Of a stretch of 64,000 nt of DNA, positions 1 through 64,000 are shown piece by piece. The notes under the pieces were generated by a model that worked only from the letters and a program-made list of their open reading frames with translations, did no database searches and had not been told where the DNA came from. Made by a program: the position numbers and the translations under genes. The stretch comes from an uncultured bacterium (lineage in GTDB: Bacteria > Cyanobacteriota > Vampirovibrionia > Gastranaerophilales > Gastranaerophilaceae), in assembly GCA_963839525.1 (NCBI GenBank), contig CAWIVJ010000013.1:3183-67182 (forward strand), in the 5' to 3' direction. Positions within the stretch are counted from its first letter, which is position 1. Each line of letters starts with the position of its first letter.

Positions 1-369
1 GCAAGAGTATACGTTATTGTAAATTGTGCAGCATATGCCCCTGAAGCAAATAGTGCAGCAATAAGGGTAATAAAAAATTTTTGTAGCAGATTAGAACTTA
101 ATTGGAGATTTGCGGTTTCTATTGGAAGCGGCCTTCTCATAAAAATGACAAAAAAAATTCCATTTTTAAATAAAGCACATCGAAATATACAAAAGGTTTT
201 TATAACAATTTTGGAAGATGTGAACAATAAAGACAATAATGAGAAAGATGATATTTTAATAAAACCCAATACTCCTGAACCATCTTATTCTAATTACTCT
301 AATGTAAACGATAATAAATTATTAAAAAAATTTATGTGTTATTTATTAAAAAAAGCCCGCAGAGAGTAA
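1..369 (+). CDS. 3' end of a CDS running in from upstream of the window; possibly a flavodoxin-like / NAD(P)H-dependent oxidoreductase family protein
   Basis: Frame 1 is open from base 1 and is in frame with track ORF 145..369. The N-terminal part (ARVYVIVNCAAYAPEANSAAIRVIKNFCSRLELNW) resembles flavodoxin-fold proteins from memory only. Confidence 0.3.
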   Translation, partial: ARVYVIVNCAAYAPEANSAAIRVIKNFCSRLELNWRFAVSIGSGLLIKMTKKIPFLNKAHRNIQKVFITILEDVNNKDNNEKDDILIKPNTPEPSYSNYSNVNDNKLLKKFMCYLLKKARRE

Positions 370-644
370 TTTTTGCACCAGTAGATTAAGAGACTTTTGC
401 TGCGTAAATTACATCCTCCACTATAAAAAAGAGAGTTCATAAAGGACTTAAGTATAAAGAACAAAATAACTTTAACAGGATTAACAGCAAGCGGTGAACA
501 TGTATTTATAGAACTGAATATAGAAGATTTAATAAAAGCAAGAAACGAATATGTTAAAAATAACAAAGAATACGTGAAAAAAAACCATAATGGGAGACTT
601 GTTTAAAATACTTTTTGACTAAAATTCTTTAATATTGACTTTAT

Positions 645-1289
645 TTATAAATAATCAACTTTTCCGCTGTCTAAATGGTAATAACCGCCTATTATTTTAA
701 TTTTATCTTCTTCCACATATTTTTTTATAATAGGCTTTGAATTTTTTAATTCATTTACAACATTAATTACGTTATTTTTTACAGTATTTTCAACAATATC
801 TCCATGTTGTTTTAATGCTTGCTTCACTGCAGGCTCAATCGATTTTACAAAACTTTTTATATGTACAGATTCTCTGTTATGCTTAATAGCAGCTTGAACA
901 GCACCACAATTCTGATGTCCGAGAACAAGTATCACCGGCGTTTCAAGATGAACAACAGCATATTCAATGCTGCCTATGACCTGATTATCCAAAACATTTC
1001 CGGCATTTCTTATCTCAAAAATATCACCTAATCCCTGATCAAAAATAATTTCGGGCGATACTCTAGAATCAGAACAAGAAATTATTACAACAAAAGGATG
1101 CTGACCTTCAACCAGTTCCATCCTCTTTGCTATTGATTGATCCGGATGAATAAGCTTCATTTTAACAAATCTTGCATTACCTTCATTAAGCTTTTTTAAA
1201 GACTCTTCTATGGATATATTTTTTGCTCCAGAAGCTTTGACATTGGAGGCAAAAATTAATAACACAAAAATAATAAGTAACTTTTTCAT
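645..1289 (-). CDS. beta-class carbonic anhydrase with N-terminal signal peptide
   Basis: CSDSR and GHQNCGAV motifs typical of beta-CA. Hydrophobic N-terminus MKKLLIIFVLLIFASNVKA. Confidence 0.85.
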   Translation of the reverse strand: MKKLLIIFVLLIFASNVKASGAKNISIEESLKKLNEGNARFVKMKLIHPDQSIAKRMELVEGQHPFVVIISCSDSRVSPEIIFDQGLGDIFEIRNAGNVLDNQVIGSIEYAVVHLETPVILVLGHQNCGAVQAAIKHNRESVHIKSFVKSIEPAVKQALKQHGDIVENTVKNNVINVVNELKNSKPIIKKYVEEDKIKIIGGYYHLDSGKVDYL

Positions 1290-1334
1290 TTTTAAATTTT
1301 CCTGATTAAATTAATATCCACTATAAAATAACAC

Positions 1335-1360
1335 AAAAAAAGAGGCTTTAAAACCTCTTC
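1335..1360 (-). terminator. rho-independent terminator downstream of tRNA-Gly
   Basis: Hairpin AGAGG-CTTTAAAA-CCTCT at 1341-1358, followed on the minus strand by a T-run (plus-strand A-run 1335-1340). Confidence 0.6.
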
Positions 1361-1364
1361 AAAA

Positions 1365-1439
1365 TGGAGCGGGAGACGAGGCTCGAACTCGCGACATCAT
1401 CCTTGGCAAGGATGCATTCTACCACTGAATTACTCCCGC
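1365..1439 (-). tRNA. tRNA-Gly (anticodon GCC), CCA encoded
   Basis: The reverse complement reads GCGGGAG TA ATTC AGTGGTA GAAT G CATCC TTGCCAA GGATG ATGTC GCGAG TTCGAGC CTCGT CTCCCGC T CCA. This gives a complete cloverleaf. Confidence 0.9.
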
Positions 1440-1576
1440 ATAGTGTAATTATATTTTACCTAATCAAAAAAAAATTGCAAATGTTTGATTAACCTTTATT
1501 TACATGTGTATTTTTTACACAGAAAAATTAAATTAAGATTTTAATTAACAAAACTTAATAAAATGGTAATTAATTC

Positions 1577-1617
1577 TTATGTAGTGAATATATATTTAAT
1601 ATATGTTCACTACATAA
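1577..1617. promoter_or_regulatory. 18-bp inverted repeat (operator-like) upstream of the 537-aa gene
   Basis: TTATGTAGTGAATATATA ... TATATGTTCACTACATAA, one mismatch, 5-nt spacer, about 165 bp upstream of ATG 1783. Confidence 0.3.
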
Positions 1618-1782
1618 TTTATATTTAACTAAAAACTAAACTTAAAGCTTAAGCTCAATGTTCATAGTTATTTTAAGCTTTTTAAAATTTTTTAATTACA
1701 CTTATTTGTAAAAAGCAATTTATAAAAACAAAAAGTGTTTATGTAATTAAGAGGATTTTTAAAAACACGGGAGGATATTTAT

Positions 1783-3396
1783 ATGAATGGAATTTATATG
1801 CCAAATTTTTATTCTGGGTTTTCAGCGCCGGATATTTCAAGTTATTTAAACATGATGAATAGTTTTTCAAGTATTCAAACACCTCCGACTTATAATTTAC
1901 AATTGCCGGATATTTCAAGTTATTTAAACATGATGAATAGTTTTAGTTTTTCAGGTAATCAAATACCAATGCCGGATTATTCAAGTGTAAATAGAATTTT
2001 AAAAGAATCAAATGAAGCCAGAAGAAAACAAGAAGAAGAAGCTAAAAAAGCCGAAGAAGAAAGAATTAAAAATGAAAAAATTGCACAAGAAGAAGAATTA
2101 AAGCAAGCAATAGCAAAAGAAATTAAACAAATAAACGCTTTAAATGAAGCAAAAGCTTCGCTGGAAGGCAAAAAAGAATCTCAACCGAAGAAATTAAACT
2201 TTTTGGAAAAAATCGGTTATGGACTGAAAGGCTTATGTAAAAATGTTACAAATCTCTGGACAGATAAAGAAGGTAAATTCAGTTGGGCAAAACTAGGAAC
2301 TTCAGTTGCTATTGGCGCAGGAGTTGTAGCTTTAGATGTTATTACTTGTGGCGCATTAACACCTGTTTTAATAGGAGCAGGCGTAGTTCTTGGCGGATAT
2401 CAAACAATAAAAGGTGTATCGGAAGCATCTAAAGCCAAAACCAGAGAAGAAGAAATAAAAGCTTTTGAAGATATAGGAGAAGGAGCAGGAGCTCTTGCTT
2501 TATCTATTGTTAGCTTAAGAAGTGTTAACGCTGCAAAAAATGCCTCAAGAGCAGCAAAAGCAGAAACTCTTGCCACAACATTAATAGGTGAATTGAAAAA
2601 CATAAAAAATATTAAAGGTATTAATCTACAGTCTTTTAAAACTATTATAAACACATTAAAAAATGCAGGAGGAAATAAAAAAATCATTAATACCGCATTG
2701 AAAGAAATAAAAATTCTATCAAAGACAAAAGGTATTAAACTTCCTAAATCCGATAAAATTGTTCTTGAAACTATTAATAACTTAGCAGGAAAAGGTCTTC
2801 ATAATGTTAAGAATGCTATGGCCAATCCTTTACTTAAAGAAAGTAAAATCTTAACTGACTTAGAAGGAGTTTGCACTAAATTAGACGATATAGAAGGCTT
2901 AGGCTCTATAATTGCAAGATTAAAAAATGCAACTAACAGAAGTGAAGCTTTAAAGATTTTAAAAGAAGCAGGAAAATTAGCTAAAACTTCTGCTAAAATT
3001 GGAAAGAATGAATTAGAATTATTGTTAAGCCAACTTAAAAGACAGGTAATACAAGATAACAGCTTTGGAACACTTATAAAATCTAATTTATCTAAAGAAA
3101 ATCTGGTAAATATGGCAGTTACTTCAGGTGATAAATTTAAGAACTATCCTTACTTAAGTACTCTGCCAAGACTTTCAGTATCAGAAGTTGCAGCAGTTAA
3201 AATATCTAGTCATATTTCAGACGAAGTTGAAGCAGCAAAAGAAGCTGAAAGACTGGCAAAAGAAGTTTTAATGGACGAAATAGATGAAAAAATTAAAATA
3301 GAAGTAAAAGAATTAGCAAAACTACTTGATATAGAAATAAAAGACAAAACGTTTGAAGAAATTCAAGAAGAAATAGAATTAAAAATAGCAGCTTAA
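1783..3396 (+). CDS. hypothetical membrane-associated coiled-coil protein
   Basis: 537-aa ORF with GGAGG about 8 nt upstream of the ATG. It has an N-terminal duplicated PDISSYLNMMNSFS motif, a charged EEEAKKAEEE helix, a hydrophobic Gly/Ala/Val segment (TSVAIGAGVVALDVITCGALTPVLIGAGVVLGG), and a strong terminator after the stop. No family recognised. Confidence 0.6.
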   Translation: MNGIYMPNFYSGFSAPDISSYLNMMNSFSSIQTPPTYNLQLPDISSYLNMMNSFSFSGNQIPMPDYSSVNRILKESNEARRKQEEEAKKAEEERIKNEKIAQEEELKQAIAKEIKQINALNEAKASLEGKKESQPKKLNFLEKIGYGLKGLCKNVTNLWTDKEGKFSWAKLGTSVAIGAGVVALDVITCGALTPVLIGAGVVLGGYQTIKGVSEASKAKTREEEIKAFEDIGEGAGALALSIVSLRSVNAAKNASRAAKAETLATTLIGELKNIKNIKGINLQSFKTIINTLKNAGGNKKIINTALKEIKILSKTKGIKLPKSDKIVLETINNLAGKGLHNVKNAMANPLLKESKILTDLEGVCTKLDDIEGLGSIIARLKNATNRSEALKILKEAGKLAKTSAKIGKNELELLLSQLKRQVIQDNSFGTLIKSNLSKENLVNMAVTSGDKFKNYPYLSTLPRLSVSEVAAVKISSHISDEVEAAKEAERLAKEVLMDEIDEKIKIEVKELAKLLDIEIKDKTFEEIQEEIELKIAA

Positions 3397-3424
3397 AAAA
3401 AGGAGGTCCTAAGACCTCCTTTTT
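3395..3424. terminator. bidirectional intrinsic terminator between convergent genes
   Basis: A-run, AGGAGGTC-CTAA-GACCTCCT, then T-run. Overlaps the obg stop codon. Confidence 0.7.
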
Positions 3425-4694
3425 AGTTATCTTCGTAATGAGTAAATTCTAAGTGCTCAATAATTATTGTATCTCCATCTTTAATTCCCTTTTTATTCAA
3501 CTCTTCAAAGACGCCCATGTTTTTTAAAATATTTTGTAACCTGAGAATTTGTTCAACATTTCTTGCATCGGTTACATTTGCCAGTCTTTTGATTTTGCCG
3601 CCGAAAACCATAAAGGTATTTTTATCGGCTTTTACAACCTCAAAAGAACTGTCATCATTATCATAAGCCCCTAAATCTTCTTGTATTTCAATTTCAAAAG
3701 CCTGTTTTGGAATTTCATCAACCTTTTGAGAGATAAAATTCTTTAATTCTTCAATATTTTCTCTTGTTACTGCAGAAATTAAAAATACATCTTTAGCAAT
3801 TTTTTTAAATTCTTTTAAGTGCTGCTGTTTTTCTTCATCAGTTACTACATCTATTTTATTTAGAGCAACTATTTGGTATAAATTTGCCAGTCTTTGCGAA
3901 TGTTTTTTTAATTCAAGATTAATTTTGTTATAATTTTCTATAGGATTTTCTGAAGTTAAGTCAATAATATGAACTAAAAAACGGCATCTTTCAATGTGGC
4001 GCAAGAATTCATGCCCCAAACCTATTCCCTCGCTTGCACCTTCAATCAAGCCCGGGATATCAGCAACCACAAACCCGTCACCCGAAGGTTTTGTTACAAC
4101 TCCTAAATTGGGAACAAGTGTTGTAAAAGGATAATCTGCTATTTTTGGTTTAGCAGAACTTATAACACTTATAAAAGTTGACTTCCCTGCATTAGGCATA
4201 CCTAAAAGCCCTACATCGGCAATTAGTTTTAATTCAAGTTCCAAATCTCTTTCAATAGGCGGTTCTCCGGGTTCACAAAACTGGGGGGCACGCTTTTGAG
4301 AAGTAGCAAAGCGGGCATTTCCGCGACCGCCTCTTCCGCCTTTTGCCGCAAGAACAGTATCATTATGGTGAGTTAAATCAGCAATAATATTGTTTGTTTT
4401 CAAATCTCTTATCAAAGTTCCTACCGGAACTTTTATGTATAAATCTTTTCCGCAGCGTCCATGCTGGCTTTTGCTCCTGCCGTTAACTCCGTTTTCTCCT
4501 TTAAAAACGGACTTATATTTAAAATCCATTAAAGTTGAAAGGTTTTCATCCGCAATAAAGTAAATGTCTCCGCCGGCTCCGCCATCTCCGCCGGCAGGAC
4601 CGCCTTTATCGACATATTTTTCTCTTCGCCAGGCTACTATGCCGTTTCCGCCACGCCCTGAAAGAATTTTGATTTTTGCTTTATCTAAAAACAT
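3423..4694 (-). CDS. obg: GTPase Obg/CgtA with C-terminal OCT-type extension
   Basis: N-terminal FLDKAKI...GGNGIVAWRREKYVDKGGPAGGDGGAGGDIYF glycine-rich Obg fold. G1 motif GMPNAGKST and DIPGLIEGA. Confidence 0.95.
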   Translation of the reverse strand: MFLDKAKIKILSGRGGNGIVAWRREKYVDKGGPAGGDGGAGGDIYFIADENLSTLMDFKYKSVFKGENGVNGRSKSQHGRCGKDLYIKVPVGTLIRDLKTNNIIADLTHHNDTVLAAKGGRGGRGNARFATSQKRAPQFCEPGEPPIERDLELELKLIADVGLLGMPNAGKSTFISVISSAKPKIADYPFTTLVPNLGVVTKPSGDGFVVADIPGLIEGASEGIGLGHEFLRHIERCRFLVHIIDLTSENPIENYNKINLELKKHSQRLANLYQIVALNKIDVVTDEEKQQHLKEFKKIAKDVFLISAVTRENIEELKNFISQKVDEIPKQAFEIEIQEDLGAYDNDDSSFEVVKADKNTFMVFGGKIKRLANVTDARNVEQILRLQNILKNMGVFEELNKKGIKDGDTIIIEHLEFTHYEDN

Positions 4695-4851
4695 TACTTA
4701 TTATCCTTATTTTGGTGCAGTTTACTGCACCCTGCTTTTTATTTACAGGTTTTATATCTTTGTAAAAAGTGAAAGATGAAGAGTGAAGTGTTTTCACTTT
4801 ATTCTCCACGCTCAACTCTTCATACATTCATATTTATTGTACAATATTACT

Positions 4852-5964
4852 ATGAATAACACAAAAAAGACACTTTTTAGCGAAAAAACTGTAAAAATAG
4901 GCGAAGATTCCGGATATGACAATTACATAATGGCTATTGAAACAAGTTGCGATGAGACAGCCTGTGCAATTGTAAAAAACGGGCGTGAAGTTTTATCAAA
5001 TATTGTTGCATCACAAATTAAAACACATGAAAAATACGGCGGGGTTATTCCTGAAATCGCTGCAAGGGAACATTTGGAAGCAATCAATATTGTAATTGAA
5101 GAAGCTTTTAAACAGGCAAATCTTGAGCCCGAACAAATTAGCGCATTTGCCGGAACCGTAGGTCCGGGGCTTGTAGGCTCGCTTCTGGTAGGGCTTAATG
5201 CTGCAAAAACTCTTGCTTTAGTTCATGATAAACCTTTTATCGGAGTAAATCATTTGAATGCTCATGTTTTTGCAAATTATATTGATACAGACTTAAAACC
5301 ACCTTTTATTGCTTTACTTATAAGCGGCGGGCACACTCAAATAATTGAAGTTAAATCTCATTCAGAACAGAATATAATTGGTGAAACAATTGACGATGCT
5401 GTAGGAGAAGCTTACGATAAGGTCGCAAGACTTGTAGGTCTGCCTTATCCGGGCGGGCCTTTACTTGATAAATTAGCTAAAGAAGGCAACAAATTTGCTT
5501 ATAAATTGCCTGAAGCCAAAGTAGGAGAGTATGATTTCAGCTTTAGCGGACTAAAGACTGCGGTTTTGCGACTTGTCCAAAGCTTGGACAAAGCAAAAAG
5601 CAAAGAGCAAAAAGCGAAAAGCAAAAAAAACTCACCTGCTCAACTTCTCACCTCTCACCTTTCACCTCTCACCATTGCCAACCTTTGTGCAAGTTTTCAA
5701 GAAACAGTGTCGGAAGTCTTATTGAAAAAAACCAAACGGGCATTGGAAGAAAAAGGTTATAAACAGGTTGTATTAGCAGGCGGAGTTGCTGCTAATTCTG
5801 AAATCAGAAGAAAATTCTTTGAACTTGAAAAAGAAGGTTACAAAGTTAACGCTCCTGCAATGAAATATTGTACGGATAATGCTTCTATGATAGCATCATG
5901 CGCTTATTTTTCAACAAACACTTTTGACGATGTTAATGTTGAGGTTTTCTCAAGAGTTAAATGA
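4852..5964 (+). CDS. tsaD: tRNA N6-adenosine threonylcarbamoyltransferase TsaD (Kae1/Gcp family). Start uncertain: the track ORF starts at GTG 4783
   Basis: IETSCDETA, GVNHLNAH and GGVAANS motifs. Contains an extra low-complexity insert (see repeat 5590-5673). Confidence 0.9.
   Translation: MNNTKKTLFSEKTVKIGEDSGYDNYIMAIETSCDETACAIVKNGREVLSNIVASQIKTHEKYGGVIPEIAAREHLEAINIVIEEAFKQANLEPEQISAFAGTVGPGLVGSLLVGLNAAKTLALVHDKPFIGVNHLNAHVFANYIDTDLKPPFIALLISGGHTQIIEVKSHSEQNIIGETIDDAVGEAYDKVARLVGLPYPGGPLLDKLAKEGNKFAYKLPEAKVGEYDFSFSGLKTAVLRLVQSLDKAKSKEQKAKSKKNSPAQLLTSHLSPLTIANLCASFQETVSEVLLKKTKRALEEKGYKQVVLAGGVAANSEIRRKFFELEKEGYKVNAPAMKYCTDNASMIASCAYFSTNTFDDVNVEVFSRVK
5590..5673 (+). repeat. 84-bp heptamer-repeat block inserted in-frame in tsaD
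   Basis: About 5 x AAAGCAA-like heptamers followed by about 5 x CTCTCAC-like heptamers. Translated as KAKSKEQKAKSKKNSPAQLLTSHLSPLT. Confidence 0.5.
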
Positions 5965-5967
5965 TTT

Positions 5968-6171
5968 TTAAGCCAGAACATCTAATTTTTTTCCCGGAGT
6001 TTCGCTGGGAGTTGGTTGCTTAACATTAGCTTCGGCTTTTACTGTTACTTGTTCCGGAGCTGCTTTTACAGGTACTTCTGATGCAGATGTTTTTACCGCA
6101 GGAACTGATACTGGGGTTGTAACGCTTGGAGTTGCTTCTAATGACATAATTTTCCTTTCACATAAATTCAA
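5968..6171 (-). CDS. small hypothetical protein (Pro/Val/Thr/Ala-rich); may not be real
   Basis: ORF only; convergent with tsaD; no family recognised. Confidence 0.2.
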   Translation of the reverse strand: MNLCERKIMSLEATPSVTTPVSVPAVKTSASEVPVKAAPEQVTVKAEANVKQPTPSETPGKKLDVLA

Positions 6172-6243
6172 TAATACTTAACACTCTAATTACTTACTCT
6201 TAAAACATGTGAAGATAAAAATTTGCTATATTATGAATAAATA

Positions 6244-9183
6244 TTAAGATTTAAAAATCTCTTTTAGATATTTACCTGTATAAGATTTGGGGTTTTTGCT
6301 GACTTTTTTTGGAGTACCTGTAGTTACAATTTCACCGCCCATGTTTCCGCCTTCGGGACCTAAATCAATTATGTAATCGGCAACTTTTATCAAATCTAAG
6401 TTGTGTTCAATTATAAGAATCGTGTTTCCGCTGTTGGCAAGCTGCTGTAAAATTTTAATTAATTTATCTAAATCATGCCAGTGAAGACCAACTGAAGGTT
6501 CATCTAATAAATAAAGAGTTTTACCTGTTGCACGCTTGTTCAATTCCGATGCAAGCTTAATTCTTTGAGCTTCACCGCCTGAAAGAGTAGTTGCGCTCTG
6601 CCCGAGTTTTATATAATCCAAGCCTACATCATTTAAGGTTTTAAGCTTATTTTTAATTGATGGGATATTTTCAAAAAATTCTAATGCTTCTTTTACACTC
6701 ATATCAAGCACATCTGATATGGTTTTCCCCTTGTATTTTACTTCCAAAGTCTCTCTGTTATAGCGTTTTCCCTTGCAAACACCACATTTTACATAAACAT
6801 CCGATAAAAAATTCATTTCAATTTTTAAAACGCCATCGCCTTTACAAGCTTCGCAGCGTCCGCCTTTTACGTTAAAGCTGAATCTTCCGGGTTTATAGCC
6901 TCTGATTTTTGCTTCGTTTGTACGGGAAAACAAATCACGAATATGAGTGAAAACATCCGTATAAGTTGCAGGATTTGAACGTGGAGTTCTGCCAATTGGT
7001 GACTGGTCGATATCAATAACCTTATCAATCTTTTCAAATCCTAAAATTTCGTCAATTCCCTGAGGTTTTGGTTTGTTTTTGCGGAGTTTATGCAATGCAT
7101 ATTCATAAATCAAATCTTGCATAAGCGTTGATTTACCTGAACCCGAAACGCCTGTTAAAACATTAATTTTTCCAAGCGGAATTTCAACATCGATATTTTT
7201 TAAGTTGTTTAAGCGGGCATTTTTTACTTGCAAAAAATGCCCGCTTCCTTCACGAATTTCTTTCGGAACAGGTATAAATTTTTCTCCTTTTAAATATTTT
7301 CCCGTAATAGAATTTTTAGAAGAAATTATGTTCTCAATTGAGCCGGAAGCAACTATCTCACCTCCGTTTATACCTGCTTTAGGTCCGATATCTACAATAT
7401 AATCAGCGCTCCTGATTGTTTCTTCGTCATGCTCAACTACAATTAATGTATTGCCAAGATTTCTTAGCTTAATAAGCGTCTGAATTAAACGGGCATTATC
7501 TCTTTGATGCAATCCTATCGAAGGTTCATCCAAAACATAAAGTACACCTGAAAGGCCGCTTCCTATTTGTGTTGCAAGTCTTATTCTTTGAGCTTCTCCG
7601 CCTGATAAAGTTCCTGCCATTCTGGCAAGACTGAGATAATTTAATCCGACATCAAGTAAAAATTTTAGTCTTGCCCTTATTTCATCTAAAATTTGTTTTG
7701 CAATTTGCATTTGATAATCGGTTAATTCTAGAAATAATTCTGAGATAAAATCAAAAGCTTCGTCAATAGATAAAAGAGTAAATTCGTAAATATTAAGTCC
7801 TTTAGTTGGAATCTTCTTTACATCATCCTGAACTTGTTTCAGGATCTTTCTGGTTTGCGCATGCTGATTAGATGCTGAAACGAGTTCAGCATGACAATTT
7901 TTATTTGTTTCAGAACCTATTCTTACCGCAAGCGGGAAAGGTTTTAATCTCGCTCCTTTACAAGTTTTACAAGGAGTTGTTACCATATATTTTTGAATTT
8001 CCTCACGCCAATATTCGCAGCCTGTTTCATTATAACGTTTTTCAAGATAAGGAATCACCCCGACATATCTTGTATAGTTAGTTTGATAACGCTTTGTGCC
8101 AAATTGTTTAACGTTTATTTTAATAACATCATCGTTTCCGTATAAGATAAGGTCTTGTTGTTCTTTTGAAAGTTTTTTAAAAGGTGCGTTTATATCAATG
8201 CCGAAATTTTGGCAAACAGATTTTAATAAGTCAGAATAATAAGTAGTGGTGCTTTTAGACCAAGGATAAATTGCTCCGTCAGCTAAAGATTTGTTTTTAT
8301 CCGGAACAATTAAATCAGGGGACAAAATACTGTCAACACCAAGTCCAGAACAGTGATCACAAGCTCCATAAGGACTGTTAAAACTAAATATTCTGGGTGC
8401 TAATTCTTCAAAACATAGATTGCATTTTGCACAGGATAATTTTTCGCTGAAAATGGTTTCTTCTCCATCTTTGTCAACTATAATAATTCCATCGGCTTTT
8501 TTAAGGGCAATTTGTGTGCTATCCGCAATTCTCGATTTAGCTTCTTCTTTAACTACAATTCTGTCTACAACAACATGAATTGTATGTTTTAGGTTCTTTT
8601 CCAATTTAATTTCGTCTTCGTCAAGATTATAAATTATACCGTCAACTTTCACCCTTACAAAGCCCTCTTGGCGTAATTCTTCAAATGTTGACGCAAATTC
8701 ACCTTTTTTCCCCCGGGCTATAGGCGCTAAAATCTGAATTCTGCTTCCTTCAGGAAGATGTATTATTTTATCAACAATTTCATCAATTGTCTGAGGTTTA
8801 ATTTCATTTCCGCATTTAGGGCAATAAGGTGTTCCTACACGTGCATAAAGCAACCTTAAATAATCATAAATCTCAGTAACCGTCCCAACAGTTGAACGAG
8901 GATTGTTGCTTGTTGATTTTTGGTCGATTGAAATAGCAGGTGAAAGTCCGTCAATATGTTCAACATCGGGTTTATCCATTTGACCCAAAAACTGACGGGC
9001 ATAAGTTGAAAGGCTTTCTACGTAACGTCTTTGCCCTTCGGCAAAAATAGTATCAAAAGCCAGTGAACTTTTCCCGGAGCCCGAAACCCCTGTAAATACT
9101 ATAAGCTCATTTTTAGGCAGCTCAAGCGAAATGTTCTTTAAATTATGCTCCTTCGCCCCTGTTATGACAATTTTTTCATTCAT
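6244..9183 (-). CDS. uvrA: excinuclease ABC subunit A
   Basis: 979 aa with two ABC ATPase modules (GVSGSGKSS / [17 protein letters not shown] twice), zinc-module CxxC pairs, and end-to-end UvrA-like sequence. Confidence 0.97.
7822..7895. repeat. REP/MITE-like double-hairpin element, copy A, in-frame inside uvrA
   Basis: Hairpins ATCCTGAA-CTTGT-TTCAGGAT (7825-7845) and ATGCTGAA-ACGAG-TTCAGCAT (7872-7892) are inverted copies of each other. Translated as [27 protein letters not shown]. Confidence 0.7.
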
Positions 9184-9293
9184 AATTTACATTATTGCAT
9201 GTAAAAAGTAAACGGTAAATAGTAAATAGTTCTTTAAACTTTATTTAAAATTTACCATTAACTTATTAAATTTACGGAAAAAGTTCCACTTAC

Positions 9294-9363
9294 GTTACCC
9301 TGAATTTATTTCAGGGTCGCAAAGCCTCTCGCTAATGCTATTCTGAAACGAGTTCAGAATGAC
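9294..9363. repeat. REP/MITE-like double-hairpin element, copy B (intergenic)
   Basis: Arms GTTACCCTGAATTTATTTCAGGGTC and CTATTCTGAAACGAGTTCAGAATGAC. The element is nested inside a perfect 14-bp inverted repeat, TTTACGGAAAAAGT (9271-9284) / ACTTTTTCCGTAAA (9380-9393). Confidence 0.7.
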
Positions 9364-9394
9364 GTTTGCCTGTTTTAAGACTTTTTCCGTAAAC

Positions 9395-9836
9395 TCATTC
9401 TCCTATCGGAATTTGGGTATTTAAAAAAGTATCCTTACAAAGACCTTTAATCCTCCACTGGCAACCCCCACAAAACTCTTCATGCTTTTTCGGAGTCATT
9501 AAAAACATAAGTCTTTCCGATAATATCACTGTATGCATAAGGTTTATTCGGCTCCAGCTCCAAAAATTTCCTAACTTTCTCATCAAGTTCTCTTAAAAAA
9601 TTTTTATTACAAGCAGGACCTTTTATGCCATCATTTGGACATCCCACACAAAGAGCGTCTTTTTCTGTAACCACAACTACTTTTTTGTCAGGGTTTCGTT
9701 TTAATAACAAAGAAATTCTGTCCCAACTGGTTTCCGTATGACTTGGACTATAAGCGTTCCCTTTATACCCGGGCAAACATAAAAAATGATGCCCGCGTAC
9801 CGGCATGCAATCCTGCAGGTTTAGTATTCTTACCAT
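9395..9836 (-). pseudogene. DUF1284-like Cys-rich protein split by a 1-nt frameshift
   Basis: ORF 9480..9836 (RGHHFLCLPGYKG..., CVGCPND) stops at TGA. The conserved C-terminal CGGCQW...C continues in the adjacent frame (ORF 9395..9586). The switch point is an A5 run (minus strand, plus coordinates 9486-9490). Confidence 0.6.
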
Positions 9837-10077
9837 AGTATATTCTCCATTCAGCTATCAATAATAATTAAAATATAAAAAAGATAAAAAATTGACATGA
9901 AAAAATATGTAAAATCCTTATACTTTAGGTTGAAAGCTTTAATTGACAAGGAAAGCAGCTCTAAAAAATTAAAGTTTACATTTTTTAATTATAATAATTG
10001 TTAAATTTTTTGTTTGTAGTATTATAATTATTGAGGTTACACTAGTCTGATAGGTTTTACCCTAGTTCTTTAGTAAC

Positions 10078-10102
10078 GTCTTGCTGAATTTATTTCAGCA
10101 TC
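10078..10102. repeat. solo arm of the REP/MITE-like element in the rpsB leader region
   Basis: GTCTTGCTGAATTTATTTCAGCATC, a single hairpin about 77 nt upstream of the rpsB ATG. Confidence 0.5.
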
Positions 10103-10178
10103 TCAAGGTTTATTGACCTGACGATTAGAATGGGACTATGTAGCTGGATATTACATTTAAAACATAAGGAGAAAACCG

Positions 10179-10997
10179 ATGCCGGTAGCGTCAATGATTG
10201 AACTTTTAGAAGCAGGTGTACACTTTGGTCACCAAACACAACGATGGAACCCAAAAATGAAACCGTATATTTACGGAGCAAGAAACGGAATCTATGTTAT
10301 AGATTTAAGAAAAACAACAGATATGCTTGATAAGGCTTATGAAGTTGTGAGAGAATTTTCATCACGCAATAAAAATATTCTTTTTGTCGGAACAAAAAGA
10401 CAAGCAACTGATGTGGTTACGGAAGAAGCAACAAGAGCAGGAGCTTATTACATCAACAGAAGATGGCTTGGAGGCTTGTTAACCAACTTTGAAACAATCC
10501 GTGCAAGAGTTAATAAATTAAGAGAACTTGAAGAGTTTATTGCAAGCGGTCATGCAGAAAAATTACCTAAAAAAGAAGTTGCTCAAATTCAACGCCAATT
10601 AGGTAAATTAAGTAAAACTTTGGGCGGAATTAAAAATATGAGAGGCTTACCTGATTTGATTTTTGTTGTTGATCAACAAAAAGAATTAATTGCTATTAAG
10701 GAAGCTAATAAGTTAAATATTCCTGTTATTTGTCTTGCGGATACCAATGCTAATCCTGATAATATCAATTACTTGGTACCGGGAAATGATGATGCTATAC
10801 GCTCAGTTAAGTTAATTACATCAAAACTTGCTGATGCTGTTTTAGAGGGTAAGCAGCTTAGAGAAAACAAAGCTAATGAAACTTCAAAAATCGAAAAAAT
10901 TTCTGCAAAAGATGCGGGAGTTTTAGAGGAAACGGCAGAAAGTCAACAAAAAACGGAAGAAGCCGTTGCTGTTGAAGAAAAAACTGAAAAAGAATAG
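10179..10997 (+). CDS. rpsB: 30S ribosomal protein S2
   Basis: [22 protein letters not shown] and the rest is S2-like. AAGGAG upstream of the ATG. Acidic C-terminal tail. Confidence 0.97.
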
Positions 10998-11085
10998 AAA
11001 TTGAAAGGTAAACGGCAAATTTTCAATTCACAGTTTATCATTTATTGTTTACCCAAAAATTAAAAATAGAAAGGATTATAAATCA

Positions 11086-11952
11086 ATGGATATTACAGCT
11101 CAAATGGTAAAAGAACTTCGTGATAAAACAGGTGCAGGAATGATGGATTGCAAAAAAGCACTTACAGAGTCAGAAGGCGATATGGAAAAAGCGATAGAAG
11201 TTCTTCGTCAAAAAGGTGTTTCTTCCGCAGAAAAGAAAATGGGAAGAATTGCCGCAGAAGGTCTTATTACTTCTGCAATAAAAGGGAATAAAGGCGCAAT
11301 GGTTGAAGTTAACTGTGAAACAGATTTTGTTGCTAAAAATGAAGAGTTTAAAGAGCTTGCCCAAAAATTAGCAGAAGGAATTGCAGAAGGTGAAGCAAAT
11401 ACTGTTGAAGAACTATTAGATACAAACTGCCATGTCCTTAACAAAACTATTGGTGAAATGATTAAAGAAAAAATAGCTACAATTGGTGAAAAAATTACAT
11501 TAAGAAGATTTCAAAAATATGAAGGAAATCTTACAACTTATGTTCATAATGGTAAAATTGGCGTTATGCTTGTAACTGATAAAAAAGATGATGAAATTGC
11601 AAAGGATGTTTGTTTACATATAGCAAGCTCAGCTCCTGAGTTTTTGTCAAGAAACGATATTCCTTCTGAAGTAATTGAAGAAGAAAAAAGAATTGAAATG
11701 GGTAAAGAAGATTTACAAAATAAACCTGAAAATATCAGAGAAAAAATCGTTGAAGGCAGAGTTAACAAGCTTCTGGCGCAAAAATGTTTACTTGAGCAGC
11801 CTTTTGTTAAAAACCCTGATATAACAATTCAAGGATTTATTGAAGGTAAATTCACAATCCAAAAATTTGACAGATATGTTCTTGGTGAAGGGCTTGAAAA
11901 AAGACAAGAAAACTTTGCCGATGAAGTTATGAATCAGATTAAAGGCGAGTAA
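11086..11952 (+). CDS. tsf: translation elongation factor Ts
   Basis: VKELRDKTGAGMMDCKKAL N-terminus and canonical rpsB-tsf gene order. Confidence 0.97.
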   Translation: MDITAQMVKELRDKTGAGMMDCKKALTESEGDMEKAIEVLRQKGVSSAEKKMGRIAAEGLITSAIKGNKGAMVEVNCETDFVAKNEEFKELAQKLAEGIAEGEANTVEELLDTNCHVLNKTIGEMIKEKIATIGEKITLRRFQKYEGNLTTYVHNGKIGVMLVTDKKDDEIAKDVCLHIASSAPEFLSRNDIPSEVIEEEKRIEMGKEDLQNKPENIREKIVEGRVNKLLAQKCLLEQPFVKNPDITIQGFIEGKFTIQKFDRYVLGEGLEKRQENFADEVMNQIKGE

Positions 11953-12082
11953 AAAAAATCTTTTAGCAGGATGCAACCTCGCTAAAAAGTATAAAAAAAA
12001 GCATCTTGGACGTCCAAATTTAATTAATCTTTTGCCTAAAAGTCATGAAATAGACTCAATTTTAAGAGAGCAAGAAAGAATA

Positions 12083-13273
12083 TTAAAGAGTGTTTGTGGC
12101 GATATTTAACCAATTTTTAACATATTTTGCAACGTTATCAAAACCAATTAAATGTTTTAAATCTTTTGGCTCAATATTTTTGTGATAAAAAATTACCGGA
12201 ACATACTCGCGGGTATGATCAGTTCCTTCTACTGTAGGGTCACAACCGTGATCTGCTGTAATTACAAGCAAATCATCATCTTGCAGACTGTCGATAATTT
12301 CTCCCAAATAAATATCAATTTCTTCAAGAGCTTTTCCATAGCCTTTGGGGTCATTTCTATGACCGTAAAGCATATCAGTATCAACAAGATTAGTAAAAAT
12401 TAATGACTTATTAGGCTTGTCTAATTCAGCAATCTTAATTTCCTCTAAATCAAATTCTTTTTTAACAGCTTTTAATGTTAATTCAAGACCTTCTTTATTA
12501 TTCCCGATATGCACTGCATGAGTTATGCCGGACTTGGAGAAAATATCCTCAATTTTTCCTATAGCAATAACTTCACCGCCTGATTCCTGAACCCCATTTA
12601 ATAATGTAGGCTTCGGCGGAACAACAGAATAATCTCTTCTGTCTTTCGAAATTCTGGTAGGCTTGCCATCAATAATTTGATAAGGACGGGCTATAACACG
12701 TGACACATTGTATTTTGAATTATCTAAAATTTCTCGTGCAATTTCACACCATTTATAAAGTTTTTCAAGTGGTATTACATCAATATCAACAGCAATTTGA
12801 AAGACACTGTCAGCACTCGTGTAAACAATCGGATATTTTGTTTCTTGATGCTCTTCATTTAAATCTTCAATAATTTTTGTTCCGCTTGCAGGGTAATTTC
12901 CCAGAATCGCACTGCAATCTGTCTGTTCAATAAATTCATTTATTAATTCGTTAGGGAATCCTTTAGGAAAAGTGGCAAAAGGTTTATCCAGAATAAGTCC
13001 TGCAATTTCCCAGTGACCTATTGTTGTATCTTTTCCTTTTGATTTTTCCGCCATTATGCCATACTGCGCAATAGGGTTAGGAATAGGGCAAATTCCTACA
13101 CATTCTTGAACATTCCCGAGCCCTAATTTCTGTAAATTCGGTAATTTAAGACCACCGCAAAATTCGGCAACATTTTTAAGTGTATTGCATTCGGGAACGT
13201 CATTATATTCGCTGCAATCAGGCATTGCTCCTATACCCATTGAATCTATTACTATTATAATTGCCCGTTTCAT
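12083..13273 (-). CDS. deoB: phosphopentomutase
   Basis: MKRAIIIVIDSMGIGAMPD and TADHGCDPT..GTDHTREYVP motifs. Start moved to ATG 13273, which has AAGGTG 6 nt upstream. Confidence 0.9.
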   Translation of the reverse strand: MKRAIIIVIDSMGIGAMPDCSEYNDVPECNTLKNVAEFCGGLKLPNLQKLGLGNVQECVGICPIPNPIAQYGIMAEKSKGKDTTIGHWEIAGLILDKPFATFPKGFPNELINEFIEQTDCSAILGNYPASGTKIIEDLNEEHQETKYPIVYTSADSVFQIAVDIDVIPLEKLYKWCEIAREILDNSKYNVSRVIARPYQIIDGKPTRISKDRRDYSVVPPKPTLLNGVQESGGEVIAIGKIEDIFSKSGITHAVHIGNNKEGLELTLKAVKKEFDLEEIKIAELDKPNKSLIFTNLVDTDMLYGHRNDPKGYGKALEEIDIYLGEIIDSLQDDDLLVITADHGCDPTVEGTDHTREYVPVIFYHKNIEPKDLKHLIGFDNVAKYVKNWLNIATNTL

Positions 13274-13424
13274 TTTTGCACCTTTTTTAATCAAAGTATT
13301 AATTATTTTAAGCTACTTAATCTTTAAGCCTCAAACTTACTCCCTTTTTTTACTAAATATATTAACATGAAATTATCTTTATGGTTTAATTGTAATGTTA
13401 TAACAGAATAAAGGGAAAAAACAA

Positions 13425-14084
13425 ATGCAAGCACGCAGAGCCGCCAGGGAATTGGCTTTAATATTATTCTCGCAACTTGATAAAAAGCTTAAAGCTTATT
13501 CAAAAGAAGATTTTGAAGATATATTGTTAAAATCTGTAAGAATTTTAACAAATAATGCAAGTGAAGAACTAAAATTAACGGTAGGTTCTTTGTTTGAAAT
13601 GAAATCTTTTATAGACGATTATGAAGCAGGACACGAAGATAATCTTCAACGTCCGATAGGTGTAGCAAATATTCCTGTACAAATTCCAATGACTTCGGAT
13701 ATGACAGGAAGAATCAATGAAATGATTGAAATTGCGGAAAAAGCACTTTGGGCTCTTGAAATAGCTGAAATCACAACACTTGAGAATAAAAATGAAGTTA
13801 AAGATTATACGGTGTCAATAGCTGAAAATTTTAAAGAGAATGCAGCATTTATTGATGGGCAAATTCAAAAATTTGCTAAAGGCTGGAACATCGAAAGACT
13901 TGTCAAAATGGACAAAGATATTTTACGTATAGCAATTACTGAGCTATTATATATACATGATGCTCCAATGAAAGTAATTGTAGATGAAGCATTAGAGTTG
14001 GCAAAAAAATATTCTACGGATGAAAGTTCATCGTTCATAAATGGTATTCTTGCAAAAGTAATTGTCGAAAACGGAGTATCATAA
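13425..14084 (+). CDS. nusB: transcription antitermination factor NusB (long form, 219 aa)
   Basis: RRAARELALILFSQ N-terminus and a C-terminal DEALELAKKYSTDESSSFINGILAKV NusB signature. Confidence 0.85.
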   Translation: MQARRAARELALILFSQLDKKLKAYSKEDFEDILLKSVRILTNNASEELKLTVGSLFEMKSFIDDYEAGHEDNLQRPIGVANIPVQIPMTSDMTGRINEMIEIAEKALWALEIAEITTLENKNEVKDYTVSIAENFKENAAFIDGQIQKFAKGWNIERLVKMDKDILRIAITELLYIHDAPMKVIVDEALELAKKYSTDESSSFINGILAKVIVENGVS

Positions 14085-14085
14085 A

Positions 14086-14181
14086 GTGAGGTTATAGGAG
14101 CATTAGGTTATAGGTTTATAAGTTAACAATCCTGTAAATTTAACCTATCACCTCATAATCTTATCACCCTATAAACCTAAG
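14086..14181. repeat. dyad-symmetric intergenic element built from AGGT(T/G)ATAGG-like 11-mers (two direct, then two inverted)
   Basis: GTGAGGTTATAGG..TTAGGTTATAGG on the left; AACCTATCACCTC..CACCCTATAAACC on the right. Lies between nusB and ftsY. Confidence 0.4.
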
Positions 14182-14188
14182 AGGGCAT

Positions 14189-15106
14189 ATGTTTAATTTT
14201 TTTGGGCTTAAATTTGATAAATTAAAACAAACAGTTTCTCAAACAGCAGAAACTCTTGTTGATAAGGTAGTTGAAAGTGTTGAAGAAGAAGCAGAATTTT
14301 CCGATTTTGTCCTTGACGATATGGAAGATTTACTTATTCGTGCAGATTTAGGTGTAAATTATGCTTCGGAATTAGTAGATAAACTCAGAAACCAGGATAA
14401 AATTAAACCATCTGAAGTTAAAAATTATTTGAAAAATGAATTTTTAAAAACTTTATCCGAAACAGGCGAAACAAAATTAAATTATAAAGAAAATGATTTA
14501 AATATTTATTTTATTTCAGGTGTAAACGGTGTAGGAAAAACAACGTTAATCGGGAAACTTGCATATAGATTTAAACTTGAAAATAAAAAAGTTTTAATTG
14601 CAGCCGGAGATACTTTTAGAGCTGCTGCAGAAGAACAGCTTGATATCTGGTCAAAAAGAGCCGGTGCAGATATTTTAAGACGCGATAAAGCTGATCCCGC
14701 ATCCGTTGTTTATGAGGCAATTCAGAAAGCAAAAAATGAAAACCACGATGTAATTTTGATTGATACAGCAGGAAGATTACAAAATAAATACAATTTAATG
14801 GAAGAATTGTCAAAAATTAAAGCGGTTATTGATAAAAATGCTTCCGAGAATTTGCATGAATGCATTTTGGTACTTGATGCCAATACCGGACAAAACGGTC
14901 TTCAACAGGCAAAAATTTTTCAAGAAGCAGTTAACTTGACTTGTGTTGCATTAACAAAATTGGATGGCTCCGCAAAAGGTGCTATTGTTCTTGCAATTGC
15001 AAAAGAATTGAAATTACCTGTAAAACTAATAGGTGTTGGTGAAAAAATGGAAGATTTGAAAGATTTTAATCCAACAGATTTTATAAATGCTCTTTTTGCA
15101 AAATAA
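14189..15106 (+). CDS. ftsY: signal recognition particle receptor FtsY
   Basis: GVNGVGKTT, DTAGRL and TKLDG SRP-GTPase motifs. Confidence 0.95.
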   Translation: MFNFFGLKFDKLKQTVSQTAETLVDKVVESVEEEAEFSDFVLDDMEDLLIRADLGVNYASELVDKLRNQDKIKPSEVKNYLKNEFLKTLSETGETKLNYKENDLNIYFISGVNGVGKTTLIGKLAYRFKLENKKVLIAAGDTFRAAAEEQLDIWSKRAGADILRRDKADPASVVYEAIQKAKNENHDVILIDTAGRLQNKYNLMEELSKIKAVIDKNASENLHECILVLDANTGQNGLQQAKIFQEAVNLTCVALTKLDGSAKGAIVLAIAKELKLPVKLIGVGEKMEDLKDFNPTDFINALFAK

Positions 15107-15183
15107 AACAATTATGCAAAGAAAGCTTTCAGGTTGTTTGATACCATTGTGATAATGGTTACAGTAATGGGTATTTTTATTTT

Positions 15184-15504
15184 TTATGCTTCTTGGCATG
15201 TTAAATTTGCAATAGCTTCATGCAAAGCTTTATTTTTGCTGATTTTACGTGCTTTCGCATATTCTTTTAAACTAATAATGTCAGCTTCTTCAAGATCAAA
15301 GGCTTCACGTTTTTTAGCAACGTATTCTTTTTTTCTGCCTGCCCCTTTTCTTGCACCACCTCTGAAAGTCTTTTTATAATAATCAACACCTGAAATTTGC
15401 TCAAATTCTTCTTTGCTGATAATTGTTTCATCAGCTTCGATTTGGCTATTCAATTTTTTAGTTACAAATCCTTCTGCGTCTTTAACGTAAACATATTTAT
15501 TCAT
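15184..15504 (-). CDS. hypothetical small basic protein (possible RHH/CopG-like DNA binder)
   Basis: 106-aa ORF with GGAG upstream. GGARKGAGRKK basic patch followed by a helical C-terminus. Family assignment is a guess. Confidence 0.4.
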   Translation of the reverse strand: MNKYVYVKDAEGFVTKKLNSQIEADETIISKEEFEQISGVDYYKKTFRGGARKGAGRKKEYVAKKREAFDLEEADIISLKEYAKARKISKNKALHEAIANLTCQEA

Positions 15505-15568
15505 AACATATCTCCTTATGGTTCCAATCTTTTTGGGCTTTTTTTAATTTTTCTACTTTAATTACTTT

Positions 15569-15830
15569 TTAATTTAAAAGATGTTTATTTCCTGTTATCA
15601 CTTCTAGCGGTGAATTCAACACCTTAAAATCAACGTCATCGGTCACAAGTTTAAAACCATTGTAATTACACAAAAAATTGAAGTATTCATCATTAAAATC
15701 AATACTTAAACCATGCTTTCCCTATTTTATAGGGATATTTTTTTTGTTAAACGCAATAGTAATTAAAGAGATTCCCTTGTCTTCTTTGTTTTTAATTCTA
15801 GTTGCTTTGCTTGTTATTCCAATTACCTCT
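15569..15830 (-). pseudogene. PIN-like (VapC-type) C-terminal remnant with in-frame TAG and no start
   Basis: Minus-strand frame reads ...ITIAFNKKNIPIK*GKHGLSIDFNDEYFNFLCNYNGFKLVTDDVDFKVL...*. The N-terminus is cut off by the integrase fragment. Confidence 0.3.
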
Positions 15831-16016
15831 AAACGTCTAGGTCATTCAAAAGTAAGCACAACTACAGATTTTTATAGTCATTTAATGTTTAAAGCGGATG
15901 AAGTAGCTTCCAATACATTAGCGGGAATATTTTTAATAAGCAAGAAAACAAAGAGAATGTCGAACAGGTTGAAAAATAAAAGTTGGACAAAAGTTGTAAA
16001 TTATCAGGCACTTTGA
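15822..16016 (+). pseudogene. tyrosine recombinase C-terminal fragment
   Basis: TSKRLGHSKVSTTTDFYSHLMFKADEVASNTLAGIFL parallels ISKRLGHSKVSTTTDIYSHLMQKADETASDTLANLLL of the integrase at 27.6 kb, including the catalytic Tyr region. Upstream of it the ORF is unrelated hydrophobic sequence. Confidence 0.7.
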
Positions 16017-16050
16017 GCTGAAGTAGCAAAGAGTTTGAGATTGTTTTTAA

Positions 16051-16305
16051 TTAAAAGTTATTATTTAATAACTCTTTCAAATCCAAGTTTAATGCATTAG
16101 CAATTGCACACATTGATTCTAATGTTGGAGATTTTTCAGCTCTCTCTATATCACCAATAGAATTTCTATGCATATTTGCAAGTTCAGCCAAATCTTCTTG
16201 AGATAATTTTTGTTTTTTTCTTTCAACCATTATCTTAAAGCCAAAATTTTTAGATATTTTTTTGTAATTGTTTTTCATATGCATATTATTGTATGCTATT
16301 GACAT
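16051..16305 (-). CDS. XRE-family helix-turn-helix transcriptional regulator
   Basis: KLSQEDLAELANMHRNSIGDIERAEKSPTLESMCAIANALNLDLKELL is a typical HTH_3 pattern. Confidence 0.8.
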   Translation of the reverse strand: MSIAYNNMHMKNNYKKISKNFGFKIMVERKKQKLSQEDLAELANMHRNSIGDIERAEKSPTLESMCAIANALNLDLKELLNNNF

Positions 16306-16367
16306 ATTTAAATCTACATTTTATAATATAAAAAAGTGGACTAAAGTAGTCTAAAAAGGAGCGAGTA

Positions 16368-16580
16368 ATGAATGAACTTAAAAATTATAGTTTTACAGAG
16401 CACGAATTTAGGCAAATGGGAAAATTAGCGGATGATATTTATAATGCAGGGATTGTTTTAGAATGTTTTTGTGAAGCAAATATTGAAATTGAAGAGGTTC
16501 AAAATCTTTTTCCCATTTTGAAATATTTGCATAAAAACGCTGATATACTCAATTGCATTTTTATAAATTATGAAAAATAA
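16368..16580 (+). CDS. hypothetical protein (70 aa), divergent from the XRE gene
   Basis: ORF with AAGGAG upstream; no family recognised. Confidence 0.4.
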   Translation: MNELKNYSFTEHEFRQMGKLADDIYNAGIVLECFCEANIEIEEVQNLFPILKYLHKNADILNCIFINYEK

Positions 16581-16777
16581 CTTCAGTCTGTAGATGGAAT
16601 TACTATTCTGCCAAAAATTAATTTAAGGACTAAATTTACGGTGTGTCTAAAGACAGCACCTTACAAGCTGAATGAAAAAATACAAGTTGTATAAAACAAG
16701 TTTTAATACCATAATATTAATAGGGGGGATTTTTTTAAATATTTTTTTACCATTTATTAGAAAAAAAGGAGGTTAAC

Positions 16778-17173
16778 ATGAATATGCAAAGAAGTAGCAG
16801 AGAAGAGTATACACCTGAGATTTTTGAAAAATTAGAAAATTTAATTAAAGAAAAATTTAATTCTGAAGACTCTCAAATCGTTATAACAGTTGATATAACT
16901 ACTCAAAATAATCCTGTATTTGTATTAAAAATAATGGAAGATTATGGTTATACTAATGAGCGTTCTCAAAGAGAAAAAACATTAAGAATTTGGGAGGAAA
17001 ATGGACAAGAAAGAAGTGGTTTAAATACATTTGATTTTATCATTTACTATAATCAAGATGAAGGAAAATATAAACTAAAAACCAAGAATGATGAATATAT
17101 TGATTTATCCACTAAAGACTTAGAGCGGATTTATAATGAACAATATAAAATTTATAAACCTGCTGTTTTATAA
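16778..17173 (+). CDS. hypothetical protein (131 aa)
   Basis: ORF with AAGGAGG upstream and a terminator hairpin downstream. Confidence 0.5.
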   Translation: MNMQRSSREEYTPEIFEKLENLIKEKFNSEDSQIVITVDITTQNNPVFVLKIMEDYGYTNERSQREKTLRIWEENGQERSGLNTFDFIIYYNQDEGKYKLKTKNDEYIDLSTKDLERIYNEQYKIYKPAVL

Positions 17174-17217
17174 ATTGCTTGCCTTGTCAAACATAGTTCT
17201 GATTTCATCAAAAGGTA

Positions 17218-17246
17218 GGTCAGGCATTGCCTGACCTTTACTTTCA
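17218..17246 (+). terminator. intrinsic terminator after ORF 16778..17173
   Basis: AGGTCAGGCA-T-TGCCTGACCT palindrome followed by TTACTTT. Confidence 0.55.
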
Positions 17247-17488
17247 AACTGCATAATCTGTTCATTGACTTAAAAGGTTTGTGTTTCTAAGATTGGAGGC
17301 ATAATTTGCATACTTCAGGTATGCACAAATGATGAACGAAATGTGCATTTTCATGCACTTTGACTCAAACTCATTTCCGACTTTCAGAATCGGTGGGATG
17401 GTAATCCCACCCTACTCTTCGCCTTTTGCATTTGACCTTTTGCCTGCATCAACTTGCATGAAAAAATACAAAAGTTGGACATTTGCAT

Positions 17489-17519
17489 AAAAAAAGAAGG
17501 TTTAAAACCTTCTTTTTTA
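17489..17519. terminator. bidirectional intrinsic terminator; native terminator of the tRNA-Arg gene
   Basis: A-run, AGAAGGTT-TAA-AACCTTCT, then T-run, immediately 3' (minus strand) of the tRNA-Arg fragment. Confidence 0.65.
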
Positions 17520-17520
17520 T

Positions 17521-17565
17521 TGGTACGCCCGGAGGGATTCGAACCCCCGACCTTTTGGTTCGTAG
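17521..17565 (-). tRNA. partial tRNA-Arg(ACG): nt 32-76 only (anticodon loop to CCA). This is the displaced native 3' part and forms one att duplication
   Basis: The reverse complement reads CT ACG AA CCAAA AGGTC GGGGG TTCGAAT CCCTC CGGGCGT A CCA. No D-arm or 5' acceptor strand lies upstream of it. Confidence 0.8.
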
Positions 17566-17792
17566 TTGAAAAAGTTACTTTTTATAGCTTTTGGTAATTT
17601 ATCGTAAAGCTAAGTAAAATAAGAGTTTTTGGTTTATAAGCGTTAGTAATTTAAAGTGATTTTTGTTGAATTTTAATAAAATAGTTGAATTATTGTTGAA
17701 TTATTTTTAAGGATTATGAAAATATACCCTTAAGCCCGTACACAGTTTTATATATTCCAAAGATAAACTCTTAAAATTGCCCCATTAATCCT

Positions 17793-17960
17793 ATGCAGAA
17801 ATTTGTTTTTAATAATCCACAACCTGTAGCTCATGCAAGAGCATGGATTAAATTCCTTTTTGGCAGTATAATTCCTTATCTGATGATTTTAGCAGGGCTT
17901 AAATGGCTTGCCGTGGGCTGTGAATTTAAAAATACGCCTATTTATAACCCAATTTTTTAA
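17793..17960 (+). CDS. possible 55-aa small hydrophobic protein (below the track cutoff)
   Basis: ATG..TAA ORF MQKFVFNNPQPVAHARAWIKFLFGSIIPYLMILAGLKWLAVGCEFKNTPIYNPIF with one predicted TM-like stretch. No clear SD. Confidence 0.2.
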   Translation: MQKFVFNNPQPVAHARAWIKFLFGSIIPYLMILAGLKWLAVGCEFKNTPIYNPIF

Positions 17961-18002
17961 TTCTTCTTTTTTGTTCCTTATTGTATTTAAATCACTTTAA
18001 TC

Positions 18003-18031
18003 TTGACTATTTAAATAATATCAGGTAATAT
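18003..18031 (+). promoter_or_regulatory. sigma70-like promoter for the fic gene
   Basis: TTGACT (18003-18008), 17-nt spacer, TAATAT (18026-18031). Confidence 0.4.
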
Positions 18032-18066
18032 TAGATATTATTAGATAATATTAGGTATTATTAGAT
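18027..18066 (+). repeat. 2 x 20-bp tandem direct repeat filling the fic leader
   Basis: AATATTAGATATTATTAGAT / AATATTAGGTATTATTAGAT, ending exactly at the ATG. No purine-rich SD. Confidence 0.6.
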
Positions 18067-19113
18067 ATGATTAGCTCAAATGATTTTCAAATAACCTCTC
18101 AAATGCTTACTATTATAGCTGAAATTGACGAATTTAAAGGCGAATGGAAAGCTCTAGGGAATATTTCACCTGATATTTTAAATTCTTTGAAAAAAGTAGC
18201 AACAATTGAAAGTGTCGGCTCCTCAAATCGTATTGAAGGGAATAAATTATCCGACAAGCAAGTCGAAGAGCTGCTATCACGTATTGATAAAAAATCTTTT
18301 GCGTCACGTGATGAAGAAGAAGTTGCAGGTTATGCTGATTTAATGAACCTGATTTTTGAAGATTATTTGGTTGTCCCCCTGAGTGAGAATTATATAAAGC
18401 AATTGCACAGCATTTTGCTTAAATATTCCAAAAAAGATGCTAAACATAAAGGCGAGTATAAAAAGCTTGAAAATAGCGTTATGGCTTATGATGCAAAAGG
18501 TAAGGAAATTGGTGTTATATTTGAAACCGCAAGTCCTTTTGAAACTCCTCTAAAAATGCAAGAATTAGTGGAATGGGCAAGAAAAAATATTGATGATAAG
18601 TTTCATCATCCGATAATTGTTATAGGTGCTTTTATAGTAAATTTTCTTGCTATACATCCGTTTCAAGACGGTAACGGCAGATTATCGAGAGCTTTAACTT
18701 GTTTATTACTTCTAAAAGCCGGATATGCTTATACCCCTTACAGTTCGATAGAATCTATTATTGAGGATAATAAAGAAGGCTATTACAGGGCATTAAGACA
18801 AACTCAAATAACGCTTAATAAAAAGCCCGATTATGAACCTTGGTTAATGTTTTTCTTAAGGACATTACAAAAACAAAAAATAAGGCTTGAGCATAAAATA
18901 AGCAAAGAAACCATAAGCAAGCTTACTCTGCCTGAATTATCAACGCAAATTTTAGATTTATTTAACCAAAAAGAAAGAATAACTGTAGCGGATATAGTTA
19001 TTAAAACTGGCGCAAATATTAATACAGTCAAAAAACACGTAGCAAATCTTGTAAATAATAAATATCTTACAAAACACGGTACAACAAGAGGCGTTTGGTA
19101 TACAAAGAATTAA
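18067..19113 (+). CDS. Fic/DOC family protein (AMPylase-type) with N-terminal inhibitory motif and C-terminal wHTH-like domain
   Basis: Fic motif HPFQDGNGRLSR. SNRIEG matches the (S/T)xxxE(G/N) inhibitory helix. 348 aa, intact. Confidence 0.9.
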   Translation: MISSNDFQITSQMLTIIAEIDEFKGEWKALGNISPDILNSLKKVATIESVGSSNRIEGNKLSDKQVEELLSRIDKKSFASRDEEEVAGYADLMNLIFEDYLVVPLSENYIKQLHSILLKYSKKDAKHKGEYKKLENSVMAYDAKGKEIGVIFETASPFETPLKMQELVEWARKNIDDKFHHPIIVIGAFIVNFLAIHPFQDGNGRLSRALTCLLLLKAGYAYTPYSSIESIIEDNKEGYYRALRQTQITLNKKPDYEPWLMFFLRTLQKQKIRLEHKISKETISKLTLPELSTQILDLFNQKERITVADIVIKTGANINTVKKHVANLVNNKYLTKHGTTRGVWYTKN

Positions 19114-19252
19114 AATAAAAAACCCGACATAATAGCCGGGTCTTAAGTAATTCTTTGGGGGTTGTTAGTTAGTTTTCTACTCAATAACGGGCATTTATAC
19201 AATGCAGAATAAGCAAAATAAAACCCGACTAGGTCAGGCTGTTGAGGTTGTA

Positions 19253-19549
19253 TTATGCTTTTTTACTTTTATAAATACTATTACAGAGCCCTGCGACCTC
19301 AATAAAATGGTCGAAAAGATAAGTGAGCAAGTATTTGAGAAGAAAATTACTCAAGAATAAATATTGATAAATTAATAATAACGAAAGACTGCAATACATC
19401 TTTAAACTCAATCCAGAATTATTAAATGCTCCTCCGGATAAGAAAACAATATTTGCATGCATAATTTTTCTAATAAATTTTTCATTTTCTGTCATCTCTT
19501 TTTCTCCTTCTGTTGATTGGCTTTCCTTTCCTAAAGTTGCTGTTGCCAT
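19253..19549 (-). CDS. hypothetical ORF, probably a phage gene remnant
   Basis: AAGGAGG-coupled ATG directly after the preceding stop. Only the first 30 or so residues look protein-like; the rest is low complexity. Confidence 0.3.
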   Translation of the reverse strand: MATATLGKESQSTEGEKEMTENEKFIRKIMHANIVFLSGGAFNNSGLSLKMYCSLSLLLIYQYLFLSNFLLKYLLTYLFDHFIEVAGLCNSIYKSKKA

Positions 19550-19550
19550 T

Positions 19551-20899
<1,349 letters not shown>

Positions 20900-21184
20900 T
20901 TATTCAATCCCGAACACATCTTTTGCGATTTGTTGCGCTGTTTCGGACGTTATAGGCTTGTAAGAACTTTTGTTTTCTATTTTCTCAACTGGCTTTTCGC
21001 CTATAGTGTCACGTATTGCGTTAAATGCTTGCACATCACCTTTTAAAGCCTTTTCAAAGAGTGCTAAACATAACTTTTGCTGATTTGTTTGTCCTTTATC
21101 ACCTTTAAGTTCAAGCAGAGCTTTCAGGGCATCTTTGAGTTTCTTTTTTTCACGTCTTGCTTCGCCTGATTTCTGGCCGCCCAA
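20900..21184 (-). CDS. phage terminase small-subunit-like protein (N-terminus uncertain; TTG start or truncated)
   Basis: GGQKSGEARREKKK ... ALKGDVQAFNAIRDTIGEKP resembles small terminase proteins from memory. The same frame is open upstream (NLKPLNTRTKDEQREIAS) without an ATG. Confidence 0.4.
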   Translation of the reverse strand: MGGQKSGEARREKKKLKDALKALLELKGDKGQTNQQKLCLALFEKALKGDVQAFNAIRDTIGEKPVEKIENKSSYKPITSETAQQIAKDVFGIE

Positions 21185-21331
21185 AGATGCAATTTCTCTT
21201 TGTTCATCCTTTGTTCTTGTATTTAAGGGTTTTAGATTTTAGTTGTTCATGGTTTTTCACCTGCCTTTACTGGAATATAATTAATCACTATTGGTTCCAT
21301 TTTTATTGTATTCATTATTTTTTTAACTTCC

Positions 21332-21565
21332 TCAGTGCTTATATTTAATTCTGAAGCAAGTCTTACCATATTCTGAATTCATTATTTCTTGCAACTTCCT
21401 CTCTGTCAATTTTTTTTGAGCAGTTTTTTCTTCGTTGTTAATTGGATAACTAACAGGGGAGTTTGTAAATTGAAGAAAGGGGGCTTGATACGATTTCCAA
21501 AAATCGTTCACCTTGTTTACTATTACTTGCTTTTCTAACCTTTCAAGTTTTGATTTAATATTCAT
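21332..21565 (-). CDS. hypothetical phage protein (77 aa)
   Basis: ATG preceded by AAAGGAGAGG directly after the upstream stop (operon packing). Confidence 0.4.
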   Translation of the reverse strand: MNIKSKLERLEKQVIVNKVNDFWKSYQAPFLQFTNSPVSYPINNEEKTAQKKLTERKLQEIMNSEYGKTCFRIKYKH

Positions 21566-21577
21566 AATACCTCTCCT

Positions 21578-22254
21578 TTAAAATAATAAAATATCTAAAT
21601 CATCGAACCAGCACTGCCCACCGTAATCTCCAAACCCTTGACAGCCTAAGTACACAATTAAACTTGTACTTAATGCCGTTGTATCAGTCATTGTATATGT
21701 GTGGGCAGGAGATGCAGGTTTTACTCCTGTTGTATTTACAGTAACTCCTACTTGCAAACCTCTTTTTTGAACAAAAACATAGTATTTAGAAGTACGTGAA
21801 AAATTATATGGATAACCTAATAGTGAATTATTATTTAAAATAGATAATGTTCCACCAGTGTTTACATCAGTGTGTATTCTAAATTCCAGTCCATATAAGG
21901 CACTAAAAAGCCCCGGGCTTCCTGTGCTTCCTCCAATAGATAATGCTACTCTTTCTGTGTTATATGGGAGAGCATCAGATGAAAGTTGGAAGCTAAATTT
22001 AAGGTCAAAACTACGGTTTATGTTGTAACTTTCTTTGAACTTTTAATTTAATAAGATTTATTGTATCCTGTTCCATAAGTATTACAATAAACCCTGCTTA
22101 CTGTTATCAGAGCCTTTCTATAAGAAAACCAATCCCAGTTATTATAAATATCGTACCAAACATTATTTGCGGGCGGAGTGTAGCTTGTACTAAAGTTTTC
22201 CGTAAAAGGCGTATAACCTCCGCAAAGTGATAATAATCTTTTATTATCGCTCAT
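21578..22254 (-). pseudogene. frameshifted phage structural-like gene (beta-rich, possibly LamG/jelly-roll-like)
   Basis: ORF 22048..22254 ends at TAA. A 157-codon start-less ORF (KFKESYNINRSFDLKFSFQL...GGQCWFDDLDILLF*) continues in another frame down to 21578. Confidence 0.45.
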
Positions 22255-22326
22255 TATGCTATTCCCTCTTCTTGTTGTAGTAATCCTAAATTAAAAATTG
22301 CTTTTTTGATATAATACTGAACGCAC

Positions 22327-23055
22327 TCAAACTCCCCCTTTAGGCTGTTTTTTTGATATGTCGTCTTGTTCACACTGATTGCAACCCATTAAACAAAGTT
22401 CGGATGCCTGATGTAAACTATGCGCTAAATTCTCTAAATATAACTCTTTGTAATCCTCATCGGTTTTAATTTCTTTTAGTTCTATACTCTGCTTTTTCAG
22501 CTTTTTTCTGGTCTGTTCGTCCGCAACTACAATAGTGGCCGTTCTACCGTCAATTTCTTGCTTATAGGTAAATAATTGTAACTCATTGTCTTTGTTCATT
22601 TTGTTTTCCTTTCTTTCTAAAATAGTTCCTATTGTGGAAATTGAAACTCTGACATAAGGTGTTTCAGAGTAAAATTTGTTTATTATTAATGTTGAAATTT
22701 GTTTGTCATCCGGGTATGCAATTCCGTTCAGTGCATCCAAAATGTTTTTTGAAATATTATCACAGTCGGGCTTTATAGTAGGTCTTATGGCCCCTGAGAG
22801 AGCGTTATTTCTTTTAACCTTTGAAAATGACTTAGGTATCTCAAAATAAACGTCTATTTGAGCCGTAATAGCTTTGTCGATAAATTGAGTAGGAATATAG
22901 TCGGGGTATTCGCTGCAAAAAGATTGTTTTACCCAGTTTGCATAATTAACCATTTCAGGCGGAGTGTATTTTTTCATAAATCCACCCACATTAGCGAATT
23001 TTACGCTCTGCTTTGCCTGCACCTTACCCGGTATAATAAAATTTAATTCTTCCAA
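22327..23055 (-). CDS. rusA: RusA-family Holliday junction resolvase with a C-terminal extension of about 100 aa (TTG start)
   Basis: IKPDCDNISKNILDALNGIAYPDDKQI core motif. AAAGGAGA 8 nt upstream of the TTG. Confidence 0.75.
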   Translation of the reverse strand: MEELNFIIPGKVQAKQSVKFANVGGFMKKYTPPEMVNYANWVKQSFCSEYPDYIPTQFIDKAITAQIDVYFEIPKSFSKVKRNNALSGAIRPTIKPDCDNISKNILDALNGIAYPDDKQISTLIINKFYSETPYVRVSISTIGTILERKENKMNKDNELQLFTYKQEIDGRTATIVVADEQTRKKLKKQSIELKEIKTDEDYKELYLENLAHSLHQASELCLMGCNQCEQDDISKKQPKGGV

Positions 23056-23068
23056 CTTTCAATCTCCT

Positions 23069-23885
23069 TTATTTTCTTTTTAATCTATAATCATCACCTG
23101 TACATTTAATCAATGTGAAATTACCACATAGGCGACTTATAAGGGCTTTGCCCCCACTGTCAAATTGAGTTTCAAGATAATCAATAGTATTTTCGGTGGT
23201 TATTACAGTCGGTTTTTATTGTTATGCTTTGAATCCAAAATTAAATATAATTGTTCAAGCACCCATGAAGTTTTATTTTCTTTGCCTAAATCGTTAAGGA
23301 CAAGCAATCCTGTATTTATATAAGGTGTTGTATCAAAGTCTTTACGCATCTGATTCATCATTGTTGTACTGCTTATAAAGACAGTTGGGATTTGTTCTTT
23401 TATAGCTTCCTTTGCAATTGCAATCGCTAAATGAGTTTTCCCAGTTCCGACATTACCATAACCGGCGATTATAAGATTTTTACCATTTTTAACTTTGTCT
23501 ATGTCTTTAATATAGGTTATTGCTTGATTTTTTGCCTTGCTTAATAATCCCGTAAGCGGTTTAAAGTTTTCAAAAGAATTCTCATGCCGGTTAAACGGAA
23601 TATAAGAGTTATTTAATAAACGTTCTGCATAACAAACGGCTTTTTCGTTTTCTCGGTTAGAAATAAACCTTGAACTTACGTTTTTTCTATCGCTCTTAAA
23701 ATACTTTTTCTTTCCGAATCAGATTGTGCAGTTAAATATTTATTTGTAAAATACTCCTCTAATTCATCCGCTTTATCGGAATATGAATTAACCAATCTTA
23801 CTAAGTTCGGGGCTTGCTCTGAAAGAGATTTAACATCTTTCCAAATAAGCTTATTTAGTGATATATAATGTTCTTTAGTCTGCAT
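23069..23885 (-). pseudogene. DnaC/IstB-like helicase-loader ATPase, two frameshifts at A-runs
   Basis: Middle frame carries Walker A GYGNVGTGKTHLA and Walker B LLVLNDLG. The frame changes at GAAAAAACG (about 23680) and AATAAAAACC (about 23215). Confidence 0.7.
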
Positions 23886-23887
23886 AA

Positions 23888-24619
23888 TTACTCCTTACTA
23901 TATTGTTCATAATCGCTCTTAAAACTTGCACCCGTTAGGCATGAAAGGTTTTTGTTTGTACTATTAGAAAACTGTTTAGCATTAACCTCCCATTTTCTTA
24001 TAGCAGCTTGCTAGTCTTTCATTTTACTTTTACCAACCATCCAACCATTGCAATCATAATGATTAATGAATGCTTCGGGGCTTATATTATTTTTTCTTTC
24101 AATGCAATATTGTTTTACTTCTTCTAAAGAAGGTTTTTGAAAAGATTTTTTTTGTGTCTTATTATCATTTACATTATCATTTACATTATCATTTACATTT
24201 ACATTATCATTTACATTTACATTGGGGGTTGTTTTGGGGTTATTTTGGGGTTGTTTTTTTGTAGCATTATTATTCCCAACAGGTGCACCACCCAAGTTGC
24301 CATAATTAGCACCTTTACAACCATTTATATACTTTTTATTGTTAGCCTCAATTTGAGGGCGGATTAGAGCGAACAGATTTTTTTGTATTCCTTCTAGCTC
24401 CAATTCTTCAAAATCTAAAGATTTTCTTATAATTGCATCAAAAACGGCAAGTCTATCTTTATCCAATAAGCCCTCTAAAGCTTCTGCATAGCTCCGATAA
24501 AAAACAAAACTATCCCGTTTGTTTTCTAAAACATTGAATTTTTGCCGTTTTAATGGTACAATATCAGTATGGATATTTACTGCCTCTGAATCAGGGGCTT
24601 TTTTATTGCTTATTGTCAT
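23888..24619 (-). pseudogene. phage replication-associated protein with an internal in-frame TAG (24011-24013)
   Basis: After KMKD-TAG the same frame continues QAAIRKWEVNAKQF...YSKE and ends at TAA 23888-23890, with its final codons forming the SD (AAGGAG) of the next gene. Also contains an NVNVNDN repeat. Confidence 0.55.
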
Positions 24620-24628
24620 TTGCGCCCC

Positions 24629-24883
24629 CTATACTTCTACTGGTTGGATATTAAAATTATTTGATGATACGATTGTAGCCTCATCTGTTCCAGTACAGGA
24701 ATTAAGATATTCTACCAGCATTGGCAAATTCACAAGGTACTTTCTTCCTGCTCTTACGTGCTTAATGCGTTTTTCAAGGCATAATTGACGTATACGAAAT
24801 TTGGCTAATCCGACAATTGTCGCAGCCTCATTAATTGTTACCATTCCTGCAATGTTTAAGTTTTCGTTAATTTGTTGTAGCAT
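24629..24883 (-). CDS. excisionase-like / MerR-superfamily HTH DNA-binding protein
   Basis: MVTINEAATIVGLAKFRIRQLCLEKRIKHVRAGRKYLVN pattern typical of HTH_17/Xis proteins. Confidence 0.55.
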   Translation of the reverse strand: MLQQINENLNIAGMVTINEAATIVGLAKFRIRQLCLEKRIKHVRAGRKYLVNLPMLVEYLNSCTGTDEATIVSSNNFNIQPVEV

Positions 24884-24963
24884 TTTTAGTCCTCCTTTAT
24901 TAAACTATGTTTAAATTATTGAGATTGTCTAAAGGAAATCTATCGGGGAATGGCTAAGGGTTT

Positions 24964-25200
24964 CTAAGGGTTTTCCCTGATTTTTTCAAGGCTATAAATA
25001 AAATCTAAAATTGCTTTTTTACCTTTTTTATCAGTAGCAAAATATTCTTTTATTTTCTTTAAAATCTTTGATATATGTGTCTCTAAGGTTTTTTTAGACA
25101 TATATAAGTTTTCGGCAACTTCTTCATTAGATAAAATACGGTTATTAAGTATTATTTGTATTACTTCTTCTTCTTTTTCTGTGAATTGGAATTTTTGCAC
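24964..25200 (-). CDS. LuxR/GerE-type HTH protein (sigma-70 region 4-like)
   Basis: FTEKEEEVIQIILNNRILSNEEVAENLYMSKKTLETHISKILKKI. Confidence 0.5.
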   Translation of the reverse strand: MQKFQFTEKEEEVIQIILNNRILSNEEVAENLYMSKKTLETHISKILKKIKEYFATDKKGKKAILDFIYSLEKIRENP

Positions 25201-25466
25201 AATCGGTGCTTGGAAATTTATTGGATATTGAGTATTAATATCTTGCTGCTGGATTTCAGGTTTGTTCAGGTTTTCGGTTAGCTTTCTCCTCTATACTTGA
25301 TTTTAATTGTTCAAGAGTTTCCTCTGTTATTCTATAAATATCACAATCAATCTCATAAATATCAAAATGTTCAAAATCATAAAAATATTCAAAATGAAAA
25401 TTCTTAGGTTCCCATTGTAGAAAATTACCTAATTTAATCCAACATTTTTCATATTCATCATATTCT

Positions 25467-26111
25467 TTAAAGATATCTCCAAAGGTAGTTCTTTTTTGAC
25501 AAGGGATTCTGTTTCTTTTCTTCTGATTCTTTTATCTTGTTAAATTCTTCAATTTTTTTAGGGTTTGTATCACTAATTAATTTTTTAATTCCATTTTTTT
25601 CATCATTAATAAGTTTATTTGATTGCTCTATTATACTATATTTTTCAAGTTTTTCATATTTAGATTTATATTTTTCATATTCGGAAAACTTTTTTATAAA
25701 GTAATAACAAGTTTCTTCTTCTTCGTATGGTTTATATAATTCTCTATGTTTTAATTTTTTATACTTATCAACATTAATTTTAGATGATTCATCTAATAAA
25801 TTTTCGTCTATTAAATAGATTAAATTATCCTTTATTTTGTCCATTTTAACAAGCAAACAGCTAAATTCCGTATCCGACTTTATTAAATTCTGAAAATAAT
25901 TTACTTTTTCTTGATATAATTGCTTTAACTGTGGTGTTTTATCAATAAGTCTATTCTTAATATCCCCATGTATAAAATTTTTTAAAAAAATATCTTTTTT
26001 TTGTTGGAACTTGTCTAGGTTTTTATATCTTTCAAAACTTTTTAAATAAGCTTCAATTTTAGTTATAATTTATTTATTTGTAAATTCTTCTTGCTTTGTT
26101 AAATTTGTCAT
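25467..26111 (-). pseudogene. hypothetical phage gene with an in-frame TAA at codon 14
   Basis: ATG 26111 and track ORF 25467..25856 are in the same frame (645 nt), interrupted only by TAA at 26070-26072. A further start-less ORF follows at 25230-25470. Confidence 0.35.
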
Positions 26112-26267
26112 AATCGTTTAAATACCTCCTGTAGAATTAGTCCTAATAAAGCCCTAACAATATTTTTAACTGTTGCATTTTATTTCCTTTTTTGTTATAC
26201 TATTATAAGTACATGTTAAACTCATTATAAACCAAAGGGCATTAAAAAGCAATAAGGAATATTTAAA

Positions 26268-26480
26268 ATGATTAAAAATAACTTAAAAATGATATTAGCT
26301 GATAGAGAAATTACGATAAATAAACTAGCCACAATGACAGGTGTTAGATATGCAACGCTCCACGCGTTTGTTAAACAAAGGGTATCAATTATTAACTGCG
26401 CTGTTTTGGATAAAGTTTGTGAAGTATTAGACCTTAAGCCAGGCGATTTTATTGCATATATCCCTGATAAAAAGGAATAG
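26268..26480 (+). CDS. Cro/XRE-type HTH regulator
   Basis: ITINKLATMTGVRYATLHAFV...LDKVCEVLDLKPGDF, located directly upstream of the integrase. Confidence 0.7.
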   Translation: MIKNNLKMILADREITINKLATMTGVRYATLHAFVKQRVSIINCAVLDKVCEVLDLKPGDFIAYIPDKKE

Positions 26481-26489
26481 GGGGAAGCA

Positions 26490-27764
26490 ATGGCAAACAT
26501 ACAATCAAGAAAAAACAAAGAAGGCAAAATTATTTCTTATTCTATACGTGTTCACAAGGGCAGAGATGCTTTCGGTAAGCAATTAAAGCCTTATGTAATG
26601 ACTTGGGTTGTACCCGAAGGCTGGACTAAAAGCCGCATAGAAAAGGAAGTACAGGCACAAGCTGTTATATTTGAGCAAAAATGTAAAGAGGGGATTATTG
26701 CCGATAACAAGCAAACCTTTGAACGATATGCCGACTATGTTATCAAGCTAAAAGAACGCACAGGCGTAAAGCACAGAACTATCTCTTATATAAAGATTTG
26801 CTTAAGCGTATTAATCCTGCAATCGGTCATATAAAACTTGCGGACCTGCGTCCGCAACATCTTAATGCTTTTTATGAACAACTTGCAGGGGATAAAATGA
26901 ATAAAAAAACAGGTAAAAAGCTGAGTAACAAGACAATTATAGAACATCACAGGCTCATAAGAACTATTTTAGCGGAAGCTGAAAAGGAACTACTTATTAT
27001 GTACAATTCCGCTTCAAAAGCCTCACCGCCAAAGCTAGAGCGTAAAGAAGCCAATCATTTTGAGATAGAAGATATAGAAAACATACTTTTTATGCAAGCA
27101 AAGAGCCTTTAAAATGGCAAGTAGCTTTAAATCTTCTTATATTCACAGGTTGCAGACGTGGTGAAATTATGGGTTTAAAATGGAACAAAGTAGATTTTAA
27201 AAACAATCAATTGCTGTAGCAACAATTTATTTATTCTAAAGAAAAGGATATTATGAAGATACTCCAAAAACAGAGCAATCAAAAAGGATTATAAAATTAC
27301 CGGCAGGCGTAATGGAACTTTTAAAAACCTATAAAAAACAATACAATGAAAATCGCCTTGCATTGGGTAGTAAGTGGCAAAATAAAAACTTTGTATTTAC
27401 ACAAGAAAATGGAAGCCCCAATTTTCCTGATACTTTGACTGATTATTGCAAGGAGTTCAGCATAAAATATAACAAATTGATTAATAAAACAAATGAAGAA
27501 AACAAAAATAAACAGGGATTTGAAAAACTTAAACTATTACCTCATATAAACCCCCATGCTTTCAGGCATACACAGGCAAGTTTGTTATTCTTTAGCGGTG
27601 CAGACTGTACAACCATAAGCAAACGTTTAGGGCACTCCAAAGTATCGACTACAACGGATATTTATAGCCATCTTATGCAAAAGGCTGATGAAACTGCATC
27701 AGACACGCTCGCTAACTTGCTTTTAAATAAAGCAAATAATGAAAAAGAAGCTGCTGAAAATTAG
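26490..27764 (+). pseudogene. int: tyrosine recombinase (phage integrase), disrupted about four times
   Basis: The N-terminal arm-binding-like domain, TGCRRGE (catalytic Arg), HAFRHT and RLGHSKVSTTTDIYSH (catalytic Tyr) lie in three different frames. Frameshifts near 26780, 27100 and 27250, plus an in-frame TAG at 27227-27229. Confidence 0.85.
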
Positions 27765-27874
27765 GCTATTTTTAATCAAAATTTAAGGGCTTGTTGAATT
27801 AAAGTTGAATTATTAGACATTTTCCGAAAAAAAGAGCTTTTAGGATATATCTAAAGCTCTTTATTTTAAGTATT

Positions 27875-27933
27875 TACGCCCGGAGGGATTCGAACCCCCG
27901 ACGGGAGCACGCTGCCAGCTGAGCTACGGGCGC
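27875..27933 (-). pseudogene. truncated tRNA-Arg-like gene (59 nt): acceptor stem, D-arm start and T-arm present, anticodon arm missing, no CCA
   Basis: The reverse complement reads GCGCCCG TA GCTC AGCTGGCA GCGTGCTCCC GTCGGGGGTTCGAATCCCTCCGGGCGT A. About 17-20 nt are missing relative to a normal tRNA. Confidence 0.6.
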
Positions 27934-28255
27934 TTATATATTCAATTTTCATCCGCTTTCTCAGCTGTATAGAGCGTTAATCTAACTTTCTTTGAACTTT
28001 TACTTGCGTAAAAGATTCAATGTGCCAGCTGAGCTACGGGCGCTTATATATTCAATTTTCATCCGCTTTCTCAGCTGTATAGAGCGTTAATCTAACTTTC
28101 TTTGAACTTTTACTTGCGTAAAAGATTCAATGTGCCAGCTGAGCTACGGGCGCTTATATATTCAATTTTCATCCGTTTTCTCAGCTGTATAGAGCGTTAA
28201 TCTAACTTTCTTTGAACTTTTACTTGCGTAAAAGATTCAATGGGCCAGCTGAGCT
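27914..28255. repeat. 110-bp tandem repeat, 3 full copies plus a 12-nt partial; each copy starts with tRNA nt 1-20 and includes 90 bp of tRNA upstream flank
   Basis: Units start at 27914, 28024, 28134 and 28244. Copies 1 and 2 are identical; copy 3 has 2 substitutions. Confidence 0.95.
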
Positions 28256-28337
28256 GTGAATACATTTTCAGTTTATCAAATAAACTTTTTAAATCAAGCT
28301 AATCAAACAAAACAAGTAAAAATCTTATGAATATTAA

Positions 28338-28682
28338 TTATGCTAAATCTTCCGGAAAATATTTATCTATTTCAATAATTTTGCCGTTTAAAGTGTTGTT
28401 TTCAAAGGCTCTGACAAATCTGAACAATTTATCATTAGGGACATCATAATTGTACAAAACAATTTCATTATTAATATGCCGCATAACTCTCACAATGTAA
28501 TGGCATTTCTGTGCATATTTTTCTAAATTCTCCTTTTTAAAAGGTTTTCCGTTACCATCTTTGTCTATTTTTACATAATTAAATCCTGCAAAAAATTTAA
28601 TGTTTTCTTCTTGAGTTAAAGGTTGATCTTTTTTATGTTTAGAAAAAATATTTATAACTTTTTTATTAATTTCATCTGTCAT
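28338..28682 (-). CDS. hypothetical protein (114 aa)
   Basis: ORF only; no family recognised. Confidence 0.45.
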   Translation of the reverse strand: MTDEINKKVINIFSKHKKDQPLTQEENIKFFAGFNYVKIDKDGNGKPFKKENLEKYAQKCHYIVRVMRHINNEIVLYNYDVPNDKLFRFVRAFENNTLNGKIIEIDKYFPEDLA

Positions 28683-28833
28683 ATCTTTATTTAATAATAT
28701 TTTATTAAAAAAGTCTAAATGTAAAAATTACTTAAAATGAAGTAATGAATCTTAATAAATGGCAATAAAAGATGAATTGATATATAATTTTAAATATACT
28801 GATTGATATATTATAAAATAAGGAACAAAATTT

Positions 28834-29091
28834 ATGCTGCCTATTATTACAGAAGAACATTCATCATTGGCTTTTGCGGAAATTTTTCAGGATGTTCATT
28901 CTTGGCGAAAAAAAATGATACATTATATTAAAGAAGAAAATCCTGAAATTAATACTGCAATAATTGAAGCGGCTAATAATACTGATTTAGATCCTAAAGC
29001 AGTTGCTCTTGGAGCTTACATGACATATATTCTCCTCGAAATGGCAATAAAAGATGATGAAATGATATTAGGTGCTTTGGAAGAAGCTTAA
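28834..29091 (+). CDS. hypothetical protein (85 aa)
   Basis: ORF with AAGGAA upstream; no family recognised. Confidence 0.4.
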   Translation: MLPIITEEHSSLAFAEIFQDVHSWRKKMIHYIKEENPEINTAIIEAANNTDLDPKAVALGAYMTYILLEMAIKDDEMILGALEEA

Positions 29092-29249
29092 AATGAGAAA
29101 AATTAAATGCAAGAAAATAAAAAACAAAAAAATAAAAAAATAAAGGTTGAAATAAAAAATATGGGTGTAAACATTGATAAAAATGAATACAAAGAAATTG
29201 TTTTATCCCAATCTAATTGCCCTGATAAAAATTTTTATAAAAATTTTAA

Positions 29250-30281
29250 TTAATCTATCATTTTTGCAAGCTTGAATATATAATCATCATTGGTTTTTGT
29301 AATCATCGGGCTTGGAATGAAGTTTTCTTTAAATTTTTCTATTGCATACCGGTCAGTCATGCCTGAAATATAATCACATGTAATTCTCTGTGCTTTTTCC
29401 AATCCGCAATTAGGAATTAAAAGCTCAATATAATAATTAAAAAGCCACTTAACTATCTCTCTTGCTTTACCTTCATCAAGCTTTGCCGGGGAATCTATAT
29501 AAATATGCTGAAACATCCATTCTCTCAGTTTAGTTGTATAATGCCAGCCTTCTTCACTCATAGAAACATTTGGTTTACCAATCGAATTATTAACAATTTC
29601 TTCTATCATTTTATTCAATCTCTTCTTTTGGTTAGAAGAAAAATATTTTATACAATCCCGAGGCAAATCACCTTCTGCTATAATTCCTGCACGAATTGAA
29701 TCCTCAATATCGTGGTTAATATAAGCTATTTTATCTGCAAGCTGCACGACCTGACCTTCAGGTGTTTTTGGCTGAAAACCCCAGGTATGGGTTAAAATCC
29801 CGTCAATAGTTTCCTGACACAGATTTAATTTTTCTAAAAATTCAACAACCCGAACACTTTGCATATTATGATGAAAGCCGCCCGGCATAAGTTCATCCAA
29901 AACGCTTTCTCCGCAGTGACCAAAGGGAGTATGGCCTAAATCATGTCCCAGAGCAATTGCTTCCACCAAATCTTCATTTAAATCAAGCGCTCTTGAAATA
30001 GTCCGTCCAATTTGAGAAACTTCAAGAGTATGAGTTAAACGGGTTCTAAAATGGTCATTAAAGGGCGATAAATAAACTTGCGTTTTATGCTTTAATCTGC
30101 GGAATGCTTTTGAATGTAAAATTCTGTCTCTGTCTCGCTGAAAATCTGTACGCAGCGGACATTCATCTTCCTGTTTTTTTCTGCCCGCAGAAAATCGGCT
30201 CTTTGTTGCAAATTCGCTTAAGGTTTTGATTTCTTTTTGTTCAAGTTTATATTTTATTGTATTTTTTAATTCAGTTGTCAT
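29250..30281 (-). CDS. dgt: dGTP triphosphohydrolase-like HD-domain protein
   Basis: RTDFQRDRDRILHS, RLTHTLEV and GHDLGHTPFGH motifs. Confidence 0.85.
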   Translation of the reverse strand: MTTELKNTIKYKLEQKEIKTLSEFATKSRFSAGRKKQEDECPLRTDFQRDRDRILHSKAFRRLKHKTQVYLSPFNDHFRTRLTHTLEVSQIGRTISRALDLNEDLVEAIALGHDLGHTPFGHCGESVLDELMPGGFHHNMQSVRVVEFLEKLNLCQETIDGILTHTWGFQPKTPEGQVVQLADKIAYINHDIEDSIRAGIIAEGDLPRDCIKYFSSNQKKRLNKMIEEIVNNSIGKPNVSMSEEGWHYTTKLREWMFQHIYIDSPAKLDEGKAREIVKWLFNYYIELLIPNCGLEKAQRITCDYISGMTDRYAIEKFKENFIPSPMITKTNDDYIFKLAKMID

Positions 30282-30344
30282 TTTAAGTCTCCAAATAAAT
30301 TATACTATGAAATTAAGTATTTAACAGTTATTTAATACTTCAAC

Positions 30345-30382
30345 CTAAATACATTTTGAAAATACTTCCAAAATGTATTTAG
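30345..30382. promoter_or_regulatory. perfect 14-bp inverted repeat in the dgt / aminotransferase divergent intergenic region
   Basis: CTAAATACATTTTG - 10 nt - CAAAATGTATTTAG. A third half-site-like AAATGTATTTTG lies about 15 bp downstream. Confidence 0.35.
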
Positions 30383-30465
30383 AATTTGCATATATAAATG
30401 TATTTTGTGTATAATTAAAAATAACTGATATAAAGGGAATTTGTCGGACATACTTTGGAGGATTT

Positions 30466-31707
30466 ATGAAAGAGCTTTTTAATCAATATGTACAATCGCT
30501 TGAAACTTACATAATGTTTCAAATTGGGGAAACCGTTGCCAAAATTAAACCCGAGCTTGAAGCCAAAAACAGAAGTCCGATTTCTTTATCAATGGGAGCG
30601 CCTGTTAAAAACCCTCCGCAATTTGTCATTGACAAATTAAAAGAAGCTCTTGATATTAAGGGTATTCATTCATATTCCAACCCAAAAGGCGAAGCTTTTT
30701 ATCTGGAAGCTATCGCAAAACGTATGGAAAACCGCTTTGGAATAGATTTAGATCCAAAAACTGAAATATTTTCGCTTATAGGTTCAAAAGAAGGTATTGC
30801 GAATTTAATACGTGAATTAATTAATCCAACATCTAATGAATTTGAACGCGATATTATATTAATTCCTGATCCGGGTTATGCTTCTTACAAAGAAATGATT
30901 AAAGTATCAGGCGGAGTAGGATATTCTGTTCCTTTAACTCTGGAAAATAATTACATGCCTGATTTGGATGAAGTTTGGGAAAGCCTCAAAAAAGACGGCT
31001 ATAGTGAAAAAAAAGTTAAAGCATTGATTATAAACTATCCTAATAATCCGCTTGGAGCAACAGCTACATTTGATTACTTTCAAAAAACCGTAGAATTTTG
31101 TAAAAAACATAATATCTTGTTAATTTCAGATGCTGCATACACAGATATGTACTTTGATGAAAAAAACCTTCCGCCAAGCATTTTACAAGTTGAAGGAGCA
31201 AAAGATATTGCGGTTGAATTTTTTAGTTTTTCTAAACCTTATGCAATGACAGGATGGAGATTAGGCTGGGTTTGCGGAAACAAAGAAGCAATATCTATAT
31301 TCGGCAAGCTTAAATCGACTCTTGATACAGGTATTTTTAAAGCGTTGCAAAAAGCGGCCTCGGAAGTTCTCAATTCAAAAGAAGGCGATGAATATATTAA
31401 AGAAGCTAATTCAGGCTTCAAGAAGAAGCAGGAAATTCTTGTTCGCGGCTTGAAAGAGCTTGGCTGGGACATGGATAATTTAAATATTCCTGACGCAACT
31501 TTCTATTTATGGCTGCCAATTCCGCCAAGATATAAATCTTCAAAAGAATTTACGGATGATTTAATGTATAAATCCGGCATTGTAGCAGTTCCCGGAAATG
31601 CTTTCGGTAAATACGGGGAAGGATTTTTTAGAATTTCAATTGTTTGCAGCGACGAAAGCTTGCAGGAAGTTATCAGCAGAATGAAGGAAGACGGATTTTG
31701 CTTTTAA
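30466..31707 (+). CDS. class I/II PLP aminotransferase, LL-diaminopimelate aminotransferase (DapL)-like
   Basis: LIGSKEGIAN, PDPGYASY, NYPNNPLGA and the SFSKPYAMTGWRLGW (PLP-Lys) motifs. DapL assignment is by resemblance only. Confidence 0.7.
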   Translation: MKELFNQYVQSLETYIMFQIGETVAKIKPELEAKNRSPISLSMGAPVKNPPQFVIDKLKEALDIKGIHSYSNPKGEAFYLEAIAKRMENRFGIDLDPKTEIFSLIGSKEGIANLIRELINPTSNEFERDIILIPDPGYASYKEMIKVSGGVGYSVPLTLENNYMPDLDEVWESLKKDGYSEKKVKALIINYPNNPLGATATFDYFQKTVEFCKKHNILLISDAAYTDMYFDEKNLPPSILQVEGAKDIAVEFFSFSKPYAMTGWRLGWVCGNKEAISIFGKLKSTLDTGIFKALQKAASEVLNSKEGDEYIKEANSGFKKKQEILVRGLKELGWDMDNLNIPDATFYLWLPIPPRYKSSKEFTDDLMYKSGIVAVPGNAFGKYGEGFFRISIVCSDESLQEVISRMKEDGFCF

Positions 31708-31762
31708 GTCTAAAATTAAAGTAAAAACTTCTTACTTGATTTAACAAAGAAAGGAAAATCCT

Positions 31763-32878
31763 ATGTTTAAGAAAATCATTTTACTGTTTATTGTTGTTAT
31801 AAATATAATAATTATTCAAAATACGGCTTTTTCTAAAGAAAACTATACTCAAAGTTTCTATATGAAAAATTTGCAAAAGAAAATTGAATCCAATTGGTTT
31901 ATTCCTGAAAAATCTGAAGGCAAAAGTGCTGTTATTTCTTTTGATATAAATAAAAAAGGACAAATTTCAAACATAAAAATTTTAAGAGGCTCAAAAGATG
32001 AAAATTTTGACACTAAAGCCATAGCGGCGGTTTTAAAAACAGGTTCTTTTTCTCCTTTGACGGATAATAAAGAAACTCTGAGCATACAATATTTTTTTAG
32101 CCCTCTTTTTACAAGTGTTATGGCGGTTAAGAATAAAGTTAAACAACCTTTGTTTTACAGCGAAGGCAGAAATATTATAGCTGTTTCAAACAGAATTTCG
32201 TATGTTAACTTTATTCCTTATGCAAATAATTTAGCAGGAAAAATTAATTCTAACTGGGTTCCTCAAAAATCAAAAAAAGAAAAAACAACAATCGTTAAGG
32301 TTAAAATAAGCAAAGACGGAACCCTTGAAGATTATAAAATTGTAAAATTTTCAAAGGATAAAAAATTTGATAAATCTATTTTGGATGCTATTTCAAATTC
32401 GGTTCCTCTGGAAGCTTTACCGTCAAATTTTGATGCAAAGAGCAAAATTATTCACCTCACTTTTAAATATATTCCTAAAGAATGTAAGCAGTCAAACCAG
32501 CACTTTATTAATGCAAAAGTGAATAACCTTAATGGTTACGATGAATATGTCAAACAGGTTGAAAGTATAATTTCCGCGAGTATAAGCGGAAAAAGCTATT
32601 ATCATCACAAAGATATAATTTTTGAAATGAATATTGATGAAACAGGTAAAATAAAATATGTAAAAATTAAAGAACCTACAAATGATAAAAACTTTAATAG
32701 AAAAATACTGGCAATAATGCAAAAAAACTCATTTCCGCCAATCCCTGATGAAATGAATATGAAAGATATTACGCTAAATTACGAATTTGTGACTCAAAAA
32801 GGGCTTTCTTTGAGAGATTTTTTCTTTGATTGTGTTCTTAATTTTGGAGCAAAAAGCCTTAAATCATTTTGCATTTAG
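31763..32878 (+). CDS. exported protein with three TonB/TolA C-terminal-like repeats
   Basis: Signal/TM N-terminus. Three modules of the form Y..L..KI..NW.P......v.f.I.k.G.i....I..SS.d..FD..A..A......f.PLP. Confidence 0.6.
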   Translation: MFKKIILLFIVVINIIIIQNTAFSKENYTQSFYMKNLQKKIESNWFIPEKSEGKSAVISFDINKKGQISNIKILRGSKDENFDTKAIAAVLKTGSFSPLTDNKETLSIQYFFSPLFTSVMAVKNKVKQPLFYSEGRNIIAVSNRISYVNFIPYANNLAGKINSNWVPQKSKKEKTTIVKVKISKDGTLEDYKIVKFSKDKKFDKSILDAISNSVPLEALPSNFDAKSKIIHLTFKYIPKECKQSNQHFINAKVNNLNGYDEYVKQVESIISASISGKSYYHHKDIIFEMNIDETGKIKYVKIKEPTNDKNFNRKILAIMQKNSFPPIPDEMNMKDITLNYEFVTQKGLSLRDFFFDCVLNFGAKSLKSFCI

Positions 32879-32948
32879 TACTTAATGTTAAAATTTATAT
32901 TTTAGTTATAATATAGATAATAATTGAAATATAAAATTGGAAGTTTTT

Positions 32949-34112
32949 ATGAAAAAGTTTTTAACACTTGTTTTACTAATTTTGAGTTTTGCGTTTGCAC
33001 ATAATAGAGTTTTTTCTCAGGAACAAAATATATATTTTACAGCTTATATGAACAGGCTTCAAAATAAAGTATATTCAAATTGGATTATACCCCATGGAGA
33101 AACAGACAAAAAAACAATTATAACTTTCGATGTTGATAGAAATGGAAAAATTTTAAAAGCAAACGTTACAGAAACATCCGGAGATGAAGATTTTGACAAA
33201 ACTGCTTTAACAGCCGTTTATAAATCTGTACCATTTGAACATCTTCCTAAAAGTATAAAAGACAACAATATTAAAATTCTATTCACTTTTAATCAAAATT
33301 GTTTTGAAACAAAATCAGTTTTAAATTCTCAAATTATTAAAGAAAATTGCCAGAAAAATTGTGAAAATAAATTAACACAAGTTTCAAAGTCTGATTTAAT
33401 TAATCAGAACAATAAAAATGAAAAAAATTGTGTTAATTTTAAACCATATATGAATAATTTAGAAAAACAGATTAAATTAAACTGGAAGCCACCTAGATTT
33501 TCAGAAAGTAAAAGAGTCGTAGCATTTTTTAAAATTCAAAAAGACGGTACACTTGTTGAACCCAAGATATATAAATCTTCAGGAAACCAAAATTATGACC
33601 AAAAAGCTTTGGCAGCTATCTATGCCTCTTCACCTTTCAAGCCTCTGCCCCAAAATTTTAACGGTTCTTCTGTAGATATACAATTTACTTTTGATTACAA
33701 CATTTTTGGAATAAAAAATTATAATTCTTCCAAGGATAATATTAATACAGATTTAAACACTACCGCTTCAAAGGATTATCAAAAAATAATTAAAGCTATT
33801 CTTTACCACTCTTTGCCCAAAAAGGTATACTTCCGTGAAAAATGCCTTATATTAAAAATAACAATTAATAAGAGTGGAAAAATAGATTCAATTAAAGTTA
33901 TTCATTCATCAAACGATAAAAAATTTGATAATTTTTATATTTCAGCAATAAAAAAATGTTCTTTTCCGCCAATTCCCGACTCTCTGATGGCAGAAAATTT
34001 TTCTATTAATTATATAGTGAGCGCAAAGAGATCCAATTATGAGCCAAATTATCCTTTTCATGGTAGTTTTTGGTTTTTATTAGGAATGATGTTTTCGTCT
34101 GTATTCAGGTAG
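32949..34112 (+). CDS. paralogous exported protein with three TonB/TolA C-terminal-like repeats
   Basis: Same three-module architecture as the upstream gene. Start set to ATG 32949 (MKKFLTLVLLILSFAFA). Confidence 0.6.
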   Translation: MKKFLTLVLLILSFAFAHNRVFSQEQNIYFTAYMNRLQNKVYSNWIIPHGETDKKTIITFDVDRNGKILKANVTETSGDEDFDKTALTAVYKSVPFEHLPKSIKDNNIKILFTFNQNCFETKSVLNSQIIKENCQKNCENKLTQVSKSDLINQNNKNEKNCVNFKPYMNNLEKQIKLNWKPPRFSESKRVVAFFKIQKDGTLVEPKIYKSSGNQNYDQKALAAIYASSPFKPLPQNFNGSSVDIQFTFDYNIFGIKNYNSSKDNINTDLNTTASKDYQKIIKAILYHSLPKKVYFREKCLILKITINKSGKIDSIKVIHSSNDKKFDNFYISAIKKCSFPPIPDSLMAENFSINYIVSAKRSNYEPNYPFHGSFWFLLGMMFSSVFR

Positions 34113-34178
34113 TAATGACCGAATAAGTTTATTTTTATTATGTTTGATTTATAATAAAAAGGGTATGAGGGTAGAAGT

Positions 34179-34805
34179 ATGAGTATATTAGATTCGGTGT
34201 TAGTACCGATAATAGGATTTATAGAACACACAATAACAAAAATGGGACCGTTGGGAGTTTCTTTTTTAATGGCAATCGAATCCTGTAACATTCCGCTTCC
34301 GAGCGAAGCTATTTTACCATTTGCAGGATATCTGGTCAGCAAAGGAGTCATGTCAATACACGTTGCAGCTTTTGCGGGTGCTTTCGGTTGTGTTTTAGGC
34401 TCAATTCCTTCGTATTATCTTGGATATTTTGGCGGAAGACCTTTTATTGAAAAATATGGTAAATGGTTTTTAATCAGCCGTCGTGATTTAGAAATGGCTG
34501 ATAAATGGGAGCAGAAGTACGGAAATTTTGCTTTCTTTATTTGCCGTATGCTGCCTATTGTAAGAACTTTTATATCGCTTCCGGCCGGTATTTTAAAAGC
34601 TGATTTAAAAATATTTTTGATCTTTACTTTTATCGGCTCCCTAATTTGGAGTTATCCGCTTGTTTATGTTGGCACAAAGCTTGGGCAGCACAGAGAAATC
34701 TTAAAAGCTTTCTGGCATAAATTTGACATTGCAATTGTTTTTGTATTATTTGTTTTAGGTATTTTATATTTGATAAATCATTTTAAACATTTGAAAGATT
34801 CTTAG
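34179..34805 (+). CDS. DedA-family (SNARE-associated) membrane protein
   Basis: IESCNIPLPSEAILPFAGYLV and LPIVRTFISLPAG motifs. Confidence 0.85.
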   Translation: MSILDSVLVPIIGFIEHTITKMGPLGVSFLMAIESCNIPLPSEAILPFAGYLVSKGVMSIHVAAFAGAFGCVLGSIPSYYLGYFGGRPFIEKYGKWFLISRRDLEMADKWEQKYGNFAFFICRMLPIVRTFISLPAGILKADLKIFLIFTFIGSLIWSYPLVYVGTKLGQHREILKAFWHKFDIAIVFVLFVLGILYLINHFKHLKDS

Positions 34806-34861
34806 TTTTGAAGGGTGGATTCCCTAACTCGCCAGTAAAGATAAACAAGAAGAAAATCTTC

Positions 34862-35065
34862 TTAAATTGATTGTGTCATGGAAATCCCATATAAGGGCTT
34901 TACGCTTATCTCGTTTTTGGGACTAATATTTTGCAGAGACTTTTTTAAATTATCGATTGCGGCTTCTTCTGTTTTGCCAAATCCAAGTAAATTCTTAATA
35001 ATACAATTTGCAACATAACCCCGATTTCTACCGTTTTTATAAATCATTGCAGGATATTCTACCAT
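34862..35065 (-). CDS. HicB-like / UPF0150 family small protein (orphan; no HicA seen)
   Basis: YPAMIYKNGRNRGYVANCIIKNLLGFGKTEEAAIDNLKKSL pattern. Confidence 0.5.
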   Translation of the reverse strand: MVEYPAMIYKNGRNRGYVANCIIKNLLGFGKTEEAAIDNLKKSLQNISPKNEISVKPLYGISMTQSI

Positions 35066-35200
35066 AATTAACCCCTTTTTCTTTTAATTTTATAAATATC
35101 GGTTTAAAATTTAACCTCTTCATTTCTTTTTGAAAAAATACTATAGGTGCAGTATATTTTTGTGATAATATATTTTCTAGAAAGTAAATAAAGAGGGATT

Positions 35201-36145
35201 ATGAAAGTAAGTGTTAAAGTACCGGCGACCACGGCAAATTTTGGTTCAGGCTTCGATTGTATAGGCATGGCTTTGCCCATTTACAATATAATAACGATTG
35301 AAGAAACGGTTCTTCCTGGTACAGGAGTTGAAATAAATGTTATTTCTGAAACTAATGACGATGACGAATTTGCTATCGAGCATATTCCAAAAGACGAAAA
35401 TAATATTATTTATAAAGCCGTAGAAACGCTCTATAATTCAATCGGTCAGGCTCCAAGTGAATTAAAAATCAATATAAAATCACAAATTCCTATAGCAAAG
35501 GGACTTGGAAGTTCTGCTTCAATAATTGTGGGCGGACTCTTAGCGGCAAACGAACTTCTTAACAAACCTGCTGATGAGGCGGCTTTGCTTTCCATTGCAA
35601 CAGAGGTTGAAGGTCATCCGGATAATGTTACTCCTGCAATTGTTGGCGGGCTCGTACTTACTTCTCTGGAAGACGATGGTAGTATAGTTTATAAGAAACT
35701 TCATTGGCCGGAGGAATGGCATTTAACTCTTTGTATTCCGGATTGTGAGCTTGCAACAGATATTTCACGTTCAGTACTGCCTTTGCAGGTTAACTTTCGT
35801 GATGCTGTTTTTAATTCAAAAAGAACAGCTATGTTTATTGAAGCTTTGCACACTAAGGAGGTAGGATTAATGAAGCTTGCGCTTCAGGATAAATTACACC
35901 AGCCTTACAGAATGAAGCTTGTACCGGGCTTATACGATATTATGGATAATTTAAAACATGAAGAAAATGTTATAGGATGCGTTTTAAGCGGTGCAGGACC
36001 TGCTATTTTGGTCATTTCTCAAAAAAATAATTTAGACAAAATTAAATCAATAGTCAGTGATACATGGGCAAATTATAACGTTAAAACAGATTTTCGCACT
36101 TTTAAAGTGGAAGAACAAGGTGCTCAAATCTTAGAATCTGCTTAA
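35201..36145 (+). CDS. thrB: homoserine kinase
   Basis: KVPATTANFGSGFDCIGMAL and the GHMP motif PIAKGLGSSAS. Confidence 0.9.
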   Translation: MKVSVKVPATTANFGSGFDCIGMALPIYNIITIEETVLPGTGVEINVISETNDDDEFAIEHIPKDENNIIYKAVETLYNSIGQAPSELKINIKSQIPIAKGLGSSASIIVGGLLAANELLNKPADEAALLSIATEVEGHPDNVTPAIVGGLVLTSLEDDGSIVYKKLHWPEEWHLTLCIPDCELATDISRSVLPLQVNFRDAVFNSKRTAMFIEALHTKEVGLMKLALQDKLHQPYRMKLVPGLYDIMDNLKHEENVIGCVLSGAGPAILVISQKNNLDKIKSIVSDTWANYNVKTDFRTFKVEEQGAQILESA

Positions 36146-36525
36146 CATAAATTAAAAAGGCACATTATTTTGTTGCCAAAAAGTAAAATCCCGATAGCTA
36201 TACTTATAAAAGTTGCCACCATAACTGAACCGGCAGCTATATCTTTTGCCATACCGCCGAGTTTTGAATATCTGTTGCGAAAAATTGCGTCAAGTGAAAA
36301 TTCTATTGCTGAATTTACCATTTCGGCAATTATTACAATAGCAATAGCTATTAGTAATATACAGAATTCTATTGCATTAAATTTTAAAGTAATTCCGCTT
36401 ACAATGATTAATAATGAAACAGCAAAGTGTACCCTTATGTTTTTTTCACTTTTTAAAGCTAATCTGATCCCTTTAAAAGCATTTTGGCATGTGCCTGAAA
36501 ATCCCGGTCTTTTGTATTTTGTCAT
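36142..36525 (-). CDS. dgkA: diacylglycerol/undecaprenol kinase (DgkA family)
   Basis: 127-aa three-TM protein with the ...NSAIE...MAKDIAAGSV pattern. Confidence 0.8.
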   Translation of the reverse strand: MTKYKRPGFSGTCQNAFKGIRLALKSEKNIRVHFAVSLLIIVSGITLKFNAIEFCILLIAIAIVIIAEMVNSAIEFSLDAIFRNRYSKLGGMAKDIAAGSVMVATFISIAIGILLFGNKIMCLFNLC

Positions 36526-36705
36526 TTTTCTAATTTTTATCCTTAATTTTGTTTAATACTGAATTTTGCATTTTAACAATAAAATTATACTTCTTATTAA
36601 TTTTATCGTCAATTTAGATAAAATTAAAACCGAAAACGAGTTGACTTAACAAACATAATAACAAAAAATACTTATACTTAATATCATAATTTATTACAAA
36701 TATTA

Positions 36706-37392
36706 TTATTCCAGAATTTTTTCAACAACACTCATGGCATGGATTTTTGTTGTGTTGAATAAAGGCAAAGAAGCTTCTTGAATAAGCAAAGGAATTTCCG
36801 TACATCCTAAAATTACTCCCTGAGCTCCATTTGCATTCATCTTATCAACAATTTCCAGATATTTTTGTTTTGATTCTTCTTTGATAATCCCCCTGCAAAG
36901 TTCTTCATAAATTATTCTATTAACTTCTTCTCTGTCTGCTTTTTCGGGTACAATGGTTTTTATTCCGTGTTTATCAGATAATCTTTTTGAGTAAAAATCT
37001 TCTTCCATTGTAAATACTGTTCCTAAAAGACCTACTTTATTTATTTTTTGTTTTTTTATTTCATTTGCAACACTATCTGTTATGTGAATTAAAGGTGTTT
37101 TAATTTTTGCTTGCATTTGAGGTGCTATTTTATGCATTGAGTTTGTACAAATTACGATATATTCAGCACCGCAGTTTTCAAGAGTTTTTGCAGAATCAAT
37201 AAATCTGTTCGCTAGCTCATCCCATTCATTTTGAAATTGCAAAGTTTCCACATCGTTAAAATTAAAACTTTCAATAATCAATTTTGCAGAATTTCCTTTT
37301 CCCAAAGCTTTTCTTACTTCAGAATTAATAATTTTGTAGTACTCTACAGTTGATTCAGGGCTTAGCCCGCCTAAAAGTCCAATTTTTTTCAT
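36706..37392 (-). CDS. aspartate/glutamate racemase family protein
   Basis: KKIGLLGGLSPEST, IVICTNSMH and GVILGCTEIPLLI motifs. Start moved to ATG 37392, preceded by AAGGAGG. Confidence 0.8.
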   Translation of the reverse strand: MKKIGLLGGLSPESTVEYYKIINSEVRKALGKGNSAKLIIESFNFNDVETLQFQNEWDELANRFIDSAKTLENCGAEYIVICTNSMHKIAPQMQAKIKTPLIHITDSVANEIKKQKINKVGLLGTVFTMEEDFYSKRLSDKHGIKTIVPEKADREEVNRIIYEELCRGIIKEESKQKYLEIVDKMNANGAQGVILGCTEIPLLIQEASLPLFNTTKIHAMSVVEKILE

Positions 37393-37521
37393 TTTTTCCT
37401 CCTTATTGCTATTACCTTGATTTCTTGATACTATAAAACCATAGAGATTGTGGCAAATAAACACAAAAACAAATAAATAATTAAAACTTTGCCATAAAAA
37501 TTAAGGCAAAAAGGAGAAAAT

Positions 37522-37998
37522 ATGCAAAAAATTAGTGTTGACGAAATTTCACTTAAAATTCTCGCACTTTTACAAAAAAATGCGAGAATGTCTTTTACTG
37601 AAATAGGCAAAGAAATAGGCTTAGCATCTTCAAGTGTCACAGAAAGAGTTAGAAAACTTGAAGACGCCGGAATAATTAGCAATTATACCATTAATTTAAA
37701 CCCTGAAAAGCTGGATTTTCCGATTGACACAATTATATTACTGAGTGTGTCCGGTGCGTTTGCCCAACAAGAAAAAAGAATTGTAGAAGCTGTTTCAAAA
37801 TACCATCAAGTTACGGAATGTCTTAGAATAAGCGGAAAAAATGACTTTTTGATAAGAGTATTGGCTGCTTCTATGGATGAATTTAAAGCTATCAATGATG
37901 ATATAGCGAGATTCGGTCAAGTTGAAACTTCATTTGTTGTCACAAAATTTATAAATAATACAGCAATAGATGTTAAAAAAATGTTAGATGAAAAATAA
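37522..37998 (+). CDS. Lrp/AsnC family transcriptional regulator
   Basis: ILALLQKNARMSFTEIGKEIGLASSSVTERVRKLEDAGII plus a C-terminal RAM-like domain. Confidence 0.85.
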   Translation: MQKISVDEISLKILALLQKNARMSFTEIGKEIGLASSSVTERVRKLEDAGIISNYTINLNPEKLDFPIDTIILLSVSGAFAQQEKRIVEAVSKYHQVTECLRISGKNDFLIRVLAASMDEFKAINDDIARFGQVETSFVVTKFINNTAIDVKKMLDEK

Positions 37999-38517
37999 TT
38001 AATAATATATTGTTTTAATTGCAGAATTCTGGGCTTCAAGTATAAAATTATATTCTTCGTCTGTATTGTGGTTAAATCCAAGCAAATGCATTATTCCATG
38101 ACTTATTAGAAAATAAAGCTCCTCTTCAAAGGTGATATCTTTTTCATTGGCGTTTTGTACAACTTTATCTAGAGAAATTATAATTTCGCCTAAGTTCATT
38201 TCACCATCAAATATAAATTTTTCTTCGCTGTCAGCAAAAATCGCAAAAGTAATTATATCCGCAGGATAATCTTTTCCACGGTATTCTTTATTAATTTCAT
38301 GGGTTTTTTGGTTATCGCAATAGAGAATATCAAACGAAATAGAGTTAAAATTCTGTTCAAAAAGACATGATGAATCAAAAATTTTATTTTGCTTTAGAAA
38401 AAATTGTAGAATTTTTTTTGCAGTTTCAATTGCGTTTTTTTCATTAATTTTTAAACTCTTATGAATATTTTCAGAAAATATATTAATTTTTTTAATCTTT
38501 ATCATTGGAATTATCAT
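37999..38517 (-). CDS. ybeY: rRNA maturation RNase YbeY
   Basis: HGIMHLLGFNH (HxxxHxxxxxH) motif. Overlaps the end of the upstream HD gene. Confidence 0.85.
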   Translation of the reverse strand: MIIPMIKIKKINIFSENIHKSLKINEKNAIETAKKILQFFLKQNKIFDSSCLFEQNFNSISFDILYCDNQKTHEINKEYRGKDYPADIITFAIFADSEEKFIFDGEMNLGEIIISLDKVVQNANEKDITFEEELYFLISHGIMHLLGFNHNTDEEYNFILEAQNSAIKTIYY

Positions 38518-40684
38518 TGTGTTTTTCTAATTCTTTAATTTTATCATCTAATTCTTCATCAATAAATTTATCCGGAAGGTTAATTTTTGTTTTGTCAAGT
38601 TCATGAACAAAATCTTCATGGTAACGAATTCTGTTATGCTGCATGCCTCTTAAAATTCTGTTAAAAGTTGCAGCAATTGTCTTGATGTCTTTCAATGTCA
38701 AAGGGCTGTCTGAAAGCTGTCCGTCATTTAGCCTTTCCACAATAATTTTATCTATAATTTTTTCAATTTCTTCGTTTGTAGGAGTTTTCAAAGAGCGGAC
38801 AGCTGATTCTACTGCATCTGCAATCATAAGTATAGCTGTTTCTTTCATATTTGGCTTAGGACCTGTATATCTGAATTGCTCTTCTTTAACATTGTCAGCT
38901 CCTTCTTCTGCAAGTGCCTGACTATAAAAATAACTTGTAACACCTTCACCATGGTGTTGAAGTATAAAATTGTATATAATAGGCGGAAGCCCATATTCTT
39001 TAGCTAATTCAAAACCATCTTTAGGATGTGCCGTAATAACCATTTTACTTAGTCTTGGATTAAGTTTTGTATGAGGATTTTCTATACCAAAATAAGATTG
39101 GTTTTCCACAAAAAACAAAGGTCTTTTTAACTTTCCTATATCATGGTAGAAGGCTCCTACTCTTGCTAAAATTGGATTTGCACCGACAGCTTCAGCTGCT
39201 GCTTCACAGAGATTTGAAACCATCAAGCTGTGATGGTAAGTTCCGGGTGCTTCAAATTGTAACCGTTTTAAAAGAGGCTGATTGTGGTCTGCAAGTTCGG
39301 CAAGACCGTAAGGAGTTATTATTTTGAACGCACTCTCCAATAAAGGCAATAGACCTAAAGCAATTACTCCGCTCAATGCTCCATTTATAAGTACTATTGA
39401 AGAATCTTTTATTATAAGCAGATTTTCAATATCTGTAAAACATTTTTCAAGAGAATAAATAGTTAATACAATAATTAAAGAAGCAGCACCAATTTCTATT
39501 CCTGTCCTTATAAGGTCAAATCGGCGAGAAAATTTTAAGCTCGCAATAACAATCATAGAAATTAAATTAATTAAAATAAAAGCACCCACAAATTGAAGAT
39601 TATAACCCATTACAACAGTTAGAATAGCTAAAAGAATGGATGCTTCTACAAACGCTATTTTAGGATTTGTTAATATAGATAAGATAATTATAAAAGCAGG
39701 AAACGGTAAAACATATGGTGAGAATCCATTTGGAATCAGTATTGATATAAACGCAAATACTAAAGCTAAAACAGCAGATATCATAATATAATTCGATTCA
39801 AAGAAATTCTTTTCAAATGTTTTTATGTATTTTAAAAATGATAATGTACCTAAAGCAACAAGTACTAATATTCCCAAAAAACCTTTGTAGTCTAGTTCAA
39901 GAATGTTATACCCGGCCTTTGCCAAAGCATCACGTTTCAGTTTGGTAACGGGTTCTCCTTCAAAAAGAATTTTCTCACCTTTTTTAAATGTGACTTCGTA
40001 GGGTTTAACTAAATTTTGTGCATTTCTTCTGGCAATATCTGTTGCATATTCATCTATAACAAGATTTGGAACAATTACTTGTTCCAAAAGAGCTTTTATG
40101 ATTGTAATTTGGTTTTTAGGGACATTTGAAACTAAATTCTTATATATAATATTTCCCATATTATTTTTTTCATAATCTTTTTCGGTAATACCGATACCAA
40201 GAATATTTGTTAAAGTTAAAGCAGACTTGTCAAAAACCTGTTGCAAGTCTTTTTCATTGGTTTTTAACAGGTAATTTATTACATAATTTTTTTTATACTT
40301 TTCAGAAATATCCAAAAGCAACCCCAATTCATCTTTTTTTACTGAAACAGGAGCATCTTTTTTTCTTATTTGAAGAATAGAACTTTGCAAAGTTGCTAAG
40401 TTATTTTTAATAAAATTATCTTCTGCAGGTGCTAAAATGGGATCAATTTTTTGAGCTATTTCTTTTTTATGAGCTTCTGTTTTTTGAACATCAATGACTG
40501 TAATTGTTTTTTGTGCAACTATATCCTTTTTGCTTATTCCATTTTCTATGATACTTTTAAAAAATAAATTTGGAGAAGATACAATTGCACTCATAATTGT
40601 TATAAAAGCTAAAAAAGCCAAAGAATTGAGTACCTTTGCAGATGATAAAAATTCAGCCGAGCTTTCAAAAAATTTTGATTTCAT
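38492..40684 (-). CDS. 7TM-receptor HD-domain phosphohydrolase (PgpH/YqfF-like)
   Basis: Extracellular N-domain, about 7 TM helices, and an HD domain (HHSLMVSNL ... YHDIGK). Conserved pairing with ybeY. Confidence 0.85.
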   Translation of the reverse strand: MKSKFFESSAEFLSSAKVLNSLAFLAFITIMSAIVSSPNLFFKSIIENGISKKDIVAQKTITVIDVQKTEAHKKEIAQKIDPILAPAEDNFIKNNLATLQSSILQIRKKDAPVSVKKDELGLLLDISEKYKKNYVINYLLKTNEKDLQQVFDKSALTLTNILGIGITEKDYEKNNMGNIIYKNLVSNVPKNQITIIKALLEQVIVPNLVIDEYATDIARRNAQNLVKPYEVTFKKGEKILFEGEPVTKLKRDALAKAGYNILELDYKGFLGILVLVALGTLSFLKYIKTFEKNFFESNYIMISAVLALVFAFISILIPNGFSPYVLPFPAFIIILSILTNPKIAFVEASILLAILTVVMGYNLQFVGAFILINLISMIVIASLKFSRRFDLIRTGIEIGAASLIIVLTIYSLEKCFTDIENLLIIKDSSIVLINGALSGVIALGLLPLLESAFKIITPYGLAELADHNQPLLKRLQFEAPGTYHHSLMVSNLCEAAAEAVGANPILARVGAFYHDIGKLKRPLFFVENQSYFGIENPHTKLNPRLSKMVITAHPKDGFELAKEYGLPPIIYNFILQHHGEGVTSYFYSQALAEEGADNVKEEQFRYTGPKPNMKETAILMIADAVESAVRSLKTPTNEEIEKIIDKIIVERLNDGQLSDSPLTLKDIKTIAATFNRILRGMQHNRIRYHEDFVHELDKTKINLPDKFIDEELDDKIKELEKHNDNSNDKD

Positions 40685-40818
40685 AGAGTAATTCCTCTTA
40701 TAATAATTGTCATTATATAACGGTTGTAAATAAAATCAAGTGGTTAAAGGGTGAAAAGTGAAAAGGATAATACATATATGCAATTTAAAACCGTCAAGTT
40801 TTTCGGGTGTTCAAAAAA

Positions 40819-42654
40819 TTATTCCTCTTCCAATTTTTTAATCTCTGCTAAGTTTGGGTCTAATAGTCTTCTTCCAACATTATCAAAATTAATTGAATAC
40901 AAAGTCTTTGAACCGTAAGAAATTAATTTTTCTACCATTCCCTTGCCATATTTAGGATGAGTTATAATATCACCTTGCCCAATTTTATCAGATTGAACTT
41001 TAGATTCGATTTCGGCGGAATAAATCGGAACTATTGGAGTTGAAGAAATGCTTGCCGGTAAAATATCAACAGGAGATTCCTGCAGGGTTTCTTCTTGCGC
41101 TTGCTGGTTCATAACTTCTGAAAAGCTTGCAGAAACTTCTTCTTCTTCTTCAACGTTTTCGTTTATTTGTTTTTCTTCTTCTAATTCATCAATTATTTTT
41201 TCTTCAACTCCGGTTGAATCTTGTTCACTTTTTCCTGTTTCATCAATAATTTCTTCTTCAATAAAGTCAAGATCTTCTTCTGTTAATTCATCCGGCATAA
41301 TTTCTGCATCAAAGTCTTCTTTAGTTCCCTCTTTTTTAGGAGCAGTATAAATTTCATCTACATCACGCTTTATTTCTTCATACAATGAATCTTCTTGATG
41401 AGCCTGTTCTTCTGTTTTACTTTCCTCAACAATTTCGCTGACGGGTTCTGAAATTTTTGCCAATTTCACAATAAAAGGTATATTATGTGTCAATTGCCCG
41501 TAAACTATAAATTCATGCTGGTTTAGTTTACTTAAAAATACATTATAGGTCCCAAAATCGTCTTGTTTTTGAATAGGGGCAAAAAAGATTAGATTTTTTG
41601 AAAGCTGCTTTAATTCTTTTAAATATTTGTAAGAATAAGAGCATATTAAAATTGAATAAGTTTGTTTCACAGTGAAAATTTGTTTCAACAGCTTTTTATC
41701 AGAGTTGGAATTATTTACGTTGACAATTATATAAATTTCATTATCAAGTTGATTTATTAGGGAATAAACGTAAGAAATCATCTGCCTTTGAATTTTATCT
41801 TCAACTTTAGATAAATCAAAAATTGTCGGCTCATTTTTTTCAAGAGAATTTTGAAGGGAAACAAATTCACTTTTGCTCTGAGCAAAAATTCCTTCTTCAT
41901 AATATTTCAGAAGTTTATTTTTAAGCAAAATTAACTCAACAAGTTCTATTTCTTCGTATTGTTTGTCAACCACATCTTTAAAAGTTTCAAACGGAATAAA
42001 TTGTTCCGGCAAAGATTTTACATAGTTTTGAACTTCCAGAAAAACTTCCTGAATAATAGCTTTAGTTTCAGAGGAAGCATCTTCAAGTTGATTGTATATG
42101 AAATTAATTGAATCGTAGTTTAAAGGAAGCTTAAATTCTTCTGTTGAAGTAACTTTATTTTTTGAGAAATCTAAAGTTCCCTCCAAATCGAATACTAAAA
42201 CTTTTTTCCCCTGTTTTGCCAGTTGAACAGCAAAGTTATTTACCAATAAATCATTATCATCCTGTTTTTCGGAACAAATTAATAATTTATCTTCAAAAAA
42301 TCTTCTATCAAGGCTTAAGGCTATATTTTGCTGTGCTAATTCACCCAACAAAAAAGGGTTTTCAGAAGTGAAAAGTTCTAAAATTTCTTGCGAATTAACT
42401 ATTTCTATTAAACATTTTGCATCAGGGATAGACCCGTTATAACTCGAAATGACTCCCTCGGCATTAAAAATAAAAAGCAGCTTTACAACAGCAAAATTTC
42501 CTTTTGAATTGGATTCTAAATGAATAATTTGTCCTATAAAGGACTTTATTGCATCTTTAATAACAACAAAACCCGATAAAATAAGATTTTCTTGTGTTGT
42601 GTCATAACTTACTTTGACTAAATTATTCTTTACTTCAACTATTTGCATAGCCAA
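40819..42654 (-). CDS. hypothetical 611-aa protein with a beta-barrel-like N-terminus, a degenerate P-loop-like middle, an acidic linker and a PcrA/UvrD-Tudor-like C-terminus
   Basis: The C-terminal GDIITHPKYGKGMVEKLISYGSKTLYSINFDNVGRRLLDPNLAEI resembles the helicase C-terminal Tudor/DUF3553 motif. No intact Walker A found. Confidence 0.6.
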   Translation of the reverse strand: MAMQIVEVKNNLVKVSYDTTQENLILSGFVVIKDAIKSFIGQIIHLESNSKGNFAVVKLLFIFNAEGVISSYNGSIPDAKCLIEIVNSQEILELFTSENPFLLGELAQQNIALSLDRRFFEDKLLICSEKQDDNDLLVNNFAVQLAKQGKKVLVFDLEGTLDFSKNKVTSTEEFKLPLNYDSINFIYNQLEDASSETKAIIQEVFLEVQNYVKSLPEQFIPFETFKDVVDKQYEEIELVELILLKNKLLKYYEEGIFAQSKSEFVSLQNSLEKNEPTIFDLSKVEDKIQRQMISYVYSLINQLDNEIYIIVNVNNSNSDKKLLKQIFTVKQTYSILICSYSYKYLKELKQLSKNLIFFAPIQKQDDFGTYNVFLSKLNQHEFIVYGQLTHNIPFIVKLAKISEPVSEIVEESKTEEQAHQEDSLYEEIKRDVDEIYTAPKKEGTKEDFDAEIMPDELTEEDLDFIEEEIIDETGKSEQDSTGVEEKIIDELEEEKQINENVEEEEEVSASFSEVMNQQAQEETLQESPVDILPASISSTPIVPIYSAEIESKVQSDKIGQGDIITHPKYGKGMVEKLISYGSKTLYSINFDNVGRRLLDPNLAEIKKLEEE

Positions 42655-42760
42655 TCCTTATTTACAGGAATTATTATACTATAAAATATAAAAAAGCAAA
42701 AAAGAAAGTAATTAATACATAAAATTTAAAATTATTACGAATTGTAAACCTGGATTTCAA

Positions 42761-43021
42761 ATGCTTAAAAGTATTAAGAAAATGTCCTGATAATGAATTT
42801 AACATTTATAATAAAACCTTAGAAAGTTTTCAAAAGATTCTTCCAAAAATTACCCTTAATATAAGAATACCAAAGGAAAGTTTACTGCAGTTGATTCAGA
42901 AACAGGAATAGAAATATTCTCCGAAAAAAATTATTCAGGCAAATCCATTAAATTTATTTTAAATGCTATTCATAATTATTCTGGGAAGCTTCATAAACAT
43001 TTTCTCAACAAAACTAAATAA
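42761..43021 (+). pseudogene. small ORF broken by two frameshifts
   Basis: MLKSIKKMS* / ..CPDNEFNIYNKTLESFQKILPKITLNIRIPK.. / ..GKFTAVDSETGIEIFSEKNYSGKSIKFILNAIHNYSGKLHKHFLNKTK* read through three frames. Confidence 0.25.
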
Positions 43022-43166
43022 TTGAAGCTCCAAATAAAATTCATTTGCTTACTTCTTTAAGTCATGTTAAGAATAAAGTTAATTTTTTTATCTTTTATTT
43101 GTATTTTTGTGTAGAATAAAATAAAATAATGTTGGATATTAGAGAAGTTTAGGAAGAGCGCTAAAA

Positions 43167-43655
43167 ATGCCTGTAATTCAAGAAAAAAAAGTCCTATCGC
43201 CGCAAGAGGTCAGAAATATTTTAAAAACAGACAATCATGAAATTGTAAGACTTTGCAAAAAGGCTTCTATTGTGCCAAAGAAAGATCGTAACGGCCAGAC
43301 CTATTTTTCTTATGAAGAAGTCCAAAATTTAAAAAAGCTTAATGAAAATTCTGCAAAAAGCACGGCATTGATACATACGGATTCTCAAAAAGTTGTGGGA
43401 AATCTGCTTTCAACACTTGAAACTATGGAAAAGAATATTACAAATTCCATGTCAAAAATTATTGATGAAAAACTTGACGGAATGGATGAAGTTGTAGTTG
43501 AATTAATCCGCTGCAAAACCGAAAACGAATCTTTAAGACAAAAAATTAATGAATTAAATAAAGAAAATTATCATTTAAAAAATACTGTTAAAAGTTACAA
43601 ATCAGTAGGTTTAGGGCTTTATGTAAAAAAAGCTAATGATGATTTTTCATTGTAA
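43167..43655 (+). CDS. MerR/excisionase-like HTH plus coiled-coil protein upstream of recA
   Basis: LSPQEVRNILKTDNHEIVRLCKKASIVPKKDRNGQTYFSYEEVQNLKKL, followed by a heptad-rich C-terminus. Confidence 0.5.
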   Translation: MPVIQEKKVLSPQEVRNILKTDNHEIVRLCKKASIVPKKDRNGQTYFSYEEVQNLKKLNENSAKSTALIHTDSQKVVGNLLSTLETMEKNITNSMSKIIDEKLDGMDEVVVELIRCKTENESLRQKINELNKENYHLKNTVKSYKSVGLGLYVKKANDDFSL

Positions 43656-43661
43656 TGTTAT

Positions 43662-43735
43662 GTCATGCCGAATTTATTTCAGCATCTATCCATCTTACTA
43701 AACTGATAAAATACTGAAAACAATTTCAGGATAGC
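43662..43735. repeat. REP/MITE-like double-hairpin element, copy D (degenerate second arm)
   Basis: GTCATGCCGAATTTATTTCAGCATC ... ATACTGAAAACAATTTCAGGATAGC in the 142-bp gap before recA. Confidence 0.55.
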
Positions 43736-43797
43736 AAAATTAAAGTTAAATATCTATAAATTAAAAAATTTACAAAATTGGGAAAAGAGGCAAAATT

Positions 43798-44820
43798 ATG
43801 GCGACAGTAAAAGAAAAAGATGTACCTTCTATTTCGGAAGAAAAAAATAAAGCATTAAAATTAGCTATTGAAAAAATCGAAAAAGATTTCGGCAAAGGTT
43901 CAATAATGAAGCTGGGGGATAGACCTTCAGTAAATGTGGAAGCTATTCCTACAGGCGCATTAGCACTTGACGTTGCCTTGGGAATCGGAGGAATTCCCAG
44001 AGGAAGAATCATAGAAATTTACGGACCTGAAAGCTCCGGTAAGACAACTCTCGCACAGCATATTGTTGCTGAATGTCAAAAAAAAGGCGGAATTGCAGCA
44101 TTTGTTGATGCTGAACATGCTCTTGATCCTGAATACGCAAAAGCTTTGGGAGTAAATATTGATGATTTGCTTATCTCACAGCCTGATACAGGCGAGCAGG
44201 CACTTGATATAACAGAAGAGTTAGTTCGTTCCGGTGCTGTTGATATCGTTGTTGTAGATTCGGTTGCCGCTCTTGTTCCAAAGGCTGAAATTGAAGGCTC
44301 AATGGAAGATCAGCAAATGGGGCTTCAAGCTCGTTTGATGAGCAAAGCTTTAAGGAAACTGACGGGTGTTATAGGTAAAACCAATACAACAGTTATTTTC
44401 ATCAACCAGTTAAGAATGAAAATAGGTATTATGTACGGAAACCCTGAAACAACAACCGGTGGAAACGCCTTAAAATATTACGCAAGTGTCCGCATGGAGA
44501 TAAAAAGAACAGAAGGGCTGAAAAAAGATGCGGAAGATGTGGGAAATCACGTTCGAGTACGTGTTTTGAAAAATAAAGTAGCACCGCCGTTCAGGCAGGC
44601 AGAATTTGATATTATTTTCGGCAAAGGAATTTGCAAAATCGGAAATATTCTTGATGTTGCAGTTAATCTTGATATAGTTAAAAAAGCCGGTGCATGGTTT
44701 AGCTATGATGATGAAAAACTGGGGCAAGGTCGGGACAAATCAAAAGAGTTTTTGGAGGCAAACCCAACATTGCTTGCCGAGATACAATCTTTGGTAAGAG
44801 AAAAGTTAGCTCAAGCGTAA
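43798..44820 (+). CDS. recA: recombinase RecA
   Basis: [22 protein letters not shown] and the rest is canonical RecA. Confidence 0.98.
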
Positions 44821-44845
44821 TTTTAGGATTTGCATGAAAAAAGCT

Positions 44846-45160
44846 CTACTTTAAAATAAACTTTTTGTTTTGATTTTTTCCTAACCAATCAAAAAGCTGA
44901 GTTAATTCCATAGATTTCTTTTTGACAAATACTAACAAAATATCAGTATTAATTCCGCTTGCAAAAAGCATTAATTTACCGATATTTTCAACTGTAATAA
45001 AATTGTCTTGAAACTTATAGAACAAAATTTCGCGGCCGGTTTCCAGCTCTTTTGCAATGGTATATAAGTGATACTTTTTAAATGAGTTCTTATTAATTTT
45101 TACAGGGCAATTTTTGATTAAAAACTCTTTTTCTTCTTTGGGAACCTTGTAATGATTCAT
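44846..45160 (-). CDS. hypothetical protein (104 aa)
   Basis: ORF with GGAGG upstream; no family recognised. Confidence 0.45.
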   Translation of the reverse strand: MNHYKVPKEEKEFLIKNCPVKINKNSFKKYHLYTIAKELETGREILFYKFQDNFITVENIGKLMLFASGINTDILLVFVKKKSMELTQLFDWLGKNQNKKFILK

Positions 45161-45278
45161 AAAAGCCTCCTTAATGTGTAGTTAAATCCTACTTCAAGTA
45201 TAATAATATGTTGATAGAAATTGAAATTAAAGCACTATATAATGTTTATAGTATAATCATAATGAGTTATTAAAACAA

Positions 45279-45467
45279 TTAGGTTTGAATGTAAAAGCGG
45301 AACTTTCAAGGAAAGGATTTAATTCAAGAAGTTTTGGGATAGAGGGCAAGACTTAACCGTGAACACATAAGCCTGATAGAATGTGAACGCGTAAACATGT
45401 CCCTGAAAAAATTGTTGAATTTACAAATTACTTAGGTGCTGATTTGAAAGAAATTTTAAGATTTTAA
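45279..45467 (+). pseudogene. XRE-family HTH gene remnant (two frameshifts and an in-frame TAG)
   Basis: LGLNVKAELSRKGFN / QEVLG*RARLNREHISLIECERVNMSLKK / IVEFTNYLGADLKEILRF* in three frames. Confidence 0.45.
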
Positions 45468-45788
45468 AAGTAAATTAACATTTTTATGCAAGAATGTCAA
45501 GTTTGTTGCATTTTTCCTGAAAAACCTCTGTAATTAAAAGTTTAGCTTTATAGTTTTTTATGTTTTTAGTTAAAATTTATTCTAAATATAACGTTTTTAA
45601 GGAAGATGCTAAAAAACAAATAAAATATCTTTCAGATTTAATAAAAGATTCTATGATTTTTCCTTATAATTTAGTTAAAAAAAGATTAATAAACTAAAAA
45701 CAGAATTAAAACTTCAAACAGAGAAAACCCAACAAGAAATCTTTAAAATAATAAAGCTTAAATAATATAACTATTTAATTAATTTTAC

Positions 45789-45837
45789 ATAAACACTAAG
45801 GCGCGGATTTTTTTAAAATCCGCGCCTTAGTGTTTAT
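45789..45837 (-). terminator. very strong hairpin (23-bp perfect stem, 3-nt loop) just downstream of ppdK
   Basis: ATAAACACTAAGGCGCGGATTTT-TTT-AAAATCCGCGCCTTAGTGTTTAT, 13 nt after the ppdK stop. Confidence 0.7.
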
Positions 45838-45850
45838 ATGTTTGAGTTTA

Positions 45851-48511
45851 TTAATTGTGCGAAACGGTAAGCGAACCTTCCTCAACAACTGCTTGAGCAG
45901 CTGCTAATCTTGCCTGCGGCACTCTGAATGGTGAACAAGAAACATATTGCAAACCGATTTTGTGACAGAATTTCACTGAATCAGGATCTCCGCCATGCTC
46001 TCCGCAAATACCGCGTTTCAAGTTTGGTCTCACAGTCAAAGCTTTTTCCAAAGCTATCTGCATTAATTGACCAACACCGGCTGTATCTAAAGATTCAAAC
46101 GGATTTCTCGGCAATATTTTTTGTTCAACGTAATTACCTAAGAATTTACTTTCAGCGTCATCTCTTGAGTAACCGAATGTCATTTGAGTCAAGTCATTGG
46201 TACCGAAAGAGAAGAATTCAGCATATTCCGCAATTTCATTAGCTGTAAGTGCTGCTCTTGGAATCTCAATCATAGTACCGAACATATACTCAATTTCGCA
46301 TCCTTTTTCGTTCATAACTTCTTTTGCCACTCTTTCAAGCAAAGTTTGAACTGTTTTTAATTCATTAACATGGCCTACAAGAGGAATCATAATTTCAGGT
46401 TTAACATTTAGACCTTCTTTTTTCAAATCACAAGCTGCACTAAAGATTGCTCTCACTTGCATTTCGTTAATTTCAGGATAAGTTAAACCGAGTCTGCAGC
46501 CTCTTAAACCCATCATAGGGTTAGATTCAGACAAGTTTTCAACGATATGAAGCATTTCTTCATCTGCTTTATAATCTTCCCCTTTAGCTTTTTTAGTTGC
46601 AACTGTTGCAATTAATTCTTCTTTATTAGGCAAGAACTCGTGAAGAGGCGGGTCTAACAATCTGATTGTCATAGGAAGATCGCCTAATGCTTTGAACATA
46701 TCATAGAAATCTTTATACTGCATTGGAAGCAATTTGTCTAAAGCTTCTTTTCTTGCTTCAGGAGTTCCTGCAATAATCATTTTTTGTACCCAAGGCAATC
46801 TGTCCGGGTCCATGAACATATGTTCTGTTCTGCAAAGCCCAACACCTTTAGCACCTAATTCCAATGCTTTTGCAACATCGGTAGGTGTATCAGCATTTGC
46901 CCTTACAGTTAAACGCTTAATTTCGTCAACCCATTTGAATAATGTTTCAAAGTTTTCATCCATTTCAGGAATAACCGTTGTTATAGCACCATCCATAACT
47001 TCACCTGTACCGCCGTCTAAAGAAATAATGTCGTCTTTTTTAAACACTTTTCCAGAGGCTGTTAAAGTTTCGTTTTTAAGGTCGATTTTCAAATCTTCGC
47101 AACCTGCAACACATGGTTTACCCATACCTTTTGCAACAACTGCTGCGTGAGATGTCATACCGCCTCTTAATGTTAATACACCTTGAGAAGCTATCATACC
47201 GTGAATATCATCAGGACAAGTCTCTATTCTTACAAGAATAACTTTTTCGCCTGCTTCGCCACGTTCAGCTGCTTCATCGGTATTGAAAACAATTTTACCT
47301 ACAGCCGCACCCGGAGATGCTGCAAGACCTGTTGCTAATTTAGTTGCATTTTTCTTAGCTTCTAAATCAAAACTTGGTAACAATAATTGATATAATTGAT
47401 AAGGATCAACTAATTGAATCGCTCTTTCTTTAGAAATAATACCTTCGTTAGCCATTTCAACGGCAATTCTTACTGCTGCTTGAGAAGTTCTTTTGCCGTT
47501 TCTTGTTTGAAGGATATATAATTTACCTCTTTCAATTGTAAATTCCATATCTTGAACGTCTTTATAGCCAAGTTCAAGTTTTTTAGCTATTTCAACATAC
47601 TGGTTATACAATTCAGGCATTTCAGTTTCCAATTCAGCGATTTGTTTTGGAGTTCTGATACCTGCAACAACGTCTTCACCTTGTGCATTTGTTAAATATT
47701 CACCGTAAAATTTGTTTTCGCCTGTAGATGGATTTCTTGTGAAAGAAACACCTGTAGCAGAATCGTCACCCATGTTACCGAACACCATTGTTTGAACGTT
47801 TACTGCAGTACCGAAGTTGTGGTCAATTTTGTAGTGATTTCTGTAAGCAACCGCACGAGGAATATTCCAAGAGCTAAATACAGCTTCAATAGCAGCTTGA
47901 AGTTGTACATATGGATCTTGAGGGAAATCTTTTCCTGTTTCGTTTTTGATAATTTCTTTATAAGCAGGAATTAAAGATTTTAAACCTTCAACTGAAACTT
48001 GGGTATCAAGTTTAACACCTTCTTTAGTTTTAACTTCGTCAAGAACTTCTTCAAATTTTTCTCTTTCAATTTCCCAGGCAACTGAACCGAACATTGTTAA
48101 GAAACGGCGGTAGCTGTCATAAGCAAATCTCTCGTTATTTGTCAGTTTAATCATACCTTGAAGAGTTTCATCATTTAAGCCAAGGTTAAGAATAGTTTCC
48201 ATCATGCCCGGCATAGAAAGCCTTGCGCCTGAACGTACAGAAACTAAAAGCGGATTTGAAGCATCACCAAATTTTTTACCTGTGTGATATTCAACATCCG
48301 CTAAAGCTTTTTTTACATTTTCCATTAAACCTTCAGGCATCTTATTACCTGCATTAATGTATTCCATACAAGTTTCAGTCGTAATAGTCAACCCCGGGGG
48401 AACAGGAAGTCCCAAATTAGTCATTTCCGCAAGGTTTGCACCTTTTCCGCCAAGAAGATTACGCATAGAAGCATTTCCTTCTCTGAAAAGCCATACTCTT
48501 TTTTCTGTCAT
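45851..48511 (-). CDS. ppdK: pyruvate, phosphate dikinase
   Basis: KRVWLFREGNASMRNLLGGKGANLAEMTNLGLPVPPG, catalytic His region GGMTSHAAVVA, and a C-terminal PEP-utilising domain. Start set to ATG 48511, preceded by AAAGGAGA. Confidence 0.95.
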   Translation of the reverse strand: MTEKRVWLFREGNASMRNLLGGKGANLAEMTNLGLPVPPGLTITTETCMEYINAGNKMPEGLMENVKKALADVEYHTGKKFGDASNPLLVSVRSGARLSMPGMMETILNLGLNDETLQGMIKLTNNERFAYDSYRRFLTMFGSVAWEIEREKFEEVLDEVKTKEGVKLDTQVSVEGLKSLIPAYKEIIKNETGKDFPQDPYVQLQAAIEAVFSSWNIPRAVAYRNHYKIDHNFGTAVNVQTMVFGNMGDDSATGVSFTRNPSTGENKFYGEYLTNAQGEDVVAGIRTPKQIAELETEMPELYNQYVEIAKKLELGYKDVQDMEFTIERGKLYILQTRNGKRTSQAAVRIAVEMANEGIISKERAIQLVDPYQLYQLLLPSFDLEAKKNATKLATGLAASPGAAVGKIVFNTDEAAERGEAGEKVILVRIETCPDDIHGMIASQGVLTLRGGMTSHAAVVAKGMGKPCVAGCEDLKIDLKNETLTASGKVFKKDDIISLDGGTGEVMDGAITTVIPEMDENFETLFKWVDEIKRLTVRANADTPTDVAKALELGAKGVGLCRTEHMFMDPDRLPWVQKMIIAGTPEARKEALDKLLPMQYKDFYDMFKALGDLPMTIRLLDPPLHEFLPNKEELIATVATKKAKGEDYKADEEMLHIVENLSESNPMMGLRGCRLGLTYPEINEMQVRAIFSAACDLKKEGLNVKPEIMIPLVGHVNELKTVQTLLERVAKEVMNEKGCEIEYMFGTMIEIPRAALTANEIAEYAEFFSFGTNDLTQMTFGYSRDDAESKFLGNYVEQKILPRNPFESLDTAGVGQLMQIALEKALTVRPNLKRGICGEHGGDPDSVKFCHKIGLQYVSCSPFRVPQARLAAAQAVVEEGSLTVSHN

Positions 48512-48669
48512 TTTTTTTTCTCCTTTATGTTGCCTAAAATAAACATTCAAAATACTTCCAAAAAATTGTTTCTGACTGAATATTAACTTCAATTAAGTCA
48601 TTAATAGAGTAACACAAACAAAAACAATTACAAATAGTAAAACCTTTTTTTTTGTGTTTAAATTAGTTT

Positions 48670-49887
48670 ATGCAAGAATTTAAACTGAAAAATAATATAA
48701 AAGCTGTATATAAACAGAATAAAAACACGCCCAGAGTAGGATTAAGCTTTAATTTTTCAATAAATGAAGCAGAAAAATTACCCGGTGTTTATTGCTTGGT
48801 TAGCAGATTGCTTTTACAAGGAACCAAAAATAGAAATTCTGAGAAACTCGCAAAAGAATTGGATGAGAATGCTATTCAATTTTGCTGTGATATGAAACAG
48901 GATTATTTACGGTTTCATTTTGTTTGTTTGAACGAAGATTTTAAACATGCTATTGAAATTATGGCGGATGTTATTAAAAATTCAATCTTTGAAGAGTTCG
49001 ACAAAGAAAAAATAAAAATGCAGGGTGAAATTACAGCAGAACTCGATTCTGCAAGAGTTAAAGCTATTGATAATTATTATAAAACACTATATGAGGGGCA
49101 TTTTTACGGACATACTTATACAAAAATGCTTGAATACCTTGACAAAATAACAAAAGAAGATGTTATTGAAGCTTATGAAAAAATAGTTTTAACAAGCAAA
49201 AAAGTTTTATCTTTTGTAGGAGATCTTGGCTTTGAAGAAGTAAATGGGATATTAAATAAAAATTTAGGAGATATTGAAAATTCAAGTCCGCAAGAAAAGT
49301 CTATTCCAATACCTATTTTAAAAGAGAAAAAAACTGCTGAAATAGTTAAAAATGATGTTAAACAGGCACAAATTATTCAGGGTTGGATTATGCCTACTTT
49401 TAACAGCGAAGATTATCCTGCATTAATACTTTTAAATGTGATTTTGGGTTCTGCCGGACTTTCTTCAAGGCTTTTTCTTGAATTAAGAGATAAAAAAGGG
49501 CTTGCATATCATGTCAGAAGTTCTTACGAAACAAATGAAAAATGTGCAAATTTTAGCATTTATATCGCTACCGAACCTAAAAATGTTCAAGTTTGTCTTG
49601 AAGGATTCAAAACAGAAACAGAAAAATTAAAAAAATTCCCTGTTTTACAAAAAGAGCTTAGCGATGCTAAAAATAACATTATAGGAAAGCAGCAGTTTGT
49701 AACGGAAACAAACGCTCAGCAGGCAAATCAGCTTGCATATTATGGAATTATGGGACTTGGTTTTGATTTTCAGGATAAAATTCTTAACAAAATAAAAAAA
49801 GTTACACCTGAACAAATTCAAGATTGCGCAAATAAGTATTTTTCAGATAAATTTGTTGTTTCCATCCTAAAACCTGAAATTAATTGA
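48670..49887 (+). CDS. M16 (pitrilysin) family peptidase-like protein lacking the HxxEH zinc motif
   Basis: Overall M16 layout. The expected HxxEH position reads GVYCLVSRLLLQGT. Confidence 0.75.
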   Translation: MQEFKLKNNIKAVYKQNKNTPRVGLSFNFSINEAEKLPGVYCLVSRLLLQGTKNRNSEKLAKELDENAIQFCCDMKQDYLRFHFVCLNEDFKHAIEIMADVIKNSIFEEFDKEKIKMQGEITAELDSARVKAIDNYYKTLYEGHFYGHTYTKMLEYLDKITKEDVIEAYEKIVLTSKKVLSFVGDLGFEEVNGILNKNLGDIENSSPQEKSIPIPILKEKKTAEIVKNDVKQAQIIQGWIMPTFNSEDYPALILLNVILGSAGLSSRLFLELRDKKGLAYHVRSSYETNEKCANFSIYIATEPKNVQVCLEGFKTETEKLKKFPVLQKELSDAKNNIIGKQQFVTETNAQQANQLAYYGIMGLGFDFQDKILNKIKKVTPEQIQDCANKYFSDKFVVSILKPEIN

Positions 49888-50693
49888 AAAACACCTTTTA
49901 ATTCAAAATAATAACCTTGCTCAAGCAGTTCAAAAAATCTTTTTGTTGTATGAGGCGCGAGTGCGCGCACTCGCGCCTCATCGATGTAAATCCCTTCAAC
50001 AAGCCTTGCAAAAAGTTCTGCCGGTTTTGAATAATATTTATTTATTCGATTTATTCTTGCTGAAATACGTGCTTGTTTTTTTTGCGCTGATTTTAACCTG
50101 ATATAAGCACAAAAAGCTTTTGGCATATCCGGAAAATCATGTTCTAAGTTATCGATAGAAAAAATTTCTATATGTCTTAAAAATGTAGATATAACTTTAA
50201 TCCTGTCATATTTTAATAAATATTTTGCTTTGGTTTTTTTTATGTATTTATCAAATTCTCTAAATTTTTTTGAACGCATAAAATTCGGATAATCTTTTTT
50301 AATTTGCGCTTCAAAAATTTTTATTTTATTTTTAACTTGTTTTTTATGTTCGTGTAATTTTAGACAAAGTGAATTTTCATCAACGAAGCGGGTTATTGAG
50401 ATTAGTTCTTTTTCAATAATTGAAGTGTGAAAATCGGAGGGTGAATATAGAGAGGAATTAATATTGAACAATATTTCTAATCCGCCACCTGTTCTAACCA
50501 TATCAGGCTCTAATTTATTATGAATAAAATGCGAAAATTCATGCAAAAGAGTCGGTATAATACGTTCTTCTTTTGTATGTTTAGAAATATCAATACGGTT
50601 CCTTAGGAAAAATCCTTGATGTCCCCGTGCTTTAGTATTTGTGTAAACTTCAATTCCCAGTGATTTAAAGTATTTTATTAATTGTTTTTTCAT
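49818..50693 (-). CDS. hypothetical zincin-like protein (HExxH)
   Basis: LLHEFSHFIH motif; no family recognised. The 3' end overlaps the convergent M16 gene by 70 bp. Confidence 0.5.
   Translation of the reverse strand: MKKQLIKYFKSLGIEVYTNTKARGHQGFFLRNRIDISKHTKEERIIPTLLHEFSHFIHNKLEPDMVRTGGGLEILFNINSSLYSPSDFHTSIIEKELISITRFVDENSLCLKLHEHKKQVKNKIKIFEAQIKKDYPNFMRSKKFREFDKYIKKTKAKYLLKYDRIKVISTFLRHIEIFSIDNLEHDFPDMPKAFCAYIRLKSAQKKQARISARINRINKYYSKPAELFARLVEGIYIDEARVRALAPHTTKRFFELLEQGYYFELKGVFQLISGFRMETTNLSEKYLFAQS
49950..49981. repeat. 32-bp perfect GC-rich palindrome inside the CDS
   Basis: ATGAGGCGCGAGTGCG|CGCACTCGCGCCTCAT, verified base by base. Translated (minus) as DEARVRALAPH. Confidence 0.95.
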
Positions 50694-50775
50694 GTTTCTC
50701 TAAAAATATTTGCTTATATGTATTTTACCATATAAAGCAGTTTAGGGCATGGTTTAAGAAATAAAATTTCTTATG

Positions 50776-51318
50776 TTATTTCTTAGAAATAAATTTATTA
50801 TTCTTTACATAAAACCGCCAAGGGTAATCCGCAGCTTTTTTAATCCCAATTCTTGTTGTAGTATGAATTTTGTTCTTGGGAATTTCTATCCCTTTTTCAA
50901 TCCAAATACAGGAATTTTTACAAGTCAAATCAATTTCATTAAGTTTTTTTGTAATTTCAAGTTCACGGCAAAGTTTTGCAGGTCCGTTAGTTCCCAAAAG
51001 TTCTCCTATAGGCTCTAATGCCCTGATTAATACAGCTCCTGCTGTTTCTTCTTGTTCTGTAACAACATTAAAACAATGATGCATCCCATAAGTAAAGTAA
51101 ACATAAGCAATTCCCGGTTTTTTAAAAAGAGTTACGGCTCTGGGGGTTTTTCCTCTAAAAGCATGGCAGGCCGGATCATCTTGAGTGTAAGCTTCTGTTT
51201 CAACAATTATACCCGACAAAATTTTTCCGTTGACTTTTCGGCAAAGCTTATAACCAAGCAAATCTTTAGCTACTTCAAGAGTATTTCTGTTATAAAAATC
51301 ACGTTCCGGCAAGCTCAT
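50776..51318 (-). CDS. DNA-3-methyladenine glycosylase (Mpg/AAG family)
   Basis: FYNRNTLEVAKDLLGYKL...VETEAYTQDDPACHAFRGKTPR...YFTYGMHHCFNVV. Start set to ATG 51318 (MSLPERDF). Confidence 0.8.
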   Translation of the reverse strand: MSLPERDFYNRNTLEVAKDLLGYKLCRKVNGKILSGIIVETEAYTQDDPACHAFRGKTPRAVTLFKKPGIAYVYFTYGMHHCFNVVTEQEETAGAVLIRALEPIGELLGTNGPAKLCRELEITKKLNEIDLTCKNSCIWIEKGIEIPKNKIHTTTRIGIKKAADYPWRFYVKNNKFISKK

Positions 51319-51328
51319 ATAGTTTATT

Positions 51329-51655
51329 TTACACCTCTCTCGTTTCATGACTAATCCACTCAAAATAAGTTTTATCACCATCAATAATCGGCATTGCAAT
51401 AACCTCAGGAACATTATATGAGTGTAATTTTTGTATGGAGATGTTAACCTTATCAAACAGCTCTTTTCTTGTTTTAATTACCAAGAGAGCTTCTTTTTCT
51501 TCGCACATTTCACCATCCCAGGAAAAAATCGATTCAATTTTATCAACAATGTTTACACATGAAGCCAACTTATGTCTGACAATTGTTCTGGCTATTTCAC
51601 GCCCCTCTTTTTTATTGGGAACAGTACAGTAAATTATAATGTATTCCATTTTCAC
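51329..51655 (-). CDS. cutA: divalent-cation tolerance protein CutA
   Basis: ASCVNIV...SIFSWDGEM...LVIKT...HSYNVPEVIAMPI pattern. Confidence 0.85.
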   Translation of the reverse strand: MKMEYIIIYCTVPNKKEGREIARTIVRHKLASCVNIVDKIESIFSWDGEMCEEKEALLVIKTRKELFDKVNISIQKLHSYNVPEVIAMPIIDGDKTYFEWISHETREV

Positions 51656-51666
51656 CTCTATTATCC

Positions 51667-51791
51667 GTCATCCTGAATTTGTTTGACTGCTTTTGCCGTT
51701 GAGCTTGTGAAACGTGGCAAAATGCTTAGTTTTCTACAGGATCTATCCAGCATGCAAAGCTGGTGAGATGCTGAAATAAATTCAGCATGAC
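51667..51791. repeat. REP/MITE-like element, copy E (expanded to 125 bp with nested hairpins)
   Basis: Terminal arms GTCATCCTGAATTTGTTTGAC and GATGCTGAAATAAATTCAGCATGAC. Internal hairpins TTTTGCC..GGCAAAA and CCAGC-ATGCAAA-GCTGG. It starts 3 nt after the oxidase stop codon. Confidence 0.6.
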
Positions 51792-51793
51792 AA

Positions 51794-53179
51794 TTATTGT
51801 GTACCAAATATTTTTTGCGGATTAAGTATATTTTTCTCATCAAAAACATTCTTGATTTTTTTCATATATTCTAATGTTACCTCATCAATAGCATTTGTCA
51901 TGTATTTTGATTTTTCGCATCCTATACCATGTTCGCCTGAAAGAGTTCCTCCTAAATCAATTGCAAGCTGATGAATTTCATCTTTCGTTTTTGCATAATT
52001 TTTGACATCCTCTTCATCGTTTAAGTCAAGCGGAATATTCGGGTGAATGTTTCCATCTCCGATATGCCCCATTATACATACAAGAAGATTATTTTTATCA
52101 CAAATCTTTCTTATTCCTTTAACTAATTGAGCAATTTTTTCTCTGGGAACAACGATATCTTCAGCAACAACATTAGGTTTTAGCTTTGCACAAGCTGCAA
52201 AAGCGCTTCTGCGTGCTGTCCAAATCCGTATAGCATCTTCTTCTGTTTGTGAAAATTGAATTTCAGCTGCACCTGATTTTCTGCAAATATCTATAATTTT
52301 ATTTTGCTGATATTCAAGTGAAGTTAAATACCCGTCAACCTCTAAAAGCAAAGCCGCATCTTTGTCTGTTAAAAGCCCTGCAGGGTAAAATTGCTCTATA
52401 GTTTGCAGAGTTTTTTTGTCCATAATATCAAGAGTTGCAGGCATGAGCTTATTTTGTAAAATAACATTTACTGCGTGTGTTGCATCCGAAATTTTATCAA
52501 AATAGGCAAGAACAACTTTAGAACCTTCAGGTTTCGGAATTAATTTTACTAACGCTTCAGCTACAATGCCCAATGTTCCTTCCGAGCCGATAAAAAGTTG
52601 GGAAAGATGGTATCCTGTAGAATTTTTAGCTGTATTTGAGCCGGTTTTGATTATTTTGCCGTCAGCTAAAACTATTTTCAAATCAATTACATAATCTTTT
52701 GTTGAGCCGTACTTAAAAGTTCGCGGTCCCCCCGATGAAAGGGCAATACTGCCGCCAATGGTTGAAACACTTAAATTTGAAGGGTCCGGAGGGTAGAAAA
52801 GCCCGAGTTTTTCGACTTCTTGTTGTAATTTCCCTACAACAACGCCGGGTTGAACTCTTGCAGTTAAATTTTCCTGATTAATCTCTAAAATCTTGTTCAT
52901 TTTAGAAAAATTTAAAACAATTCCGCCTTTTTTCACAATACAGGCTCCGACAAGGTTAGTTCCTGCTCCGCGCGCTACTACTGGAATATTCTTTTCCCAA
53001 GCAAGCCTTACAATTTTTTGAACCTGCTGTGTTGTTTCAACAAATACAATAACATCGGGCAAATTTTCAATATTTTGTTTGTTTGTTGCATCAAGTGCGT
53101 AAACATAACGTTCTTCCAAGTCGATCAATACATTTTTTGAAGAAACAATTTTTTTAATTTGTTCGATTATTTTTTTCAC
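51794..53179 (-). CDS. FAD-linked oxidase (GlcD / D-lactate dehydrogenase family)
   Basis: FAD_binding_4-type N-domain (VVARGAGTNLVGA) and C-terminal GTLSGEHGIG. Confidence 0.85.
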   Translation of the reverse strand: MKKIIEQIKKIVSSKNVLIDLEERYVYALDATNKQNIENLPDVIVFVETTQQVQKIVRLAWEKNIPVVARGAGTNLVGACIVKKGGIVLNFSKMNKILEINQENLTARVQPGVVVGKLQQEVEKLGLFYPPDPSNLSVSTIGGSIALSSGGPRTFKYGSTKDYVIDLKIVLADGKIIKTGSNTAKNSTGYHLSQLFIGSEGTLGIVAEALVKLIPKPEGSKVVLAYFDKISDATHAVNVILQNKLMPATLDIMDKKTLQTIEQFYPAGLLTDKDAALLLEVDGYLTSLEYQQNKIIDICRKSGAAEIQFSQTEEDAIRIWTARRSAFAACAKLKPNVVAEDIVVPREKIAQLVKGIRKICDKNNLLVCIMGHIGDGNIHPNIPLDLNDEEDVKNYAKTKDEIHQLAIDLGGTLSGEHGIGCEKSKYMTNAIDEVTLEYMKKIKNVFDEKNILNPQKIFGTQ

Positions 53180-53261
53180 TCTTTAATTATACAAGAAGCG
53201 ATAATTTTTGTATAATATTAAGAATTGTAAACTCATATTTTAAAGCACCGAAAAGCAACAA

Positions 53262-53297
53262 TAAAAAAAGTCGGGCAAGTATGCCTGACTTTTTTTA
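53262..53297. terminator. bidirectional intrinsic terminator after the giant gene
   Basis: A-run, AGTCGGGCA-AGTA-TGCCTGACT (one G-U pair), then T-run. Confidence 0.6.
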
Positions 53298-53305
53298 TTA
53301 TTACA

Positions 53306-56300
53306 TTATTCATCAACGTAGGAAGTTATTTTTTCTATACTTTTACCCAATTTAACAAGCTGTTTATCAATATTATCAACTTTTCTAGTTAATTTTGTAT
53401 CTACACCTGTTTCAGGAAGTTCGACCTTGCCTAAAACCTCTTGAACAAGAGATTTTAAATCAGTTTCTTTTGAAGGTTTTGCTTTAGTTAATTTTTCTAT
53501 TTTTACTTCAAGAGATTTAATTTTTTCTTCCTGCCTGTCAAATTTTTTGAAGAATTTATCCAAAAGTTTTTCAATATCGGTTGTTTTTACCATAGATTGT
53601 TTTATGTAGTTAATATTTTCATCAGCCTTATCTATCCATTCTGCGAGATACATAAAGGACTGATTAAAAATTTTGTCTGACTGAACGTTTGATAATAAAA
53701 CGTTATTAATATTATCAAGTCTTTTTTCAATTTTACCGATAGGTTCTTTATTGTCTAAATATTTTACCCTTTTTTCAAATTGATAAATAATATTTTTTAA
53801 ATCTTCTAAATTATTTTTTAAAACAGCATGTGATTCATCAGAATTTAATAAAATTTTATTAGTTCTGGTGCTTATACTTGTTATATCTTCACTTATTTTA
53901 TCCAAACCGCTAAAATCTCCGGTAGCGGCAGCAACAGTGCCTTTTGATTCTGAAAGTTCTTTCAAAATTAGTCTGACTTTTGCAATATCGGATTCAATAT
54001 CCTGCAAAGTATAAGAATAATCGGATTCTTTTTCAGAAGATTTGCTTGTGAGTTGGATGCATTTTTTAATTTCTTCTGTTTTTTCACTTACAAAATCTTT
54101 AATGTCCTCTGATTCGGATTCAAAAGAAATTTGATTAAAGAAATTTATAAGCCCTTCCCAGAGATCTTCTTTAAATAAAGTTAATTCGGAGTTTAACTCT
54201 TCTTTAATATTTTGTTCTCCCGGGGCAACATTTTTTTGCTTAAAATTCTCTATTTTTTCTTCAAAATCTTTGAGAGAATCTTGAATCTCTGATTTTATAT
54301 TTGCCAAAGTGCTTAATTCTGTCAAATTTTCTGTTTTTTCAATGCTTTCAAGTTTATTTATAAGAGATTCCTGAGAACTGAGCATTTGCTTAATGTCTTT
54401 GATATTTTCTTCAATTTCCGGGTTGGAATCTACTTTTAAAGAATCAAGTTTTTGATTTATTGTCTCTAATTCCTGTTTGACATTTTCTAAACCTTCTCCT
54501 GTCTCTGAAACAGTAGAAAGAGGAGAAACTTGAGTTTCAGGCAAAGAATCGAGTTTTTGGCTTATGGCTTCGATTTTTTCTGCTATTTCGTTTTTAGAGT
54601 TTTCTATTACTTCGTTAAAATCAAGATTTTTAAATTGCTCTTCGATTTTTTCAAGGTTTTCATCAAAATTAATTTGGTCAAGTTTATTTTGAATAGAACT
54701 TATTTCTTCTTGAATGTTAACTAAATTAGCAGATAACTCCATGCTTGAATTCAAACTAAGATCAACATAACTTTCTTTTAGTTCTGCTAAAGCTGATTTA
54801 ATATCTCCCAGTTTAATATTGACTTCTTTTCCCTGATTATCAAAATTAAATTCAAATTTATCAAGCTTTTCATTAATATCGTCATTTATAGATGTTTTCA
54901 AATTTTCCAAATGACATTCAATTTCTTCCGTTTTGCCAAGAAGATCTTTTATTTCTTGATTATCTTCTATTTTAGATAAAATCTTATTTTGTGCATCTTT
55001 AAATAAGTCATCAATATAGTTTTCGATTCCTTTATTGAAATCTTTTAGGTCCTCTTTAACACTTATTGACTTTATAGAATCTTCAATATTATCCGAAATT
55101 TCTAAAAACTTATCAAAAACTTCTGTTTTTAATTCTTCTAAACTTTGAGAAATTTCCTGTTTATTATCAAAAACTTCCATAAAAGATTTCAAGCTATCAA
55201 TACTATCATCAACTTTTTCATAAAAATTAAGTTTGATATCAGAAAGTAAAGATTGTGTTGATGTTTTATAATTTTCTTCAGACAAATTAATTTTATCTTC
55301 AAGACTCTCCGAAAGCGTTTTAATAGCGGAGTTTAATTCTTCAATTTTTTCAGAATTTTCTTTTATTGGCTTTTTTTCTTCTGAAAAAGAATCTAAAACT
55401 TCTTTCACGATTTTAATGTTTTCTTCAAGCTCTTTTAAAATTGTTGATTCTGTTTTCTCATGTGTTTCAGATATTTTGTCTAAAATAAAGGTTTTTATAT
55501 CATTTTGAGCTTGAAAAATATCAATTAAAAGCTCCGACTTATCTTTGTCTTTTAATTCTTCTATTTTACTTAAAATTGTTACCTTAACTTTATCTTGTTC
55601 TTGTAAAAAACCTTCTAAAGCGTCTGGTTTTATCTCACTTTTTAATTCTTCTATCTTGTCTAAAATAACTGTCTTTATTTTATCTTGCTCTTGAATAATA
55701 TCTTCTAAAGCATCCGGTTTTGTCTCATACTTTAGCTCATCTATTTTATCTAAAATAATTTCTTTTATTTCATTCTGTACTTGAATAATACTTTCGAAGT
55801 CTTTTAATTCTTCTATTTTTTCTAGAATATCTATTTTTATCTCGCTTTGAGCCTGAAGAATATTTTCAAGATTTTCAGATTTATTTTCATCTTTTAACTC
55901 ATCTATTTTATCTAAGATAACCGTTTTTATATCATTTTGAGCTTGAAAAATATCAATTAAAAGGTCCGATTTATCTTTGTCTTTTAATTCTTCTATTTTA
56001 CTTAAAATTGTTACCTTAACTTTATCTTGTTCTTGTAAAAAACCTTCTAAAGCATCCGGCTTTATTTCATCTTTTAATTCTTCTATTTTATCTAAAATAA
56101 GTGTTTTTATTTTATCTTGCTCTTGAATAATATCTTCTAAGGCATCCGGGTTTGTTTCATATTTTAGCTCATCTATTTTATCTAAAATAACTGTTTTTAT
56201 ATCATTTTGAGCTTGAAAAATATCAATTAAAAGATCTGACTTATCTTCGTTTTTTAATTCTTCTATTTTGCCTAAAATAAATGTTTTGACTTCATTTTGC

Positions 56301-59300
56301 ATTTGAAGAAGATTATCCAAAAAGTCAGGTTTTGTTTCGTCTTTTAATTCTTGTATTTTATCTAAAATAACTGTTTTTATTTCATTTTGGGTTTGAATAA
56401 TATCATCTAAAACATTCGGCTTTAATTCACCTTCAATTTTTAATTCTTCTATTTTGTTTAAAAGGACTGTTTTTACTTCATTTTGCGTTTGAAGAATTTC
56501 TTCTAAAGTATCGGTTTCTCTTTCATCCTTTAATTCTTTTAGCTTACTTAAAATAATTGTTTTTAATCTGTCTTGGGATTGAAGAATATTATCTCCAAAA
56601 ACATTTATTTTTTCTGAAATATCCTCATTTCCTGATGAAAAAAGTTCTTGTGTTGAAGAAGAAAGTTCTTCTGATAAAGAATTAATATTTTCTTTTATTC
56701 CATTTAAAAGTGTTATTTTTGTATTATCTTGTGTCTGGCTTATATTGTCTTCGAGAGAACTAATTTTCTCTAAAATTTCTTCTTTTAACTCCAAAGAAAC
56801 CTCTTTTGTTGAAGAAGAAAGTTCTTCTGATAAAGAATTAAGGTTTTCTTTTATTTTGTTTAAAATACCCGTTTTAGTATTATATTGAGATTGTTCCAAT
56901 TTTTCAGAAATAATACTTTTTAAGTCATCTTGCGATTGGGTTAAAGTATCTTCAAAAATATTCATTTTTTCTGAAAGCTCTTCCTTGACTCCTGAAAAAA
57001 TTTCTTGCGAAGAAGCTGAAAAATCTTTTGCAACAGCTTCAATATCTTCTTTTATTTCATATATTGCAGTACTTGCTTCACTTTGAGAAAAGGTTATTTT
57101 ATCTAAAACAGCATCTTTTGCTTCACCTTGTGCTTGAAGTATTTTATTTACAATACCGGTTGTTGATTTGTTTTGAGACTCTGAAATTTTATCTAAAATT
57201 AAATCTCTTGCTTCATCTTGCGCCTGAAGTAAAACATCTTCAGAAGTATTAACTCTTTCCAGTAACTCTTCTTTCGCTCCGGTAACGATTTCTTGAGTTG
57301 CCACCGAAGAATAATTTAATTCTTCAAGTCTATCGAGAACCGTTCCTAAAATACTGTTAATTGAAGTTATATTTTCAACTTTTTCATTTAAAATAGATTT
57401 TAACTCCACAATATCTTTTGTATTATCTGCATAAACCTTATAAATAATTTTGTCTAATTTAACACTTAAATTTTCAAAATCTTGCGAAAGTTTTTCAAAT
57501 AATTCCTCACTTTCTTTCTTCATATCATCATTAATTGAAGATTTAATTGAAAAGTAAGAATTGTTAATTTGATTTTTAATATCAATAAAAGAATCTTCAA
57601 AGTTTATTTCGGTAACTTTATTAACAGATTCACTGACAGAAATAAGTTTAGTAATAATTTCATTTGTTTTTGCGGTTAAAATCGTTATTAAATCAGTAGT
57701 TGTAAGATTTAACTGCATTTTTACTGCTTCAGTTTTTTCTCCGAGATCCTCAATAATTTCATTCAAAGTTCCGGAAGTAAAGCTTTTATATTCTTTTAAT
57801 TCATTGGAAACAATTTCAAATTTATCCTCTAATGTACTTAAGATACTTTGTAAAGAGTCATTATTTTTTATCGAAAAAGTTTCTTCCAATTGTGAAATAT
57901 CTATTGTAATGCTATTAAATTTTTGTTCTAGGCTGAAAGCTAAATCTTTAAGAGCAGGATCTTCTTTAAGTTTAGTTAAACCCTCTGTCATTGAAGTTAT
58001 TTTTGTTTTTATTTCAAACATTTCCTTAAAGGAATTATCAAGTTTTAAGTCGCTATCTTGCGTGATTTGCCGTGTAAATTCAAAATAATCTGTAAGCTTA
58101 TTTTGTAAATCCAGCAAAGTTAAATTGTAGTTTTCACCATATTGATTCACTACATCTTCAATATTTTCAATAACGTCATTAATTTGATTACTTACATTTT
58201 CACCAATTTCTTGATTTGATTCTCTTAAATCCTCTTTTATTGTGTTTAAATTTACTTTTAATGCAGTAATTTCATACAAAACCTCTTCTTTAAAAGGAGC
58301 GTCTTTTGAGAAAATTCCATTTGCCAGATTTTGAATTTTTTCTCCTACTTCAAGAATATTTTTTGAATTTTCTTCTATTAAAACTTTTTTTTCATTTTCA
58401 AAAGTAGCTTGATTTTCTTTAATTATTTCAGGCAAATTTGAAATTGAATTTTGCATTTCTAAAAAATAACCCTTTAAATCTTCATTAGAGCCTTTTTTTG
58501 CCTCTTCGATTTTATGGTTCAAATTTTGAATGTGCAAAGAAATAGTTTCAAAATCTACCTGCGCATTTTCTTTTAAAAATTCTTTGTGCTCATCAAACTC
58601 TTTTGATAAATCTTCAAAAAGTGAAATTATTTTTACAAGATTAGATTGACTTCTAATGTCAATATTTTCTTCAGCTACACTTAATTTTTGAGAAAACTCT
58701 TCAATATTTGCCTTTAATGACAGTCTTTCGTATTTAGAATTTTGTTCCAAATTTGCACTCACGGATTGAGTCATCTGAGTTAATTCTTCGACAGAAGATT
58801 TTAGTTCTGCAAAATTAACTTCATAACCTCTTGTTAAAACATCCTGTAAAGAGTTTAATTTTAAAGATAATCCGCCCATGATTTCTTTTATTTCAGAAGT
58901 ATTTTCTGTGTAGTTCTGCCCTAATGAATCTTTTACTGTAATTACCTCTTTGGAAAAATCTTTAATAATTGATAATAAATTTGTAAAATACTCTTGAGAG
59001 CCAAGGCTTAAATCTTTTTTGACCTCTTCTATTTTTCTTGCAATATCTTCAAATCCACTGGATACATTTTGTAAATTTTGCAAGGATGATTCGCTTAAAT
59101 TCTCTTTTACTGTCAAAACTTCCTGAAAAACTTTTTCTGCTTCGGAAAGCATAGTTTCTAAATTTCCGTTAGAATTTTGAATCATGACATTGCCGACATT
59201 AACGGCTTCTTCTTTTAAATTTTGCAATTTATCATCAATTACTGCCAAATTTTCAGTATTTTCAATATGCAATGATTTTTTTAATGAAAAAACATTCTCA

Positions 59301-60631
59301 ATAACAGACTGAATATTTTCAACAACTTTTGATAAATTAGTTTTAGAATCTTCAGTAATATCTTTTTTTGTTATTTCAATATTTCTATTGACTTCTAAAA
59401 TTCCCCTGTTAATATCTGAGGTGGTTAAATCTTTATTTCTTGCTATCTCTTGAAAAATTTCATTTGAAGTTTCAGAAATTTTTTCTTTTATACTATTTTC
59501 GGAATTTTTGTTTATTTGCGTAAAATTTACAAAAGAATTTTTTATATCCGTAGAATTTAAAAAATCATATAATTTTTTCAGCCCTGAATTAGTATCTGCC
59601 AAATCAGTTCTTATTAAATTCGTGCTTTCTATTACTTCCCTGGCAAATTCAGAAAGCTCTTTTCTAAAACCTATAAATTCTTCTTCAGTAGAAATATTCA
59701 ATATTTTCGATTCTAAACTTTCAAGCTGAGCCGTAAGCATTTGTTGATTTTGCTTACCCGTTTCGCTAAGCATGTTTTTTAACGCATTTATAACTCCTAC
59801 GCTTGTATCTATTTTTTCGGTTAAAATATCGAACTGGTTTTGCGTCGGCAGATTATTTACATAATCTGTTAACTGAATATTTTGGGCAATTAATTTTGCA
59901 ACCTGGTCTCTCTCAACTTCAAAATCTTCTTTTGTTACTACATGGTTTATGGTTTCTTCAAGTTCTCTGTTTTTACGGTCGATAACTTGCATTGTTGATA
60001 AAATGGCATTTGAAGATAGAAAAATATTTTCAATATCCTTTTTCAAAGCATCCAAAGCTTCTCTTGAATCAAGGTTTTGAAGAAGCTGATTCAGGTCTTT
60101 AAAGTTATCGTTAAGATTTAGAATAATCGATTCAAAACCATTGCCAAATTTTTCGATTCCAAGCTTAAGCGCAGAAATACTTTTTAGAATCTCTTTTGTT
60201 TGACTATCATCTTTTTGCAATTCTTCCAGTTTTAAATCTATTTCAGAAATTAATTCTTTTTGAGAAGAAAAATCCTTTGAAAAAGTATTTAAATTTGTTG
60301 CAATAATTTCAAAAAGGTCTTTTATTTCGGTTCCGGTAAGCTGTTTTTCTGTTTTTTTAAGGATTTCTGTAAAGGAATGTTCAATTTCGCCAAATTTAGA
60401 AGAAATAAAATCATGTCTTTCATCCAGGCTTCTTTTAAGTTCTACCAAAAAAACTTTCATCAAGTCAGAACCTTCTTGTTCCGCTAAAGTTTCTAATTGG
60501 TTGTTTATATTGGTTAAAACTTTATCTAAATTGCCTGCGTTCATGGCATTTTGTGCACGCATGGAATCTAAAGCCTCAGTAATATAAATAAAACTGCCTT
60601 TAATATCCCCAAAATTATTCATTTCTTCCAT
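53306..60631 (-). CDS. giant (2,441 aa) acidic coiled-coil repeat protein, function unknown
   Basis: Uninterrupted 7.3-kb ORF. Pervasive heptad-like E/K/L/I/N/S composition, no obvious signal peptide or TM segment, multiple repeat tiers, and a terminator after the stop. Confidence 0.8.
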   Translation of the reverse strand: MEEMNNFGDIKGSFIYITEALDSMRAQNAMNAGNLDKVLTNINNQLETLAEQEGSDLMKVFLVELKRSLDERHDFISSKFGEIEHSFTEILKKTEKQLTGTEIKDLFEIIATNLNTFSKDFSSQKELISEIDLKLEELQKDDSQTKEILKSISALKLGIEKFGNGFESIILNLNDNFKDLNQLLQNLDSREALDALKKDIENIFLSSNAILSTMQVIDRKNRELEETINHVVTKEDFEVERDQVAKLIAQNIQLTDYVNNLPTQNQFDILTEKIDTSVGVINALKNMLSETGKQNQQMLTAQLESLESKILNISTEEEFIGFRKELSEFAREVIESTNLIRTDLADTNSGLKKLYDFLNSTDIKNSFVNFTQINKNSENSIKEKISETSNEIFQEIARNKDLTTSDINRGILEVNRNIEITKKDITEDSKTNLSKVVENIQSVIENVFSLKKSLHIENTENLAVIDDKLQNLKEEAVNVGNVMIQNSNGNLETMLSEAEKVFQEVLTVKENLSESSLQNLQNVSSGFEDIARKIEEVKKDLSLGSQEYFTNLLSIIKDFSKEVITVKDSLGQNYTENTSEIKEIMGGLSLKLNSLQDVLTRGYEVNFAELKSSVEELTQMTQSVSANLEQNSKYERLSLKANIEEFSQKLSVAEENIDIRSQSNLVKIISLFEDLSKEFDEHKEFLKENAQVDFETISLHIQNLNHKIEEAKKGSNEDLKGYFLEMQNSISNLPEIIKENQATFENEKKVLIEENSKNILEVGEKIQNLANGIFSKDAPFKEEVLYEITALKVNLNTIKEDLRESNQEIGENVSNQINDVIENIEDVVNQYGENYNLTLLDLQNKLTDYFEFTRQITQDSDLKLDNSFKEMFEIKTKITSMTEGLTKLKEDPALKDLAFSLEQKFNSITIDISQLEETFSIKNNDSLQSILSTLEDKFEIVSNELKEYKSFTSGTLNEIIEDLGEKTEAVKMQLNLTTTDLITILTAKTNEIITKLISVSESVNKVTEINFEDSFIDIKNQINNSYFSIKSSINDDMKKESEELFEKLSQDFENLSVKLDKIIYKVYADNTKDIVELKSILNEKVENITSINSILGTVLDRLEELNYSSVATQEIVTGAKEELLERVNTSEDVLLQAQDEARDLILDKISESQNKSTTGIVNKILQAQGEAKDAVLDKITFSQSEASTAIYEIKEDIEAVAKDFSASSQEIFSGVKEELSEKMNIFEDTLTQSQDDLKSIISEKLEQSQYNTKTGILNKIKENLNSLSEELSSSTKEVSLELKEEILEKISSLEDNISQTQDNTKITLLNGIKENINSLSEELSSSTQELFSSGNEDISEKINVFGDNILQSQDRLKTIILSKLKELKDERETDTLEEILQTQNEVKTVLLNKIEELKIEGELKPNVLDDIIQTQNEIKTVILDKIQELKDETKPDFLDNLLQMQNEVKTFILGKIEELKNEDKSDLLIDIFQAQNDIKTVILDKIDELKYETNPDALEDIIQEQDKIKTLILDKIEELKDEIKPDALEGFLQEQDKVKVTILSKIEELKDKDKSDLLIDIFQAQNDIKTVILDKIDELKDENKSENLENILQAQSEIKIDILEKIEELKDFESIIQVQNEIKEIILDKIDELKYETKPDALEDIIQEQDKIKTVILDKIEELKSEIKPDALEGFLQEQDKVKVTILSKIEELKDKDKSELLIDIFQAQNDIKTFILDKISETHEKTESTILKELEENIKIVKEVLDSFSEEKKPIKENSEKIEELNSAIKTLSESLEDKINLSEENYKTSTQSLLSDIKLNFYEKVDDSIDSLKSFMEVFDNKQEISQSLEELKTEVFDKFLEISDNIEDSIKSISVKEDLKDFNKGIENYIDDLFKDAQNKILSKIEDNQEIKDLLGKTEEIECHLENLKTSINDDINEKLDKFEFNFDNQGKEVNIKLGDIKSALAELKESYVDLSLNSSMELSANLVNIQEEISSIQNKLDQINFDENLEKIEEQFKNLDFNEVIENSKNEIAEKIEAISQKLDSLPETQVSPLSTVSETGEGLENVKQELETINQKLDSLKVDSNPEIEENIKDIKQMLSSQESLINKLESIEKTENLTELSTLANIKSEIQDSLKDFEEKIENFKQKNVAPGEQNIKEELNSELTLFKEDLWEGLINFFNQISFESESEDIKDFVSEKTEEIKKCIQLTSKSSEKESDYSYTLQDIESDIAKVRLILKELSESKGTVAAATGDFSGLDKISEDITSISTRTNKILLNSDESHAVLKNNLEDLKNIIYQFEKRVKYLDNKEPIGKIEKRLDNINNVLLSNVQSDKIFNQSFMYLAEWIDKADENINYIKQSMVKTTDIEKLLDKFFKKFDRQEEKIKSLEVKIEKLTKAKPSKETDLKSLVQEVLGKVELPETGVDTKLTRKVDNIDKQLVKLGKSIEKITSYVDE
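55470..56590 (-). repeat. in-frame tandem array of about 12 x 30-aa units (L..I.Q.Q...K..IL.KI.ELK.E.K.D) with a block of about 300 bp duplicated at a 432-bp offset
   Basis: CATTTTGAGCTTGAAAAATATCAATTAAAAG recurs at 55501, 55933 and 56203. Blocks 55501-55790 and 55933-56220 are more than 90% identical by eye. Confidence 0.7.
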
Positions 60632-60822
60632 TAATTTTTATTCCCCACAAATCCTACAGCTAATATTCTACCAAAATTATTATTATAATGTATCTTATTA
60701 TTAAGATTGTAAAGTTAAAATTAACATAAATAAATATTCGGGGAGTTCGCCTATACTGGAACTCGGCTTCAAAGCTATTAACAACTTTACCAAAAGGTTA
60801 ACTTTATTAATGTTTCCGCTGT

Positions 60823-61143
60823 TTATTTTTTAATTAAATATTTTTCTTCAAATTTCTTTTTATTCAAAATATAAATTCCTGTTTTGTCTCTAACTATATA
60901 GTCATCTTCGTAAGCAACCGCCAAAATTCTGTTAAATCTATCTAATAGGCATAACTCGTTGAAATATTTAAAATTATCTTTGTGGATAAATTTATATGCC
61001 AGTTTTATTTCTCCCAATTTAACCAAAATTTCTTTTCCTTCATAATATTTGCTGATTTCTCTTAAATGTTCGTTGCTAACCTGGATAGCCTGTAGTACAC
61101 CGTAATTCCTAAATTTTTGACCTAAATTACAATCTAAAATCAT
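60823..61143 (-). CDS. hypothetical protein (106 aa)
   Basis: ORF with GGAGG upstream; no family recognised. Confidence 0.45.
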   Translation of the reverse strand: MILDCNLGQKFRNYGVLQAIQVSNEHLREISKYYEGKEILVKLGEIKLAYKFIHKDNFKYFNELCLLDRFNRILAVAYEDDYIVRDKTGIYILNKKKFEEKYLIKK

Positions 61144-61338
61144 ACCCTGCCTCCTAATTCACTGATACTGCTATTAAGCTTAAAATGTATTAGGCTTTTT
61201 GCGACTAATATAAAATATAATATGATATAAAACACTTATGTCAATAATTTTAACGGATTATCAAGAGTGTTTTAGGGCGTTCTTTGGGGAAATAAAGTGT
61301 TTTATACTCTTATTAATAATAAATTATGGGGAGATTAA

Positions 61339-62001
61339 ATGTCTGATTTTAAAAATAAATTTGGAGCAAATTTAAAAATACTTAGAAAATCTTTCGGTAT
61401 AACTCAAGAAAAACTTGCGGAGTTAATAGATCTTCACCATCGACAATTGTCCAAAATCGAAACAGGAGACAATTTCCCTTCCTGCAAAACGCTTGAAAAA
61501 CTTTGCTATGTGCTTAAAGTTTCACCCACAAAACTTTTTGATTTTGATTTCGTTTATGAAGGAGAAATTGTTTTAACAGGAACTTATGACATCCCTTTTT
61601 ATAGGGCTATAAAACAAGATAATGTCATAACGCTTGAAGATTACAAGGGCAAAAAAGTAATAAATGAAGATATTTCTATTTTAGATTCGGATAAAAGAAT
61701 ACTTGGAATGGCCAGTAACTTGAAAAAATCCATAACTGTGGAATATTTTGAAAATGGCGAAAAAACTAAAGTACTCGTTTATAATCCGGACGGCAGCATA
61801 AAATCTTCGAAACCGGATACTCAAAAATCAGTGCAGGAAGCCGAGAAATTAATGGAATTGTTTAAAAGCATAAGTAAAAATGAAGATTATGTGGAATTTA
61901 TAAAACTTGCAATTAAATCGATTGAAGATGATTCTGCTCTTGAGCGTCTTGAATTTATGGTAAACGGTATAAAAATGGCAAGACGCAGCAAATCCAAATA
62001 A
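61339..62001 (+). CDS. XRE-family HTH regulator with a C-terminal domain of about 150 aa, function unknown
   Basis: NLKILRKSFGITQEKLAELIDLHHRQLSKIETGDNFPSCKTLEKLCYVLKVSPTKLF. Confidence 0.7.
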   Translation: MSDFKNKFGANLKILRKSFGITQEKLAELIDLHHRQLSKIETGDNFPSCKTLEKLCYVLKVSPTKLFDFDFVYEGEIVLTGTYDIPFYRAIKQDNVITLEDYKGKKVINEDISILDSDKRILGMASNLKKSITVEYFENGEKTKVLVYNPDGSIKSSKPDTQKSVQEAEKLMELFKSISKNEDYVEFIKLAIKSIEDDSALERLEFMVNGIKMARRSKSK

Positions 62002-62006
62002 AATAT

Positions 62007-62348
62007 TTATTTTTTGATTATTTGCGGTAAACGCTTTTGCCATTTTTGGGAACACTTTTTTGCAGCTTTCAAAAAGAACTCTATTGGGCTGGTTTCCGTA
62101 ATTTCTTTTATCTCAATTAACCTTTTACCGTGTCCAAAATCACTGAAGGCAGTAAAATAAGTCCGAGAATTATCAAATTCAAGCGTTTCACCCGGGAAAG
62201 AATTTTTAATATAATTAAATGCTTTTGAAACAGCATCTTTTTTCCCTTCGGGAATATTTTCCAATGCTTCTGAAAAAGTGTGTGAAAAATTTGTATTTGC
62301 TTTAAAGCTTGGGTTTAAATTTTGTAAATTAACTCTTTTAATGTCCAT
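62007..62348 (-). CDS. hypothetical protein (113 aa from ATG 62348)
   Basis: AAGGAGA 7 nt upstream of ATG 62348; no family recognised. Confidence 0.45.
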   Translation of the reverse strand: MDIKRVNLQNLNPSFKANTNFSHTFSEALENIPEGKKDAVSKAFNYIKNSFPGETLEFDNSRTYFTAFSDFGHGKRLIEIKEITETSPIEFFLKAAKKCSQKWQKRLPQIIKK

Positions 62349-62579
62349 TTTCGTTTCTCCTTTTTTAAAAATACATTTATACAAAACATGCAAAATATTT
62401 TTTTTGTTAGCAAAAATTTAATTTATTTTATTTTTTATTGAATGTTGCTGATATAATTAGATTTTAGTCGTTTAAAAGTTAAGTTCACAATTCGTAATAA
62501 ATTAAAATAGGATTAAATTTAATTTATATAGTTGATTATTTGCTTTATCTCTTTTGGCTTTTTCTGTTATAATATCCTT

Positions 62580-64000
62580 ATGAAAAAGAATATTTTAATA
62601 ATTTTAAGCATAATAATATTAGCGGTTATTTTTGAAAAGATATTATCTAATGCAGCTCTTTTTGAAAATTTAGAATTAATGTCTTATGATCTTCGTTCAA
62701 GATTAATTTCAGATAACAGTATCTTAGGAAGAAGATTCAATCAAGCTGATAAAGATATAGTTATTGTTGCTATTGACAATTATTCCAAAAAAAAATTAGA
62801 AGAAAACCCTCGCAAAGATTTAGGTCCTTGGCCATGGCACAGAGATGTCTGGAGCGAAGTTTTAGATTTTATTGAAAAAGGTAAACCTAAAGCTGTAATG
62901 TTCGATATGGTTTTTGAGAGACTGAATGAAAACTCATGGCATGACCGAAGATTTGCTCAAACTTTGAGACGATATGAGAATATTGTTCTTGGAACTTACC
63001 TTGACAACCCTAAAGTTTCAAATGATACTTTTGCAAAAAAGATTAAAATAGGACAAAATGATTACTTGCCTACATCACAACCGCTAAATGTTTTTATTGA
63101 CAATAAGAAACTTGAGAATGATATAACTTATTACACAAATGCCCCTGTTCACAGTCTTTATACCGAATATAATATTATTGGCGTTTTAAATAAAGTCCTG
63201 GATAAAGATAATAATGTAAGACAGGTTCAGCCTTTGTTTAAACTTGTTAAAAATGGTGAAATTTATTATATGCCTTCTTTGGCCTTTGCCGGATTTTTAA
63301 AATATATGGGCGTAGTAGAAGATATAGCTATTAAAGAAAATAAAATATTTTATAAAGGCAGGGTTATTCCTATTGATAATGACGGAACCGTAAACCTAAA
63401 CAGACATAAATTAAAGCGTGCTTATTCTTATATCCCTATATCAAAAATTTTATTGAATAAAGGCAGAAGGAAAGATTTGCAGCCGGAGTTTTTCAAAGAT
63501 AAACTTGTAATTATCGGTAAAACAGCTGCAGGAGGAAGAGTTGATTTAAGTTCTATTATAGATCCTTCTTATACGAGTCCTGAAGCTAATGCCATTGCGC
63601 TGGATAACTTTATAAACGATTCAATAGCAGGAGATAAAACTGCAAGGAAATTTATTTCAGAAGTCCCTAAACCAGTTCAGTTTCTCATAACAGTTTTCGC
63701 CTGCATTTTAGTCGGGGTATTGGGATGGTTTTCTAAAAGTGCTTTTATTGGTTTTGTAAACGGTTTTCTTTCAATCCTTATTTATATTTTGTTTTGTTTT
63801 TGGCTTTTTGTAAATCCTAACTCAAGAATCTGGCTTCCTATTGTTGTACCGATATATTATTTAGCTTTGACCTCAGGAATAGTTTTTGCTTTTAAATTTT
63901 ATAAAGAGATGATTAAAAAGGCTTCTTTAATGGAAGCTTTTGGCAAATTTGTTTCACCGAAAGTCTTAACCACAATATTAAATAATCCTGAAAAAATGGT
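62580..64000 (+). CDS. CHASE2 sensor-domain membrane protein (probably an N-terminal part of an adenylate/guanylate cyclase-type signalling protein), 3' partial
   Basis: Frame open from ATG 62580 to the window end. TM helix, then DIVIVAIDNYS...LGPWPWHRDVWSEVLDFIEKGKPKAVMFDMVF (CHASE2-like), then a cluster of TM helices near 63.7-63.9 kb. Not in the ORF track because no stop lies in the window. Confidence 0.75.
   Translation, partial: MKKNILIILSIIILAVIFEKILSNAALFENLELMSYDLRSRLISDNSILGRRFNQADKDIVIVAIDNYSKKKLEENPRKDLGPWPWHRDVWSEVLDFIEKGKPKAVMFDMVFERLNENSWHDRRFAQTLRRYENIVLGTYLDNPKVSNDTFAKKIKIGQNDYLPTSQPLNVFIDNKKLENDITYYTNAPVHSLYTEYNIIGVLNKVLDKDNNVRQVQPLFKLVKNGEIYYMPSLAFAGFLKYMGVVEDIAIKENKIFYKGRVIPIDNDGTVNLNRHKLKRAYSYIPISKILLNKGRRKDLQPEFFKDKLVIIGKTAAGGRVDLSSIIDPSYTSPEANAIALDNFINDSIAGDKTARKFISEVPKPVQFLITVFACILVGVLGWFSKSAFIGFVNGFLSILIYILFCFWLFVNPNSRIWLPIVVPIYYLALTSGIVFAFKFYKEMIKKASLMEAFGKFVSPKVLTTILNNPEKM

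Follow-up and report, generated by a model that had tools for sequence, protein, structure and literature searches.

A CGTC-type REP dimer lying in frame within uvrA of a Gastranaerophilaceae genome, and its patchy presence among related lineages

The question raised by this locus is how a palindromic repeat has come to lie inside a DNA repair gene, and whether it is read there as part of the protein. The gene is uvrA of a gut melainabacterium, a Gastranaerophilaceae genome, found in a 64-kb stretch of DNA which was analysed as a whole and which we call the window. An earlier note on this DNA had proposed that a palindromic element of REP or MITE type lies in frame within uvrA and that a peptide of the protein derives from it. 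As a REP-type repeat the proposal is supported. We consider it quite probable that a CGTC-2 REP dimer, together with some flanking sequence, was inserted into UvrA once and in frame, and that seven or more Gastranaerophilaceae lineages have the resulting allele in common. The features we have studied are given in Table 1.

Table 1. Position of uvrA, of the parts of its insert and of the other REP loci in the window
Feature	Position	Strand	Description
uvrA	6244–9183	minus	979-aa ORF, intact, bearing the insert (ORF list and translation)
Full in-frame insert	~7801–7917	minus	114 nt = 38 aa when compared with empty alleles
5' inner flank of insert	7897–7917	minus	GGTTCTGAAACAAATAAAAAT; non-canonical with respect to the REP sequence
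REP unit 1 (first in coding orientation)	7871–7896	minus	tag TGTC, stem ATGCTGAA, loop CTCGT, stem TTCAGCAT, tail C
Spacer between the uvrA REPs	7847–7870	minus	24 nt, TAATCAGCATGCGCAAACCAGAAA; ends partly complementary
REP unit 2 (inverted)	7821–7846	plus	degenerate tag CATC, stem ATCCTGAA, loop CTTGT, stem TTCAGGAT, tail C
3' inner flank of insert	7804–7820	minus	TAAAGAAGATTCCAACT; non-REP, hypervariable among relatives
Intergenic head-to-head REP dimer	9293–9364		between uvrA and DUF1284 gene; stops in all six frames
Decayed dimer upstream of rpsB	10077–10133	plus	first REP (10077–10102) intact, second lacks about 27 nt
Intergenic REP dimer	43661–43736		second unit degenerate
Intergenic REP dimer	51666–51792		52-nt hairpin-bearing segment (51685–51736) nested in first REP

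The product of uvrA matches the UvrA entries 2r6f, 9gxk and 3zqj of the PDB with E=0 (phmmer). Pfam domains are found at residues 131–238 (UvrA_inter) and 289–398 (UvrA_DNA-bind). The reading frame stays open through the repeat, as the earlier note had said. In the HMMER alignment to 2r6f there is a break at query residues 424|462, with no residue missing in the reference. The extra segment extends over G423–T460 according to MAFFT and S424–K461 according to HMMER: the junction is ambiguous by one to three codons. A DNA alignment of empty and filled sites also gives its bounds. The size first estimated, 25–30 aa or 74 nt, was therefore too small. The segment is absent from solved UvrA structures and from 113 of the 120 closest orthologues, which show the clean gap that had been predicted; no homologous insert was found in genomes without the repeat. 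The site is a turn. It lies 10 residues downstream of the second CxxC in the Zn2 module, and the DNA-binding insertion domain precedes it by 25 residues.

The insert is formed by a 76-nt REP dimer and 38 nt of non-REP flank. The two hairpins are those originally described, ATCCTGAA-CTTGT-TTCAGGAT (7825–7845) and ATGCTGAA-ACGAG-TTCAGCAT (7872–7892); the whole pair spans 7821–7896. Each has a stem with 8/8 complementary positions and a 5-nt loop, and they are indeed inverted near-copies, with 88% complementarity between their 25-nt arms. Unit 1 encodes CHAELVSAS; unit 2, on the coding strand, encodes ILKQVQDD. The tag of unit 2 is CATC in the window copy and CGTC in three filled alleles of relatives (P0005, P0010 and P0093). 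The 5' inner flank has partial matches, both direct (D1) and inverted (I3). It could be what decay has left of a third REP half, with 17/22 positions matching, as counted by eye in this copy only. Simple transposition of a REP dimer leaves the 38 nt of inner flank without an explanation.

By its sequence features the element is classified as a head-to-head dimer of CGTC-tagged REPs of family CGTC-2, REPIN-like and non-autonomous. The assignment follows the published description of tag, stem, loop and arrangement (Di Nocera, De Gregorio and Rocco 2013, BMC Genomics 14:522; PMC3733652). There CGTC REPs are defined by an unpaired terminal CGTC tag at one end, with variants TGTC and CCTC. Families 1 and 2 have an 8-bp stem which opens with A, T, and in family 2 the loop has 5 nt. 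A short unpaired tail fits CCA in "most" of them. They form mainly head-to-head dimers with the tags outside and spacers of 20–100 bp; heterodimers are common in CGTC-2. In the window 6 of 8 units have CGTC or TGTC ahead of the stem, and so have nearly all units in relatives. Stem and loop follow AT[G/C/T]CTGAA-N5-TTCAG[C/G/A]AT with 0–1 mismatch. Every dimer has its tags outside and a spacer of 20–24 nt, and the partner stems differ (G and C variants). The tails consist of C with T or G as the next base (ATC-T, ATC-G), unlike CCA. The published peptide of a Sulfurovum CGTC-2 REP, RHSELVSGS, is nearly identical to CHAELVSAS. An exact 26-mer of the repeat occurs at no fewer than 120 loci in many phyla; among the matches listed there is one in a Sulfurovaceae MAG and another, in a Rickettsia endosymbiont, that lies within the ORF of a class I tRNA synthetase.

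The MITE label fails. A MITE would have the terminal inverted repeats of an IS-type transposon and a target-site duplication of fixed length, whereas this element has no terminal inverted repeats other than the REPs themselves, and no duplication is consistent across the five dimer sites: neither the AAAGG-type nor the TA-type candidate holds. A Pfam scan of ten small ORFs in the window gave no match to a Y1 transposase (IS200/RAYT type), and no transposase is known for CGTC REPs (PMC3733652). We considered as a possible REPtron the DUF1284 ORF, which lies between the REPs at 9.3 and 10.1 kb, and rejected it: relatives which lack those REPs also have this ORF conserved next to uvrA. Rfam has no family for the insert, nor for the conserved block upstream of rpsB. 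A 40-aa query with the dimer peptide had no match in a protein word-index search. With the 38-aa insert as query, an exhaustive HMMER search of 1.84 billion representatives found 8 weak matches, only one of them informative (P0248); most of the 8 are short ORFs, probably called spuriously across REP clusters.

REPs are far more abundant in the window than expected. The core CTGAA-N5-TTCAG is found 6 times (0.05 expected), and a 25-mer with at most 3 mismatches 8 times, with 0 expected from 100 shuffles. Only one of the five loci is genic. The other four, already noticed before, are real and intergenic: their units form CGTC...GACG dimers of 72–76 bp with sharp bounds, and nothing outside the tags is common to them. 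What had been taken for a solo arm at 10078 is the remnant of a dimer, orthologous to a full dimer of a relative (contig L007, 9766–9837). Thus a REP dimer persists between species at an orthologous intergenic site. The copy at 51.7 kb is long because of the segment nested in its first REP; this segment occurs once in the window, so that we do not consider it a second repeat family. The pseudo-peptide reported for that copy, CHAEFISAS...KQIQDD, is correct and corresponds to the only open frame of six.

Of the six frames of the uvrA copy, too, only the one that the gene uses is open; it follows that the segment would be translated as a 38-residue excursion of the protein. The AF2 model has pLDDT below 50 for exactly residues 424–460, matching the insert. 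The segment is probably a disordered surface excursion, but this is not firmly established by the model: its mean pLDDT is only moderate (68) and further segments also fall below 50. As nucleic acid the REP dimer of uvrA folds into one long hairpin in which REP 1 pairs with REP 2 (MFE −27.6 kcal/mol, z = −3.9).

According to the explanation we prefer, a 114-nt segment would have entered once and in frame, presumably by transposition, at a beta-turn of UvrA signature domain I. It would be translated as a surface excursion of 38 residues and carried as a neutral passenger, with UvrA kept under purifying selection. The filled allele would then have spread patchily by short-patch recombination or allele sorting.

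One may ask whether the insert is real, as the source is a metagenome-assembled genome: it could be an artefact of assembly or binning, or uvrA could be a decaying pseudogene. The probability of this is negligible. A contig assembled independently by another pipeline (L001, Logan ERR11523667) encodes the identical UvrA protein, which NCBI and ENA also have on record. Six more filled alleles come each from other samples, the ORF is intact, and conserved UvrA positions are invariant across 38 orthologues. The insert is not private to this genome: 7 of the 120 orthologues are filled at the Zn2 turn. These alleles agree in orientation, in heterodimer order and in the type of spacer; their non-REP 5' inner flanks can be aligned, and four of the alleles have inserts of exactly 38 aa. 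All seven have L at position 463, which is K in 112 of 113 empty alleles and L in none. The shared insert and the linked K463L change imply a single origin. Precise excision as the source of the empty alleles is rejected, since none of the 113 has the insert-linked L463. However, the filled alleles are not monophyletic in a neighbour-joining tree of UvrA. Each has closer empty relatives: P0005, which is filled, is 96% identical to the empty P0082. The same site might then have been struck repeatedly and independently, by site-specific targeting or homing, the seven alleles being parallel insertions. The second uvrA hot-spot described below, with its many different inserts, would agree with this, and so would P0093, whose hairpin 1 is a different canonical REP variant, the same as in the window copy at 9294. 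This could be due to replacement or re-insertion and not to pure descent. Yet parallel insertion would not explain the common flank, which the intergenic dimers lack, nor the common length and the K463L change, and we judge it improbable. Excess similarity among the filled alleles peaks exactly at the insert site. In the flanks there is only a weak signal of recombination (+0.02, about 2.8 SD); it covers some 15 codons and gives no support to a large tract. The scatter of filled alleles is most likely the result of short-patch recombination or allele sorting, and repeated de novo insertion is an unlikely source of it.

Whether the insert has a function is a different matter. Among filled alleles both hairpins are 82–98% identical in DNA at all codon positions, and REP unit 1 reaches 98% in the four closest ones. 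Synonymous sites are saturated (41% identity); the 3' inner flank has 45% identity in six alleles, close to neutral, the spacer 69–76% and the 5' inner flank 64–83%. The hairpins could be conserved either by a constraint on the REP sequence (mobilising or binding machinery, RNA or DNA structure) or by homogenisation against other copies. They might even be selected in cis, not as a tolerated passenger but as an mRNA structure which tunes the stability or translation of uvrA, or as a site for a REP-binding factor. The stable fold, the orthologous intergenic dimer that persists between species and the changes of P0093, which affect both sides of the stem and keep its pairing, all speak for selection in cis. 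On the other side, 113 of 120 close orthologues do without the insert and two filled alleles (P0095 and P0010) show decay; the P0093 variant, being a canonical member of the family, fits gene conversion or replacement equally well; and the conservation of the REP across phyla points to a constraint on the repeat family, not on uvrA. Selection in cis is possible but on the whole unlikely. Much less probable still is exaptation of the 38-residue peptide as a protein module, under selection for a new property of UvrA, such as an altered interaction with DNA or UvrB. Its position near the DNA-binding insertion domain and Zn2 would suit such a role, and Di Nocera et al. have speculated about REP tags as possible modifiers of repair proteins (PMC3733652). 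Inserts are also frequent in UvrA: 24 of the 120 orthologues have one, compared with 0 of 120 for PPDK, a length-matched control. Nevertheless conservation is found in the nucleotides, third codon positions included, and not in the peptide, which AF2 models with low confidence and whose non-REP part is hypervariable; most lineages have no insert. Furthermore, a canonical dimer at the second hot-spot (P0104/L007) is read in another frame and gives an unrelated peptide. This second hot-spot lies in the UvrB-binding domain, with repeat-derived inserts in 19 of the 120 orthologues. The insertion in L007 is independent, in frame and of the CGTC family; its TGA stop has been mutated away. In this intragenic copy a stem base pair has been sacrificed in removing the stop codon. 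A rather doubtful reading, though less so than exaptation of the peptide, is that the hairpins are no passive passengers of uvrA and that REP/REPIN populations are functionally linked with nucleotide-excision repair. UvrA loops might be preferred landing sites because of the way in which REPs move on repair or replication intermediates; or REP segments could be retained there to tune UvrA, through an mRNA hairpin or a loop by the DNA-binding domain, sparing REP cruciforms. If true, it would account for the conservation of the hairpins in DNA, the two hot-spots and the excess over PPDK, and it would agree with the published finding that uvrABCD, recBCD and polymerase genes are enriched in intragenic REPs (PMC3733652).

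A single insertion of a REP dimer with its flank remains the explanation we favour, and the case is a clean, well-delimited instance of a REP dimer that lies within a core repair gene and is probably translated there. With it the range of CGTC-type REPs reaches the non-photosynthetic sister lineage of Cyanobacteria. Its value is comparative: 120 metagenome orthologues put filled, empty and decayed alleles side by side, and the clade supplies natural allele pairs suited to direct experiment. The constancy of the hairpins, the removal of a stop and the two hot-spots bear on whether REPs are junk, parasites or functional, and on repair genes as recurrent hosts of REPs.

The phenomenon itself is already published; what is new is the example and its lineage, since in-frame REPs in uvrA and other repair genes had been described. 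Intragenic GTAG and CGTC REPs are known in several species, with REPs in uvrA of Thioalkalivibrio and in both uvrA genes of Opitutus terrae (PMC3733652), so that the view of the earlier note, that such cases are rarely documented outside Rickettsia, is outdated. The similarity with CGTC-2 REPs includes the TGTC/CGTC tag, the 8-bp stem starting with AT, the 5-nt loop, head-to-head dimers and heterodimers, spacers of 20–24 nt with complementary ends, the absence of an adjacent transposase, and in-frame intragenic copies, the published ones being of about 25 aa; uvrA is a host gene in other species too. The differences are a C/CT tail instead of the CCA consensus, the 38 extra non-REP nucleotides of the uvrA insert, and the host: tagged REPs as a whole are known from 8 phyla, CGTC REPs are listed for five (PMC3733652), and Gastranaerophilaceae (Melainabacteria/Vampirovibrionia) fall outside those five.

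REPINs are doublets of GTAG-type REPs, defined by their association with a single-copy RAYT transposase (Bertels and Rainey 2011, PMC3116915); in such a system the cognate RAYT gene is flanked by the REPs. Here too two inverted REPs with a short spacer fold into one long hairpin, and the copies are dispersed, mostly intergenic and kept at orthologous sites between species; in contrast, no RAYT is seen in the 64-kb window and none is known for CGTC REPs. The palindromic elements of Rickettsia are also found in frame in housekeeping genes and are translated (Ogata et al. 2000, reviewed in PMC10969869). The parallel is closer than an analogy: RPE-4 corresponds to CGTC-4 and RPE-6 to CGTC-1 REPs (PMC3733652), a kinship at the level of the CGTC-tagged superfamily only. 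RPE-1 has about 150 bp and its own conserved peptide, whereas here we find a 76-nt REP dimer in a different phylum; the described RPE families belong to the genus Rickettsia and our host is a Gastranaerophilaceae MAG. The closest cases are the uvrA genes of Thioalkalivibrio and O. terrae, which also have in-frame REP dimers, sometimes at two sites per gene. Those of O. terrae are GTAG-19 REPs (PMC3733652, Additional file 3) and ours is CGTC-2. Compared with both, the present case offers data at the population scale, with two hot-spots and a presence/absence polymorphism among close relatives.

The earlier note described a pair of palindromic hairpins inside the uvrA gene of the window. It is borne out: both hairpins are perfect, the two 25-nt arms show 88% mutual complementarity, and the CTGAA-N5-TTCAG core has six matches in 64 kb against 0.05 expected (eight against none for the extended 25-mer). 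The four further sites it named are all present and intergenic, and it gave the pseudo-peptide of the 51.7-kb copy correctly. Stop codons close all six frames of the intergenic dimers at 9.3 and 43.7 kb; the uvrA dimer has one open frame of the six, which is the frame in use. The dimer upstream of rpsB (ribosomal protein S2) is orthologous in the window and in contig L007 of another genome, and the window copy is half-deleted, which explains the "solo arm" reported there.

Features of the window
Feature	Positions	Strand	Remarks
ORF of 537 aa	1783-3396		no Pfam match
Direct repeat in this ORF	1827-1866, 1905-1944		perfect, 40 nt, spaced 78 nt apart
uvrA	6244-9183	minus	979-aa ORF; solved UvrA structures matched at E = 0
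Insert in uvrA	~7801-7917		
REP dimer in insert	7821-7896		76 nt
Hairpin in uvrA	7825-7845		perfect 8-bp stem, 5-nt loop
Hairpin in uvrA	7872-7892		perfect 8-bp stem, 5-nt loop
Block upstream of rpsB	~10036-10075		GGTTACACTAGTCTGATAGG-TTT-CCCTAGTT; no Rfam match
Overlapping long ORFs	19651-21046	opposite strands	
AT-skewed region	20-24 kb		GC 0.26, AT skew -0.43
Piece of 110-nt repeat	22026		23 nt
Phage-integrase fragment	27312-27764		adjoins the 110-nt repeats
Three tandem 110-nt repeats	27913-28255		98-100% identical
Nested segment	51685-51736		52 nt, TTTTGCC...GGCAAAA
ORF of 2441 aa	53306-60631		
Tandem 90-nt (30-aa) repeats in this ORF	55331-57239		about a dozen, 60-89% identity

When intergenic copies from the window and related genomes are compared with their flanks, a sharply bounded unit of 72-76 bp appears: CGTC-AT[G/C/T]CTGAA-N5-TTCAG[C/G/A]AT-C, a spacer of 20-24 nt and an inverted copy ending in GACG. 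No conserved sequence was found beyond the tags in these copies. This matches the CGTC-tagged REPs of Di Nocera et al. 2013 (PMC3733652), which have a terminal CGTC or TGTC tag, a stem beginning with AT (8 bp in families 1 and 2) and a 5-nt loop in families 2-4. They are chiefly head-to-head dimers with outward tags, heterodimers being frequent in CGTC-2, and have no dedicated transposase. In the window, none of ten small ORFs has a Pfam match to the Y1 (IS200/RAYT-type) transposase family, and no Rfam family matches the insert. The exact 26-mer is found at no fewer than 120 loci in a scan of one genome per species; the matches listed include Bacteroidota, sphingomonads, a Rickettsia endosymbiont, Sulfurovaceae, Treponema, Patescibacteria, Armatimonadota, Melioribacteraceae and another Gastranaerophilaceae MAG.

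Smaller sequences are found nested in some REPs. The first REP of the 51.7-kb dimer contains a hairpin-bearing segment which is single-copy in the window, and in the uvrA of two relatives (L003, L008) the loop of REP 2 is occupied by a GC-rich mini-hairpin of 21 nt (CCCGCC...GGCGGG). Insertions may also target the loops of REPs.

In HMMER alignments, residues 3-424 of the window UvrA correspond to 22-443 of Geobacillus stearothermophilus UvrA, and 462-977 to 443-956. The two blocks meet at reference residue 443, so the window protein has about 38 extra residues and the reference side is complete. Of the 120 orthologues nearest to the window protein (BLASTP identity 78-86%, one named Candidatus Gastranaerophilaceae), 113 do not have the segment. 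The DNA alignment of empty (...AVKI|KGKNIYEF...) and filled sites (...AVRI|[114 nt]|KGLNIYEF...) sets the limits of the insert, in which the dimer is preceded by 21 nt and followed by 17 nt. Neither inner flank is canonical REP sequence; in the window copy 17 of 22 positions of the 5' one, judged by eye, agree with a REP half, and it may represent a third unit in decay. The insertion point follows the second CxxC of Zn2 (C405-C408) by 10 residues and the Pfam UvrA_DNA-bind domain (289-398) by 25. An AlphaFold model of moderate overall confidence (mean pLDDT 68) has strand 419-422 before the insert and helix 465-469 after it; between the two, the stretch with pLDDT below 50 is exactly 424-460, with only a short helix predicted inside. 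This fits a flexible excursion out of a turn.

Seven orthologues have the insert: P0001, P0002, P0003, P0005, P0010, P0093 and, decayed, P0095. The non-decayed ones agree in orientation, in the order of the heterodimer and in the type of spacer, and their 5' inner flanks can be aligned. All seven have L at residue 463, where 112 of the 113 empties have K and one has E. This common architecture, together with L463, argues for a single origin. The total absence of L463 among the 113 empties also argues against their being precise excisions. In a neighbour-joining tree built from insert-free columns the filled alleles are scattered: the closest empty relatives are P0082 for P0005 (96% identity), several for P0003 (94%) and P0068 for P0002 (93%). 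The excess of filled-filled over filled-empty similarity has its gene-wide maximum at the insert site (30-codon windows); it is small and covers about 15 codons. The patchy distribution is best read as the outcome of short-patch recombination between lineages that occur together, or of allele sorting among them.

Identity of DNA segments among alleles with the insert
Segment	Six filled alleles	Four closest
Third positions, invariant four-fold-type codons	41% (saturated)	42%
Hairpin 1	84%	98%
Hairpin 2	82% (lowered by nested insertion in two)	82%
Spacer	69%	76%
5' inner flank	64%	83%
3' inner flank	45%	63%

Hairpin identity lies far above that of the saturated third positions, which indicates that the hairpins are kept as nucleotide sequence and not as peptide. 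Hairpin 1 of P0093 has paired changes and equals a canonical family variant, ACCCTGAA-TTTAT-TTCAGGGT, also present at window position 9294; homogenisation against other copies and selection on structure are equally compatible with it.

A second hot-spot lies after residue 237-240 or so, at the C-terminal edge of the UvrB-interaction domain, where 19 of the 120 orthologues have inserts of 8-57 aa. In P0104, encoded by L007, it is a complete canonical CGTC-2 dimer, read in another frame than the window dimer; its canonical ...GCATGACG is altered to ...GCAAGACG, so that a TGA stop is lost and one stem pair broken. Carriers of second hot-spot inserts lie among P0068-P0119 (in L007, positions 10740-10830). 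Several of these inserts look as if other families of GC-rich repeats had been translated (SPLAGEGRISERGTSSR, PHPNPLPQGGR), and the spacer peptide GRISER of the canonical L007 dimer recurs in many.

Internal inserts of at least 8 aa are found in 24 of 120 UvrA orthologues and in none of 120 of PPDK, a length-matched enzyme of the same window (Fisher's exact p = 3e-8). This excess is suggestive, not decisive, as PPDK is the sole control and more conserved than UvrA. It agrees with the published concentration of intragenic REPs in uvrABCD, recBCD and polymerase genes, whose hosts include Thioalkalivibrio uvrA and the two uvrA genes of Opitutus terrae (PMC3733652). The boldest reading, in which REP populations and nucleotide-excision repair are functionally linked, appears to us improbable. 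In other phyla, genic copies of the same 26-mer were seen in a Rickettsia endosymbiont, within a class I tRNA synthetase ORF, and within ORFs encoding a glycosyltransferase, a TPR/PMT protein and FecR. P0248, a flavoprotein-like protein of 374 aa, has near its N-terminus NCHAELDSASNQHSKTGKILNQVQDD, almost identical to the peptide of the uvrA dimer plus spacer, and a second REP-type insert in the middle (VLLNSFQH...SQTSSG).

Some other features of the window are included in the table. The block upstream of rpsB is kept in three genomes (window, L007, L008), whose uvrA DNA is about 76-78% identical, and may be a leader of rpsB or an element that regulates it. Regions 27312-28255 and 20000-24000 may belong to an integrated element. 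Records L046, L073, P0150, P0160 and P0163, which have the same 26-mer or a PPDK 87% identical, are titled "Heliobacteriaceae bacterium" or "Brachyspira sp." (including "Brachyspira sp. CAG:484"); these titles are probably wrong and the genomes those of Gastranaerophilales.

It no longer holds, as the earlier note had it, that few such insertions are on record outside Rickettsia: this kind of event, the superfamily of repeats and even uvrA as a host have been published (PMC3733652). In the literature searched we found no paper combining Melainabacteria with palindromic repeats. What is new is modest: a host lineage outside the five phyla listed for CGTC REPs (PMC3733652), a comparison, at population scale, of alleles that are filled, empty or decayed, the DNA-level conservation of intragenic hairpins and two insertion hot-spots in uvrA. 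The parallel with Rickettsia holds as a superfamily relationship, since RPE-4 and RPE-6 of R. conorii are CGTC-4 and CGTC-1 (PMC3733652). A CGTC-2 REP of Sulfurovum is translated as RHSELVSGS (PMC3733652, Additional file 3), and the window copy as CHAELVSAS. As single-stranded RNA or DNA the dimer is predicted to form a single long hairpin (dG -27.6 kcal/mol, z = -3.9), which is also the architecture of REPINs.

Follow-up and report, generated by a model that had tools for sequence, protein, structure and literature searches.

Why should near-identical copies of a 110-bp unit, each containing the 5' end of a tRNA gene, lie in tandem beside a truncated tRNA and a broken integrase gene? The original prediction saw a private event, in which a tRNA gene was inactivated as an integration target and its promoter-proximal part, tRNA stub plus upstream promoter flank, was amplified through a microhomology. 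From an analysis of the window (the whole stretch of 64,000 nucleotides) and of related genomes we favour, with moderate confidence, a different explanation: the array represents three copies, in tandem, of a pre-tRNA leader module of lineage-wide occurrence in Gastranaerophilales and is not a private promoter amplification. That degree of confidence applies jointly to the identity, anatomy and growth of the array, its transcription and folding, the spread of its core and the history of the window.

The predicted array of 3.1 copies of a 110-bp unit at 98-100% identity was confirmed. Tandem Repeats Finder placed it at 27913-28255 with a period of 110, 3.1 copies, 99% matches, no indels and a score of 672, and a repeat search of the window returned three copies at 100, 100 and 98% identity. 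The partial fourth copy expected at the array end is present at 28245-28255, where AGCTCAGCTGG equals tRNA nucleotides 9-19, and a CTTTTAC-GCAA-GTAAAAG hairpin was found, as predicted, in every unit. The neighbours of the array are a 59-nt tRNA-Arg-like remnant and a fragmented tyrosine integrase gene, the former adjoining the latter as had been described. The units are laid out below; R1 is a model of the stub-hairpin-antisense leader module with a family-A hairpin, built in the present analysis.

27934..28043, minus strand: unit 3, proximal to the remnant; R1 match of 93.6 bits; RNA fold of -29.1 kcal/mol, z = -3.5
27934-27959, minus strand: unit 3, leader
27960-27977, minus strand: unit 3, antisense D-arm
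27978-27990, minus strand: unit 3, linker including the degenerate sense remnant GTTAGAT
27991-28021, minus strand: unit 3, hairpin
28023-28043, minus strand: unit 3, stub plus CA
28044..28153, minus strand: unit 2, same sequence as unit 3
28154..28255, minus strand: unit 1, farthest upstream; R1 match of 88.9 bits
28270..28297, minus strand: candidate promoter TTGATT-N16-TAAACT upstream of the array, read by eye and below the 9-of-12 scan threshold

The anatomy of the unit departs from the original description. Besides nucleotides 1-19 of the tRNA, it contains a hairpin that is conserved and covaries, a degenerate remnant, in sense orientation, of nucleotides ~20-25, the reverse complement of D-arm nucleotides 28-11 and an A-rich leader. 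The 90-bp 'flank' thus includes ACGCTCTATACAGCTGAG, which is the D-arm of this tRNA in reverse complement, at 27960-27977 and again at +110 and +220; this segment is antisense to nucleotides 28-11, with one mismatch compared with the tRNA-Arg(ACG) of relatives, and lies 3' of the hairpin. The sense piece, ending in the D-loop, spans nucleotides 1-19 in units 2 and 3. In unit 1 it is cut to nucleotides 9-19 (28245-28255), the junction reads GGCCC vs GGCAC and there is a C-to-T change at 28176. All three hairpins belong to family A (TTGAA-N-CTTTTAC, loop GTAAAAGTTCAA, covarying across members), with R1 scores of 88.9-93.6 bits. No good sigma-70-type promoter was found inside the unit by a promoter scan at a 9-of-12 threshold, and the A-rich part is a leader motif that also stands in front of tRNA genes lacking the module; the claim that the units are simply stubs with a promoter flank was not supported, and what is repeated is a conserved composite module that precedes many tRNAs. 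The TTGATT-N16-TAAACT sequence might, as a weak inference from its position, serve as the array promoter, and the orthologous tRNA-Arg leaders of genomes G021 and G108 have TTGAAA-N17-TAATAT or TAAACT at a comparable position. Occurrence of the A-rich motif in a 16S-tRNA-Ile spacer was ruled out, there being no rRNA within 8 kb of tRNA-Ile.

The module is widespread. In this genome the same architecture precedes the genes for Lys-UUU, Gly-UCC, Met-CAU, Leu-UAA, Leu-CAA, Val-UAC, Ala-UGC, Thr-GGU and Ile-GAU, that is, at least nine other tRNA genes, and about 10 of 34 tRNA loci carry it; R1 gave eight matches, each upstream of tRNAs. The sense stubs at these modules measure 11-26 nt, values reached by none of 600 random windows, and the antisense arms are complementary to 16-22 nt of the tRNA. 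Across the order Gastranaerophilales the family-A model was found in 29 of 151 genomes and 16 of 45 genera, and in a phylum-wide sample its matches were confined to this family. We studied 37 module-preceded tRNA loci in relatives and this genome, comprising 10 anticodons with one to four copies each, and all 37 have an ARAGORN-called tRNA at the array end; the tRNA species behind modules in relatives include Arg-ACG/CCG/CCT/UCU, Gly, Asp, Lys, Ala, Val and Leu. The stub and the antisense arm follow the sequence of the local tRNA, while the hairpin core is common to unrelated tRNAs: in genome G012, the cores of the Arg-ACG and Gly-UCC modules agree in 44 of 46 columns, vs 12 of 19 positions in the stubs and 13 of 21 in the antisense arms. 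The hairpin sequence is the same in six species-representative MAGs. Several hairpin families share the one architecture, with insertion points at nucleotides 11-12, 17-19 or 27, and in the Leu-UAA, Val-UAC and Met modules, as well as in ATAGAG...CTCTAT modules, a short sense piece leads directly to the antisense arm. One and the same locus differs within a genus, being empty in G021 and holding two units in G104 and G108. An exact-pattern scan of JGI metagenomes for the same species gave 0 matches.

These data bear directly on the possibility that a prophage inactivated the tRNA and that its promoter-proximal part was then amplified once, locally, through the 12-nt microhomology AGCTCAGCTGGC, yielding promoter/leader copies of no wider meaning. 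Several details agree with such an event: the AGCTCAGCTGGC identity is real and located at the unit boundaries, unit 1 has nucleotides 9-19 alone, as expected of a founder copy, and units 2 and 3 agree with the remnant in the A of GGCA, indicating that remnant-type sequence was used in the expansion. However, in this genome and in others the same module and hairpin are found in front of many different intact tRNAs, the unit has no internal promoter, and the 'microhomology' belongs to the module. We consider a one-off event very improbable; as a complete explanation it is, in our reading, already refuted by the wider occurrence of the module, eight R1 matches in this genome and presence in 29 of 151 genomes having replaced the single local amplification first proposed. 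Because the module is common before many tRNAs, the arrays of relatives end in intact tRNAs and the unit lacks an internal promoter, amplification need not result from inactivation. The microhomology itself was well chosen as a likely substrate of expansion, and the AGCTCAGCTGG(C) identity is, judged from the sequence, likely to have played that part, but it is the module's own D-arm strand, which would account for the expansion.

The other half of the original prediction, that this tRNA had been an integration target, was upheld in that the remnant stands at the end of an island bounded by 28-nt repeats; a causal link from inactivation to amplification is the part that need not hold. The features on this side of the array are as follows.

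17521..17565, minus strand: displaced 3' part of tRNA-Arg(ACG), nucleotides 32-76 with encoded CCA, from sequence reading and repeat search
17566..27874, no strand assigned: prophage-like island of about 10.3 kb, from Pfam matches
26490..27764, plus strand: tyrosine integrase, split over at least three frames; PF00589 at 27312-27764, SAM-like domains at 26798-27112
27875..27933, minus strand: tRNA-Arg-like remnant of 59 nt, made up of att core, 10-nt filler and module-type stub
27875..27902, minus strand: att core, 28 nt, T-arm and 3' acceptor strand of tRNA-Arg, integrase-proximal copy; exact repeat of 17524-17551
27903..27912, minus strand: filler GCGTGCTCCC, 10 nt read from the sequence, in the place of tRNA nucleotides ~20-45
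27913..27933, minus strand: fourth stub, tRNA nucleotides 1-19 plus CA, same as the stubs of units 2 and 3

Two exact 28-nt copies of the tRNA 3' end, in direct orientation and 10351 bp apart, bracket the island, whose genes include, by Pfam, Fic, RusA, HTH_17, DUF6291 and the integrase fragments. As in other tRNA-integrated prophages and islands with tyrosine integrases of the anticodon-loop class, the integrase adjoins the tRNA end of the 10.35-kb island, and the far end carries the displaced 3' fragment with its CCA, with a terminator hairpin and T-run beyond it at about 17490-17519. Related integrases target tRNA-Arg(ACG), Met and Asn; their attP corresponds to tRNA nucleotides ~18/32-76 and their attL keeps an intact tRNA-Arg (L093, L112, L119). 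In the window, by contrast, the tRNA at the integrase-proximal junction is not restored, and the 59-nt remnant lacking an anticodon arm stands in its place. Nor can tRNA integration, which duplicates the 3' part of a tRNA, yield the tandem 5' 19 nucleotides and inverted D-arm found here. Exact-pattern scanning of IMG/VR for the phage attP gave 0 matches, blastn of two units against phage records gave no match, and look-ups of the island proteins in other assemblies were mostly without record.

The remnant is as originally described, 59 nt long without an anticodon arm, and no CCA follows it in the sequence. It scored 32.5 bits against the Rfam tRNA model (gathering score 29), with 6 nt replacing a 17-nt anticodon-arm segment; ARAGORN called no tRNA on it, and its fold was no better than that of shuffles (z = -0.61). 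Its first 21 nt, ending in GCTGGCA, equal the stubs of units 2 and 3, vs GCTGGAT in the real tRNA-Arg of relatives, where GCTGGATAGAGCG occupies the position of the stub end. The 59-nt 'tRNA' looks like a fourth stub joined via 10 filler nucleotides to the 28-nt att core of the prophage remnant. Derivation of the filler from tRNA nucleotides 20-45 by many small deletions was unsupported (LCS 11/12, p about 0.04-0.13). The tRNA-Arg(ACG) due at the array end would have been the former integration site of a now-decayed prophage, and the remnant would reflect either secondary loss of gene nucleotides ~20-45 or a misassembled region.

A search for another tRNA-Arg(ACG), suggested in the original prediction, was informative: no functional cloverleaf with an ACG anticodon arm was found at the remnant or elsewhere in the 97%-complete assembly, the displaced piece at 17521..17565 being the sole other Arg-ACG sequence in the genome. 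Since CGT/CGC/CGA codons are used at 13 per 1000, the truncation is either a real deletion with an intact gene left unassembled or an assembly fault. The suggested comparison with relatives showed one tRNA-Arg(ACG) gene, rarely two, with arrays ending in intact tRNAs and the truncated form in none. It is possible, albeit rather less than probable, that copy number, truncated tRNA or both are artefacts that arose when a repeat was assembled at a prophage junction varying between strains, the true locus ending in an intact tRNA-Arg(ACG). The absence of that gene despite its codons, and the intact genes of relatives, would fit; so would the 1,194-nt poly-T tract within the island (GC 0.04 at 20000-20999) and a comparison with ENA contig L145, which spans 21452-27875 at 97.3% identity and relative to which the window is short of bases at 26 of 37 indels, with single bases absent at 10 sites in the integrase region. 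An independent Logan contig (run ERR11523667) would also fit: it is identical to 28211-31025 apart from two nucleotides in the 5' part of unit 1, and breaks off within the first hairpin, as expected at a repeat. On the other hand, the filler GCGTGCTCCC is unique sequence and not something that assemblers invent, the flanks are matched at 100% by Logan contigs, over lengths of 2.8 kb and 1.4 kb, distinct SNPs mark the units, and tandem arrays of the module occur in many independent assemblies. Copy number and truncated junction come from a single MAG, in an island with a poly-T tract and many indels vs another assembly; the apparent absence of an essential tRNA-Arg(ACG) flags an assembly fault at the prophage junction or a second, unassembled locus.

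Returning to the leader-module explanation, each unit would repeat part of the tRNA 5' end in sense orientation, with the conserved hairpin breaking it in the D-loop; an inverted, fold-back copy of the D-arm and then an ordinary A-rich tRNA leader come next. Every unit carries tRNA nucleotides ~9-19 in the same orientation, and unequal recombination or slippage between this segment and the tRNA gene or a neighbouring unit could add or remove whole units, an exchange that would also hold the copies of one array nearly identical. The hairpin core would have moved among different tRNA genes, with the arms copied from the local tRNA. As the array lies between promoter and tRNA, we infer that it is transcribed within the pre-tRNA leader. 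In the RNA, pairing of each stub to the antisense D-arm of its own unit around the hairpin would give a three-way junction and would hold the antisense strand off the D-arm of the real tRNA, and the modules may affect tRNA maturation. The array here ends in a dead tRNA and thus may lack any function at this locus.

Over 66 distinct sequences, 98.3% of hairpin cells were paired and 13 of 13 pairs varied on both sides, values reached by none of 500 shuffles; the A2 alignment is fitted to the model, which counts against the explanation we prefer, and such covariation can also arise mutationally, via quasi-palindrome correction. Wobble pairs in the hairpin were biased to the sense strand (12 vs 2 A.C), which suggests selection on the transcript. 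Stub-to-antisense positions were 86% paired with no wobble bias (19 G.U vs 24 A.C), and this pairing may be inherited complementarity and not a selected structure. The RNAs of the units folded with z scores of -3.4 to -5.0. A proposal that the antisense acceptor strand closes the module as an RNase P-like minihelix was rejected: RNAfold gave 4-6 bp, yet over 64 modules the mean longest helix was that of controls (3.73 vs 3.69 for mismatched and 3.74 for shuffled).

Whether the module acts as DNA or as RNA is a separate question. A purely selfish miniature element, in which a small hairpin DNA enters the D-loop region of tRNA genes and survivors are those whose gene was rebuilt by partial duplication and fold-back, with no RNA function, would explain the patchy distribution, the empty and filled states of an orthologous site, the near-identical core at unrelated tRNAs and the several hairpin families with one architecture and differing insertion points. 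We regard this as unlikely, since the module shows no clear transposase link, lacks the terminal inverted repeats or target duplication of known elements and, in this genome, has no copies away from tRNA genes; the sense-strand wobble bias and the identical hairpin in six MAGs argue in the same direction. The association with a Y1 transposase was weak and non-significant (Y1_Tnp in 12 of 29 module-positive vs 38 of 122 other genomes), and copy-rich G031 has none. Alternatively, the module could be a dedicated regulatory leader, its hairpin a protein-binding or antitermination-type (boxB-like) element, its stub and antisense arm a switch over tRNA folding or RNase P processing, and its copy number a means of tuning the effect. 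Such a role, which we can advance only tentatively, agrees with the constant sense orientation between promoter and tRNA, with the conservation across genera of hairpin sequence and bulge together with GNRA-like loops, with the A-rich motif GAAAAYTGAATA that follows each unit and also precedes tRNAs without modules, and with antisense arms complementary to 16-22 nt of the tRNA. The module may resemble boxA/boxB elements. However, most genomes of the order lack the module, as does the same locus of a congener, so that it is dispensable. Speculatively, both aspects could be combined in an undescribed tRNA-gene-associated element, a conserved and probably protein-bound RNA hairpin that hops among tRNA genes and gains sense and antisense D-arm copies each time, acting in the pre-tRNA leader as a decoy/anti-decoy that sets the share of precursor folded to mature tRNA, with arrays as dosage variants. 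Were it to act in RNA, the module would be a natural cis-acting control over how tRNAs fold or are processed; as selfish DNA, it would represent a new route of tRNA-gene colonisation, from the 5' side.

The module is apparently undescribed: literature searches found no published description, and among the Rfam 15 models tRNA alone matched, the rest being sub-threshold chance matches. Bacterial tRNA leaders are usually seen as short, featureless spacers, whereas here and at many loci of related gut bacteria one to four structured modules carry the tRNA 5' end in sense and antisense on either side of a conserved hairpin. Annotation is affected as well, since arrays of this kind disrupt assemblies, look like tRNA fragments and may pass for integration scars. 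Hammerhead, Cas12-type repeat and integron attC were considered, but their core motifs do not fit by eye and none gave an Rfam match. The module resembles REP/RAYT elements, miniature derivatives of IS200/IS605 and integron attC sites, small repeats that are recognised in the form of folded DNA, in being a short hairpin with structure kept and sequence varying by family, in many copies per genome; it differs from them in lying solely upstream of tRNA genes, in having arms copied from its target, and in lacking inverse-core/core sites and a clear Y1 transposase association. The RtT repeats of the E. coli tyrT operon (RF00391) consist of about three 178-bp units, each with a fragment of the tRNA-Tyr 3' end. 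Like the window array, they are tandem units of ~100-180 bp, about three in number, beside and co-oriented with the cognate tRNA gene, with a tRNA piece in each. In contrast to it, they lie downstream, derive from the 3' end and have neither an antisense arm nor a hairpin common to different tRNAs, and the RF00391 covariance model gave no match on 26000-30000 at E values up to 10. A further parallel in form is with tandem inversion duplications, fold-back structures of direct-inverted-direct order that were reportedly described in Salmonella by Kugelberg, Roth and colleagues. The module likewise consists of a sense copy, an inverted copy and the sense gene, and turns into its antisense arm within 1-10 nt; unlike those duplications, it is tiny in scale, recurs at one position across at least 10 tRNA species and is always accompanied by a conserved hairpin that is not of local origin.

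The object of interest at this locus is the repeated module, not the broken tRNA. Tandem Repeats Finder reported a single array at 27913-28255 (3.1 copies, period 110, 99% matches, 0 indels), and a repeat search gave copy identities of 100, 100 and 98%. Read along the minus strand, the next sequence after the array is GCGCCCGTAGCTCAGCTGGCAGCGTGCTCCCGTCGGGGGTTCGAATCCCTCCGGGCGTA (27933-27875), a tRNA-Arg-like remnant that was not called as a tRNA by ARAGORN, scored 32.5 bits against the Rfam tRNA model with 6 nucleotides in place of the anticodon-arm segment, and folded no better than shuffled sequences (z = -0.61). These analyses bear out the array and truncated tRNA as originally described. 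The accompanying interpretation, an inactivated tRNA with its promoter-proximal part amplified through microhomology, stands in part. Read on the tRNA strand, a unit comprises the following parts:

Stub: GCGCCCGTAGCTCAGCTGG, tRNA nucleotides 1-19
Junction: CAC, between stub and hairpin
Hairpin: ATTGAA-T-CTTTTAC GCAA GTAAAAG-TTCAAA
Linker: GAAA GTTAGAT TA, a degenerate sense remnant of tRNA nucleotides ~18-25
Antisense arm: ACGCTCTATACAGCTGAG, reverse complement of tRNA nucleotides 28-11
Leader: AAAGCGGATGAAAATTGAATATATAA, the last part of the unit

Because of the antisense arm, what the original prediction took for upstream flank contains an inverted copy of the tRNA's own D-arm. The 12-nucleotide microhomology invoked there belongs to the module itself. 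In the most upstream unit, unit 1, the stub consists of AGCTCAGCTGG only (tRNA nucleotides 9-19), exactly the strand able to pair with the antisense arm.

When 41 relatives were searched by blastn, genomes proved to have the unit at several sites each, often spanning more than two periods. These sites are immediately 5' of tRNA-Arg(ACG), Arg(CCG), Arg(CCU), Gly(UCC) and Asp(GUC), and at each of them stub and antisense arm correspond to the downstream tRNA. We made a covariance model from 21 units, which gave 8 matches in the window's genome, all upstream of tRNAs, and matched 29 of 151 genomes and 16 of 45 genera of the order. Matches in a phylum sample of 301 genomes were confined to the same family. 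Among fetched loci, modules lie in 1-4 tandem copies upstream of Arg (four anticodons), Gly, Asp, Lys, Ala, Val and Leu tRNAs. When 185,579 species genomes were scanned by pattern, the hairpin turned up in 13 low-GC contigs, with one further match due to chance; most of these contigs are titled Candidatus Gastranaerophilales or Gastranaerophilaceae, and a few Muribaculaceae or Lutibacter. Four contigs of 31-38% GC, titled Muribaculaceae (L027, L036 and L038) or Lutibacter (L037), carry modules of Gastranaerophilales type, almost identical to those of the relative G012, and their Bacteroidota labels are probably due to mis-binning or mislabelling.

For a check independent of the hairpin, up to 300 nucleotides upstream of every tRNA gene in the window's genome were searched for a sense copy of the first 26 nucleotides and an antisense copy of the first 32. 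Nine further loci with stubs of 11-26 nucleotides were found (Lys, Val-UAC, Ile, Gly-UCC, Leu-CAA, Met, Thr-GGU, Leu-UAA and Ala-UGC; contigs C3, C4, C5, C7 and C23, loci L146-L153), each with a stub length reached by 0 of 600 random windows and with hairpins other than that of the window. A second hairpin family, with a pentaloop between its stem halves (CTCTGCCG-stem-T[AG]A[AG]T-stem-AGAGAGG), is found at Met, Leu-UAA, Thr-GGU and Ile-GAU. At Leu-UAA, Val-UAC and Met, the antisense arm begins directly where a short sense stretch of the tRNA stops (e.g. TAGACGC-T-GCGTCTACC); at Thr and Ile, the tRNA sequence goes on in sense past the hairpin (nucleotides 16-37 and 31-43, respectively) with no fold-back; and in several modules with the window's hairpin type, the linker is an intact ATAGAG (nucleotides 20-25) facing CTCTAT. 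From these variants, the general plan is a partial tRNA copy in sense, interrupted by a hairpin within or immediately past the D-arm and usually followed by a fold-back inverted copy, a leader, and the next stub or the gene.

The hairpin was 98.3% paired over 73 aligned matches (66 distinct), in an alignment fitted to the model, so that values lean towards structure; all 13 pairs vary on both sides, and the covariation observed in this model-fitted alignment was reached by no shuffle. On the tRNA strand of the hairpin, wobble pairs outnumber A.C mismatches (12 versus 2), suggesting that either the transcript or that DNA strand is under selection, whereas the stub-to-antisense helix was 86% paired without wobble bias (19 versus 24). 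Comparison of the Arg-ACG and Gly-UCC modules of G012 revealed hairpin cores identical at 44 of 46 columns, with 12 of 19 stub positions and 13 of 21 antisense-arm positions matching. Among members of one genus, G021 has an empty tRNA-Arg(ACG) locus (promoter, terminator-like hairpin, 29-nucleotide leader, tRNA), whereas G104 and G108 have two units between the same promoter hairpin and the tRNA. The G012 comparison and the empty and filled loci together show that the hairpin core has moved between tRNA genes, with the arms being local. The tRNA-Arg(ACG) leaders of these three genomes (L089-L091) open with a good promoter followed at once by a GC-rich hairpin and T-run, before the tRNA or modules, which looks like a terminator or attenuator.

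Y1 transposases were not clearly associated (12 of 29 versus 38 of 122 genomes). The module matched no Rfam family, two units had no blastn match in phage records, and no description of the module was found in the published literature. Its closest relatives there are att-site duplications, tyrT RtT repeats, fold-back duplications and small hairpin repeats, each of which has only single features in common with it. On sequence grounds, the module is a conserved, multi-locus, tandemly expanding leader element, with sense and antisense 5'-end pieces of each tRNA around a common hairpin.

Units are near-identical inside an array, and arrays differ between genomes. Because these near-identical units each carry a 19-nucleotide direct repeat of the tRNA 5' end plus ~26 nucleotides of leader, copy-number change would most simply be explained by unequal recombination or slippage between repeats. 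Units 2 and 3 have the junction GGCAC, in which the A agrees with the remnant (GGCAG) and not with unit 1 (GGCCC) or a real tRNA (GGAT); expansion therefore involved remnant-type sequence. The first 21 nucleotides of the remnant and the leader before them are the same as in units 2 and 3, and the most economical reading is that the remnant represents a fourth unit, in which the body and the tRNA to nucleotide ~45 would have been replaced by GCGTGCTCCC.

A promoter scan found no sigma-70-type promoter inside the unit; a weak candidate, TTGATT-N16-TAAACT, lies just 5' of unit 1, and congeneric loci have a clear promoter at the equivalent position. Given this arrangement, the modules are probably part of the pre-tRNA leader. 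Units are predicted to fold as a three-way junction with the stub paired to the antisense arm (z = -3.4 to -5.0). In a working model, this pairing would hold the antisense arm off the real D-arm, and the conserved hairpin, with its GNRA-like loops and bulged U, would serve as a recognition element. An A-rich leader motif, GAAAAYTGAATA, follows each unit and also occurs 5' of module-less tRNAs; it lies 5-25 nucleotides upstream of several tRNA genes in the window's genome (e.g. window 27940-27951). Of its 45 matches in the genome, 10 are upstream of tRNAs, an enrichment over the ~0.1 expected. The motif resembles boxA, and we take it to be, possibly, a boxA-like leader signal; the tRNA-Ile carrying it is outside any rRNA operon in the assembly.

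No tRNA-Arg(ACG) was found in the assembly (2.12 Mb, 33 contigs, 97% complete), even at relaxed search settings. Because CGT, CGC and CGA together are nonetheless used at 13 per 1000 codons (long ORFs), and relatives have one such gene, rarely two, and in no case the truncated form, an intact tRNA-Arg(ACG) must exist in the organism, either unassembled or misrepresented at the window locus. Arrays of the module break contigs in other MAGs. At 5780-5900 of another fetched contig, L031, partial tandem duplication of this gene takes a different form: a tRNA-Arg(ACG) copy cut past nucleotide ~45, then a new leader, then a complete second tRNA.

The final 28 nucleotides of the remnant (27875-27902) are repeated exactly at 17524-17551, 10,351 bp away. 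The far copy matches further: CTACGAACCAAAAG, the core and CCA correspond to nucleotides 32-76 of tRNA-Arg(ACG), and a hairpin and T-run come after this fragment. Between the repeats are genes for Fic, RusA, an HTH_17 protein and DUF6291, and a tyrosine integrase broken over several frames. Viral contigs with related integrases (≤55% identity) have a tRNA sequence ~120 nucleotides behind the integrase gene. In some it is partial, beginning near nucleotide 18-32, and represents the phage attachment site; in others it is a complete tRNA (Arg(ACG), Met or Asn) and represents the integrated state. Normal integration of such elements thus leaves an intact tRNA beside the integrase, and the loss of nucleotides ~20-45 in the window is secondary, or not real.

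An assembly problem at the truncated tRNA and array is a possibility that we consider rather unlikely. The filler is unique sequence, which counts against a crude artefact, and Logan contigs from run ERR11523667 are 100% identical to the flank and to the Fic gene; the one that reaches unit 1, however, stops in the repeat and differs by 2 nucleotides in that unit. The island also holds an uninterrupted 1,194-nucleotide poly-T tract at 19703-20896 (GC 0.04 in 20000-20999), which almost certainly arose in assembly and makes the island's sequence less trustworthy. Positions 21452-27875 are covered, at 97.3% identity, by an ENA contig whose end coincides exactly with the island/core boundary; of the 37 indels between the two, 26 are bases missing from the window, 10 of these in the integrase. 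This contig (L145, ERZ25039500 contig_31951; 12.7 kb), which comes from another assembly and carries the same island with a DnaC-like gene intact, may be the element existing as a molecule of its own, or may end where assembly broke off at a variable junction.

At 15800-16000 and 16051-17173, just past the far att copy, are a second remnant of an integrase C-terminus (...RLGHSKVSTTTDFYSHLM...) and small ORFs of phage-like character, which suggests that the same tRNA has accreted remnants of older islands. A motif, AAAAATA(C/A)AAGTTGGACA, is repeated at 15972, 16676 and 17464. Within the island, a 23-nucleotide stretch at the end of a small ORF (22026-22048) matches the unit's hairpin 3' arm and linker at 22 of 23 positions (TAACTTTCTTTGAACTTTTAATT). 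ATTCACC-like heptamer runs (ttcaccattcaccattaactattcac) are present upstream of single-copy modules in G012 (L017) and G023 (L020), and in the window and G011 the sequence ...ttcac lies immediately 5' of the first stub.

Follow-up and report, generated by a model that had tools for sequence, protein, structure and literature searches.

A 64,000-nucleotide stretch of DNA from an uncultured member of the Gastranaerophilaceae (below, the window, by which the whole analysed stretch is meant) contains a 7-kb gene whose protein product suggests no obvious role. The Gastranaerophilaceae are widespread uncultured gut relatives of cyanobacteria; they are non-photosynthetic, and very little is known of their cell biology. 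The gene takes up 0.35 % of a streamlined 2.1-Mb genome. What kind of protein is this, and what could it do?

The ORF listing and the translation agree on a frame that is not interrupted across 2,441 codons. The single 7.3-kb ORF of the preliminary description is thus confirmed, with an ATG start on the minus strand, and the start codon placement is consistent with an alignment of relatives. The same description assigned to the gene a terminator of its own. By eye, a candidate hairpin is indeed visible 17 nt past the stop codon, with an 8-bp stem containing one A.C mismatch, a 4-nt loop, a preceding A-run and a T7 tract; a consensus scan, however, made no call there. Most relatives have their next gene within about 30-50 nt. 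The coordinates of all features are collected in Table 1. As to other parts of this assembly, the EF-Tu gene is split into three ORFs with no adjacent ribosomal-protein cluster, and a tract at 20-22 kb of the window has a GC content of 0.19 and an AT skew of -0.64.

Table 1. Features of the giant-protein gene and its flanks, in the order of transcription (coordinates in the window; residues of the giant protein)
Feature	Residues	Coordinates	Strand	Remarks
Promoter-like site (TTTACA, 17 nt, CATTAT)		60685..60713	-	consensus match only; upstream of start
Shine-Dalgarno-like GGGGA		60642-60646		consensus match only
Complete CDS of the giant protein		53306..60631	-	ATG start; 2,441 codons and stop; 279 kDa, pI 4.52
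Conserved N-terminal domain	1-370	59522..60631	-	many invariant alignment columns; profile finds the domain only within the same GTDB family
Rod part 1	371-1090	57362..59521	-	amphipathic helices; period 3.64
Cleanest run of ten 29-residue units	425-715	58487..59359	-	laid out in rows of 29
Rod part 2	1091-1348	56588..57361	-	modules of ~52-67 aa; period 3.70; best sub-threshold Pfam Apolipoprotein match
Tandem array, ~13 units of 30 aa	1349-1740	55412..56587	-	DNA period 90 nt
96-aa block, copy 1	1471-1566	55934..56221	-	87-95 % aa identity to copy 2
96-aa block, copy 2	1615-1710	55502..55789	-	87-95 % aa identity to copy 1
Rod part 3	1741-2150	54182..55411	-	non-repetitive, helical; period ~3.58; moderate conservation among close relatives
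Conserved C-terminal domain	2151-2441	53309..54181	-	from alignment; period 3.46; all helical in AF2
Terminator-like hairpin		53263..53289	-	read by eye; no call by consensus scan
GlcD-like FAD-linked oxidase gene		51794..53179	-	Pfam FAD_binding_4 and FAD-oxidase_C; conserved downstream neighbour, context only

The protein had been described as acidic and dominated by E, K, L, I, N, S, D and T, and residue counts agree (E 13.3 %, L 11.5 %, K 11.1 %, I 10.4 %, S 9.1 %, N 7.9 %, D 7.5 %, T 5.6 %), as do the pI and a net charge of -206. There are just 18 prolines, two cysteines and two tryptophans in 2,441 residues. No stretch of the whole protein resembles a transmembrane segment (the top 19-residue Kyte-Doolittle mean is 1.13). 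The N-terminus is not hydrophobic, and a signal peptide is absent from this protein and from every family member checked. Known families were sought by sequence and by profile in Pfam, NCBIfam, PADLOC, PHROGs and PDB. No family scored above threshold in Pfam, NCBIfam or PDB sequences, and no enzyme domain was observed. Sub-threshold matches to apolipoprotein, IF3_C, the ZorA tail, a tape measure protein, designed SNAREs, syntaxin and apoA-IV were rejected as composition-driven. A literature search returned no paper on the protein. The earlier statements that it lacks a signal peptide, a transmembrane segment and an enzymatic motif, and that no family can be called, are both upheld, and by all these searches the protein appears to belong to no described family.

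Alignments of relatives reveal a three-part layout. An N-terminal domain of some 370 aa and a C-terminal domain of some 290 aa are conserved, the latter strongly, and between them lies a hypervariable acidic rod. Both ends are conserved family-wide and the centre is unalignable. The N-terminal domain has eight predicted helices of 26-48 aa with loops of 2-5 aa between them (AlphaFold2 [AF2], low confidence, pLDDT 60.5), the motif ILNISTEEEFIGFRKELSEFA at aa 308-330, and hydrophobic periods of 3.44 and 3.74. The C-terminal domain contains the motifs ISFESESEDIKDFV, DYSYTLQD(I/V)ESDIAK(V/L)RL, SIS(T/S)RTNK(I/L)LL(N/T)SDES and MYL(A/G)EWID, as well as F..Q..(K/R)I..LE, where Q2367 is invariant at a core position, and it finishes with the invariant tail IEK(L/I)TSYVDE(E). 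In the best 150 of 431 matching clusters it lies, fragments aside, always at the extreme C-terminus of proteins of 1,000-2,700 aa. The preliminary description had missed the most informative features of the locus, namely the two end domains, the invariant tail, the occurrence in a single bacterial family and the constant location before glcD (see below).

The protein had been credited with a pervasive heptad-like periodicity. This is wrong for about 75 % of the protein, where the period is 3.62-3.66 on a 29-residue unit; a near-heptad period is limited to the end domains (3.44-3.46). The hydrophobic period of the whole protein is 3.66, and that of the rod is 3.58-3.70 depending on the segment. 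In rod part 1 the autocorrelation peaks at lags 29, 58, 87 and 116, lag 51 being minor (0.19). Coherent power at 3.64 climbs there to 12.7 times random over 448 aa, whereas at 3.5 it drops to noise, and phase coherence at 3.64 spans more than 400 residues. The core of the 29-residue unit is formed by positions 1, 9, 12, 16, 19, 23 and 26, while positions 2-8 are polar and rich in S, N, G and E. On a helical wheel at 3.625 the hydrophobic face covers about 120 degrees, with K/R flanking it and D/E opposite. A core at only 7-8 of 29 positions suits helix-helix packing. The 29-residue unit at aa 425-715 is absent from the preliminary description.

The same holds at the level of the family. In 64 full-length members the rod has a dominant period of 3.62, with values from 3.48 to 3.72, and power at 3.5 does not rise above noise; the net charge stays between -0.076 and -0.121 per residue despite sequence turnover. 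The rod keeps its physical character, that is, an amphipathic helix with a period of 3.62 and a charge of about -0.1 per residue, while its sequence and length vary freely.

Three tiers of internal repeats had been reported, and all three are present, although the modules of the middle tier are nearer to 52 than to 45 aa. Firstly, the 30-aa units have the consensus PDALEDIIQxQNxIKTVILDKIEELKDExK, and proline punctuates many of them. Secondly, modules of the SSST/SSQE..EL..E.I.EK type, about 52-67 aa long, occupy aa ~1090-1348 with the pattern ..SEELSSST.E....E.I.EKI....D.I.Q.Q...K..IL.KI... Finally, the block of about 100 aa is a 96-aa duplication, visible also in the DNA as two 300-nt copies (55878-56177 and 55446-55745) with 89 % identity. 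The motif ILDKIEEL occurs ten times in the 30-aa array and is missing from nine of the closest relatives, and thus the expansion of the array is lineage-specific. The 96-aa duplication is lineage-specific as well.

The protein itself is not an orphan. Its family has hundreds of members of 1,040-2,779 aa, and a single intact copy was found in all of the approximately 99 sampled genomes, representing 23 genera of one GTDB family (Gastranaerophilaceae/Melainabacteria); no internal stops were observed in the family genes checked in these genomes. A profile search gave merely marginal matches in about 200 genomes of sister families, and no relatives outside the Gastranaerophilaceae were present among the homologues recovered. 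The gene has a fixed chromosomal position amid genes of central metabolism, with the kor operon or PPDK upstream and glcD downstream; in 74 of 78 loci the gene immediately downstream, in the same orientation, is the glcD-like one. The conserved neighbours (kor, PPDK, glcD, cutA and one unclassified HExxH protein) yield no functional lead. Presence in a single intact copy throughout the family points to a core lineage-specific function rather than a mobile or defence gene, and a phage or defence origin was rejected for the universality, the single copy and the fixed position. The strong selection that had been deduced from the intactness of the gene is plausible as purifying selection: no internal stops were seen, each genome sampled from the GTDB family has one copy, and in the present assembly the gene is whole where even the EF-Tu gene is broken into three ORFs.

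AF2 was run on the C-terminal 310 aa and the N-terminal 640 aa with alignments of 32-34 sequences each. Helix accounts for 84-93 % of the 950 modelled residues. The C-terminal model is all helical (pLDDT 64.6, pTM 0.22), and from residue 363 onward helices of 91, 113 and 62 or more aa are predicted. The confidence is low for both ends (pLDDT 60-65, pTM 0.22-0.26), and thus the models fix neither the fold nor the oligomeric state. A Foldseek search of PDB with the N-terminal model found nothing (best E 0.2). Mean-field DCA of 303 C-terminal sequences (Meff 116) hints at antiparallel helix pairs, but their clustering did not differ significantly from that of random pairs (P = 0.15). Of the giant coiled-coil protein proposed earlier, the all-helical nature is retained in the modelled segments, but the heptad-like character is found only at both ends.

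We tentatively propose, as the most likely of the readings considered, that the giant protein serves in the cytoplasm as a structural rod, scaffold or spacer and that it assembles or docks through its conserved ends, a possibility that we rate somewhat below an even chance. The nearly straight hydrophobic seam along the helix would drive lateral self-association into an unsupercoiled rod or bundle of two or a few strands. The two heptad-like end domains would make the specific contacts, joining rods end to end or binding fixed partners, and the whole might act as a scaffold, spacer or cytoskeleton-like element. At full extension it could reach up to about 0.27-0.37 micrometres, on the order of a cell width. 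Some features allow other readings. The G/N/S-rich polar stretch of eight residues in each 29-residue unit could be a loop, in which case the rod would be a chain of short helices and not a continuous coiled coil. The charge pattern, with K/R at the edges and D/E opposite, together with the repeated sub-threshold apolipoprotein matches, is equally compatible with an amphipathic helix that coats a surface. Exposed surface fibres, too, typically have a hypervariable centre between conserved ends.

The coating function would make the protein a giant analogue of apolipoproteins, perilipins or phasins. Its units of 29, 30 and 52 residues would lie flat on a membrane or on a lipid or polymer inclusion, the acidic face forming a non-aggregating coat and the ends serving as anchors or regulators. 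The top Pfam match is Apolipoprotein A1/A4/E (PF01442; 51.8 bits, E 1e-13, best stretch aa 1183-1372), a label that nearly all relatives likewise carry in their precomputed Pfam annotation, and the N-terminal profile matches apolipoprotein A-IV (E 8.5e-6) and, more weakly, apoA-I and apolipophorin III. However, 51.8 bits is far under the curated cut-off of 90, and such scores are typical for any long amphipathic helix. The wheel described above is class-A-like, and the unit lengths hold successive hydrophobic faces in register. The proline punctuation of the 30-aa units also has a parallel, as apolipoprotein 22-mers are punctuated in the same way. On the other hand, the core stripe is narrow, the net charge speaks against binding to an anionic bacterial membrane, and the two highly conserved end domains are left unexplained. 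Genes of storage lipid or polymer synthesis were not seen among the scanned neighbours, and we know of none in these 2-Mb fermentative genomes. We consider a coat unlikely.

Still less probable, in our view, is a fibre exported to the surface without a classical signal peptide, for instance by flagellar-type export. The ends would then serve export, chaperone binding or assembly, and pressure from host or phage would drive the variation of the centre. Conserved termini and a variable centre are indeed seen in flagellins and fibrillar surface proteins, and the giant protein shares this layout with repeat turnover in the centre, has a heptad-like period at the termini, and is acidic and poor in cysteine. 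Export genes are available: of 101 genomes of the family, 100 have FHIPEP/FlhA and all 101 have FliP, often in two sets, and the genome analysed here carries a same-strand fliMN-O-P-Q-R cluster 5.5 kb upstream of the gene. However, the other 77 of the 78 loci are neither in nor beside flagellar or secretion operons, kor and glcD adjoining the gene instead. Moreover, FlhA orthologues with 59-69 % identity exist in sister families that lack the giant protein, and thus the two are not specifically co-distributed. Since the export genes are universal within the family and FlhA occurs beyond it, the flagellar link was rejected as specific evidence. Pfam and NCBIfam searches detected no sequence or profile similarity to a flagellar axial protein, hook-associated protein or ruler. 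An anchoring motif, like the signal peptide, is absent from all members, and at 279 kDa a folded helical protein would be without precedent as an export substrate.

An artefact, be it an assembly chimera, a collapsed repeat or a reading frame without function that chance has left open in an AT-rich genome, is scarcely credible. The assembly trouble elsewhere (the EF-Tu fragments and the 20-22 kb tract) and the tandem repeats inside the gene might suggest one. However, the protein aligns end to end in one collinear HSP with four independently assembled relatives, the collinear relatives being 2,295-2,618 aa long. Its relatives form more than 400 clusters, about 99 genomes contain the gene in intact form, the relatives share the position of the start codon, and the repeat copies, at most 89 % identical as DNA, are too divergent to collapse. 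A chimera is therefore unlikely.

Since all sampled members, from dozens of genera, retain the gene undamaged and in one copy, it must serve an important lineage-specific purpose. The protein offers a handle on the cell architecture of the family, for use as antigen or tag in cryo-ET or in imaging coupled to FISH, and the gene could serve as a marker of the family. Its members form a natural series of rods of 1,040-2,779 residues with common ends, which is suited to ideas about rulers and spacers, and to coiled-coil structural biology the rod brings one more clean case of a helical repeat of 29 residues (3.62). A more specific proposal, which we regard as rather doubtful, is that of an unrecognised, lineage-defining cytoskeletal or ruler element: a straight, non-supercoiled rod of 0.15-0.4 micrometres with the 29-residue period, polymerising or docking via its heptad-like ends, with the SYVDEE tail packing on the TRTNK and EWID motifs and a genus-specific length setting a cellular dimension or spacing. 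A new principle would follow only if the cytoskeletal or ruler role were true.

Comparison with known systems excludes several of them. The SMC-like tether of the preliminary description was not borne out, and SMC/Rad50 proteins were rejected as a model: ATPase heads are lacking, Pfam and NCBIfam searches gave no SMC_N, AAA or P-loop family, no GxxxxGK[ST] is conserved, and an LGKS close to the C-terminus is not kept across the family alignment. ZorA of the Zorya defence system was rejected as well; the ZorA3 profile match is confined to its helical tail (positions 450-784, 31.5 bits), the giant protein has no transmembrane segment, and no MotA/ExbB or ZorB-type family was seen among the scanned neighbour genes. 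No flagellin, hook, HAP or FliK T3S4 domain was found in Pfam or NCBIfam, and the gene is outside flagellar operons in 77 of 78 loci; a flagellar axial protein or type III substrate was dismissed. A SNARE-like protein was also rejected. The helix with the invariant Q (F..Q..RIDRLE) matches syntaxin only at E 0.04-0.07, there is no transmembrane segment, and the helix spans about 36 aa bounded by proline or loops, compared with about 53-60 residues with a Q/R layer and an anchor for the SNARE motif.

HubP and FimV are membrane-anchored docking platforms with a LysM domain, a transmembrane segment and largely disordered acidic regions. Similarly to them, the giant protein is very large, very acidic, repeat-containing and non-enzymatic, with conserved terminal modules around a variable acidic middle. 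However, it has no transmembrane segment and no homology to them, and its middle consists of amphipathic helices. The apolipoproteins (apoA-I, A-IV and E; apolipophorin III) resemble it in their tandem amphipathic units with aligned hydrophobic faces and proline punctuation, in the basic edge and acidic opposite face, and in a weak but repeated profile similarity. The units differ, being of 29, 30 and 52 residues instead of 11 or 22, and the giant protein is bacterial, presumably cytoplasmic, ten times larger, without a signal peptide and with conserved end domains; membership in PF01442 was rejected at 51.8 bits against a gathering threshold of 90.

SF-assemblin and beta-giardin of eukaryotic flagellar roots have a 29-residue repeat of eight turns (3.625 per turn) and form non-supercoiled, laterally assembling 2-nm filaments. 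Their rods are about 250 residues long, with repeats of four heptads and a skip residue. The giant-protein rod has the same 29-residue repeat length, with a family-wide period of 3.62. Its unit, however, is made of three heptads and a polar stretch of eight residues, and the organisms and cellular context are unrelated; no SF-assemblin or beta-giardin family appeared in the Pfam scan even at E up to 1.

The preliminary description also mentioned Scy and FilP, coiled-coil proteins of Streptomyces of polarisome or intermediate-filament-like type, which like the giant protein are very long, all-helical, non-enzymatic and cytoplasmic, the cytoplasmic site of the giant protein being predicted. Scy is a self-assembling scaffold in which a canonical heptad part adjoins a long non-canonical coiled coil with 14 turns per 51 residues (3.64; PMC3718342). 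The giant protein likewise has a non-heptad rod near this value (3.62-3.64) next to a heptad-like part. However, its unit is 29 residues in eight turns and not 51, its N-terminus is a multi-helix domain of 370 aa instead of a 63-aa coiled coil and hinge, and it is nearly twice as long, strongly acidic and from another phylum. It also differs from both proteins in its large conserved C-terminal domain with an invariant tail, and database searches (Pfam, NCBIfam and PDB sequences, not pairwise with Scy or FilP) detected no homology. Thus the family membership falls away and the physical analogy, including the non-heptad period near 3.64, stands: Scy and FilP provide a plausible model of how the giant protein might self-assemble and recruit its partners.

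The giant gene is one ORF of 7,326 nt with an ATG start and 2,441 codons, and is uninterrupted, as originally stated. The computed composition agrees with the acidic protein proposed in the preliminary description: the product (279 kDa, pI 4.52, net charge -206) consists chiefly of E, L, K, I, S, N, D and T, with 18 prolines, two cysteines and two tryptophans. No membrane segment was found, the best Kyte-Doolittle mean over all 19-residue windows being 1.13, and the N-terminus is polar. The Pfam scan gave sub-threshold matches only (top Apolipoprotein PF01442, 51.8 bits where the cut-off is 90), and searches of NCBIfam and PDB sequences gave no match. These results bear out the reported absence of a transmembrane segment, signal peptide, enzymatic motif and assignable family. 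The terminator ascribed to the gene stands as a hairpin seen by eye, but not as a computational call. The own genome (2.12 Mb) contains one copy, which is its second-longest ORF and its sole giant helical one. That genome had been described as readily accumulating frameshifts. Context is given by its EF-Tu gene, which is split into three ORFs; the assembly therefore has indels that shift the reading frame, whether through sequencing error or because this copy is decaying.

Features of the giant gene (protein P0001, aa numbering), its surroundings and the own genome; C5, C7 and C13 are contigs of the assembly, C13 carrying the window
Feature	Position	Strand	Remark
Giant gene	window 53306-60631	-	
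Promoter-like site and GGGGA element	5' of giant-gene start		consensus-type match
Imperfect hairpin, then T7	3' of giant-gene stop		read by eye; terminator scan gave no call
ILNISTEEEFIGFRKELSEFA	aa 308-330, window 59642-59710		end of N-domain
Modules of ~52-67 aa	aa 1090-1348		repeat analysis
Tandem 30-aa units, ~13	aa 1349-1740		repeat analysis
Duplicated 96-aa block	aa 1471-1566 and 1615-1710		87-95 % aa identity, 89 % DNA identity
FNQISFESESEDIKDFVSEKT	aa 2165-2185, window 54077-54139		start of C-domain
F..Q..(K/R)I..LE helix	aa 2364-2375, window 53507-53542		Q invariant
HExxH (HEFSH) protein, 291 aa	window 49818-50693	-	no family; weak IrrE/M78 match (E 0.026) the sole hint
CHASE2 sensor fused to adenylate/guanylate cyclase domain, 693 aa	window 62532-63998 to C13:67796	+	ORF cut by window end
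Low-GC 2-kb bin	window 20001-22000		GC 0.19, AT skew -0.64
EF-Tu gene	C7:227431-228497		outside window; consecutive ORFs of 88, 198 and 64 aa
Two paralogous flagellar export sets	C13:69358-73019; C5:98307-103368; C5:118249-124155		C13 part just past high end of window
One export cluster			order FlhA, FlhB-like, FliR, FliQ, FliP
fliE-fliF-(320 aa, no family)-fliH cluster			then second FHIPEP gene
Second fliMN-fliO-fliP-fliQ-fliR cluster			FliQ-like ORF of 163 aa

A word-indexed search recovered 181 relatives, with identities of 35-53 % for the more than 70 that are full length; just one carries a name, as a hypothetical protein from a Gastranaerophilales MAG. A profile built from the last 310 aa and run against 1.84 billion representatives hit 431 clusters, with 224 below 1e-30. 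In the best 150 of the 431, fragments aside, the domain lies at the extreme C-terminus of proteins of 1,000-2,700 aa. Relatives are encoded by 127 stretches from species representatives in GTDB, the complete genome MEL.A1 among them; Gastranaerophilales, Gastranaerophilaceae or Melainabacteria appears in most record titles, the others being generic or apparently mislabelled. In whole-genome searches, each of the ~99 sampled genomes (23 genera) from the window's GTDB family had a single intact copy, and ~200 genomes from other families of the class gave nothing beyond four marginal matches. The distribution of the N-terminal profile agrees with this picture. The giant gene is real and well conserved.

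The next same-strand gene encodes a GlcD-like FAD oxidase in 74 of the 78 loci compared, usually a few tens of bases away. It is often followed by CutA and the HExxH protein; in 49 loci the latter is kept, two or three genes beyond the giant gene. In most genera (loci L003-L078) the upstream side carries PPDK and a divergent operon whose four genes (delta, alpha, beta, gamma) encode a 2-oxoacid:ferredoxin oxidoreductase. The upstream side is rearranged in the window's lineage: the block has moved, PPDK lies downstream, and the pairing with glcD is retained. The neighbours are housekeeping genes. The linkage reads as inherited synteny rather than a functional clue; co-transcription is possible. 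Elsewhere, an NFACT (RqcH-like) gene follows the CHASE2-cyclase ORF, and the low-GC bin probably reflects an assembly artefact or some peculiarity of the prophage-like island.

In alignments, the N-terminal ~370 aa (N-domain) are well conserved among closer relatives and the C-terminal ~290 aa (C-domain, aa 2151-2441) strongly conserved family-wide; the acidic centre, or rod, is unalignable. C-domain motifs are DYSYTLQDVESDIAKLRL, SISSRTNKLLLTSDESY, MYLGEWID, F..Q..RIDRLE and, at the very end of almost every member, IEKLTSYVDE(E). The invariant Q occupies a heptad core position, a buried polar layer that recalls the zero layer of SNAREs or the register-setting Asn/Gln of coiled coils; syntaxin matches to this helix are no better than E 0.04-0.07. 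ILNISTEEEFIGFRKELSEFA resembles FNQISFESESEDIKDFVSEKT (hhalign probability 76 %), both being among the most conserved motifs of the protein. The N-domain segment bearing the former type of motif recurs several times within the rod in one large gut genus.

The preliminary description reported pervasive heptad-like periodicity. This does not hold: the hydrophobic period is 3.66 overall, not 3.5, and heptad-like values are confined to the two end domains (3.44 and 3.46). In aa 380-1090, autocorrelation peaks at lags 29, 58, 87 and 116, and power at period 3.64 grows with window size to 12.7 times random at 448 residues, whereas 3.5 falls to noise. Written in rows of 29, aa 425-715 form ten units, all in register. 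Each has core positions 1, 9, 12, 16, 19, 23 and 26, that is three heptads, followed by an eight-residue polar stretch rich in S/N/G/E. On a helical wheel at 3.625 the hydrophobic face spans ~120 degrees, with K/R along its edges and D/E opposite. All three tiers of repeats described earlier were recovered. The 30-mer array is peculiar to the window's lineage: its motif ILDKIEEL occurs ten times here and never in nine of the closest relatives.

The 64 full-length members range from 1,040 to 2,779 aa, with a central period of 3.62 in nearly all and a net charge of -0.08 to -0.12 per residue. Constancy of period and charge over this range, together with the conserved ends, indicates that selection maintains both ends and the rod's physical character, but neither its sequence nor its length. 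AlphaFold2 models built from family alignments are all-helical, with low confidence: ten helices in the C-terminal 310 aa (pLDDT 64.6, pTM 0.22) and, in the N-terminal 640 aa (pLDDT 60.5, pTM 0.26), eight of 26-48 aa joined by short loops as far as residue 360, then helices of 91, 113 and 62+ aa. A Foldseek search of the PDB with the N-terminal model gave no meaningful match. DCA of 303 sequences gave a non-significant hint of antiparallel packing in the C-domain, the last helix touching the TRTNK and EWID regions.

The best-supported reading, which we hold tentatively, is a cytoplasmic, elongated structural protein. The non-supercoiling acidic amphipathic rod would self-associate along a nearly straight hydrophobic seam, and the two heptad-like end domains may supply specific assembly or docking contacts. 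From a helical rod with conserved ends we infer a scaffold, spacer or cytoskeleton.

An amphipathic coat of the apolipoprotein type is suggested by repeated weak profile matches and the class-A-like charge pattern of the wheel. However, it is unlikely given the extreme negative charge and narrow core stripe, and it leaves the conserved ends unexplained. Export through the flagellar apparatus is distinctly improbable, although gene distribution is compatible with it. FHIPEP and FliP are found in 100/101 and 101/101 genomes of the family, and in the own genome the giant gene has the second fliMN-O-P-Q-R cluster 5.5 kb upstream of it; but the protein has no similarity to flagellar substrates, the genes are not linked to it in other genomes, and FlhA orthologues also occur in sister families lacking it. 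About half of the family's genomes have two copies of FHIPEP/FliP. According to published work (PMC4451040), not all Gastranaerophilales have flagella and at least one loss took place, with which the near-universality of these genes fits oddly. An assembly artefact is very unlikely indeed, because the alignment to each of four relatives is a single collinear HSP and no repeat copies exceed 89 % DNA identity. Universal occurrence as a single copy at a fixed chromosomal site excludes an origin in phages or defence systems; the matches to PADLOC (ZorA tail) and PHROGs (tape measure) are weak and restricted to helical regions. The SMC-like tether mentioned earlier is excluded, as ATPase heads are absent.

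The giant protein represents a new family of a known general kind, bacterial long helical-rod proteins; its 29-residue period, its conserved ends and its strict confinement to a single bacterial family are unusual. Its importance is moderate as it stands, and demonstration of a cytoskeletal or ruler role would make it high. Physically, its nearest analogues are SF-assemblin fibres and Scy. The former have a 29-residue repeat, but membership fails on homology. For the Scy/FilP-like filaments named in the preliminary description, membership fails on homology and repeat unit, but the physical analogy of period stands: the Scy rod repeats every 51 residues, in 14 turns, or 3.64 (PMC3718342).
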